From assembly GCF_032062105.1 (NCBI RefSeq), contig NW_026930709.1, forward strand, positions 248,001 to 312,000: 64,000 bases of DNA, read 5' to 3'. The notes under the pieces were generated by a model. The model did not search any database. It was given only the letters and a program-made list of their open reading frames with translations, and was not told the origin of the DNA. Made by a program: the position numbers and the translations under genes. Numbering within the stretch: the first letter of the stretch is position 1; every line of letters begins with the position of its first letter. Source of the stretch: Saccostrea cucullata. Taxonomy: Eukaryota. This document shows positions 1 to 64,000 of the stretch, in pieces.

Positions 1-59
1 ATGAATTATGCATTACATTTTAAACAATCAAAGATTTTAGAAGTTTCTGAATGTTACTC

Positions 60-600
60 AGATTATAAGTTATAGAGTAACGTTTTAAGTTAATGAGATG
101 AATATGTTTTCTAAAACAATTTGTTATCTTTTGAAAGCATCGATTCTGAGAACAGATATGAGCAAAAAATAAGAAAAAAATCTTCTCTCTAAATAAACGG
201 TTAGAACTATTTCAATATCATTTTTGTATCTCAATATGATTACTTTAACATACTCTGTAAAAGTTCAAAAAAAAAAAAAAAAATAAATAAATATACGACG
301 TATACCGGTATTTAAGAAATTAATATTTTGAAATATAAAAAAATAGAGGAAAATTTGATTAGCCAATATCTGTTTTAGTTAATTTTTTATGTTAATTTGG
401 TACTATCGTCTGATATACATGTACCATTTAGGGTAACTTCAATTGATGCAAACATAATGACCTAGACCTGGCCTTGCTTCAAAAATAAAATCAAAACGAT
501 TCAATGGAACCTCATTCATATTGTCGTCTTGAATATTTTAAAATGTCTTCATTTTTGAAATACGATTAGATATGAAAAGAATACCTCCTTAATATTAAAT
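60..600. repeat. Old interspersed repeat; second diverged copy at ~6380-6960 (TNF-A intron 1)
   Basis: Shared blocks in the same order, e.g. aaatttgattagccaatatc vs aaattcggattagccaatatc, and ataatgacctagacctggccttgc vs ataatgaccttgacctgaccttgc. Confidence 0.7.
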
Positions 601-1085
601 CTAAAAGAAAATACATTTCCTATTGCTGAGCATGTGACAAATTCCAAACACTTGCATTTAACATAATGCGTATTATCAATGTAAACAAAAACACCATGTG
701 AAAGAGTTTTGATCTCTTGCAATAAAATAAATAACTAGGAGTCCTAATAAGTTTCTTGAAGAATAAAGCTGTACGAAACGTGACCAGTCTGAAATTAAAT
801 TTATGCTTGCCATTTTAAAAAAAGTAGTCGTAGAAACAAAATTGTACTGGGAGTATTTAAACTGTCCACTTACAGAACTCTCAGAACACTAAATATTCCA
901 ATTTAGAGCAGGAATTTTAAGTATCTCTTATGAAAGATGGTTATCTTAACAATGATGACAATAATCACTTGATAGAGAGCACTATCAGTCAGATATAAGT
1001 ATTAATTAGTATAATATTTTACGCATAAGTTTGGGAATGCGTTGTGCTTGCATTTGAAGAGCTTATATGGGAAAATATACACATA

Positions 1086-2720
1086 CACTTACTCAAAAGT
1101 TAACGACCACCAACTTTGATAAGAAAATTAATTTTCAAAGTAAAAAAATATTTTTGATTGAATAAATTCAGATTTACTAGTCAACCAAATGATTATTTAT
1201 TATTTGTTTTTATGTTACATCAATATCTCCATTCAAATATTTGTAAAACCGTTTTCTTCAAGGTCACCAATGCGTGTTTTAACAATTCACTTTTCAATGC
1301 AGTCACATCTTTGTTTGCATGAGCTTAATTGATAGAAAAAAAATGTTATAAGTTCGTGCAATCATGCCTCGTCGAAAACTATCGCAACTGGAGTGGTAAG
1401 AACTGGAATGAAGTATAGGAGGGTTGGAGATCACTTACATGTCAGTCACACTGTAATTTTGCGTCTGGTACAGCGGTGGAGAAGAACTGGGGGTGTATAA
1501 GAAGCTACAAGATCTGAAAGACCCCGAAAGACTACAGAAAGTAAAGACAGACTTCTAAAACGAATAGCTAAACAGAGTCCTTTTGATACAGCAAACACGC
1601 TGAGAAGCAAATGGAACAAGCTGGAATCAGCAGAAGTACAGTTAACAGAAGGCTAAATAAGGAACGGATGAGATTATGTCGGCCAATAAAATATCCGCTC
1701 TTATCCCAGAGACACAAAGAAGCAAGATCACAATGGGCATAACAGCATAGGAGATGGAACAATTGGTTGTGGCAAAGAATATATACATTGGTCAGATGAA
1801 AACCGATTCTTGCTGCACCCGGTAGACGGCCTGGTTCGGGTATGGAGACACCCAAATTCTGCATACAAACAACAACAACAACAACATGTGTTGGGAACAA
1901 AGGCGTTTTGTGGAGGCGGATCAAAAGTTTGGGGATGTTGCTATTTGTGGTGTAAACTGGAAATACATGTACACATACTTGATGGCACCTTAACTGCTCA
2001 AAAGTAAAGAGACAATATACTTAGCCCATTAGTTGTGCCTCATTTCGATGATCATTCATTAGCAAGTCAATCTGTACTAATGAATGACAACGCTAGACCT
2101 CAACGGGCCTGAAAAGCTGAAGACTATCTTCGCTAAGGAGCCGTTGAAACTATGCCCTGTCCCGTCATGCCCCCAGATATGAACCCAATTGAACATGTGT
2201 GGGATTATCTTGGTCGTAGAATTAATCAGAGAATCCCAAGTTGTAAAAATTTACAGGAATAGAGAGACGCATTAATTAAGGAATTGAGACAGTTCCTCTC
2301 AAACCTCTTAAGAAGACTTGTCCACAGTATGGGAAGGCGTGTAAAAGAACTGTACAAAAGTAGTGGTGGACACACACATAATTAGGCCTATATATCTATG
2401 CTTATAAAATGTTGAAAATTGATGACTCTTTAAATGTCAATAAAGTTAAACATGCTTATTGCTAGCAACTTTTGTCAAAAACAAATTAAAGTGAAACTTT
2501 AAATTCTACATTTTATGACTTAAATTCTTTTTTGGAAAATTATCATTTGCGTAAAAGAGTTTAGTTTACAGAAGATTTCGAAACATGCATTGACTAAGGA
2601 AAATATAGATCTACTCAGATTTTAAACCAAATATTAAATAATTAATTTGATTGGTCTAAGAGAATGAAATGTTAAAAATGTTCACAGAAAGATTGATGAT
2701 CCCTAACTTTTGAGTAAGTG
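1086..2720 (+). mobile_element. Full-length but inactivated Tc1-family (DD34E) DNA transposon
   Basis: Perfect 17-bp TIRs CACTTACTCAAAAGTTA (1086 onward; ending 2720) flanked by TA on both sides. Transposase remnant from ATG 1364 to ~2385 with WSDENRF, NDNARP and PDMNPIEHVW motifs; D-to-E spacing counted as 34; C-terminal SGGHT. Several stops and frameshifts. Confidence 0.93.
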
Positions 2721-2818
2721 TATATATAAGAATTACATTGTACAAGGGAACGAAATGCTATTAGCATAAATTTTAAAAATAAAGTCAAAATAAGAGTTGT
2801 CATTCTTAGTAGGTGGTG

Positions 2819-5800
2819 TTAACAGCTGTAATCACCATATAGTATACTTCTCGCAGGATTGATCTGAACAACGCCAAAATATGAGGCTTCTGTGTTCGTA
2901 TAGATGAACGTTGGGTCTCCAATTGGCCTTATCATAATATAGTCATCACATTCAAGTTTAAACATCCCCATATGATTCATTGTGTCAAATGGATGCTCGC
3001 CCTCTCTTCTATCGTAATATGCCTGACCTCTGTATTACAAAACAATTAAAGCAAAGTGGATTAATGATATAATAATCATATTTTTTTTTAAGAATTGTCT
3101 ATGTTTTTTTCAACAGGGCATTGACCTCGGTACATTATGTGCTTCTTATCTGAAATCTGTGTCAGACAACAGGTCAGGTTTATTTACTTGTTACATAATG
3201 TTGGTAAATATACATTGTTAGGAATTACAAACCTATTATCCTGCGTTATGTAACTTTTTATCAAGGTCTTTTCAGTTCCATTATGAACCAAAACTGTTTC
3301 AAATCCTACAGATGGCTCGTACCTGTACATTAAAACATACAAACAATATTTAATAAACGCAAAATTATGTAGACAAATTTTGAAGCAGGCTTATTCAGAG
3401 AACTTAGTTACATTTATTGAAAACTTCTAGTTTTAAGATGAAATCTTTCTGAGGAAATTTCTATATTTATAAATGGCTGTTTGTTAATATTAAGAAAAAT
3501 AATCCCGTAAGTTAAATCAGCAAATGAAATAAAATCGAGGGGAAAAGACTAAAATTCTCTTTTATATTTACTTAAGATTGAAATAGATGCAAGCAGGAAA
3601 TTTCTGTAAACAAGACATATTTGAGATGACTAGAATTTGTTATGAATTGAAACTGCTTTGCAAAAAGAACACTAGCGTATCTTAAAGCAGACACATATTT
3701 GTAAAAATATAATAAATAATTGAATCGAGTTGATATTCTTAATGTTTCTTCCTTACTGTCTTTAAGGTTGTGTGATGGATTGAAAATCCAAATTACACTA
3801 TGCTATGATTACACAAACAGTTGAAAACCTTGTTTATTCTCCCTGGTTTTCTATTAATCAATGACCACAAATATGTACATAATTTTTTTTATTCTAAATT
3901 TAATGAGTTTGAATATTTGTGTTTGTTAAATTGTTTCCAAGAAAAAAAATAATCCCATCAACCATGAGTAATGGTTTACACAAATTATGCATTTATCACT
4001 TGAAACTACAAGTGTAGTTGAATCACTTCAAGTGGCCCTCTTCTGTGAAGTATGTGAAAAATTGTTCATTTGAAGCTGTTACTTTATTTTTAGATAAAGT
4101 AAACAAATAATCATATTATCTTATAGCAACTTATCTAAGTACCAAGATAGTAATGGATAGTAGCAACCTTAATTATATCTACCCTTGCTCTGGACCGTTG
4201 ACTGCTACTTGAGCATATACTAAATATATTCCTGGACTGCGAACTTTGATAGCTACGGGCATACTATAGGCGTTATCTCTGATGTAGTCAAAAGTGGAGG
4301 AATATATAGACTCCGGATCACTCCATCTAAAGCAGTGTTTCCTGTTGAAGCACCCATCTAAAAAATAAAGCTTGTTAGTATTGATGACAAACCGACAACT
4401 CTCTTGCATGTATAAGTACATGTGTATATATCAAGTACTTAAAAGCTTCCATATGGGAAATTTTCTCTTAACATATCGGAGAGGTCTTCATTTTCATGGC
4501 ATTTTTTGAAATTGAAATCATCTAAAGAAAAATTGCATCTTTTTGAAAAAGAAATTAAAAGTATAAGCAATTAAATTGAATCATACCAATGTTGTTGACG
4601 GGAGATTTCAGGGTATCTTGAGTCATGGACGCAGACATTGTTAAGTGGACGACCTTTTTCATTATTCCATCTTCAAGAAAATTGCTAAACTATTATGATT
4701 TTAAACTAAATTTAAAACCAAAATCCTTATAATTCTAATGCATCACTTTATAGCAACGAATTTAAGAAAATAACACATGAAATGTGAATTGAATATCAAA
4801 AGGTTTACCCTCCAAGTTTCGAATTTTAGTATTCTCCAATCTTCCTGGAAAAAAGAAAGAAATAATTTATTTTAGACACAAACCACTGTTGAAATTCTAC
4901 TACCGGTATTTTAAACAGAGGCAAGCTTCTCACACATCAGTTGATGTTGCAGGGATTTCAACAACCTCGTTCAAAGTCAATATTTGGAAATTCAATGGTG
5001 GTTATAATGACTTTCATAATAAATTTAACCTATCTCTGGTACTTCTTTTGGTTGGCTCGTTTTATATCACTTGTAAGGCCTTTTTTGTAATAATATTGAC
5101 TACGGCAAGTGCTATCTACTTGATCAATACGTAGAAATCACGGGGGATGCCTACTCCTCTCCGGCAACTGATCCCACCTCCGGATTTCTCAGGGGTTCCT
5201 ATTCATGCCCTGATCGCCTATTTGTATTGTTTGAATTGTTAAAGGTTTTTATGTGATACCTACCTTTCAATACTAATTTTGATTGAATTTTTATAATCAA
5301 GAAATATAAAAGGAACATTTCATACTCAGATTTCTTTTTATTTCAGCTAAGTCTGCCCGCACTTCAGTTCTCCAACGACCTGAAATTATACAATAAAATT
5401 AAGGAACTGTCTACAAAATGTAAAGGAAGACGGAACCTAATTACAAAAGGACGGACTATTTAAAAAAAACTGATATTAAAGCAGTTTATTTAAACTTATC
5501 ATATTTTTTTCTGAAATCTTTGTTTACATTATAGTAAATTACAAATTATCAAATATTGAAAACTGAAGATTGAACCTGTATATCTAAACCCCATTGAATT
5601 CTTAATGTCTTGTGAAACATCTTTGAAGAAGTATCCCCATGGGTATCGTATTTTTCATGTTCTATATGAAGCCGCATGATGGAACATATAGAAGTTAACA
5701 TTTCCTAAAGAAAATAGAACCTTGTCTTCATGTATCTCCTTGTTTCTAAAATGTTTTGCAGTCCAAAAAAAGTTGTAATGCTAGTTTTTTTTTCTTTCGA

Positions 5801-7590
5801 TACCTATTTTACGATCACTGTTAGCATTGTTTCGACGAATATGGTACATGTAAGCTAAAAAATGGAACTTCTATTGTCCATATTCGGATATGATAAAGAA
5901 ATGTTTGAAATGTTGAACCGCATGTACTGAATTTTGACAATGAGCCTCAGAACTATCATATTACTCATATAAAGTAATTACCATTTCTTTTCTCTCTTCT
6001 GTATACAGGATTTCTCTGCAAGAAGAACAATTCTGTTAAGGTAGGATTCTTCTCTGGTTTCTGACTAGATGAAACATTCAAAGTATATTTGCTTATATGT
6101 CTTATATATTTAGGTGCAAGGGATTTACAAGACCACATTTTTCTCTCCTCATTTGAATTGTACAACTTTAAATAGAAATGGTAAACTGCGCTTGAAAACT
6201 AGCAGGGACTATATTTTTGGCAGAATGGTGGCGTATGAAAATATCTTCTTTTCTGCCTCTCAAAATTATTACAGAACAATGAATTTAGTTATAATTTTTA
6301 TACAATCAAAGACTTCAAGAAATTTTCAAATGTAAGTTGAATCAATAATAAGGGACTAAACTTTCAAAATATATCAAATAAATATGATTTTTCAAACAAA
6401 CTAGAATTATGTTGGCTTTTAAACGCTTCCAATCAAAGTACAGATATGAACCATTAATCCATGAAAAGTATTTTTTCTCTCTTAGTAAACGGTCAAAACT
6501 TTGTTTTTGTATCATTTTGTATATTTAAAAGACTACTTTATTGTATGTGAAAATAAGAAAAAGTTAAATATAGGAAGCATCTGAAAGTAACTTATATATC
6601 CTTAAAAATTAAGAAAACAGAGAAAATTCGGATTAGCCAATATCCAGTTTAGTTAAATTATTTATGAAAATTTGGTAATATCATGCTACAGACCCGATAT
6701 AGTAATATCTTTTTATGCAAAAAGAACAATCTTTAAACTTTTGAAAGAGAAGTAGACATCATATGATTGGCAACAGTATTTTTTTTATTCTTAATGGCAA
6801 GGAAAAAGATAATGACCTTGACCTGACCTTGCCTCTTATATGAAACGGTCAAATTTATTTTCACTGATACTATGACTGACTAATATTGTCTTCTTGATTC
6901 TGTGAAAATTTCATTAACTTTTAAATACAAGAAAGATGAGAAGAATCCTACCTTAATCATTGACATTACTTCCTCGCAATCTTAGCAACAACCACACAGA
7001 AGTCTCAACAACACATAGTGTTTATTTCATTTTTTAATAGATAAATTAATGATAATATCATAATAATGGGGATCTTTGAAAATAATGCAAGCAAGCTGAA
7101 TGTTATAATAATGAAAAAGGGTTAAAACTACGAAATAGTGATAAATCTCAATACATATACCGGTATATGAACAAAGCAACAAACATCCTCAAGAATTCCA
7201 GAATACAAATGAACATTTACAAGTATCTCTGCCATCTTTTTCTTTCATTTGACAGTTTCTTGAATCCCCAAGAAGCGTAATACTTACGTTGATTTCAGAT
7301 GGTTTCTTCTGCCCATATAAGATATAGTTAGATTCAAATAAAGGCTTTTGTGCCAAATTTGCATGAGATTCATCAGAAATTTGCAGTCGTTGCAGTGTTT
7401 TTTCCAATTCATTTGTTTGAATAATCAAATAAGTTACAGCTACTGACAGGAAAACAACCGCAGCTCCAAGTACTTTGATGCATGTTGATAGGTATTTCTC
7501 ATGGCTGCAATTTGCACCGTGTTCAGATTTTTCCTGAATCGGCAGACACAAACACGTGCTTTCCGATTTCGGTAAACAATTGCACTCCAT
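2819..7590 (-). CDS. TNF-superfamily ligand TNF-A (type II membrane protein, ~328 aa, 8 coding exons)
   Basis: Exons (minus): 7288-7590, 5982-6015, 5326-5379, 4809-4844, 4587-4670, 4183-4357, 3233-3322, 2819-3029. All GT-AG, phases 0,1,1,1,1,2,2, 987 nt open. TM segment VLGAAVVFLSVAVTYLII, coiled stalk, furin-type REKR. THD motifs KKVVHLT, IKVRSPGIYLVYAQV, GMFKLECDD, SYFGVVQI. Confidence 0.9.
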
Positions 7591-7598
7591 TTAGAATT

Positions 7599-7720
7599 GG
7601 GATTTTCCCATTTTCAGCCTACATCAAAGTTTTGGTTTCGCTCAGCGTTATATGAAGTATGCTATTTTACCCACTTTGAAATTGTGGTAATTCTTAGGCC
7701 CGCCCTCATGTCCCGCCTCT
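7599..7720 (-). promoter_or_regulatory. Putative TNF-A proximal module: NF-kappaB site plus paired GC boxes
   Basis: GGGATTTTCC(C) at 7599-7609 fits the kappaB consensus GGGRNWYYCC, just upstream of the ATG. ggcccgccctcatgtcccgcctct at 7697-7720. A homologous arrangement lies upstream of TNF-B. Confidence 0.6.
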
Positions 7721-9134
7721 TTTGTTAAAATCTGTTCTACATGTAAATTCCCTCTTCTTATAAGGTCGTTTCAAATGAATGGTTATTTGTAAATATTTTT
7801 TCGGCAGTTGTCTATAAATATACTTGAAGATTTAAATATACATGTACCCTTGAACTCAGCACATAAACCTGCAATATCTCGGCGAATTCTGTAAAGATTT
7901 ATCAATATATAACCTCGATACTTCTTTGCCTGAATTCTTTACGTCTCACTTAGAAATATACCGTTTAATTGGAATGCCCCTGGTAGTCGGTGCCAGAAGC
8001 TGAATTCCTTTTAAAGAAAGATACTACCAAATTCAAATACTAATTCAACTAAAAAAGATTGGCTATTCCGAATTCCTCTCTCTATTTTTTTTAAAAGGGA
8101 ATATTATACATTTAATGCATGATAGTGAGGGAAATATGAAGACTTATTCAGCCAAGAAAAATCATATTCCCCGAGGGCTTCGCCCGAGGCGAATATGATA
8201 TTTCTTGGCTGAATAAGTCTTCATGTTTCCCGAAAATTCATGCAATGAATTGTTTATTATACCGAAACAAGCAAAACCTTTTAAGTACGGGTCTCTGTAA
8301 GAATCAGACAATATGTGTATAAAAGTGAATCACGAGGGTTCTCAGAATTGGATGATTTTACACACATAGGTTTCTCTTACACTATGAACCACTTATGTAA
8401 AATGAAAATTATTTTGGGTACTGGTTACTATGGAAACATGGTCAAAGAAATTTTCCCTAGCAACCGATCAATTTTCAATGTGGATGGGCAAATATATCAC
8501 TAAACTTAGAGGCTTGAAATTGAATGTGAATATTACCAGAGGGGTTCTTAAATAATGTTATCATAAAGATAAACATTTCAAGTGATAAAACCATGTAATA
8601 CATAGAATTTTTATTTTAAGATATTTCTTTTACGGGCAATGGAAGATATGCATGTTTTGCATTTTTTGCTGATTCAGCATTTTTGTTAATTTGGGCAATT
8701 TTCAAGGCCATATATCTCAAACTTCTGGCACAATACAAAAGTATGGTATATTTTACATAAAGGCAGAGGAATATCCTTTTTGGAATTTAAATTCAAAAAC
8801 GTGTGTTTTTTAATATTTACAATCGGTTGCCTAGCAACAAAAATGGATGTTTTGATTAAGAGAAAGAGACAATTTGTCAAATATGCGAGTTATTTACGGA
8901 ATTAAATCTTATCGATGGATAACAAAATCAATTTTTAAAGTAAAAACATATTTCTGAGACTTCTTTATGAATTCAGGAATATTTTGCAAATACTAATCGC
9001 CATAGCAACAGAAAATTCCCCATAGTAACAAAGAAAATAAATCAACTTTTGACACGAACTCATATATGTTTGTAAAGATTATTCAGTGTTTGACAGACCA
9101 CAGTGATTTAAGAGCCTCAGTACATTTTTTGTAC

Positions 9135-9960
9135 TTTATTAGTCACCAACCGGTGAAACTGGAAGGCTATAGGTTTCCTCTGAGTCTGTCCGTCGGACTA
9201 GCTGTCCCCGTGTCTGTGTGTAAGTCTGTCCTACTTGGGTTTCCGCACTTATTTTCTGAACGCTTGAAGATATTGAGCTGAATTTCGGCATGTGAGTGTA
9301 TCTTGGTGAGTTACAGATTAAGTTTGAATTTCGTTACGCTTCATTGATTTTTGACAGATTTATGGCGTTTTATTTTTTTTCATAATTGTTTAAGATCGGG
9401 TTCGTGCTGCGCTAAATTCCAAAGGTCAACATGGTAAACCAATCGTAACTTCTCGGGCCTTTCCGACTAGCGGAAAAACAACCTCGAATGTATTAACATC
9501 ACCGGATGTTAAAAATTTATACATTTCCCGTTTATTCAAATACAGGCTAGACGGATTTAGAAGTTCCTTCTATAGTATATTTTAGGTGATATCATTACAT
9601 TTAATAAAGTAAAGCTCCATATTCCACAGATAAAAGTTCTCAATGCATTTATTTCAAAGATCGTGAAAAAGGAGGGTTGTCATGGCGTCTACCATATACA
9701 TTCGAGGTTGTTTTTCCGACCTCTGACGGAAAGACCCGAGATGATGCGATTGCATGGTAAACATGAAGCCAAAAGATGTTGAAAAAATAAGTTGAATTTC
9801 CGTTATGTGTTTTATTTCTTTTTTAGATTAAAGTCATGCATAACCTCAAAATTTTAACATCATGGTCATAACTTTTGCATATTATAAAATGACATTCTAG
9901 AGAAAAGGGGGAACCCGGTAGGGGACATGTATTGTTATGCAATAATCTCAGAATGCTTGT
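9135..9960 (+). mobile_element. HINE/Helentron-type (Pearl/DINE-1-like) non-autonomous element
   Basis: 5' TTTATTAGTCACCAACCGG with 3' subterminal inverted partner CCGGTAGGGGAC, a GTCT/GTCC microsatellite, a core unit (gaagatattgagctgaatttcggcatg), and a 3' short hairpin ending CTTGT. Confidence 0.7.
9440..9752. mobile_element. MITE with 10-bp TSD (Mutator-like), nested in the HINE
   Basis: ~55-bp imperfect TIRs (caatcg...cggaaaaacaacctcgaatgtat). Perfect direct repeat catggtaaac at 9430-9439 and 9753-9762. Confidence 0.85.
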
Positions 9961-10321
9961 AAGGTAAACCCATGGCAATAACATTGAGCATGTAGCTATC
10001 ATGAAAAGTTATTAAAGCTCCATATCATCTATAATGACCTGAACATTTATATAGGAGCTGTACATGTGGTATGTAGTGTCTCTGAATTTCTTAAAACTCC
10101 TTTAAAGTCTCTGACATTGTTACTAAAAGTTATGCAAAAAATTGGTTGTTATGTGTCATTGTTACCATGGCAACATGTCATAAATTTTGAAAAAAATATG
10201 GCATATTTTAACATGATAAGAGTGTTATAGTTAACATTTGTACCTAAACAAACAAGTGGCAGGGTTCCAGGCCATAAAAGTTAGACGAGTTATCATTCGA
10301 TGTCAGTCTCACAGTTACATG

Positions 10322-10987
10322 TAGCTGCAGATCTGCAGATTGGACCGAATTATCTTTGAAACCAAAATGGCAGTATAAATAAGCGAAATGTCCGATGATT
10401 GCAATATCAGGGCCAGGAGGATTATTAACAACAATTATGAGGAATATTTAATTTGTTGTGGAAAGAGTCAAAGAATATGTTAGAAACACATGGTTAGTAA
10501 TATTTTGAGATTACAGCTTTAAAAACATGGAGAAATAAATCGAGAACCGAGCGCATTATTTTGTGCGCAATAAATATACAGTTTTTTCAATGGGTGGCTC
10601 TGTAGCTCTCCGGTCTATCAATAATTTTTTTTCGGAGAGCTACAGATCTGCAGCTATCTCTACAACTGATAAACTCACTTGACTGAAATTCTTTGTTAGA
10701 TTGCTAAAAATTCACTTCAAGCGAGTTTATTGCCTGTAGAGACAACTATAAATGGTTGGGAGGTAGATAATATATATATATATATATATATACATTGGCT
10801 ACAGAATGTGTCTAGAAGAAGGGAATGAAAGGTATTTGATTAACCAATGCTAGAAAAAGGAGAAATTCTCCCCAAAAGCGCGCAAGAAATATTGCGCCGT
10901 AAATTGCACCTTTTTCGCATTACGGGATCTGTGGCGTTATGGTCAAAGACAAGTATATAAAACCATAACGCTACAGATCTGCAGCTA
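10322..10987. mobile_element. TAGCTGCAGATCTG-ended MITE (composite copy), 9-bp TSD
   Basis: Termini tagctgcagatctg / cagatctgcagcta; TSD agttacatg / aattacatg. Extra internal terminus at ~10656. About 300 bp shared with 15728-16017. Confidence 0.75.
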
Positions 10988-12819
10988 AATTACATGTAAA
11001 GGTTGAAATACATGTACAACAAAATATTAGAGAAAAGAGACTTGAAACATTTTCCAGGGACGAAACCACAACAAGCCTTCAACTGTAAAATATGCATGTT
11101 TTTATTTCATCCTAAATTTAAAAAAAAAATCACATTTCTATATAACTCACTCAGATGATCAATATAAAGACATTGTTTTGGTCATAATTAATATAGATTT
11201 TCACATTTCAAAATTTTCAAACTTTATTCTTCCAAAAATAGCAGTGCTAGGGAATTAAGCAGAAAAGAATATGCATCAATTAAATTTGAATCAAAAGGCC
11301 CAGGGACCACATCCCTCACCTGAGCACCGTAGCTGGGATCAAAGCAAAAATCAGTTTAGCCTTGGAAAGATTAAATGTATTTGTGGTCCCAACTACCCCT
11401 AAAAGGGAGGGGGTATTATGTCTTATTTCTTAAGTGATACATGTATCCAATATAACTTAAGTTCTTCCATGCAGAAAAGTATTATTTAAGGTGAGTCAAA
11501 TAACACGTTTCTTGATTAAAGCTGAACACTACTCGTAAAAGGGCATAGTCCGCCATATTTCCTGTTCTTCAAAGCTCTTCCTACAACCCATATATAAGGA
11601 GCAGATTGCTTATCACTTCAATGTATTTTGCTGTAAAGATCCGATGAGTGTAGACGTACATCTCACATAGCCGTGCTACTCGGTCGTGATGAAATTATTA
11701 AAGTTAACGTACTTTTTCCAAAACAGGACAAAAGTATTATGCAAAATACAGGTCGATACATCATTTACAAACAGAAAATGCACATAAAAACAAGGAATAA
11801 ACGCAAAAAATCTAAAACCACACAAGGAGTACTACATGTCGGCCACGCATTTCGAGTGCGCAATCGGGTGTAACAAAATCATGTCACATGTCACAAATGC
11901 AGGTCCAGGGCCGGTGTGCCGGTTACCCCCCCCCCCCCTCCGTTTGAAGATTTTGTACATGTACAGTAGTGTATATAAAATTTATATGTCCACTATCCTA
12001 AAACAAGGAGAAAACATCTTTCATTTGTGGACCCCCACTAATGCCTTGCCCTAAACCCACTGGAGACTTCAGTGCAGCCCAGGACCCCCTGCCTTCTACT
12101 GCCCCAACCCCTTCCCAAACTCACCCAACCACAAAATTCCTTGATCGACTTTCTTGAATTTTCCTGTTTTTTTTTTCTCAAGATAGGAGCATTTGCCAAA
12201 TTTCAGTAAAGTAAACACTCAGACAGCTAATGAAACATGCAAATTTATGCTGAAGTCAGAAAATCTAGTGGGTACTGGTATTTTAAATAGTGCATGAAGT
12301 AGAAATCAGATTTTGCAAATATAAAAAAAAAACATTTTTTTTTCATAAAATTCAAACATTTGAAAATGAATTTATTCTTTGAAAATTAAGGTACATTGAT
12401 GAAATTAGGCATTCTATTTATTTCATCTGTTTAGTTCAGTTTATTGAAGTCAAGAGACATATATCTCACAATTATACATGTTTAATAACAAATATAACAT
12501 GTATAATAATGAGTTTAACATGCAACATGTATAGTACATATTATATTTTCTATAATGTATAAACAAATGAAAGGCGCTGTTCTTGCTGCACTCGCTAGTT
12601 GCACAAATTTTCCTAGATTACATAATTCTTTTTTATTCTGTGTAATAATGACTAAGTAACTGTACTAATTTGAGGGCATTTGGTCTTCGGGAGTTTAGCA
12701 CATATGTACATTGTGTTACAGTTTCTACTGAACATGTACAATTAACTTTGCTAAGCCTAGCCAATGAAATTCATTTTTAATATTTGTTATACAATTTTTA
12801 GTGTATTGATGTATACGTA

Positions 12820-13888
12820 CAGGGTGTTTCACAATATATGTCACACATCTAAAGACAGATAGATAAATAACAACAAAAGCTACATACACATTTTATATAT
12901 CATTTTAATCGGCATATATTCAAAATTATTTTTTTAGTCAGAAGTATCCAAAATCCACCACCTCAGTTACTATGGCAACAAATCCTAAAATGTTATTCTC
13001 GAAGTGTTTTCCCAACATTGTCCTAAATAACTTAAGAGACTAATGTTTATAAATTTCTGATCACTGTTTTGTAAGTTTCCCAAGATTTCTGAGACTTTTC
13101 TTGTTTTATATCTGGCTTTTTAGAACCCCCAAAGTGCATATCTATTTTTATTTAAAGTTGCATTTAAATAAATGTTTCGTTTCAGAACTACCGGTATGTG
13201 TTAATTGGTGCCCACTTCTTTCACTCTTCCTTTCAGTCAATCTTGCAAACTTTTACCCCGGTTCTGAATGTCATTTGACTTTAAACGTTGAACTCTTGTA
13301 TGCAGACATACTTAACTCAAATTTAAGATTTCGAAATACTCTTGATACACTTACTGGCATTGTTACAACCCATCTTCCTAAACTCAGATGTGACTTTCAT
13401 GAGGTTTTCTCAATGATTGACTTCACTCTGATATTGTTCTCATCTCTTCTTGAATTTTTGGGGGTGGGGTAGGGTGGGGTGAAGAGGAGGCAAGTTTAAC
13501 TGTCTTTCATCTTTACATTATAATATAATTTAAACCCTCTAATTATTCTTAATAGAAGAAAAGTAAACAGTAATTTCTGGTCTAGTTATTTTTTATCATC
13601 ACCCCCTGTAAAATACCGGTATATAAAATATCGTAAACGGTTCTTATAATAAAAAATTACAACAAAATTTTGCTGCAAGTTTTACGCAATTTTGAGAATA
13701 ACTGAAATTATGACATCACTGATTATATCATCAGTTACTTCCTGGTTTATTATAATTTTCCCGATATTTTGCAACATAATAATTTTAGATCAATATGCTT
13801 AACTATCGTGTTTTGGTATTTTTGGTATCATGTTCGATATTCAGATTATGCCCATTTAGATGTGTGACATATATTGTGAAACACCCTG
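12820..13888 (-). mobile_element. Internally deleted Tc1/mariner element
   Basis: Perfect 34-bp TIRs CAGGGTGTTTCACAATATATGTCACACATCTAAA with TA TSD. Frameshifted minus-strand remnant (ENNIRVKSIIEK...AYK/RVQRLKSNDIQNR) resembles a mariner-type transposase N-terminal region. Confidence 0.85.
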
Positions 13889-14042
13889 TATATACCTATT
13901 GAATACATCAAAACAACCCTCTTTTTAAATAACACTATATCATTGTAAGTTACAAAAAACAGTTTGATTAATCTTTTGAAATAAATGCTTTTCAAGTTTA
14001 AAACACACACACACACAAAATTACAGAGAATTTGTACACTTC

Positions 14043-40804: not shown

Positions 40805-43800
40805 CTACGAAAGAAAAACAACCCCAAAGAACGTCTTGTCTGGGCTAATTGTTACAGCCGTTTCTCTGGTAATCACTTTAATCTGAACTGTGTCCCCCTT
40901 CTTTAAATAATGCAAGCCCATCATATTGCACGTCTTCTCCTTTGCATTGAAGAAATCCGATATTTCATTTGGTTCATATTTGTCAATACTGTCGGCACAG
41001 TGAAAGATTCTTTTGTCCGAAACAAAAATTCCGAAGAATTCTCTAGGATCCTTTGTAAATTTCTCTATCTACCAAAAGAAACAAATTTTCTTTAAATCAA
41101 TTCAACTTAATGCATGGTATCGATGCAGAAAAACTAATATAAGCTTAATTTTTTCCAGTCATTTATTCTCTAAAAAGGATTATGAAAACAGTTGTCTTTC
41201 AATCGCATTTCACTTTCACAGAAAATTAAATTACACTGGTTTTCAATCTTCTTCTGTTGTATTAAAATTTGATTATCCTAATGACCATTCCTCAAAAGGC
41301 CCGATAGGAAAGAACATGAGAATACTTGCAAATTTTGTAGAATATATTTCAATAAGATAAATTCTTGGTTTGAAAATTAACAATCTGAATTTGCATAAAC
41401 ATTATTAATATTATAGTAATGTTTCAAGTGAAACAATACACATAAAAATTCATTTTAAAATATGCACACATATATATTTTGGAAAAAAACCCGTTTATAT
41501 AAAATAACTTTTAAAGATATATTTTCTTCATATATCCTTATACAAAATTAGGTTTCCATTCCACTTTTTAAAAATGGAGGTTATGCCATAATTTGGGTCT
41601 TTCAACAATCAGTTGAAATGTCTATGGGTACCCGTTATTAGTAGAATATTTTTGTATTCAAGCAAAATTTATCCAAAAACTTCATGAAAAAAAGTTCCTT
41701 GCTTTGGTCTTCAATTCAACATTTGAATATACCGATGACGTTTTATTAAGTGTCAATAATCATTTTCATTCTTACTTTGATTTGATACATGTCTTTGATT
41801 GATTGATTGATTGTATGTTGTTTAACGTCCTTTTGACATTTCTTAAAAGGAAGTAAAAGATACCACAGAGTTAGACATATATTTTTTTTATTTGAATATT
41901 TCACACAAAAAGACATTGATAGTAACCCAACAACAAAACTTTCAGATAAACACGATTAGTTCAACTTTTCTTTTGTCAGCTTGTCTTAATATTTATGTAA
42001 CAATATATGCCATTATCAACTAAGGTGGACTCTATGCCTTTCAGTTGATGTGTATACTCCTCGTACGAACGAACTCTAAAACGACGCAAGCTACTAAGCA
42101 TTGACAAATACGTTGACAAAACAAGGATCTCAACAGTCTCGTTTAAAGTCATCAGACTCATCAACATTATATGGTGGATACAATGCCCTTGTTAACAAAG
42201 GCAATCTATTATTAACGCGAATGTTGAATCATTTTTAAATAAAAAGTCGTTAGGCCATTGTTTTCGCACTGATTTACATTTGCCCTGGCCAGTCACGACA
42301 AGGAGCACCTGCCAGGACTGACCAATCGAGAGGAAATGCTTACTCCTCCATGGTACCTGACCCTATCCCTGATGGTTTAGAGGTCTTGGTTTGTTATGTT
42401 CCAAACTTGTATTGTTCCAATGAACTTTTGAGCTTAATTAATTACTATTCAATATCTACAAGTTTCATCAGTCTAGATTGTTTTAAATGAAAGCTGTCCA
42501 TTAAGATAAATACGTGGTATTTAATGCACCAGGTTTAAACTGATACTTTGTTGGAACAAACCTGTATTCTTTGTAGCTAATGGGCTTTTACGAAGAGCGC
42601 TGACTTTTACAGTTGACGGCATACTTTTACACTAGGAAAATGCACAGAAGCTCTTTTACGATATAACATTAGCTCAACATTCAAATAAACGAGAATAACG
42701 GATTATTTCAATGCAAATATAAGTTGTCCATGATTTAGCTCAACATTCAAATAAACGAGAATAACGGATTATTTCAATGCACATATAAGTTGTCCATGAA
42801 AAAAACGACAACCAACCTACCCTCAACTCACGGCCTTCACATGCAAGTGCCCCTAACACTCTATGATCATTAACAAGGTTTTCTTATGTGTTATCAATTC
42901 TGTACCTCCGTACATGATACAAGTTTAAATGTCCAAGTATGCCGTCAACTGTAGAAGTCATTGCTTCTCGTAAAAGTCCACTAATACTTAATATTAAATC
43001 ATATATATGGATAAAAATACATGGAGTTCAGAAGATATTTGACAACATTATAATTTAACGAACATACTGCCAGAATGGGTGGACTTTTTCAAACAACAGG
43101 GAATAGTTTAATTTCGCTTTAATAAGGTACCATACACATACCAATAGTTTAGTTTATGTTACAAAAAATAACTTTAATAAGATACCATACACAGTTACCT
43201 GAGCATATAAAAGATATAGTCCTGATTGTAGCACTTCAAATGATTCGTGTCTATCCGTATTAAGTCTCATTATGGTGTTTTGGTACTCATTTTTCATCCA
43301 GACAGCTTCTTGAAAATATGGAATAGCTTTGTATTTCTCTGTAAATGTGAAATTTAAGATAATGAATTTTATAAGAATCAACTTATTATATTGCAGTTTG
43401 TTCAAAAACTTTGATAATTATATTTTTTAATTTGATTCTTGTTCAAGAATTTCCATATATCAAAATAATGATCAAAGAAACTTACACAGAATGAATATTA
43501 ACCATGGTACAACTCTGAGATGAAATTGATATGTTTTCTTTTTTCCTAATGTTGATACTAGGGAATTATCTTAAAATACGTCAGATACAAACATAATTAT
43601 TGCGTATTTATTCATAAAGCGTGAAAAACCAGAAGTCTCTGTCGAGACTGAAGCTCTACTGGTTTGTACTTATAGCAAAGGAAGAGAAAAGTTCTTAAGA
43701 AGTTGGGAATTGAAACTTTACCACAGCAATAAAAAGAATAATGATCCTTGATTAAGTCTCTTTATGTTCTTAGTATAGTCTACTTGCATGCCACATTATA

Positions 43801-46800
43801 TTAAAATCAGATCAAAATTGTAGGAGGAGTAGCATTTTGAGATTTTTTAACAGAAATTTCTATTTTTAGTTACCATGGCAACACCGTTAATCGAAATCAA
43901 AAACCAATATACAGAATTACGTATCTTAGTGTAGTCTACTTGTGTGCCAAGTTATATTGAAATCAGACCAAAACTGTAGGAGGAGTAGCATTTTGAAAGA
44001 ATTTCACAGAAATTTCTATTTTTAGTAACAAGGCAACACCGTTCATCGAAATCAAAAACTGATAAACAGAATTATGTATCTTAGTGTAGTCTACTTGTAT
44101 GCTAAGTTATATTGAAATCAGACCAAAACTGTAGGAGAAGTAGCATTTTGAAAGAATTTCATAGAAATTTCTATTTTTAGTAACAACGGCAACACCGTTA
44201 ATCGAAATCAAAAACCGATAAACAGAATTATGTATCTTATTGTAGTCTACTTGTGTGCCAAGTTATATTGAAATCAGACCAAAACTGTAGGAGGAGTAGC
44301 ATTTTGAAAGAATTTCACAGAAATTTCTATTTTTAGCAACACGGCAACACCGTTCATCGAAATCAAAAATTGATATACAGAATTAAGTATCTTAATGTAG
44401 TCTACTTGTGTGCTAAGTTATATTAAAATCAGACCAAAAATGTAGAAGGAGTAGTATTTTGAAAGAATTTCACAGAAATTTCTATTTTTAGTAACCACGG
44501 CAACACCGTTCATCGAAATCAAAAACTGATACACAGAATTATGTATCTTAGTGTAGTCTACTTATGTGCCAAGTTATATTGAAATCAGACCAAAACTGTA
44601 GGAGAAGTAGCATTTTGAAAGAATTTCACAGAAATTTCTATTTTTAGTAACAACGGCAACACCGTTAATCAAAATCAAAAACCGATACACAGAATTATGT
44701 ATCTTAGTGTAGTTTACTTGTGTGCCAAATTATATTCAAATCAGACCAAAACTGTAGGAGGAGTAGCATTTTGAAAGATTGTTTACAGACAGACAGACAG
44801 ACGGACAGACAGATGGACGGACGACGGACGCATTACTATCGCATAAGCTCTTCTGGTCTCTGACCAGTAGAGCTAAAAAATTACCTCGACTCCAAAATGT
44901 TCTGTTTGAAGGGCAATAGAAGTCTTCTTTACTTAGTACACAATCTACAATGTTACAAATTGACAAAAAGGTAAATGTAGCTCTAAACATTGCTTAAAAT
45001 AGTAGAGGTAAGATCAAATAAAAAGTTAAGGAATGAAACTTTAACCTTGCGGAGGAAGAGATGATTTCCACTTTAGAAGTTTTTAATTTCAGATGCAAAC
45101 TACTTGACTGGATAATTATATAGAAACCACGGTGATTAATTGTAGTTGAATTATATCCACCTCTCGCGGTTTTGCTTCAGTCATCGTGCTTTTACATGGC
45201 AGACAATCTAAACCAATCTCCGTATGTGGCATACTTACCTTTTACATTCGGTGGACTGGTAATAAAATGGGCTGCTTGAAATTTTCCCTAAAAACAGAAA
45301 AATCGAAATTCTTATAAAATATTTCTTTTAGAACATGTTTTAGTGAACAGGGCCACATGATGAGACACCTATTAGTAACATTAGTAATACTGCTTCATAC
45401 AGGTTGGGAAAAAATCAAACAGACCTCCAAACCATCAGAGATAGGATTATGTTCCATAAACGTTTAGTACGAACACGGATATAGCGAATTCACCGATATA
45501 ACGAAGTTTTTCTGGGTCCCCGTCAAAATTCTTAACAAATCTTTTTAAAATTTTACGGTTATAACGAACTCTGATATAACGAATTTACGGATATAGCGAA
45601 CTGATTTTAGTCCCGTTGAGGTTAAATATAATGAATTCTACATCTTTTATAACGAACTTTCAAAGATTTCAAAATTTGAATAATGGAACTGACTTTATTT
45701 TCTCTCAGCATTTGTATATAAAATTCAATTCATAATAAAACCTTAGTTATCGAAGGTATGTTTTGTAATATTTGCTTCCCCAACATATTTGATAGTAACA
45801 CTTGAAGGAAAACATTCATATTGCGAATTCGCTATATATGGTTATACGAATTCGTTATACGGATATAACGAATTACGGATATAGCTAATTAAATTCACAG
45901 GTCCCCAGGACTTCGCTATAATCGTGTTTTACTGTATTATTTAGAAAGAATTTATAAGAAATAACTGCCATTTCATTCAAGCTTATAAAATTCAAACATG
46001 CATTTTTTTCTCTTAGTTTCTGCATTTACGTTATAGTCGCTTACTCAAATAAAATCTGTATATATATACTGAGTTTGTATACTAAAATTGAAATTAACTT
46101 ACAGGGGGGCCTTGTATGCCAGGAATTCCTGAAAAAGAGTGAAACGTGAACAACTGAAAATGTGAAAAATGTTTACTATAGCTAGACTGCAGTGATTTAT
46201 AGATAATTATGTTCTTTTGAGTTAAAGTACAAGTTAATCACTTGCGTTTAAAGTTTCCGAGTAAAAAATGTTCTAATGGGAGTTTAACAACAAATTTAAT
46301 TTTTAATTTTAAAAATAGAAATGCAGTTTACTTTTTTGTAATATTATAGAAAAACATGCTTATAACGAAGCGCCGGTAATGGGCGATTTTACTACGTCAT
46401 ACATGTATATGTAATTCGTTGTCATCATATTCTTTATATGTTTAAAACCCACGAAGAATGAAAATTTCTTCGCTATAAGCGTGAAACCATTATAATCGTG
46501 TTCCACTATAAGCGTGATTTAATATACTTTCAACTTGCCTTTTTCTCCTCGGGGACCCGGAGCCCCTGGTGGACATTTACATCTTCTGCGTTTTCTGATT
46601 TTGCTTCTTCTACGTTTGTTCTTTCGGTTTTTCTCTTTAAAAAAAAATACAGGAATCTTATTCGCATATTTTACTTTTATGACAAGAACAAGAGTATTTT
46701 AAGTTCCATAACTCTTCCATATCTCTTTCCAACACTACGCCTTTACATTTTCCCTGTCTCTTGTAAGTTTCTTAAAAATTCCAAAGCTTACAATAACTAA

Positions 46801-47416
46801 ACTTTATTCGTATTAAATTTTCTTTTTTGCTTATCGCTTTATACTTATAAAAAGTAAAATTCTACTTAGAAACTAAGTTGTCAACCCTGATACAAAACCT
46901 ACTAGGTTTGGGTGGTTTAGTTGAAGTGTCGACGCTCCGTTCGATTCTTTTCACTTCTTCTGATACACTAACAGTGTGCATCACGGATACAACTGATTCT
47001 ATGGAGTCCTAAAATTTAAAAAATTCTATAATTTTATTTTGACAAATTGACGTTATTGATCAAACATAGATCTAAATCTGAATTGAGAAATCATAAGAAT
47101 TTCCAAAATGCAACGTACAATGAATGTCAGAAACAGCTTAGTAAAATTCTAGAAAAGCAATTAAATTTGAAATATATTTTTAAATTAATTTATTCCAAGT
47201 AGATAACAACTTACTTACTTTTTCATTGTCTTTATATTCAGGAAATGACATGGATGCTACAATTTTGGAGAGTTCCCTTACTTCACTCTTCAACGCTGAC
47301 ATTTGGTAGGCAGACCAAATGCAGTAAAGAAATGCAGCAACAAGCAACACGTTCTTCGCAACGGAAGATGCAGATAAAGAAAAATTTATATCTACTTTCC
47401 TTTTCGGTTCAGACAT
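40805..47416 (-). CDS. Ectodysplasin-like TNF-superfamily ligand TNF-D with short collagen domain (~312 aa, 8 coding exons)
   Basis: Exons (minus): 47219-47416, 46903-47008, 46539-46634 (GC donor), 46103-46128, 45239-45287, 44885-44944, 43199-43338, 40805-41068. Phases 0,1,1,0,1,1,0; 939 nt. TM NVLLVAAFLYCIWSAY; KKNRKNKRRRSKIRKRRR-CKC-PP-GAPGPRGEKGIPGIQGPP. THD motifs QAAHF, FEVLQSGLYLLYAQI, FHCAD...KTCNMMGLHYLKKGD, TFFGVVFL. Confidence 0.88.
41560..42460 (+). mobile_element. Degraded Penelope-like reverse transcriptase remnant in the last TNF-D intron
   Basis: Frameshifted RT motifs (QQSVEMSMGT, resembling GIPMGT; FEYTDDVL, resembling YIDD) followed by the Penelope-type 3' block. A SINE-tail fragment (gatt)n sits at ~41795-41830. 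Confidence 0.7.
42574..42987. mobile_element. MITE-like inverted-repeat element with internal 66-bp tandem duplication
   Basis: Inverted arms cttttacgaagagcgctgacttttacagttgacggcatactt / aagtatgccgtcaactgtagaagtcattgcttctcgtaaaag. Direct duplication 42669-42733 / 42735-42799. Confidence 0.7.
43627..44880 (-). mobile_element. HINE/Helentron-type element carrying a 156-bp satellite array (~6.4 units, 43765-44777)
   Basis: Minus 5' TTTTTAGCTCTACTGG with subterminal inverted partner ccagtagagct, (GTCC/GTCT)n microsatellite, units spaced 155-156 bp, 3' hairpin agtctcgacagagact. A decayed relative lies at ~55977-56320 in a Kelch intron. Confidence 0.85.
45465..45934. mobile_element. Pogo/Tigger-like MITE
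   Basis: Inverted ends acacggatatagcgaa / ttcgctataatcgtgttttactg|ta with internal tataacgaa repeats. Related piece at ~46345-46520. Confidence 0.65.
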
Positions 47417-48074
47417 TTTAAAACTGCAACAGTATTAAAAATTTGCAGTAAAAAGGTAACATTTCCAGGGTTATTTGATTCTGAGAGTTATTCCTTTGCA
47501 CATGTTTCTGACTGCGACAACTTCTATTTTTCCCGGGAAGAAGTCTAAAAGCGTTACTTCCTGTGCCGTAACAAGAAAGTTCAACAACCCAATTCGTGGA
47601 ATTCTAGCAGGTGCCCCTGTTGAGCATAATGCATATATATTTTACGCTACATTATTTTGCATATTTAAATGGGACAGGTATATTGAGTTCGTGTCAATTC
47701 TTCTTAAATTTAATGACAATTAACTGAATGGCCTTCAGTGCAATTTATCTGTGGCCGTGATAATAATATTTACATGTTTGATAAAAGAACAGGGATTATA
47801 GGAGCATGTGTTCAGTTTATTTTTTACATATCTCTACTACGTAAATACCGTATGACACGTGATACAATAGTGCATTTCAAACGAATTTTTGAAATTTGTC
47901 TTTTTTTCCCTACTAGGATCAAAACGTGATTCTGATTTTTACGACTTGTAAAGAATGATTTTTAATTGATAATTTCCATTTACATATCCGTATATATACT
48001 AGTATTTGAAACTGGGGACAGGGAATTTTTCACAATGTAGAGAAGAGAGTTAAAAATTTAAATGTTTAGGCTTT

Positions 48075-48212
48075 CATGGGACCTCATTTTATACCGTCTC
48101 GTCCGAAGAACCGGTCCCCACGTCTCAAAGTGGATTTGAACCCGCGACGTAAGAATAAATTCCTTATGTCGACTTTAGAGCAAACTCTCTAACACTACGC
48201 CATGCCATAGAC
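48075..48212 (-). mobile_element. Partial (5' half) copy of the same tRNA-derived SINE
   Basis: tggcgtagtg A box, gggttcaaatcc B box, ggttcttcggacgagacgg core; similar to 14043-14334. Confidence 0.7.
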
Positions 48213-48988
48213 TTAAAAAAAATGACCAGATTAAAATTTTCCTACCAGCAAATTTCTTCTAAATGGCATTATACGTTAGTAAAGTAAAAGGTGGAGATAA
48301 TGAACAGTGTTAGATCTCAAAAAAATCTATAAACAATACAACGTTAAGAGGGCATAACACACGAACCCGTAAATTCCAGAGGTGGGATCAGGTGCCTAGG
48401 AGGAGTTAACATCCCTGCTGACCGTCACACCTGCTGTGACCCCTATGTATTAATCAGGTAGACGGGAGATTTCGGAGTCAAATTCAGTATACAAACAAAG
48501 ACCTAACAATTAGTATAAAACAAGTCAACGAGAATAAGACTCCAAGTTATTAGGTCATATTTGATAACAAGGTCATTTACATATTGTTGACTTTAAATTC
48601 AAAGTGGGTATGTGAATTCCCTGTAACATCAACTTAAGAGGCATGTCTAGCTTTAAATACAATTTTCGTACCCAGAGCAAGCTCTTGAGTAGCGAATAAG
48701 TTAGAAGACAGAAACACCATAAGCAGGTGAGAGTGGGAAAATGCTACATTTATAAACAAACTTTACGATAGAAAAGCTGGTTATCTCGTTTGTCCTGTAA
48801 TTTAGTAGTTTTTTTTTAAATTAATTTTAGCCTTTTTAATTCCAAATTCTTTGAGATATACCAAGTCGACAAATACTCAGTAAATGAAAATATACTGTTA
48901 ATAGATAAATCATTAAAGAGATGTTAGATGTGATTCAATTTATTATTCAGACAAGTTTTTCAATGTCATTATATGTCTACATATTTTG

Positions 48989-51929
48989 TCACGTTTTGAG
49001 CAATATTGCCCCAAAGTTTGTATTTTCAGGCTTGAGTATGACTGCTGTATTTGCTGTAAGGAATCTGATGGAGAGCTGACTACCCTGTTGTAGAAAGAAA
49101 ACACCGGACACACTACAGGTTTTCCCTTTGGAGTACATAAAAGGATTAGAAGGATTTGATCTAACGTAGTCGAGGCTTTCCCGGCAGTCCAGCTTACGAT
49201 TGCTGTCAATGTAGATAGCTACGTCGTGTGATGATTTTGTGGCCTGGATCAAAACCTGGAGTATATTAATATACGACAAAAAAGTTTTATACTGTATCAA
49301 GTAAAGAATGAAGGTTTAAATTATGGATGATACAGTATCAGAACTATAGGATTAGAAGTTATGGAATGGAAAACAGATTGTAGGGGAAAGGTCAGAAAAT
49401 TTATGAAACACCTGCAAATACTTAACAAAATAACAGAAAAAGAAAGGAATCATCAGAAAATTGAACCTGAAAAGAAGTACATTAAAACAGTCAAACTACT
49501 ACTAGTTTGTGGACTGGAGTTTAGAAGGGCTAACCTTTATCTGTAGATATTGATAATGTAGTATGTACTGATATGATTCGTAATCCATATTCACTTTCTA
49601 TTTACTGATAAAGGTAAGTGTCAAAAGCATCAAGAGATAAAGATGGGCGTAGAAAACTATTTCAAGGCAATCCAGTAACACAGTGCCAATGATCTATTAT
49701 TTTAATTATCAACAATACCAAAAAAAAAAAATCTTATTTACAGTGTATGTTATTTGGCTTAGAAAATAAGTGGAATTGCAGAAGAAAATAAAGATATGCA
49801 ATGCATGGTTCGTTTTGCAAGACAATTGTTCATTGATAAGAATTAAATTAAAATAGAAAAACTCCCTTCTTATTACATGTTTTACAAGAAAATGATAAAT
49901 ATCTACCATTGTAACTGTTAATTAAATGAAAATATCCTGGTAACTTAAACACTGGGATATACAGACTTTCCAGCTGGTAAAGTGCTTTTAAAATCAACAT
50001 CAACAAAGAGAAAAAAAGTCATGGGAGCTGTCACAAATTATAACGATTGGAGGATACAGAAACTGGATGCACATTAATACAAGAAACATGTAAGCTTAGG
50101 TTGAATTACGTAAGTAAACTCCAAATGATTAGCAAAGGGATGAAAGAGAAACTGAAGTATAAATTAAAATGGAAAAGAATCTGAAAGTTTACATTGAAAT
50201 ATTAAACTTCTCCAAATTGGACTAAAAAAAATCTTGCATCTTGTGTCTACAGTGTAGAATACGAGATCGTTCAAAACAGCAAGTTTACAATGACATAAGA
50301 AGAAACTTGTAATCTACCAAAATGGTACCAGATAAACCGAAATCTTACATTGAGATACAAAAGATGAAGGCCAGATTTGGTCACTGTGAAGGAACTTGTG
50401 TCTGCTTGGCTTTGTGAAAGGGGTTCAACCTCCTCAATATGTTGTGACTTCATCCAAGATGAAGGTCTGAAAAATTTGACTCCGTGTAGAGGATCTACAA
50501 AGAGTTTGTGGATAGAGTATACTACAATATAGATTCTAGAATGTGGAAACAATTGGAGGCAAAGGAAATTATAATGTATTGCTACAGCAGAGACGTAATA
50601 AGCTTACCATTTATCATAAATGTTTGGTTTGCACAGAAAGTCCCCGACCAGACGTAGCAGCAGGAACCTGGAAAAAAAGAGCTTCCTATGATTAATACAT
50701 TAAAAAAATCAAAAAATAGGATGTAAATAACGGTATGGTTTATTAACTCTCGCTGCTCTTAAAGAAGTTATTTTGATAATTTAATTTGCTTTTGACTTGT
50801 TGTTACGTAATGTTTAATCTTCATTATGAGATGCTTTCATACTGAACCAACCTTTGCATTTTATTCCTTGTTTCTGATAAATGTCGTGATACTCGTGTGG
50901 CACATAATGAACTGCAGTTACTCCTGAATTGACCTAAGACAGAGACGAAACGAAAACATTAGTAATAAATTTTCATCATAATTTTGTTCGGATTGAATAT
51001 GATTATCAGTTCAAAATTATCAGAAGATGAGAACTTACATCACTGAGTAATTCCAGACCTGAAAGAATAAAAAAGAATTACAATTATGCGATATCATTTC
51101 GTTATTGAAAAAGCTCGTAAGTTGTTTTTTTAAATAAATACTTATTGAAAACCAACTTAATGCAAAATGGAAAAAATCGTACTTGGGCCTCCAGACAAAA
51201 ATCTTTTCATTCCTGTGTTTTCTGAAAAGCAAAAACAGACAAATTGCTCAACTCTTTGAAGTTTTTCTTGCTCAGTTACTTTTGTTGTAAATAATTACTT
51301 TCATTGTATTTCATATACTTATAATACTTGCATCTTTCTTATACCCATTTCAGTCGTGAAACTTTTTTAAAAAAGAAAATACTTGGAAGCCAATTCAATA
51401 TTTTAATTATTTACGTTCTCACGCAAACTATTTTATGCTATCCGACTAGAAGCGCAGTATATACTTAAGTCGTTATTGATAATTATATACTGAACTACTA
51501 CCTCTGGTCAGCATATTTGTTCTATAACTATCTCCAGCAACTTCGTCTTGCATTCTTTCAAGATCAATAACTGACTTTTGGTCTATACTCTACAACAGAA
51601 ATGTGTATTAAGAGACGGTGTGCTTTGATGCATATTACAAAAAAAGAAATTATTTGAAAAATTGTTTTTCAAAATATAGAACAGGAACAAACCGTGATAT
51701 TCCAGTTGAAAATTTTTGTTGAACTTAAGATTCTGCTCAGATTATTCACTTTTTCCACTACGTTTTGCACTTCGTTCATCATCTTTATATAAATGACAAG
51801 CAAACAACTGCAAACTCCAATGACCATCATAAAAAGTAATATAACAGCAATTTTAATTCCAGCTTTCTTTCGATACTTTTTAGACGTATATGCCATTTCA
51901 TTTAAGGAATAAACCTTGCAATTTGTCAT
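48989..51929 (-). CDS. TNF-superfamily ligand TNF-E (paralog of TNF-D without collagen, ~312 aa, 8 coding exons)
   Basis: Exons (minus): 51693-51929, 51502-51589, 51183-51221, 51039-51058, 50852-50933, 50608-50667, 50349-50494, 48989-49255. Phases 0,1,1,0,1,1,0; 939 nt. TM IAVILLFMMVIGVCSCLLVIYI. THD motifs TAVHY, FTVTKSGLHLLYLNV, LDCRE...KTCSVSGVFFLQQG, TNFGAILL. Confidence 0.87.
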
Positions 51930-52467
51930 ATTTACTCGTCACTATTGGAAAACGTTTTGGCTGTGTCAATATTATTACCCGATAGTGTAATCAAACAAAT
52001 ATAGGTACATATATGACATGTGTAAACTTAATATAGTAAAAAGTGCTCCGATTAACCTGAAATCAGCAGCCAACCACGGTATAAGGATGGGTGCGGAAGT
52101 TAGTTAATTTCTACAGGGGTTGTGCAATTCTTCAGTAGGTGGACTTGGTATAACCTGGTTAGGACAGTGGTGTTTCGGTATTGAATTCGATTACATCATG
52201 CGGTCCACTCCTCCTTATACTGAATCGCCCAAAAGTTCAAAAACTCAAATAAACGACCCGATTTACATTTACTAGTATTTCATAGAAAGTTTATAAATAC
52301 ATTTTTCAGGACTTTTCGATCTTAAAGTTCATCCTTCATTCATAAAGGTGGCAACTTTATTTTAGTATACGTTGGTCGTTCTTTTCGGACACTGACCGAC
52401 GTCGATAACACTATAAAAGTACTATGTAGTACTCTTATCAGACCGATTAAAACTTTCGAAAGGAGGA

Positions 52468-52477
52468 GGGATTTTCC
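52468..52477. promoter_or_regulatory. Consensus NF-kappaB site upstream of TNF-E
   Basis: GGGATTTTCC ~540 bp upstream of the TNF-E ATG; motif match only. Confidence 0.35.
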
Positions 52478-53773
52478 ATTGGAATGCAAAAAAAGGCGGA
52501 TTTACAGAGCTGGATGGTTTCTCTTTTGATACCAATTTATATAAAGGCCAATTATTATGTGCGTTATGCTATCCCAGTCTTCTTTCCGATTTTGTATTTG
52601 CCTATAATGTAATTTGACAATGTAAAACTGAAGAACCCAATAAAATTTTTTTAACTGCAACACATTCTTCTTGCACATTGATTAAATCTATTTAATTTTA
52701 CTTTTCTCACAAAGCAGGTGATAGTCAACATTATATTCAAAATTGCATTTTGACTTTCTCTAAAGCAAAGAGATATAGGTATAAAAATCAAGTTAATGTC
52801 TGTTATTTTTATATCAATAGAACAAATTTCAACAACTTAATAATCATAAAAAAGGAGACAATTTACATTTCCCCCCTATACATGTTACAGATTTTAACCC
52901 CCTTAATTACTCTTAAATGTGACCCTTCTGACTGAATTTGCTTCCAAAATCGAAGCAAACAAAATGGCAGCTTTTACATTGCATAGCAGAAAGGTACTAA
53001 TTAAAACAAGCAAGTGGTAACTGCCTGCACAAAATGGAAAACGTTGCTATGAGGATTCAAGTTTGAAATTTGAAATAATTATACTTATCCATTTCTAAAG
53101 CTGACCATTTGAAAAAAAAAATCTATGTTTATTTCTTACTCCATTAATGGCAAAGTGTCTTATTATAAAACATTCAAGTAATGCTATGAATTTAACCTGC
53201 CTTCTATGCAGATTGCTCTGTTGAGAAGGTTTAGCATTATTAAACCATTGGTCTGTAAATAGTATGGGAAGCAGTAAAACAATGGCTTGTGGATAACAGT
53301 AAGTATTGACTTTTTTAATGTTCACCAAGCATGTATCTCCTTTTTTAAATTAATTCTCTATTTCCTTAGAACCTGAGTATATTTCCACAACATCTTTCAA
53401 TTTCACTGAATCAATTAACAGCTAAAAGTACCATTTATGAGAATAAATAAAGATTGCAGATTTATGAAAATCAAAATATAAATATATATATCATAAATAA
53501 CAAAAATACAAATAAAAAAGAAAAGTTTTTTTTTTATTGGCTCTACATTTACATTATAAGCATACTTGGTACACTTAAAATGCAAAATAAATTTGATAAT
53601 GCTGATTAGACTATCACATTAAAAGTCACCACATTCACATACAAGGCAAAAATACTTTGTTTTACTACTGTTTTTCAGTAGACAACACATTTTGATTCAA
53701 CAAAAAACACAGTTCAATACCCCAGCAACCCCCCTCCCCTTACATAATTTAGCCCCCCCCCACCCTTGTAAAC

Positions 53774-56700
53774 CTATGTTTGCTGTTTGTACACATCATG
53801 CTGTATATTGGCCACAACACAACCAAAGGTGCTCATCACTGTGGGTAGTTCCTGTCCCTCCACCCACGTCTGTTTGCCGTTTTCCTCCTTTAACCAACAC
53901 AGCCCGGCCATCCAACTCTTGTCATCCTCCCCTCCCACAATTAAAATTGTATTGCTGTATTTCACTATTCCTAAAATATAAATTTGTAGATTTACTTCAG
54001 TTTTCTGATAACATTCTTGTAAATTAGACTAGATATAAAATGAATCTCACAAAGTAGTACTCATGAACAAAGCAACTTTTAATTTGACCTTTGATCTAAT
54101 GGAAAAAGCTTGAACTCTACTTGCAGCAAATAAGTTGACTCTATGACTTAGTCTCAAGTTATTAAAGCGATATGAGCTGCATTTTTAAAAATTTTATTTT
54201 GCTGTCAAAATGTATTATTGTGATAAATTTGTATCTAATTTAAACCTTTGTGATCAATTAGATTTTAATAAAGCATTATATTGTTTCTGAAGAAAGACTT
54301 CTTTACATTCGAATATACAGTATTATATAAGAAATCATTATTGTACAGGACGACAATAATGCAATTTTGATTCAATCAAAGCTTATAAATATCTCTTACA
54401 TCATAAATATGAACAACAGAAGTTTATAAACATTCTTTTTTTCTGCCATTAAAATAGATATTTACAATTTTGCAACAAAAAATTCCAACATCAAAGTTGC
54501 AGCTCATATTGCTTTAAATGATCTTGTATACATGAAATGACTGATCAACTCTTGTAAAATGCAATGACTCTTCACTCAATTTTAATTGAAGAAATTACAT
54601 AAAAATGTAAATTTATTAGAAAATCATTAAATTTGATAAAAATATATATATATATTTATATCAATAAAATAAACTATCATTTATGCATAAAATGATTTTT
54701 ATTAATTCTTTTAAACTGTGAAACTAATGTATCAAGGGAGATAACAAAGAAAATTTCCTTGAAATTTAGCAGAGAGAAGCATTCTGAATTGAATAATTCA
54801 TGTTAAAACTTTTCATCAATAAAAAGCTCATTAATTATCATTAGTACCTGCACCACACAGGGCATTAGGAAGCTCCGGTCCCTCACTCCATGTATCTGTG
54901 GCTGGATCAAACACCTCTACTGAACTTACACAGTGCTCAGGGAGAAACTCCTTCTTCCATTTGTCACTGAGTTCTGAATTTCCTCCTATGTATTAAAAAT
55001 ATTGAAATATTTCACAACTCCATTCTAACAAGGAAAGAAGATCTTTTTTTTCTGACCGGAGGAATTTAATAATTCATGCAAAAACTCCATAAGGTTTCTC
55101 AAAATTTAATTTAGAATTTAAATATTTGCAATATCATTAATATTAAATCTGTGTGAATAGAAAATGTCACTCAGCCAGAAAATATACCTTTGATTTCTTT
55201 TTTGAGAAAATTAAGATACAATTTATAGATTTTTTGGTACATGTATATGTGCATTGCTATTTCCTAAATACTGGACTTCACGTTAGAAACTTAAAATTAG
55301 TTTCTTAGCTGTTTCAAATACCTTCTTTTCATAATAGTAAATACTTCATAAAATTCTACTATTCCTTGATTACTGACCAATGACATAAATCTTGTCTTTG
55401 TGAACCACACAGCCAGCCAACACTCTAGCTGTAGACATGGGAGGTAACTCTACCCAGGTATCATCAGCTGGATCATACCTACAATATAATATTTATACAG
55501 GTATACTCACTAAATTCTACTATTTGAGTTTACATATTACTTGCAAAGTTTTAAGTTAAAACACTTTTATCAAAATTTATTTTCAAAAAGCTTGAGCAAA
55601 GAACAAAACTGTTACCAGGTAATATAGAGGCATGTCAAAAGGAGACTTTTTGTTCAATGAACTTGCCAACAAAATCATCATTTTGCAGTATATCACTCAA
55701 AATTTGTATATTTGTACCTATATGCTGTTCTACTGATTTTGTCAGTGGTCTCCCCACCAAACACATAGAGTTTGCCTCTGTAACTTATGCTGGTCATAAA
55801 CCTCAGAGGAATTGCTAGAGGAGCCACCAGTATCCAGGCGTTAGTGTGGGGGTCATAACGCTCAACTGTACTCAGAATTTCTGATCCGTCCTGTCCACCA
55901 ATTGCAAAGGCATACCTGTCAAATTAAAAGAAGTTATTCTAAAATTTGAAATCGATAAACAAATTATATCTGAACAAACAGAAGTCTCTGATGAGACCTT
56001 GGCTCTACTGGTTTGTACTTACAAAGTGCATTATAATAATAAATAAAGATGTATCTCTGTACAATCTACTTGTGTTCAAAGTCTAATTCGACCACACTGT
56101 ATGAGACAAGGCAATCAGAAGGAATTTAGAAAATATTCTATTTTAGTGTTCATGACAACATTGTCAAAAAAAAAAAGAAGATAAATGACAAATAGAACTA
56201 TGTATCTTAGCATGTAGTTTTCTATCAAGTTTTACTGAAATTTGACCAAAACTGAAGAAGAGTAGCATTTAGAATTGATTACAGACAAAATTTATTTCCT
56301 TACTAAAGCATAAGCTCCAGTATTAAAGCTAATATATTATGACTTTGATAAGTCTAAGCTGCATGTGCAGATTGTCTTTTATCATCTTCACTTGCCAAGG
56401 GTTTCTGATCTGAAATCTACTCTACAACTAGATTTCAAACCCTTGGTTAGAAAATATGGTCTTTTATAATTTTTTTCTTCAAAATATCCCATCTTAAAGT
56501 ATTGCAGTTCTTATCTGTTCAAAAAATTTAATTACTGAGAATAAACCAACATTGGTTAAAAATTGTTCATTCATATGACAGTGTGAAATTTTTAATATGT
56601 TCAAAGGTCTATGAGTGACATACAGTGATGAAATTTAGTGACTCATGTAACCTAACTATCAATAAGACATACAAAGTGAATCAAAAAGAAAAATATGAAA

Positions 56701-59700
56701 TACCCATCAACTATAACTAAAGAAAACTGTGATCTGGACATGTGCATTTTGGCTTTTGGTGTCCAGCTCTTCTCTATCTGATCAAAGACATAGAAGTTAC
56801 TGGACACGCCTTCAGTGGTCACTGATCCTCGGTAGTTCAGCTTCCGAATCGATCCCCCCGCCAAGTAAATCTGGTTATCCCCAGTAATGGCGCACCCTGA
56901 AATGGAGTGAAGAAAAAATCAATTAACAAAGATACAGAATAAAAACAGGAAAAATCTAATCAATGAATTAGAATATATTATAATCACACAAGATCACAAA
57001 GATAAATGTGAATGAAAAATAAATGCAATTTCTTGATTTTTCATATAAACCTGCATAGGAAAGTGCAACTTAATGAATACGTTACAAACCTGGGGTATAT
57101 AAACTCTGTGGTAATTTACAAATGGTAATGACTTCTCCAGTTTTAGGTAAAAGCATCTCCATGCTGTTGAACTTCTTCATTTGTTCCTCTGTGTAGGGAT
57201 TGGCAATGATCATCACTCCCGTCTCGTACACCATTCCTCTCCGAGGCATGAGATTCAGGTCCATTTCGTGTTGTCTGTTGCGTAGCATGTGAAAATATCT
57301 CACAGTGTCCAGAATTTTTCTCAGAGATTCACAATCTTTCAGTGTTTTGCACCTGTCAATTCTATCACAAAAGTAATAAGAGCTAATGTTTGCAAATCTT
57401 ACACAATTCATTATTTCCATTAGATGTTCCATTCTGTTGTCTCTGTCCGTCAACAACCATTCCATGCAGGCTTCATAAACCGTCTCCTCATTGGTTACAT
57501 TAATGTCATCATCGCTTATAATCTCCACTAATTTGTCTGAGGGTAAGGACAGAAATTCCTGTTGTTTACACAGAACAGCAAATTGGTTGTTAACAATTTC
57601 TTTGGCTTTTGTGGCCAAGTCAGTGCATTCGTGAGCTTTTGCAAAGAAGTAAACACCAATACAGTTTGAAACAGTGATGTGATTCATCATAAACTCTGCA
57701 CAGCCACTTCTCAGTGAAAGTAACTGAAATCTGTTCGATGCTGACAGTAGATGTTGTACTGTTTCTTCTGAAAGCTTGACCTGGCCAGTGTATATATAGT
57801 CTAGGACTAAACCCATTGTCAATGGATCCAGCTCCTTCAATGTGATTTTGTTTTGCTGGCTTTCTGCCATATTTGTTGAAAACATGGCCATGAAGAAGGG
57901 ACTTGATATAGCAAGAACATTTTTATGACATGGGAATTCTGCTTCATCTACACAGAGTGTCACATCAACAAACTCTTTTTCTTGGTATAGTTTGGAAAAT
58001 CCCTGTAGAAGATTGACTGCCCTCTCTTTATCCACAAACTTGTCTTCAATGGGTGATTCATACTGAGTCGTAGAATCTAACAGGCTCTCCTGCTCCTGGG
58101 TACTTGAGGGATCATCTGGACTACTCATTTTCTCCTGAAATTAGATGGAATTTCCATGTATTAGAGGTATTAACTGATTTTAATTTTACATTTTTTCATC
58201 ATAATGCATTTTGCTGAGTATAGCATATTGCCTTCTAAATGTCACCAAAGACAGATCTATCTTTTAGTGAAATAATGTAATTCAAACTAAAACATTTTCA
58301 TTCAAAACGTTTAAAATCGGACTTTGGTGTGTCAAACCATCGGGGTATGGTGCACCCAAGACCATCGGTACTTTGGAGTCCCATCACACTTTGCAGATGT
58401 ATTAACTGATTTTAAGAAATGCATTTTGATAGCATATTGCCTTCTAAATGAACTTTTAGTGAAATAATATAATTCAAACTAAAACATCAAAATGCATGGA
58501 CAACATAAATAATTTTAGATCAGTAATATTCATGATATTGGTAATAGTGTGACAGGTGACCATTGCTTTATTCCTTATTAACATGTTTGTAAAAATATAT
58601 TAGGGGAAACACAATATCAGGGGACTCTTTGACCAAAATTGGGGACGTTTTGACCATTACTTCGGTTCCCATATGATTTTTTCCAAGAAAAAAAATGTAA
58701 TTAAGGGGGCGCTAAATTCGACCAAAATCAGGGGACGCTTTGACTAAAATTAGGGGACGCGTTTACCAATATTTGGGGGCGGTTTGGGGGGATGTTTTGT
58801 AACATCATTTTACTGTAAAATTCTATAAGGGGCGCTTTGACCAAAATCAGGGGGCATTTTGACCAAAATCAGGGGACGCTTTGACCGGGACGGTTTTATT
58901 AGGGGGCGCTTTGACTGGATTTCATTCATGATATTGGTAATAGTGTGACAGGTGGAGTAAGAAACACAATCAAGAGTTTAAACAAGAAACCAGTACAAGA
59001 ATGGGATGCAACAAGGAAACAATCATAAAAGAGAAAAGACAATCTGTGTTAGGACCAAACAGATCCAGAGCAATCTGTACATTAATTTGGCTTTGAATCA
59101 CCTATATGGCTTTATTTAGTTGTATTAATAAGTAATTCATTTTGTAACATTTACAATTTTCTGATTGTACCAGATATTGGAAAAGCTTTAATGAATACTG
59201 ATGCTTACAATACGAATAAGAAAACATCTTTACAGAGGTAAACAACTGAAAATCATAATGTGATTATCTAACAAAAAAAAAAAAAAAATCAGACGTATTA
59301 AATTTTTTCAAATGTAAGATATTAATGGCCACTTGCACAGGTCTCGGTTAAACCTGGGTCAGTGTAATCCAGGCTTAAGTTTAGCTCAAATTTGTTGATT
59401 CACTTGCACACCTGAAATACTCAGGTGAGATCAGCTCAGTATATTACCCTAGTTCTGAACCTGGCAGTAGGGAGGTTTAAACTAAGGTTTGGCATAGAAC
59501 ATGTAGAATGGATGAATATTTTGATAGAATTGATATGGTGACTATTATGTGGAAAAGCTCATAAGAAGAGAAAAATGTAATAAGAGATAGACAGAATCCA
59601 TTTTTATTTTATTCTGAAAAAAGAAATTGGTATGCACAGTAAATTATCTCCATTTTTCAGACACATTTAGAAAAAAAATATAAGATAATGTAATTCCACT

Positions 59701-60788
59701 CTCCTGCTAAAATTTCTCTGTGTTTCCAAATCTTTTTTTATTACTGGTTGGAAATAAAAAAATTTTTTTATGCAGGGATGCTAAAAATAAAGCAAATTCT
59801 AGAAACTATTCTTGCAAAAAGCGCTCTCGTGTACACCATACAAATCTCCCTAAACTCTCAAAAAACACCCTGTTGCGTAAAAATCTTAATTAATGAAGGC
59901 AATAATTGATTGAGAGGAGAAATAACAGACAGTTTCTTTTGTTTTGGTTCCTGTTGTGCTGTAATTTTTTGTAATATTATTAAATAAGATAATATTGAAA
60001 AAAATATTGGACAAAGCTGAATTTATTACAATTTTTATACAAATGGTTGCCAAACACCAGCAAAATTATTGTTAAGATCATTACTCTCTTTTGCCATTGC
60101 ATTATTAATTGGTCCGCGTTGCAACATTTCATAAATAAAGTTTCTGTTTCTTCAGTATAAGAATGCTTTCCTTTTATTTCAAGATTATCTTTTTCCGATC
60201 TCTGCGATCTTTCACAACATCAGCCTTTGCATGCGCTTTCAAATTTGTCCACAAAGATTTTAATTGTAATACTTCTGGTATTTACACCATGCCTTGCAGT
60301 GAATGCTTTCTCAATACTTTCCCATTCTTTTTTTCTTACAGATCATTCTCCCATCATTTAGTTTAATACTTTCAATGATTGATTTTTCTTTTTCTAACTA
60401 ATTGTAATTTAAGAAGCACAGCCTTTTCCAATTCTGTTAAAATTTGGTGCCTTCTTTGATGTCATATTCAAAATAAATCCTGGTTTAACCTGCATGTAAG
60501 AAATGCTTGAGTGAAAGGTCAGCAACCCAACACCAGCTCACCTGAGTACAAGTTAAAAAAAAAGTTTACCTGATCCTTAGATCAGTCTTTAAGCCCAGGT
60601 TACCTAATCTAAATGTGTGCAAGTGGCCATTAGTGCTTTGACATTGCCACTAATTTTACTGTTTGTAAAATATTTACTTTCTGCAAGATGTAAAATCCTT
60701 AATATTTTTTCCTAAAACATAAACTAAATCAATTCCGAATTTCCTCTATGATGAACGCAGTACTTACCATTAAATCACACTCTAACAT
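53774..60788 (-). CDS. Kelch-like protein (BTB-BACK-Kelch, putative CUL3 substrate adaptor), ~621-630 aa
   Basis: Exons (minus): probable first exon ending 60768 (in-frame MLECDLM from 60788), then 57090-58134, 56704-56896, 55718-55915, 55378-55478, 54848-54985, 53774-53970; phases consistent. BTB motif DVTLCVDEAEFPCHKNVLAISSPFF, a BACK domain, and Kelch repeats (YAFAIGG...VERYDPHTNAW; LYVFGG; IYVIGG). If the first exon is not coding, the start is 58128. Confidence 0.92.
58600..58925. repeat. Array of ~20-bp GGGGACGCTTTGACCAAAAT units (MITE-like) lying between 30-bp direct repeats
   Basis: About 9 degenerate units. ttcatgatattggtaatagtgtgacaggtg occurs at ~58529 and ~58925. Confidence 0.7.
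59326..60629. mobile_element. Internally deleted PIF/Harbinger transposon in Kelch intron 1
   Basis: TIRs TGGCCACTTGCACA with TWA-type flanks (taa / tta). Minus-strand frameshifted Myb/SANT-like remnant (MTSKKAPNF..LEKAVL..LVRKEKSIIES..LWTNLKAHAKADVVKDRRDRKK, ~60180-60465). Plus-strand transposase N-terminal remnant IRDRQNPF (~59580). Confidence 0.8.
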
Positions 60789-60789
60789 A

Positions 60790-61233
60790 TGATAAAGAAC
60801 ACATGCAGCTAAAACAACTATTCGTTAACAATGGTTATCCTCAAATATAGGCCCATTTTACACAATTATCTTCAATTTCGGTCAAAAACAGCATTTTTGT
60901 TTTCTTTCTAAAAACCGGAAATAGTCGAGTAACTTCCCTTTAAAAGTAGTCCATACCAAATTCCTACATTATGCATTTGATTTTAAAATTTAATGATATG
61001 AAAAAATCGCAAAGCTCAAAGTTTAAAAAACAGTTTTAATTATTCATAATATACAAAAGATTTAATTTTATGCAATAATTTTCATTCTAATCATAGACTA
61101 TATTTTTGAAGTTTCAATGCGGAAGGACATTGCTAGGTCGTGCACCTTGGTAACCACGTAAACTCTTTACTGTGTTGGTTTCAGTCAATGTTGATGTGGT
61201 AGTGCATAACCGGGATAGACCAAAAAATAAGCA
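60790..61233. promoter_or_regulatory. Putative bidirectional promoter of the Kelch-like gene and EFHC2
   Basis: Head-to-head starts ~446 bp apart. ETS-type ACCGGAAAT at ~60913-60921. RFX X-box-like tgcaccttggtaac at 61141-61154. Confidence 0.6.
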
Positions 61234-64000
61234 ATGGCATTACCGTTTCTCCCGGGAAACTCTTTCAACAAAAGCGTAAGTAATATAAGATATATTTTTT
61301 ACTTAGTTTGTAATTCTAAATCTTAATAAACTTACGAGAAATGTGTTAGAGGAATAGAAATGGGATAAGTGTTTTCTGATTGCAGCATGTGTTGATAGCA
61401 GATGCATTTTTCAAATTAACAACATTGAAATAAATCTGTTGCATTTTATATCATCTTTTAAAAATATATACGTCTAATATCTTACATATGCATAAAAATC
61501 ATATTGTGTTCCATAAATTCCAGCTTGGTAAAACAAAATATCACAAATCTCACCATTTTGACTACAAAAATGAAGTTTCTATGCTGGTTGGAGAGGAGAA
61601 ACCTGGTATAGGTGGTGAGCTCCTTAGGGGTCAAAAAATAAAACCACAAAACACAGTCTTCCCAAAGGGAGAAGGAAGCAACTTGCCTGCATGGGTGGCC
61701 TTTGACAGACAGGTCCTGTGTTTTGATGCATATTTCCAAGAGGCTGTTTACGAGAAACGTGAAGAACAGTACAGAGTTCGTAACTGCAAGATCTATTTCT
61801 ACTTAGAAGATGATTCCATTCAAGTCATTGAACCAAGAGAAAAGAACAGTGGAGTACCACAAGGTAAAAAATAAGACACACTCAACTGTTTTGCAAATGA
61901 TTTTCTTACTTGAAATTAAAGTAGATCCTTGCTTTGTGTCATTATCATACATATCATCTCTTTTTCTCATAATCTTATTTTGCGACTGTTAAATCGACAT
62001 TAATGATCACAAATACCATATCAGAAGAGAGTTATTCCTTAAATCAGAATTTTTCAGTGTCATATATTTGTTAGTTGCACAGATCCCCAAAATTAAACCC
62101 AGGCTATGAAATTCATTTTCTTGATTTACAACAGGCACACTTATCCGAAGACACAGAATCCCCAAACCAGCTCCACATGATGATGAGTACTACACTGCCG
62201 AGGACTTTAACATTGGCTGTGAAATCAACCTTTACTCTAAAGTTTTCAAGATCACAAATGCAGATGATTTCACAAAGAACTTCCTCAGGAAAATGGGAGT
62301 CAGAGTCAATGAACCTGATAACAAACCAGAAAACCCATATACCAAATATAGGAAAGCTGTAAGTATTTCAAAGATGATTCAGCCCATTTAAAACCTAACC
62401 AAATGCTAACTGAAAACGATCTACGATTTGGTGTGTGTTTTTAAAAAAGTTATTGAAATATCCTTCTGAAAAATGACAATACCAATTAATCATCAAGATT
62501 TGTTTCAATAAACAATTCTAAAAAAAGATAATGCATATAAACTCACCTAGTATAATGTGTTTTCTCCCAGATGGATGAAAGCATGCAGCCACTCAGACCC
62601 TATGAGAAGCATGACACACTAAAACAATTCTTGGACCATGATCGTCACGTCTTACGCTTCTTCTGTTACTGGGATGACACGGACAGCATGTTTGGGGATC
62701 CGCGGGAACTGGTGCTCCATTACTTCTTGGCTGATGACACGATTGAAATCCGAGAAGTCATTCCTGCCAACTCTGGTAGAGATGCTGCCCCAATGTTCCT
62801 CAGGCGTGGAAAGCTTCCCAAGAACATTGAATCCCTCCGCCAGCCAGGAGAAATTACAGACAGGACTGTACTGAATGTATTTGGTCCAACTGGTCATGGA
62901 GGCAGATATATCTTAGATAGCTTAAAGGTACATAATTGAAGTTGTAAATATAAATAGATGTATGATATTTGCTCTTGTCAGATTGACAAAATTTTTTTTT
63001 AGTCAAATATGGGCTATGAGAAATAAAATTGAATGTATAAAACTTTTTAATATTAAATGTTACAGACAGGAGCAGTGAACACAGACTTCTACAGAGACAG
63101 TGATCTAACACTAGGATCTGTACTCAATGTCTGGGGAAGAAAAATCTTACTGTGTGATTGTGACGATTTCACAAAGGAGTACTATCGCACCAAGTATGGA
63201 ATTGGTAAGTGGAAACAATAGATCACATTTAAAAGCATGAAAATTCTGTTTTGTTTTAAGGAATTTCAGCAAATATCTTTCAGACTATGTCATTATCTAG
63301 AAATTAGAATCATACTTTTAATACCTTTTCAGAGGACTTCTCATCTGTCCAATACAAGAAGAACACCGGTGGAAATCCTCCACGTCAATTCCCTCCCTAC
63401 AATGGATGGGGAAGTGAGGAGGACTCCCTCTGCTCTTGTATGGGTCTCCTTCCCAAACCTCCCAAGAGGGACTTCATCAAGTTTATGGAGAAGGACAGAC
63501 GTGGACTTGACAGCAATGTCCTCCGTTTCCTGGCCCGTATGGACACATCCAAACCCATCGACCAGGAGCGACGCTTCATCATCTCCTACTATCTGTCTGA
63601 TGATACCATCTCAGTCTTTGAACCTCCTGTCAGAAATTCAGGTAATTTGTTATAAATAAACAGGGAACAGAAAGAGTTTCATTTTTTCTTTAGAAATTCA
63701 TGAAAAAGTGCCAGAAAATATCACTGCTAAAATATATTAACTAAATAATGAACAGATTGATTCAAAGACACTGAAATTTTACATTGAATTAACAAACCAT
63801 CGATCTATTTATTTGCACAAAGTTTTAAAAAAACATTTTAGAAAGAGAAATAAATTCAGTATTGATTAAACTCTGCTCTTGAATATTTTTGAAAATTCAC
63901 AAGTTACCTCCCTTTTGGCAGGAATCATTGGAGGTAAATTCTTGGAGAGGACCCGGATTAAGAAGCCTAACCAGCAGGCCTACAGTACAGAGATGTCCCA
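61234..64000 (+). CDS. EFHC2: EF-hand domain-containing family member C2 (DM10-domain ciliary microtubule inner protein), 3'-truncated by the window edge
   Basis: Exons 61234-61275, 61524-61863, 62135-62358, 62571-62927, 63066-63204, 63333-63641, 63922->64000, phase-consistent. N-terminus MALPFLPGNSFNKSLGKTKYHKS...EKPGIGGELLRGQKIKP...PAWVAFDRQVLCFDAYF matches the EFHC2 type; three DM10 domains are visible. Confidence 0.93.

What the first reader, a model, noticed from the sequence alone, without database searches (positions are those of the whole stretch)
2819..51929. Tandem array of five deeply diverged TNF-superfamily ligands, mostly invisible to the ORF track
Five intact, co-oriented genes built from many 20-110-nt exons, each TM + stalk + THD. 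They differ in intron pattern, cysteine pattern, furin sites and collagen content. This looks like an old, locally diversified cytokine locus rather than recent copies, and it may pair with several distinct receptors. The ORFs and splice phases are seen in sequence; the functional diversity is inference. TNF expansions in oysters are known in general, but these architectures may be unannotated or mis-annotated.
Basis: partly seen in the sequence, partly recalled or inferred. Interest (0 to 1): 0.85.

Follow-up and report, generated by a model that had tools for sequence, protein, structure and literature searches.

The report
Oyster TNF array with exon-swapping ligand
Five old cytokine (TNF-family) genes sit in a row in this oyster genome, and one of them can swap the part of its receptor-facing surface among four alternative exons, a splicing switch kept from oysters to mussels that could give one gene several differently aimed signals.

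Summary
Confirmed: five intact minus-strand TNF-superfamily genes (A-E; 297-328 aa; membrane anchor, stalk, TNF domain) in Saccostrea cucullata. RNA contigs of a close relative support all seven junctions of E and the first four of D. The order E-D-C-B-A is kept in Magallana angulata and partly in Mytilus. The genes form three old lineages (A/B, C, D/E). Oyster TNF expansions are known and several of these genes are in RefSeq. Four oysters keep the same four exons; mussels have three plus the same 4-residue option. The swapped segment matches the main EDAR-binding patch of EDA-A1. A 19-nt intronic element, invariant in four oysters, can pair either upstream (skipping exon a) or downstream (skipping b-d). 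I found no paper on this. Different receptor choice and the RNA switch are inferred, not shown.

The parts
2819..7590 (-). Gene A, 328 aa; exons 7590-7288, 6015-5982, 5379-5326, 4844-4809, 4670-4587, 4357-4183, 3322-3233, 3029-2819; furin site REKR; lacks the E-F cysteine pair, has Cys173/179 and Cys286/328
   Evidence: orthologues P0280 (S. echinata RefSeq) and P0023 (transcript contig); fold of orthologue; junctions not tested by reads
20185..24101 (-). Gene B, 311 aa; exons 24101-23853, 23581-23533, 22188-22117, 21743-21660, 21555-21384, 21244-21155, 20404-20185; sister of A, same THD introns and cysteines
   Evidence: orthologue P0115 47% over 312 aa, Pfam TNF 30.9 bits; junctions not tested by reads
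27214..34090 (-). Gene C (RefSeq 'protein eiger-like'); constitutive exons 34090-33800, 32991-32851, 28029 or 28017 to 27881, 27489-27214; furin site RVKR; E-F cysteine pair
   Evidence: transcript contig L035
30658..30715 (-). Gene C alternative exon a (58 nt, phase 0 to 1): THD strand A plus AA'' loop
   Evidence: RefSeq X2, X6; conserved in 4 oysters, counterpart in Mytilus
28814..28883 (-). Gene C alternative exon b (70 nt, phase 0 to 1)
   Evidence: RefSeq X1, X3; Logan protein P0157
28737..28785 (-). Gene C alternative exon c (49 nt, phase 0 to 1), only 28 nt after exon b
   Evidence: RefSeq X5, X8; spliced in transcript contig L035
28519..28573 (-). Gene C alternative exon d (55 nt, phase 0 to 1)
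   Evidence: RefSeq X4, X7; forms strand A in the AlphaFold model
28018..28029 (-). 12 nt between two alternative acceptors: adds or removes 4 residues (ENLS) of the AA'' loop
   Evidence: same option in Ostrea, Crassostrea, Magallana and Mytilus
32764..32783 (-). U1: intronic element just after exon 2, complementary to Sa (pairing would loop out exon a)
   Evidence: -31, -27, -29 kcal/mol in three oysters, weak in O. edulis
30574..30592 (-). Sa: 19-nt intronic element 65 nt after exon a, invariant in four oysters; shared partner of U1 and D
28100..28118 (-). D element: intronic element before the constitutive exon, complementary to Sa (pairing would loop out b, c, d)
   Evidence: 17-18 of 19 pairs, about -25 kcal/mol in all four oysters
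40805..47416 (-). Gene D, 312 aa, ectodysplasin-like layout; exons 47416-47219, 47008-46903, 46634-46539, 46128-46103, 45287-45239, 44944-44885, 43338-43199, 41068-40805; polybasic stretch with RKRR, CxC, 7 Gly-X-Y triplets; GC-AG intron 46538-46129
   Evidence: RNA junctions 1-4; orthologue P0002 73%
48989..51929 (-). Gene E, 312 aa, sister of D without collagen and without an R-x-K/R-R site; exons 51929-51693, 51589-51502, 51221-51183, 51058-51039, 50933-50852, 50667-50608, 50494-50349, 49255-48989
   Evidence: all 7 junctions in RNA run X2; orthologue P0004 87%

Best explanation
An ancient bivalve cluster of five type II membrane TNF-superfamily ligands of the Eiger/EDA/BAFF type. Each is made as a membrane trimer; A-D are probably shed by furin, E probably stays anchored (inferred from family knowledge). 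They differ mainly in the AA'' region that follows strand A: a disulfide loop in A/B, an extra 60-nt Cys-bearing exon in D/E, and in C a choice of one of four duplicated exons plus an optional 4 residues, giving eight THDs from one gene (shown at the level of gene models and partly transcripts). One exon at a time is enforced by three things: all four are phase 0 to 1, so double use or skipping gives a premature stop (shown by computation); b and c are 28 nt apart, too close to be joined (inferred); and element Sa pairs either with U1 (exon a skipped) or with D (b-d skipped) (complementarity shown, function inferred). Because this segment is the main receptor-contact patch in EDA-A1, the isoforms most likely differ in receptor affinity or choice (inferred, about 50%).
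For: Gene models and phases; RNA junctions; eight combinations equal RefSeq X1-X8; same four exons, same order and 28-29 nt b-c gap in M. angulata and O. edulis; three exons plus the 4-residue option in four Mytilus species; pooled pN/pS 0.36 and low pS 0.27 against 0.4-0.8 in constitutive exons; exon d supplies strand A in the model, best match EDA-A1 Z 19.4, rmsd 1.8, model residue 10 on EDA 247; EDA Gln256, Ser258, Ala259, Gln261, Asp265 form the main EDAR patch (PMC9918506); U1 and D are the two best partners of Sa in three oysters, D in all four; 22 TNFR cysteine-rich matches in the genome.
Against: No receptor data. In Eiger-Grindelwald the key ligand residues are Asp337, His388/Arg391 and Arg396/Arg401, outside this segment (PMC8024323). 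The AA'' loop is low-confidence in the model (pLDDT about 53). A Magallana transcript joins a to d, so exclusion leaks. Sa-D shows no compensatory change, U1-Sa one; U1-Sa is weak in O. edulis; Mytilus lacks clear U1/D partners. No pairing explains b/c versus d. Shuffled Sa can reach -24 to -28 kcal/mol at best. Isoform sets rest largely on RefSeq predictions.
Confidence: 0.7

Rival explanations
1. The four exons are real and mutually exclusive, but they tune folding, trimer stability, shedding or tissue expression, not receptor choice; all isoforms bind the same single-CRD (Grindelwald-like) receptor.
For: Strand A is in the inner sheet (A'AHCF; PMC8024323); Grindelwald contacts lie elsewhere; gene C is named eiger-like and matches Eiger well.
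Against: Most of the variation is in the exposed loop, which differs in length (16-23 aa) and charge and is conserved per exon across genera; the best structural match binds its receptor through this segment.
Confidence: 0.3
2. Exclusivity comes only from frame shifts with nonsense-mediated decay and the 28-nt gap; the conserved intronic elements are protein-binding sites or do something else, and their complementarity is incidental.
For: Every double inclusion puts a stop 118-196 nt before the last junction; an a+d transcript exists; almost no covariation.
Against: Sa is the only 19-nt stretch away from splice sites that is invariant in four species; its best partners are two separate conserved elements on either side, placed as in serpent (PMC4691838).
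Confidence: 0.25
3. The array is an ordinary known oyster TNF expansion and the isoforms of C are annotation noise or decaying exon duplicates.
For: 23 TNFSF genes are reported for C. gigas (PMC12843592, PMC7674686); RefSeq isoforms are predictions; exon d has pN/pS about 1 against M. angulata (small counts).
Against: Open frames, phases, splice sites and order of a-d are kept in four genera and the design recurs in mussels; assembled transcripts carry b, c and d.
Confidence: 0.05

Closest known systems
Ectodysplasin A (EDA-A1/EDA-A2)
   Same: Best structural match of C (Z 19.4); E-F cysteine pair in C, D, E; gene D has anchor, furin site, collagen and THD; splicing inside the THD, which in EDA switches the receptor from EDAR to XEDAR (PMC9918506).
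   Different: EDA adds or drops two residues (Val307-Glu308); C replaces strand A and the AA'' loop wholesale from four duplicated exons and adds a 4-residue option. D has only 7 Gly-X-Y triplets. Orthology to EDA is not shown.
Arthropod Eiger
   Same: Multi-exon THD, E-F disulfide, sequence and fold match; RefSeq names C eiger-like.
   Different: Single gene in flies; its Grindelwald contacts lie outside the segment swapped in C.
Crassostrea gigas TNF expansion (23 genes; Gao et al. 2015, cited in PMC12843592; paper itself not held)
   Same: Many TNFSF genes in an oyster; tandem arrangement is common in invertebrate TNFSF.
   Different: 15 other loci in this genome have a single-exon THD and mostly form a separate clade; this array is multi-exon and includes the mutually exclusive cluster, which I found described nowhere.
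Mutually exclusive exons controlled by competing RNA pairings: Drosophila serpent and Dscam exon 4/9, human ATE1
   Same: Element after the upstream constitutive exon, element before the downstream constitutive exon, complementary sequence between the variants (PMC4691838); one element contested by two partners (ATE1 R3, PMC7797038).
   Different: Serpent uses two separate selectors, here one is shared; in ATE1 R4 lies before exon 7b, here D lies after the last variant; four exons with a steric b/c pair; mollusc cytokine gene; not tested experimentally.

Membership tests
TNF superfamily ligands | Type II membrane anchor near the N-terminus | tested here: met
   Best 19-aa hydropathy windows 2.26, 2.56, 3.12, 1.58 (weak, D), 3.04 at residues 23-58
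TNF superfamily ligands | C-terminal TNF homology domain (PF00229 above cut-off) | tested here: met
   C isoforms 44 bits; orthologues of A, B, D, E 26.6, 30.9, 34, 24.1 bits; window exons singly. Joined window models of A, B, D, E were not scanned.
TNF superfamily ligands | Jelly-roll fold | tested here: met
   C isoform d pLDDT 78, EDA-A1 Z 19.4; A orthologue pLDDT 77.5, BAFF/EDA Z about 16. B, D, E not folded; alignments held other THDs, which favours this fold.
TNF superfamily ligands | Trimer formation and binding to a TNF receptor | not testable with these tools
   Only the presence of TNFR cysteine-rich domains in the genome was shown
Eiger/EDA/BAFF/APRIL/TWEAK type (genes C, D, E) | Cysteine pair linking strands E and F (PMC6684607) | tested here: met
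   C 237/252, D 249/272, E 248/271
Eiger/EDA/BAFF/APRIL/TWEAK type (genes A, B) | Cysteine pair linking strands E and F | tested here: not met
   Absent in all A/B orthologues; other conserved cysteines instead
Ectodysplasin A (gene D) | Furin site, collagen repeat, THD in that order | tested here: met
   RKRR at 115, 7 Gly-X-Y from 125; weak Pfam Collagen hit in orthologue
Ectodysplasin A (gene D) | Orthology to vertebrate EDA and binding to EDAR | not tested
   No named vertebrate sequence was in the tree; D groups with E and unnamed proteins
Mutually exclusive exon cluster (gene C) | Tandem homologous exons with the same phases, one per productive mRNA | tested here: met
   one leaky a+d contig is out of frame
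Docking-site/selector RNA control | Conserved competing complementary intronic elements | tested here: met
   (U1-Sa weak in O. edulis; not found in Mytilus)
Docking-site/selector RNA control | Compensatory covariation or mutational rescue | tested here: inconclusive

The most novel reading that the evidence does not exclude
One bivalve TNF gene makes up to eight ligands with different receptor specificities by swapping strand A and the AA'' loop among duplicated exons, chosen by a shared-selector RNA switch; the design predates the oyster-mussel split. This would be a cytokine diversified by Dscam-style splicing, far beyond the two-residue EDA-A1/A2 switch.
Probability: 0.4. Interest if true: 0.8.

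Novelty: new variant of a known kind. Interest (0 to 1): 0.62.

Why it matters
How invertebrate TNF ligands pair with their many receptors is open. Gene C offers eight natural variants that differ only in one receptor-facing segment on an identical scaffold, a direct test of what sets ligand-receptor specificity. Counts of mollusc TNF genes and expression studies that use one isoform would miss this layer. It also adds a mollusc case of competing RNA pairings to a mechanism known mainly from insects and ATE1. The array itself is an ordinary, if old, family expansion that is often mis-annotated.

Tried and rejected
My first model of C used a 30-nt exon at 32298-32269 and an acceptor at 28047; no RefSeq isoform or orthologue has them, rejected. 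My first model of D lacked exon 44944-44885, found through the orthologue. A four-element model in which the conserved motif at 28688-28677 pairs with U1 or D was rejected: energies -4 to -12 kcal/mol, no better than background; local folding of 28560-28760 is not significant (z -0.11). The conserved element at 32126-32073 has no consistent partner. A whole-genome Pfam scan missed all five genes because the THD is split. The AU test rejects one clade of array genes (p 0.005), but unnamed D-like proteins left outside may be array orthologues, so it is not decisive; the careful tree did not finish. Look-ups of contigs for P0173, P0154, P0050 and P0224 were empty. Four literature searches for this splicing or for the locus identifiers found nothing relevant; Gao et al. 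2015 is not held.
Full report
Source. The window is G000:C12846:248001-312000. Proteins identical to my models of gene C are RefSeq entries of Saccostrea cucullata on a 444,089-nt contig, the length of C12846, so the genome is that oyster. The window holds no N.

Observation. Reading the minus strand and checking by coordinates gives five open, co-oriented genes, A to E, with the exons listed under parts. All acceptors are AG and all donors GT except one GC donor in D. Each protein has an N-terminal hydrophobic segment, a stalk and a C-terminal THD. Single THD exons hit Pfam TNF in 8 of 10 cases; full-length C isoforms and orthologues of A, B, D and E pass the cut-off. RNA contigs from four studies of a close relative were laid on 46050-52000: run X2 shows all seven introns of E, including the 20-nt exon, and all four runs show introns 1-3 of D with a loose end that continues into exon 5. 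Joined models built from coordinates were used only inside scripts, for frame checks and local comparison with proteins already fetched.

Age and relations. Paralogues are 20-31% identical in the THD, except A and B at 44%. M. angulata has the same five genes in the same order within 28 kb; S. echinata has KLHL-E-D and C-B-A; O. edulis has C-B. Mytilus has an E-like gene, a further THD gene, a collagen-bearing gene, C, and a 308-aa membrane-anchored gene of untested identity in a row. Quick trees give three lineages, A/B on a very long branch, C, and D/E, apart from most of the single-exon THD genes of this genome; the base is unresolved. C, D and E keep the E-F cysteine pair typical of Eiger, EDA, BAFF, APRIL and TWEAK (PMC6684607); A and B lack it, carry other conserved cysteines and still model as a TNF jelly roll. 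D has a polybasic stretch, CxC and seven Gly-X-Y triplets; E has no R-x-K/R-R site.

The unusual part is gene C. Between exon 2 and the exon ending at 27881 lie four exons, a (58 nt), b (70), c (49) and d (55), all phase 0 to 1, and the next exon has two acceptors 12 nt apart. The eight combinations reproduce RefSeq isoforms X1-X8 letter for letter. O. edulis, C. virginica and M. angulata have the same eight classes; order and the 28-29 nt gap between b and c are kept in the two genomes mapped. Four Mytilus species show up to three such exons and the same 4-residue option; one is clearly the counterpart of a. The oyster-mussel split is Palaeozoic (own knowledge). Transcript evidence independent of RefSeq: contig L035 has exon 1, 2, c, long acceptor and last exon at 95-100% identity to the window; Logan proteins carry b-short, c-short and d-long. 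Contig L034 from Magallana joins a to d, out of frame, so exclusion is not absolute. The four exons have pooled pN/pS 0.36 and unusually few synonymous changes.

What the exons encode. All four align with strand A of the THD and the loop after it. In an AlphaFold model of isoform d the first strand, residues 13-18, comes from exon d, and the best structural match is EDA-A1 (Z 19.4, rmsd 1.8, 137 aligned, model 10-157 on EDA 247-388). Anchoring by eye on the His-x-x-Gly of strand A and the EDA sequence printed, the variable exon covers about EDA 245-263 and the optional four residues sit on Asn264-Ser267. In the EDA-A1/EDAR crystal, Gln256, Ser258, Ala259, Gln261 and Asp265 form the patch that gives most electrostatic contacts, and A259E and D265G impair signalling (PMC9918506). 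The AA'' loop is also implicated for RANKL (PMC8781899). Against this, Eiger binds Grindelwald through Asp337, His388/Arg391 and Arg396/Arg401 (PMC8024323). A change of receptor choice is therefore plausible, not shown, and depends on receptor type; the genome has at least 22 TNFR cysteine-rich matches.

How one exon is chosen. Any two exons together put a stop 118-196 nt before the last junction, and skipping all four puts one 59 nt before it, which should trigger decay (established knowledge). The 28-nt gap is too short for b and c to be spliced together (inference). Sa, 65 nt after exon a, is the only 19-nt stretch away from splice sites that is invariant in four oysters. It is complementary to D before the constitutive exon (17-18 of 19 pairs, about -25 kcal/mol in all four) and to U1 after exon 2 (-27 to -31 in three, weak in O. 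edulis); these are its two best partners in 4-6 kb of intron, the next being -16 to -20. U1-Sa would loop out a; Sa-D would loop out b, c and d. This resembles serpent (PMC4691838) and ATE1 (PMC7797038), with one shared selector. Limits: shuffled Sa averages -18 to -20 but occasionally reaches -24 to -28 (15 shuffles each); covariation is one pair; nothing explains b/c versus d; in Mytilus the similar element pairs best with the end of the exon itself.

Novelty and score. Oyster TNF expansion is known (23 genes in C. gigas, PMC12843592), and the isoforms are in RefSeq as unexplained entries. Searches of the held literature found no description of mutually exclusive exons in a THD or of these loci; subscription papers, including Gao et al. 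2015, were not searchable. Earlier notes of this scan cover A/B, D, E and a foldback element but not this cluster. The array alone would score about 0.35. The conserved four-way switch in C, with a testable RNA mechanism and a testable specificity question, raises it to 0.62: a new variant of a known kind.

Noticed in passing
window 8321-9063 and 16754-17496: 743-nt inverted arms, 97% complementary, 7.7 kb apart, between genes A and B: a foldback-type element.
   Followed up: partly
G000:C19598:73132-74937 (L026): Partial copy of gene A (last three exons, 97-100% protein identity, 88% DNA over 1.86 kb); the 5' exons were not found before the contig end. Truncated duplicate or divergent haplotype.
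   Followed up: partly
window 47416-48258 and 48688-48989: RNA contigs run unspliced at least 840 nt upstream of D's start codon and come within about 430 nt of E's 3' UTR, separated by a repeat; a long leader or E-D read-through is possible.
   Followed up: no
window 32073-32126: Intronic element conserved in three oyster genera, with two inverted CCAAT motifs and an ETS-like core; no RNA partner found; perhaps a DNA regulatory element.
   Followed up: partly
window 28677-28688 and 28590-28606: 12-nt motif invariant between exons c and d, and a short conserved hairpin just before the acceptor of d; role unknown.
   Followed up: partly
window 34419-34506, 34703-34787, 37021-37152: Non-coding blocks upstream of gene C conserved in M. 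angulata (the last also in O. edulis): candidate 5' UTR exons or promoter elements.
   Followed up: no
window 43762-44778: 156-bp tandem repeat, 6.5 copies, in an intron of D next to the 60-nt exon.
   Followed up: no
window 57082-58128 (-) and 61488-63655 (+): BTB-BACK kelch-like gene and a DM10-domain (EFHC-type) gene, head to head; the kelch gene also flanks E in S. echinata.
   Followed up: partly
L033 23799-23895 and L032 51761-51855: In two Mytilus species an Sa-like element pairs with the 3' end and donor of the first variant exon (-26 kcal/mol); M. californianus also has an optional 12-residue exon and an alternative donor.
   Followed up: partly
window 21244 and 21250: Two in-frame acceptors 6 nt apart at exon 6 of gene B; the one matching gene A in length was used.
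   Followed up: no
P0004 (S. echinata RefSeq orthologue of E): 15 aa shorter in the stalk than the window model, whose 39-nt exon is supported by RNA run X2; possibly a skipped micro-exon or a model error.
   Followed up: no
L017:1124-2347: 408-codon open frame with NHL repeats about 8 kb left of the window.
   Followed up: no

Follow-up and report, generated by a model that had tools for sequence, protein, structure and literature searches.

[quoted passage not shown] EDA forms a vertebrate cluster with APRIL and BAFF that is thought to come from one pre-duplication gene (PMC7674686). Among protostomes, the type II TNF ligand Eiger has been described as most similar to EDA (PMC2772990). Reviews trace the EDA pathway back to an origin in jawless fishes (Pantalacci 2008, as cited in PMC10029157). 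Our targeted search of the literature found no description of a collagen-bearing EDA-like ligand from a mollusc.

The gene described here lies in a 64,000-nucleotide stretch of the oyster Saccostrea cucullata genome (contig NW_026930709.1, positions 248,001 to 312,000), hereafter the window, in whose coordinates all positions are given. It has eight exons on the minus strand (47416..40808) and corresponds to the 312-residue RefSeq protein "ectodysplasin-A-like [Saccostrea cucullata]", with which the exon map agreed in every exon. Exon boundaries were placed by a script that compared neighbouring exon pairs with this RefSeq protein. Similarity searches took the exons of the window singly, and analyses at full length used database proteins, the RefSeq protein being equal to the spliced product. 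The features of the gene are as follows.

47219..47416, minus strand: exon 1, with the ATG at 47416 and 66 codons ending in phase 0 (direct reading and an RNA joint)
46903..47008, minus strand: exon 2, 106 nt, phase 0 to 1, stalk (RNA joints on both sides)
46937..46948, minus strand: furin-type site, residues 21-24 of exon 2, RIER in the assembly
46539..46634, minus strand: exon 3, 96 nt, phase 1 to 1 (translation, RNA joints and exon map)
46634-46582, minus strand: polybasic stretch at the start of exon 3 (translation)
46581-46573, minus strand: CKC in exon 3 (translation)
46103..46128, minus strand: exon 4, 26 nt, phase 1 to 0, GIP GIQ GPP (RNA joints on both sides)
45239..45287, minus strand: exon 5, 49 nt, phase 0 to 1, start of the THD with the A strand and AAHF (RNA joint)
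44885..44944, minus strand: exon 6, 60 nt, phase 1 to 1, Cys loop (C-x9-C) after the A strand
43199..43338, minus strand: exon 7, 140 nt, phase 1 to 0, THD strands up to the C strand, ending ...LYLLYAQ
40808..41068, minus strand: exon 8, 87 codons and the stop TAG at 40807-40805, rest of the THD with the two EF-disulfide cysteines

Exons 1-2-3-4-5 were found spliced together in Logan RNA contigs from three independent studies, with joints at 47219/47008, 46903/46634 (with four allele letters between), 46539/46128 and 46103/45287. Both collagen joints (46539/46128 and 46103/45287) were also present in two raw oligo-dT reads, from a run in which expression of the gene was low. RNA was placed on positions 44950-47450 only, a region chosen to avoid a 156-bp satellite, and the joints between exons 5, 6, 7 and 8 are based on the loose end of one RNA contig together with database models. 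For exon 6 the basis is its translation, the RefSeq protein and that loose end, which leaves the genomic alignment at 45242 and runs into the exon. Intron 3 is of the GC-AG type (donor GCAAGT). A GT located five bases 3' of this GC was considered as an alternative and rejected, as it leads into another open frame lacking Gly-X-Y and the RNA uses the GC. Proteins derived from Crassostrea transcripts (clusters of 140 and 12 members) have the same order of CKC, collagen and THD. Together, these data establish that the oyster EDA-like gene is real and transcribed. It is not new to annotation, as its RefSeq name is already "ectodysplasin-A-like".

These joints bear on an initial annotation made from the letters of the window, which had read exons 3 to 5 as a polybasic stretch followed by CKC-PP-GAP GPR GEK-GIP GIQ GPP-GKFQAAHF. 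Translation and RNA joints bore out that reading: exon 3 encodes, in order, the polybasic stretch, CKC, PP and GAP GPR GEK, and its last base opens the codon of the following Gly. The exons it had joined are indeed joined, while the start it gave for exon 5 had to be moved to 45287 and the 60-nt THD exon at 44944-44885 had been overlooked. Skipping of 46539-46634 or of 46103-46128, which it had named as evidence against the architecture, was seen for neither exon in any of the RNA records.

Exon 1 (RefSeq residues 1-66) encodes a short cytoplasmic tail, a hydrophobic type II anchor and the start of the stalk; on direct reading, a short charged N-terminus is followed by about 20 hydrophobic residues. 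At the furin-type site in exon 2 the assembly allele has Glu at P2. In the RNA contigs of the three studies, variants at 46941 and 46942 turn the third codon into AGA and the site into RIRR. The orthologous sequences read RLRR, RLKR or RVRR here. The initial annotation had regarded the polybasic stretch as the furin stretch as well. The polybasic run was confirmed and does hold RKRR; as the sole furin site it was rejected, because the conserved R-x-[KR]-R sits upstream in exon 2. Lys or Arg accounts for 14 of the first 17 residues of exon 3, and basic runs are kept across the mollusc family. By analogy, this run is the putative counterpart of the proteoglycan-binding stretch of EDA. The collagen consists of six unbroken Gly-X-Y triplets over the RNA-joined exons 3 and 4, and the Pfam Collagen match to RefSeq residues 124-143 scored 16.9 bits, under the cut-off of 27.2. 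The proposed order of anchor, furin site, basic stretch, collagen and THD was thus found to be transcribed in the oyster and conserved in molluscs.

The C-terminal domain matched the Pfam TNF family (PF00229) with 24.5 bits for exon 8 alone and 31.9 bits for the RefSeq protein (cut-off 23). When a profile of 13 mollusc THDs was compared with all PDB chains, the best match was EDA (63.8 bits, E 1.4e-16), about 9 bits ahead of APRIL (54.5), with Eiger (50.1), BAFF (45), TWEAK (31.7) and TNF (about 30) scoring lower. Single exons were less informative: exon 7 alone had no match in the PDB, and exon 8 alone matched APRIL, BAFF and EDA, all weakly. Both EF-disulfide cysteines, a pair typical of the EDA/APRIL/BAFF/TWEAK group, were invariant in the 13 mollusc sequences and aligned with the pair in EDA and APRIL (HMMER). 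An AlphaFold model of the domain was a jelly-roll (pLDDT 84) with a strand at the start of exon 5. In a Foldseek search with this model, ranks 1-8 were all EDA-A1/A2 (E 2e-10), followed by Eiger, TWEAK and APRIL, and identity to EDA was 16-19% in the structural alignments. Based on profile and predicted fold, EDA appears to be the nearest of the TNF ligands to this THD. A THD grouping far from the EDA/EF-disulfide clade, which the initial annotation had named as evidence against EDA orthology, was thus not seen in these comparisons.

The trimer modelling that the initial annotation had suggested predicted a homotrimer, with an ipSAE of 0.90 versus 0.00 for the best of three controls, agreement between runs in at least 84% of contacts and a partner pLDDT of at least 82. 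The mark applied was passed by 21 of 30 solved homomers and by none of 23 solved single chains, and the pass may have its source in memory of solved THD trimers. The models predict an EDA-like fold and homotrimeric assembly for the THD.

Collagen-bearing relatives were found in Saccostrea, Crassostrea, Pinctada, Solemya, Gigantopelta (11 triplets, with a precomputed PF01391 match) and Patella (3 triplets), and collagen was absent from the models of Haliotis, Pomacea and Batillaria. The oyster gene lies within a tandem cluster of TNF paralogues, and the neighbouring paralogues in that cluster have lost the collagen. An exhaustive search with exon 8 returned 22 proteins at E <= 0.001; those traced to a source, or matching a named protein in sequence, were molluscan, and three were unlabelled. 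Word-index protein searches with the alignment, the Gigantopelta THD and the S. echinata THD returned molluscs only, a result that is uninformative on other phyla since the method needs shared 5-residue words.

Two forms of alternative splicing were apparent in these relatives. Exon 6, the Cys loop, is a cassette exon in Haliotis and Patella, in which isoform pairs differ by it. In addition, both genera use an alternative donor at the EDA-A1/A2 site, which adds or omits VS in Patella (tandem GTAAGT GTAAGT) and VSAS in Haliotis. The oyster exon 7 donor is GTAACT with a second GT six bases on, and the oyster models and transcripts have the short form only.

We consider it fairly probable that the oyster gene encodes an EDA-type TNF-superfamily ligand, that this gene and the vertebrate EDA/APRIL/BAFF cluster most likely go back to one ancestral gene, and that the oyster gene has kept the EDA ground plan. 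The eight-exon transcript encodes a 312-residue type II membrane protein, and a proprotein convertase may cut it at the exon 2 site (RIER or RIRR) and free the ectodomain, by analogy with EDA and APRIL. The polybasic stretch could then tether the ligand to proteoglycans of the heparan-sulphate type and so limit its range. The CKC pair may form interchain disulfides, as in collectins and adiponectin. Such bonds would hold the six-triplet collagen stalk in register or else link trimers into larger oligomers. Finally, a receptor of the TNFR family would be clustered by the THD, as a trimer that may itself be multimerised. The product is a candidate epithelial signal of short range, and the part in shell or epithelial patterning that the initial annotation had raised is speculative.

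What such a ligand does could nonetheless be different, and we give an appreciable, if minority, probability to its being a stress, immune or apoptosis cytokine, like Eiger or other oyster TNFs, that acts through a small receptor of the Wengen, Grindelwald or BCMA type and is not an epithelial or shell-patterning morphogen. Such a function is compatible with common descent, and the collagen run would then be little beyond a stalk. The tandem cluster of TNF paralogues points in this direction, as do the reports that oyster TNFs respond to biotic and abiotic stress (PMC4346834) and the position of Eiger structures next after EDA among the closest matches. So do the receptor loci examined in the oyster genome. 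A search with TNFR_c6 gave 25 matches, and the four loci examined among them resembled p75NTR, DR6, OPG/HVEM and, weakly, BCMA; none of these four was EDAR-like. The weak BCMA-like match belongs to a single-CRD receptor gene. Set against these observations is the retention of the module of furin site, basic stretch and collagen in molluscs of more than one class; this argues for the importance of range control or multimerisation, as in EDA.

A second alternative, which we regard as unlikely, concerns descent. A mollusc-specific member of the EF-disulfide TNF group could have gained a short collagen-like exon and a basic linker independently, so that the likeness to EDA would amount to architectural convergence plus membership of a broad subfamily. 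The collagen is short, variable in length (3 to 11 triplets) and missing in several gastropods, similarity to EDA is weak with APRIL and Eiger close behind, and the proteins retrieved included no non-mollusc intermediates. Collagen exons are moreover often of phase 1-1, which eases exon shuffling.

The exon structure, beyond the collagen exons too, speaks against this alternative. We compared exon maps of the oyster, Solemya, Gigantopelta and Patella genes with the human EDA boundaries (c.396, 502, 526, 706, 741, 793 and 924), which were derived from variant nomenclature. The intron phase series of the oyster gene (0,1,1,0,1,[1],0) is that of human EDA, where the bracket marks an extra mollusc exon. 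In the oyster, an initial phase 0 boundary is followed by exons of 106 nt (0>1), 96 nt (1>1), 26 nt (1>0), 49 nt (0>1), the bracketed 60 nt (1>1) and 140 nt (1>0), and then the last exon. In human EDA, the phase 0 boundary is followed by 106 nt (0>1), two exons of phase 1>1, 35 nt (1>0), 52 nt (0>1) and 131 nt (1>0), and then the last exon. The added phase 1-1 exon is present in Saccostrea, Gigantopelta, Patella and Haliotis and absent from Solemya, which otherwise has the oyster series and whose exon 5 is 52 nt.

Thus, it is the whole exon series of human EDA that is matched, and the agreement extends to details. Human exon 2 (c.397-502) has the length and phases of oyster exon 2, and its furin site occupies the same exon residues, 21-24, as counted from c.397 and Arg155/c.463. 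Both genes have a 1>0 linker exon that starts within a split Gly codon, and the 0>1 exon with the A strand is of the same length in Solemya and human. Both also have a phase-0 boundary after the C strand: oyster exon 7 ends where the human gene has its EDA-A2 donor, behind Gln306. Since phase 1-1 is common for collagen-like segments, some of the agreement in phase would arise by chance. The distribution of the collagen, which occurs in both deep bivalve lineages and two basal gastropod lineages, likewise favours an ancestral state with later losses. Of the two origins that the initial annotation had left side by side, the mirroring of human EDA in exon lengths and phases therefore favours an ancient EDA-type architecture over convergent capture.

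The last alternative, that the small exons are chance open frames unjoined in transcripts or that the gene is a pseudogene, might be suggested by the tiny size of exons 4 and 5, the GC donor and the low raw-read expression, but is scarcely credible and is refuted by the RNA joints, with exons 1-5 connected in contigs of three studies and the collagen joints recurring in raw reads, a frame that is intact and identical to the RefSeq protein, and Crassostrea orthologous transcripts that share the structure.

Returning to descent from the EDA/APRIL/BAFF ancestor, the EDA-like design is probably older than the split between molluscs and vertebrates. A stronger form of this proposal, to which we give a little less than an even chance, is that the mollusc genes are true co-orthologues of the EDA/APRIL/BAFF cluster and that the protostome-deuterostome ancestor already had the complete EDA plan of convertase site, proteoglycan-binding stretch, collagen stalk and EF-disulfide THD, with the exon scaffold unchanged. 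Since the intron behind the C strand has an alternative donor in Patella and Haliotis as well, the tandem-donor switch that separates EDA-A1/EDAR from EDA-A2/XEDAR in mammals would then be ancient too. If co-orthology is true, the origin of the EDA ligand module moves from vertebrates or chordates back to early bilaterians, and the collagen was lost from APRIL and BAFF. In practical terms little is new, given the existing RefSeq name. A mollusc gene with the EDA domain order and exon scaffold provides a concrete protostome counterpart, with which it can now be tested whether collagen-driven multimerisation and proteoglycan tethering were ancestral, whether a splice switch of the A1/A2 type is ancient and what the original receptor was.

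Among known systems, C1q, adiponectin, the CTRPs and the collectins combine a collagen stalk with a trimeric head (a jelly-roll in C1q, adiponectin and the CTRPs), and their N-terminal cysteines bridge chains or trimers. They serve as a working analogy for the CKC pair and mini-collagen of the oyster protein. The oyster head, however, is a THD (Pfam TNF) and not a gC1q or C-type lectin domain, and the oyster protein is membrane-anchored and predicted to be released by a convertase, whereas theirs are secreted via a signal peptide.

The insect ligand Eiger of Drosophila came directly behind EDA by fold and third by profile, with 50.1 bits versus 63.8 for EDA, and to our knowledge it has no collagen repeat. 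APRIL (TNFSF13) and BAFF (TNFSF13B) also have EF-disulfide THDs and ranked second and fourth by profile. Both are released by furin, and APRIL has a basic proteoglycan-binding stretch. Unlike the oyster protein, they have no collagen domain.

Vertebrate EDA-A1/A2 differs from the oyster protein in having 19 collagen triplets versus six and a much longer cytoplasmic tail (exon 1 of 132 versus 66 codons). Following the A strand, the oyster protein has 20 additional residues from the Cys-loop exon. It also has a CKC pair directly before the collagen, and we know of no such pair at that place in human EDA. The two share a type II anchor, a furin site, a basic stretch, a Gly-X-Y collagen and a THD with aligned EF-disulfide cysteines, for which EDA is the best solved match by both profile and fold, and they share the intron phase series, the 106-nt exon 2 and the boundary after the C strand.

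The eight-exon gene on the minus strand (47416 to 40808; window GC 0.32, AT-rich, on contig C12846 of a 1.17 Gb assembly) was placed by script against the RefSeq protein XP_062567536.1 (P0033, "ectodysplasin-A-like" of Saccostrea cucullata, 312 aa). As P0033 matched each of the eight exons, the gene is already annotated in RefSeq. Database searches were performed with the exons individually, and full-length comparisons were made via database proteins.

Exons of the EDA-like gene
47416-47219, minus: exon 1, 198 nt, ends in phase 0; tail, anchor, stalk start
47008-46903, minus: exon 2, 106 nt, phase 0 to 1; stalk, furin-type site
46634-46539, minus: exon 3, 96 nt, phase 1 to 1; polybasic run, CKC, first triplets; donor GCAAGT
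46128-46103, minus: exon 4, 26 nt, phase 1 to 0; last triplets
45287-45239, minus: exon 5, 49 nt, phase 0 to 1; start of the TNF homology domain (THD)
44944-44885, minus: exon 6, 60 nt, phase 1 to 1; Cys loop
43338-43199, minus: exon 7, 140 nt, phase 1 to 0; THD up to C strand
41068-40808, minus: exon 8, 261 nt, starts in phase 0; remaining THD, followed by the stop

RNA joints were sought over 44950-47450 in four runs. Logan contigs of three studies (X1, X2, and X6) each contained the joints 47219/47008 and 46903/46634, the latter with four allele letters trimmed from the end of exon 2, and both collagen joints (46539/46128 and 46103/45287), which also occurred in two raw oligo-dT reads (X22). 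These data indicated that the small collagen exons are joined in transcripts, as the initial annotation had proposed. No RNA record seen in those runs and that interval skipped exon 3 or exon 4, and therefore the skipping of 46539-46634 or 46103-46128 that would have counted against its reading was not found. Intron 3 could be read solely as GC..AG, with the donor GCAAGT (46533-46538, minus) in all RNA records seen; a GT donor five bases further on would alter the frame and was unused in RNA. The exon set first proposed was correct in its small exons but incomplete, having overlooked the 60-nt exon 6: the X2 contig continues from exon 5 into sequence matching 44944 downward. The joints of exons 6 to 8 were based on this loose end of X2, on P0033 and its S. 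echinata orthologue (P0001), and on transcript-derived Crassostrea proteins of matching structure (clusters of 140 and 12 members).

The introns also contained repeats. Intron 6 holds a satellite (43762-44778; 156-bp units, 6.5 copies, 91% match) followed by an (ACAG)n run (44785-44829). An interspersed repeat in intron 4 (45454-45957) had an RNA contig depth of hundreds to tens of thousands, evidently from transcripts of copies elsewhere in the genome, and many loose contig ends at 45460/45461 and 45936/45937; a related piece seems present at about 46380-46520.

Exons 2 to 8 encode the order furin/basic, CKC, mini-collagen, THD that had been read from the sequence. Exon 1 codes for a short tail and the hydrophobic anchor of a type II protein, and residues 21-24 of exon 2, at the end of its stalk, form a furin-type site (46937-46948, minus). 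In the assembly this site reads RIER; two linked base changes, present in the RNA contigs from each of the three studies, turn it into the canonical R-x-R-R (RIRR), and the orthologues carry RLRR, RLKR or RVRR. Assembly and RNA disagree as well in the final four bases of exon 2 (Pro versus Thr). Exon 3 starts with 17 residues, 14 of them Lys or Arg, followed by CKC, PP, and three Gly-X-Y triplets, with three further triplets in exon 4. Pfam TNF scored 31.9 bits on P0033 (cut-off 23) and Pfam Collagen 16.9 bits, below its cut-off of 27.2. The THD is encoded by exons 5-8, the last of which has two cysteines that were invariant in 13 of 13 mollusc sequences.

An exhaustive protein search with the last exon identified 22 proteins at E <= 0.001; three were without a label, and those with a traced source, or a sequence matching a named one, were molluscan. 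The collagen-bearing architecture was found in Saccostrea echinata, Crassostrea virginica and further Crassostrea-resembling transcript-derived proteins (7 triplets), Pinctada imbricata, the protobranch Solemya velum, and two gastropods: Gigantopelta aegis, with CKGC and 11 triplets, and Patella vulgata, with CKC and 3 triplets. Models from Haliotis, Pomacea, and Batillaria keep the furin site and basic run and have no collagen. A mollusc-only tree (the Mizuhopecten row, too short, was omitted) split Solemya plus gastropods from the pteriomorph genes (97/96). The collagen-less tandem paralogues grouped with the pteriomorph EDA-like genes, a position that suggests local duplication followed by collagen loss.

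One such paralogue, a TNF ligand with neither collagen nor polybasic run, lies directly upstream (48992-51929, minus; exon matches 51929-51693, 50930-50850, 50495-50346, and 49261-48992) and is the orthologue of S. echinata LOC133202930 (P0013). Since the Pinctada model P0004 fuses both neighbors, synteny of the pair extends to pearl oysters. A third TNF-family gene (27217-28213, minus) has two THD exons (Pfam TNF 26.3 and 17.5 bits), possible type II first exons at 33779-34126 and 7192-7590 and, by eye, an EF-type cysteine pair and a break after its ...LYLLYSQ C strand, as in the EDA-like gene. Most other TNF genes in the S. cucullata genome have the THD within one open frame. The TNF cluster is flanked by two other genes: a kelch-like BTB-BACK open frame 352 aa long (57085-58140, minus; Pfam BTB 95.8, BACK 101.8 bits) and an EFHC-like gene whose three exons carry DM10 domains (61434-63656, plus; 66-97 bits).

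By analogy with APRIL, collectins, and adiponectin, and with EDA (PMC8606200), a convertase would cut at the exon 2 site to release the ectodomain, which the basic run would hold to proteoglycans. Interchain disulfides of the CKC could either pin the short triple helix together or link one trimer to another, and the multimer would then cluster a TNFR. Modelling of the THD, as the initial annotation had suggested, predicted a homotrimer (ipSAE 0.90, where the best of 3 controls gave 0.00; at least 84% shared contacts, pLDDT at least 82). The mark applied was attained by 21 of the 30 solved homomers and by none of the 23 single chains, although a pass may stem from solved THD trimers that the model has memorised. 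The S. cucullata genome has 25 TNFR_c6 matches, and the four loci examined resemble p75NTR, DR6, OPG/HVEM and, weakly, BCMA. The p75NTR-like locus is a four-CRD exon (G000:C22873:653494-654084, E 8e-22 to TNFRSF16), and the BCMA-like match (E about 0.08) is a small single-CRD membrane receptor (G000:C14567:307064-307567).

A profile of 13 mollusc THDs, searched against every PDB chain, scored EDA highest (63.8 bits, E 1.4e-16), then APRIL (54.5 bits), Eiger (50.1), BAFF (45), TWEAK (31.7), and TNF, RANKL, and GITRL (about 26-31), with the EF-disulfide cysteines of EDA and APRIL aligned with both invariant mollusc cysteines. In a Foldseek search with the AlphaFold THD model (pLDDT 84, pTM 0.81), the EDA splice forms A1 and A2 held ranks 1-8 (E 2e-10 to 9e-10), followed by Eiger, TWEAK, and APRIL.

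Human EDA exon boundaries were derived from the names given to splice variants in published papers (c.396+5, c.397-.._502+.., c.526+1, c.707-1, and c.793+1, PMC7010634; c.924+1 and c.925-3, PMC10138843; c.742-2, PMC10724520). The series is a phase 0 boundary, exons of 106 nt (0 to 1), 24 nt (1 to 1), 180 nt (1 to 1), 35 nt (1 to 0), 52 nt (0 to 1), and 131 nt (1 to 0), and the last exon. The oyster phase series is equal, although phase 1-1 is common among collagen-like exons; the oyster has one collagen exon where human EDA has two, and adds the phase 1-1 Cys-loop exon. In Solemya, where that exon is absent, the A-strand exon measures 52 nt, and in Gigantopelta the exon that stops after the C strand measures 131 nt, both lengths as in human. 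Exon 2 is 106 nt in oyster and human, with the human furin site also at exon residues 21-24 (by arithmetic from c.397 = residue 133 and Arg155 = c.463). The A-strand boundaries agree in phase but lie some two to three codons apart when measured from the conserved His. The EDA-likeness thus goes beyond domain order to three independent lines, profile, predicted fold, and gene structure, in support of the EDA-type ligand first proposed: EDA was the top solved THD by profile and by fold, and the exon series matched.

The oyster exon 7/8 boundary falls directly after the residue aligned with human Gln306, at the EDA-A2 donor position and two codons before the A1 donor; Val307-Glu308 is specific to EDA-A1 (PMC9918506), and c.924+1dupG gives p.V309fs (PMC10138843). 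The oyster donor is GTAACT, then GT, and the documented oyster forms are the short form only. Patella isoforms differ by a VS insert exactly at the C-strand boundary, with tandem donors GTAAGT GTAAGT (L008 4135-4165); Haliotis asinina (P0044/P0046) has forms with and without VSAS there, and Pomacea and Nucella models have VR. Haliotis and Patella have the Cys-loop exon as a cassette exon. The gastropod alternative donors use the same intron as the mammalian EDA-A1/A2 switch, but convergence is possible because read-through of a phase-0 GT donor always gives Val.

The name "ectodysplasin-A-like" is already on the oyster gene and several mollusc relatives in RefSeq, the likeness of Eiger to EDA has long been known (PMC2772990), and so has that of invertebrate TNFSF genes in general. 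Our literature search found no account of the collagen-bearing mollusc form, of its agreement with human EDA at exon level, or of the alternative donor in gastropods. The ground plan of EDA may be older than the split between protostomes and deuterostomes, and it is this early-origin reading that is of wider interest.

Follow-up and report, generated by a model that had tools for sequence, protein, structure and literature searches.

TNF-D and TNF-E, a probably old tandem pair of oyster TNF ligands: probable loss of the collagen segment in TNF-E and a candidate non-furin cleavage site in its stalk

TNF-E, one of five minus-strand TNF-family genes within a 64-kb stretch of Saccostrea cucullata DNA (64,000 nucleotides, hereafter the window), is best read as an ancient tandem duplicate of its neighbour TNF-D in which the collagen segment has been eroded and whose product would still be shed, by a convertase other than furin acting at the conserved stalk motif KRFLSG. 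We give this reading as a whole a probability of about 0.55. The initial annotation had set the pair against each other as a shed, collagen-oligomerised ligand and a membrane-retained one. The observation on which it was based is real and reflects mostly ordinary domain loss in an ancient paralogue; the prediction of membrane retention is its weak step.

Hand-built models place TNF-E at 51929-48989 (minus strand; exons of 237/88/39/20/82/60/146/267 nt) and TNF-D at 47416-40805 (minus strand; exons of 198/106/96/26/49/60/140/264 nt). Both genes have eight exons with intron phases 0,1,1,0,1,1,0 and encode 312 amino acids apiece (Table 1). GT-AG introns were found throughout, save for intron 3 of TNF-D, which is GC-AG. 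The TNF-E model is identical to RefSeq XP_062567551.1 (P0001, "uncharacterized", S. cucullata), and the TNF-D model to the S. cucullata RefSeq protein P0008, "ectodysplasin-A-like". Since the RefSeq proteins derive from the same assembly and give no independent support to the models, RNA splice joints were examined in four runs from a close relative, whose reads are mostly 90-95% alike. Six joints among those listed cover 7/7 TNF-E introns; one of them (50930/51183) spans introns 3 and 4, and the 23 letters between its two sides correspond to exon 4 plus 3 bases, in divergent form. The joint of intron 1 was present in contigs of one run (X2) only, and raw reads support five of the six joints with 1 to 5 reads per run. 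In the stretch covering TNF-D introns 1-5, five joints among those listed match these introns, GC donor included. This GC-AG intron (donor at window 46538-46537) lies inside the collagen-coding region and its joints were seen in 4/4 runs. The layout proposed earlier for both genes (eight exons, this phase string and a common 60-nt exon) is confirmed by models, RefSeq and RNA, and the models likewise bear out that the slots of the basic and collagen exons of TNF-D encode ENTGMKRFLSGGP and SLELLSD in TNF-E, without RxxR.

Table 1. Exons and stalk features of TNF-E and TNF-D (window positions)
Feature	Position	Strand	Content and evidence
TNF-E exon 1	51693..51929	-	cytoplasmic tail, type II TM helix (~aa 25-48), coiled stalk; RefSeq, joint 51589/51693 in run X2 contigs, model
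TNF-E exon 2	51502..51589	-	88 nt, phase 0-1; variable stalk without RxxR; slot of RIER in TNF-D; RNA joints
TNF-E exon 3	51183..51221	-	39 nt (96 nt in TNF-D), phase 1-1, in-frame skippable; ENTGMKRFLSGGP; RNA joints
TNF-E KRFLSG, aa 114-119	51190..51207	-	candidate dibasic (KR) or site-1-protease-type (RFLS) cut site; conservation, motif definitions
TNF-E exon 4	51039..51058	-	20 nt, phase 1-0; SLELLSD; slot of GIPGIQGPP (26 nt) in TNF-D
TNF-E exon 5	50852..50933	-	THD strand A (AVHY), start of inserted loop (C154); RNA joints, model
TNF-E exon 6	50608..50667	-	60 nt, phase 1-1; C-x8-C-x-N-x-T insert after strand A; RNA joints, model
TNF-E exon 7	50349..50494	-	THD up to LLYLN, phase 0; RNA joints
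TNF-E exon 8	48989..49255	-	THD C-terminal half, conserved C248 and C271; stop TGA at 48989; RNA joint
TNF-D exon 1	47219..47416	-	tail and transmembrane helix; RNA joint, RefSeq
TNF-D exon 2	46903..47008	-	furin-type RIER (46937-46948); RLRR/RLKR in orthologues; RNA joints
TNF-D exon 3	46539..46634	-	basic cluster, RKRR (46585-46596), CKC, first collagen triplets; GC donor; RNA joints
TNF-D exon 4	46103..46128	-	collagen triplets GIPGIQGPP; RNA joints
TNF-D exon 5	45239..45287	-	THD strand A (AAHF); RNA joints
TNF-D exon 6	44885..44944	-	60 nt; C-x8-C-xx-N-x-T insert; RNA joint
TNF-D exon 7	43199..43338	-	THD up to LLYAQ; model, RefSeq match
TNF-D exon 8	40805..41068	-	THD C-terminal half, stop TAG; model, RefSeq match

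A match of all seven phases has a chance of ~0.001 for one given string under assumed phase frequencies. Introns 6 and 7 of the two genes occupy homologous positions in the THD alignment. BLAST aligns the two proteins only from residue 132, at 26% identity; hence, homology of introns 2-4 was assigned by order, phase and flanking anchors, with no sequence likeness.

Both proteins are members of the TNF ligand superfamily (PF00229 at 27.8 bits for TNF-E and 31.9 bits for TNF-D, cut-off 23); the M. gigas orthologue of TNF-E scores 20.9, under that cut-off. The hydropathy of the type II anchor peaks at 3.0 (residue 27) in TNF-E and, more weakly, at 1.6 (residue 23) in TNF-D. The fold of TNF-E predicted from a 53-row alignment, which replaced an 11-row fold of pLDDT 56, is a jelly-roll with a mean pLDDT of 81.6 and a helix at residues 17-71. 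Using the THD of this model, the top Foldseek ranks were taken by Eiger, EDA, BAFF, APRIL and TWEAK, with arthropod Eiger first (6i50, E 9.9e-11) and EDA-A1/A2 at E 1.6e-10 to 3.2e-9. The PDB sequence search was weak (best E 0.011, TWEAK), and the Atlas feature search returned generic TNF clusters only, with Eiger as the top structure row. Across the 53 rows C271 is invariant and C248 nearly so; in the model they lie on strands 267-279 and 243-250, and they are candidates for a bond. A cysteine pair in the E and F strands marks the EDA/APRIL/BAFF/TWEAK/Eiger-like branch. Judged by its modelled fold, TNF-E is a TNF ligand of the EDA/Eiger-like branch that lacks the EDA architecture present in TNF-D.

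With EDA as outgroup, D and E fall inside a mollusc clade with many paralogues. Eiger resembles TNF-E in having a collagen-free stalk, but identity is 15%, and the Eiger-like rows lie outside the mollusc clade and lack the Cys insert of D and E. TNF-D shares with vertebrate EDA (EDA-A1/A2; TNFSF-V22 group with APRIL and BAFF) the order type II anchor, furin site, basic cluster, collagen and THD, and differs from it in that its seven triplets are preceded by CKC; TNF-E has neither collagen nor cysteine, basic cluster or RxxR in this region. The Cys/N-glycan insert after strand A is carried by D and E and not by the EDA rows, and THD identity to EDA is 13-14%. Cleavage is required for the activity of EDA and its collagen oligomerises the soluble ligand (PMC5865128).

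In TNF-D, the anchor is followed by RIER (87-90, exon 2), a basic cluster with RKRR (115-118, exon 3), CKC, seven Gly-X-Y triplets starting at residue 125 and the THD, which is the EDA-type order of furin site, basic cluster, collagen and THD. Both of its RxxR sites are N-terminal to the collagen, and this supports the prediction that TNF-D would be shed with the collagen attached. Its most conserved furin site is that of the exon-2 region and not, as first read, one in the basic and collagen exons; oyster D orthologues keep RLRR or RLKR at that position, together with the basic cluster, CKCPPG and seven triplets. The term "collagen-oligomerised" fits TNF-D only weakly. There are only seven triplets and, because of this short length, PF01391 reaches 16.9 bits, under the 27.2 cut-off. 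The shortness of the segment also makes the CKC cysteines a likelier cross-linker of TNF-D than its collagen, and assembly above the trimer would more likely depend on them. After cleavage by furin, CKC and the seven triplets would stay on the THD, giving a product like a small EDA.

A profile of 11 D and E proteins gave 135 representatives at E <=0.001; names were retrieved for 20 proteins among these and previous matches. THD-only trees were built with 59 rows first and then with 41 rows and bootstraps; the latter omits TNF-C of the window because of its long branch, together with 17 rows that were distant, long-branched or redundant, and neither tree includes P0092 or P0116. Nine rows form an E clade (support 95/92) of four oysters, two ark clam-type proteins (one from Tegillarca), two mussels and Pecten, none of them with five or more triplets. 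It is nested in a clade of 19 rows (94/93); the 10 rows outside the E clade are D-type, with triplet numbers of 7 in six oyster rows, 5-7 in Pinctada, 13 and 15 in two Mizuhopecten rows and 0 in Mytilus. An oyster-only D/E duplication was considered and rejected: an exclusive oyster D+E clade has an AU p of 0.00019 and occurs in 0/200 bootstrap trees. A D-type clade of oyster, pearl oyster, scallop and mussel was not rejected by the topology test (p=0.144), and a single D-type clade is favoured by the N-terminal profiles, since scallop and mussel D-type proteins score 15-37 bits with the D profile versus <=0.5 with the E profile.

In both Mytilus edulis and M. galloprovincialis, the accessions of the E-type and the D-type protein follow one another directly. 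The Pinctada model P0026 (FSP39_017947) looks chimeric: it combines a fragment of an E-type THD with a D-type segment of basic cluster, collagen and THD, and it lacks a transmembrane helix. For these two reasons the tandem arrangement is probably old, as far as accessions rather than genomes can tell. The THDs of TNF-D and TNF-E are 26% identical. From the trees we infer that the duplication took place before oysters, mussels, ark clams and scallops diverged. The label "same-scaffold sister" is correct as regards the scaffold; "sister" applies only in the sense of a paralogue pair older than that divergence. Second copies of either gene in the species' own genome were considered and received no support: a search with exon 8 of TNF-E found two matches, both inside the window, and a PF00229 search found 16 matches on other contigs, a search that misses the split THDs of the window itself.

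No RxxR occurs in the 312 amino acids of TNF-E or in any oyster E protein examined, and there is no run of at least three Gly-X-Y triplets, no PF01391 match, no stalk cysteine and no basic cluster; thus neither the furin consensus (R-X-K/R-R or RxxR) nor the collagen and basic cluster of the EDA architecture is found in it. One short stretch stands out. KRFLSG (residues 114-119) is identical at 6/6 positions in S. cucullata, O. edulis and M. gigas, compared with 17/81 for the whole stalk and 1/30 for exon 2, and an identity run of this length was reached in 50/20000 shuffles. Other E-clade members carry KRLSG or KRLAG (ark clam proteins), RHLR (mussels) and RKRARALR (the scallop Pecten), so that the mussel (RHLR) and scallop (RALR) orthologues retain an RxxR. 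The strict form [RK]-x-L-x-[GSAT], which was chosen after inspection of the E rows, themselves kin and non-independent, occurs in the last 30 stalk residues of 8/9 E rows versus 1/47 other rows (2 rows skipped); a broad form is present in 8/9 versus 14/47, with per-row shuffle rates of 0.24-0.70.

As a pattern match, KR (114-115) fits the PCSK1-7 motif K/R-Xn-K/R and R115-F-L-S118 fits the motif R-X-L/V/I-X of PCSK8, the site-1 protease (PMC6682551, Table 1, section 4), which makes both of them putative sites; the ark clam E proteins have K where the PCSK8 motif of that source needs R. In TNF-E the RFLS sequence lies in the luminal stalk of a membrane protein. Known site-1 protease substrates include SREBP and the ATF6/CREB3 family, which are not TNF ligands. 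Residues 100-128 are mostly below pLDDT 50 in the 53-row fold and, hence, KRFLSG is likely to be an exposed, luminal stretch. The KR pair aligns with the basic pair that precedes the cysteine of D-type proteins. In the S. echinata E model (P0002) exactly the 13 residues of exon 3 are missing, motif included.

One important question is whether TNF-E leaves the membrane. Its retention had been deduced from the missing furin site, and this is doubtful in view of the conservation of KRFLSG, of the RxxR kept by mussel and scallop E proteins and of metalloprotease shedding. Metalloproteases can release TNF ligands that have no furin site, and they are the main route by which TNF itself is shed (PMC12367993); lack of a furin site therefore never implied retention. 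On the motif evidence, cleavage of TNF-E by either a basic convertase (after KR) or the site-1 protease (after RFLS), taken together, is about an even bet, and release by other sheddases is unlikely.

The strongest alternative is that oyster E lost its furin site along with the collagen and is mainly a membrane-bound, contact-dependent ligand, in which KRFLSG was kept for THD packing, for a binding surface or for splicing of the short exon. A mainly membrane-held TNF-E is in our judgement rather doubtful. The absence of RxxR from the oyster E proteins speaks for it, and a KR pair without P4 Arg can be latent: in HEK293T cells, endogenous convertases cleaved one such site only poorly, in a precursor most of whose other sites were cut (bioRxiv 10.1101/464032). 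The S. echinata model does without exon 3, and KR, aligned as it is with the basic pair of D, may be a relic. Against this stand the RxxR of the mussel and scallop E proteins, the location of KRFLSG in a region modelled as disordered, the KR-L-S/A-G sequence of two ark clam proteins and the fact that no basic site is needed for metalloprotease shedding (PMC12367993). In the preferred reading, an ancient tandem duplication would have given rise to TNF-D and TNF-E with the same eight-exon layout, erosion inside exons 3-4 would have removed the cysteine-collagen segment in the E stem, and a cut at KRFLSG would yield a plain soluble TNF-E trimer without the basic matrix-binding cluster or the cross-linking module of TNF-D; release would probably be less efficient than that of the furin-shed TNF-D.

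Orthologues were compared across bivalves, as the initial annotation had proposed for polarising the collagen, and the outcome favours loss in E. Outside the E clade, 9/10 rows of the 19-row clade have at least five triplets; Gigantopelta (11 triplets), Solemya (7), Lingula (6), Acanthaster (5) and fish EDA likewise carry collagen preceded by a basic cluster. On the best tree, parsimony gives the D/E ancestor a cost of 9 with collagen present and 10 with collagen absent. At equal costs, 200 bootstrap trees yielded 76 "present", 27 "absent" and 97 ties, and all 200 yielded "present" if a gain costs 2. The state changes at least 9 times on the 41-row tree, and the Tegillarca E stalk still holds three Gly-x-x triplets. 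Loss in the E stem is thus probable on these sequence comparisons. It most likely proceeded by erosion within kept exons, because TNF-E still has an exon 3 of 39 nt and an exon 4 of 20 nt, versus 96 and 26 nt in TNF-D, and the idea of change within fixed exon slots is upheld by their retention. The mussel protein P0054 (Mytilus CAG2210305.1), a D-type neighbour of mussel E, has RHKR, a basic cluster and a cysteine but no collagen, and is probably a second collagen loss.

The opposite polarity, in which the ancestor was collagen-free, D-type lineages acquired or regrew the collagen and TNF-E shows the older state, we consider improbable. It can draw on the 25 of 41 rows without at least five triplets (the chiton row and several gastropod and bivalve outgroups included), on the "absent" and tied bootstrap trees at equal costs and on the variable D-type length of 0 to 15 triplets. 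It would, however, require several independent gains of one junction, since the order furin site, basic cluster, Cys and Gly-X-Y recurs in oyster, pearl oyster, scallop, snail, limpet, brachiopod and starfish, and fish EDA has the same order without the Cys; nor does it fit the three Gly-x-x triplets left in one E-clade stalk. A further proposal, compatible with the favoured explanation, is that exon 3 is a cassette whose inclusion gives a cleavable ligand and whose skipping gives a membrane-held one; its 39 nt in phase 1-1 and the S. echinata RefSeq model short by exactly its 13 residues would suit this, but only inclusion joints were seen among the joints listed (at low depth), 0/3 O. edulis isoform models skip the exon and the residues missing from S. 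echinata may reflect exon loss or a faulty model, which leaves it equally improbable.

The 60-nt exon supplies an insert after strand A, C-x8-C and then N-x-T, which is modelled as short strands at pLDDT 92-96 in TNF-E. Its equal length in both genes hides a shift of one codon: the cysteines are at codons 2 and 11 in D versus 3 and 12 in E, and N-x-T-F occupies codons 14-17 in both. A loose pattern of the insert matched 33 proteins of more than 250 aa among P0001-P0158, the named ones being from bivalves, snails and chitons, and two matches look spurious. None of the Lingula, Acanthaster, EDA and Eiger-like rows has the insert. RefSeq isoform models without it are 2/6 in Gigantopelta among those listed and 2/4 in Patella (P0169, P0171, P0174 and P0175); on account of these models the insert is probably a cassette exon in these snails, altering the domain surface. 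Among the 7 Gigantopelta and 4 Patella models, none has alternatively spliced collagen; they share the stalk and differ after strand A. The insert loop of D and E presumably faces the receptor. In P0018 (O. edulis E isoform X3), five residues are missing at the exon 5/6 border, which removes one cysteine of a second pair specific to oyster E.

A bolder version of the preferred reading, which we regard as a long shot, is that the E lineage exchanged furin for site-1-protease shedding at R/K-x-L-x, a motif that oysters, ark clams, mussels and scallops would have retained over several hundred million years. Release of TNF-E would then track Golgi- or stress-linked processing, its partner TNF-D being furin-shed, matrix-bound and cross-linked, and the shared mollusc-specific disulfide insert, on a cassette exon, could switch receptor choice like the EDA-A1/A2 splice.

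To our knowledge, the furin-basic-Cys-collagen module has been described in mammals as unique to EDA among TNF ligands. In the proteins compared here it is an old and labile part of the branch: triplet numbers vary between 0 and 15 in the molluscan paralogues, and the exon slots are kept. The D/E pair offers a comparison of two release modes on one scaffold, in farmed animals. If a non-furin convertase, above all the site-1 protease, does cut KRFLSG, this TNF cytokine would be released in an unusual way; if KRFLSG is not cut, the case would be one of ordinary domain loss after tandem duplication. The M. gigas orthologues of D and E may be included in Gao et al. 2015 (PMID 25910814). Our literature search, which had most subscription papers outside its coverage, found nothing on the D/E pair, its collagen or its cleavage. 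Tandem TNF clusters and expansion are documented in bivalves, with repertoires of 23 genes in the Pacific oyster and 76 in the hard clam; the published clusters are tandem as here, and the accessible parts of these two sources do not discuss collagen, furin sites or exon phases (PMC8905726, PMC12843592).

The remaining TNF genes of the window differ in their stalks or scaffolds. TNF-C (27214-34090, minus strand) combines RVKR with a basic cluster and CC and is free of collagen; the position of its last intron is shared with D and E. It contains two candidate strand-A exons, near 30715 (IDAVHIEG) and at 28883-28814 (TVEAIQVEG), plus further short candidates, and these may be alternative exons. 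TNF-A (2819-7590) and TNF-B (20185-24092) are mutually alike and have phase-2 introns in the THD, so that their scaffold differs from that of C, D and E. A 156-bp tandem repeat (6.5 copies, 91% matches) occupies 43762-44778 in intron 6 of TNF-D. Dispersed repeats with high read depth in all runs are located at 45461-45936 (TNF-D intron 4) and 48371-48415 (between D and E). Two stretches that are nearly identical but oppositely oriented, recognised from their matching reading frames, lie at ~8165-8900 and 16915-17480. The flanking genes at ~55700-58140 (minus strand) and 62075-63650 (plus strand) we take to be BTB-kelch-like and EFHC-type DM10-repeat-like, respectively.
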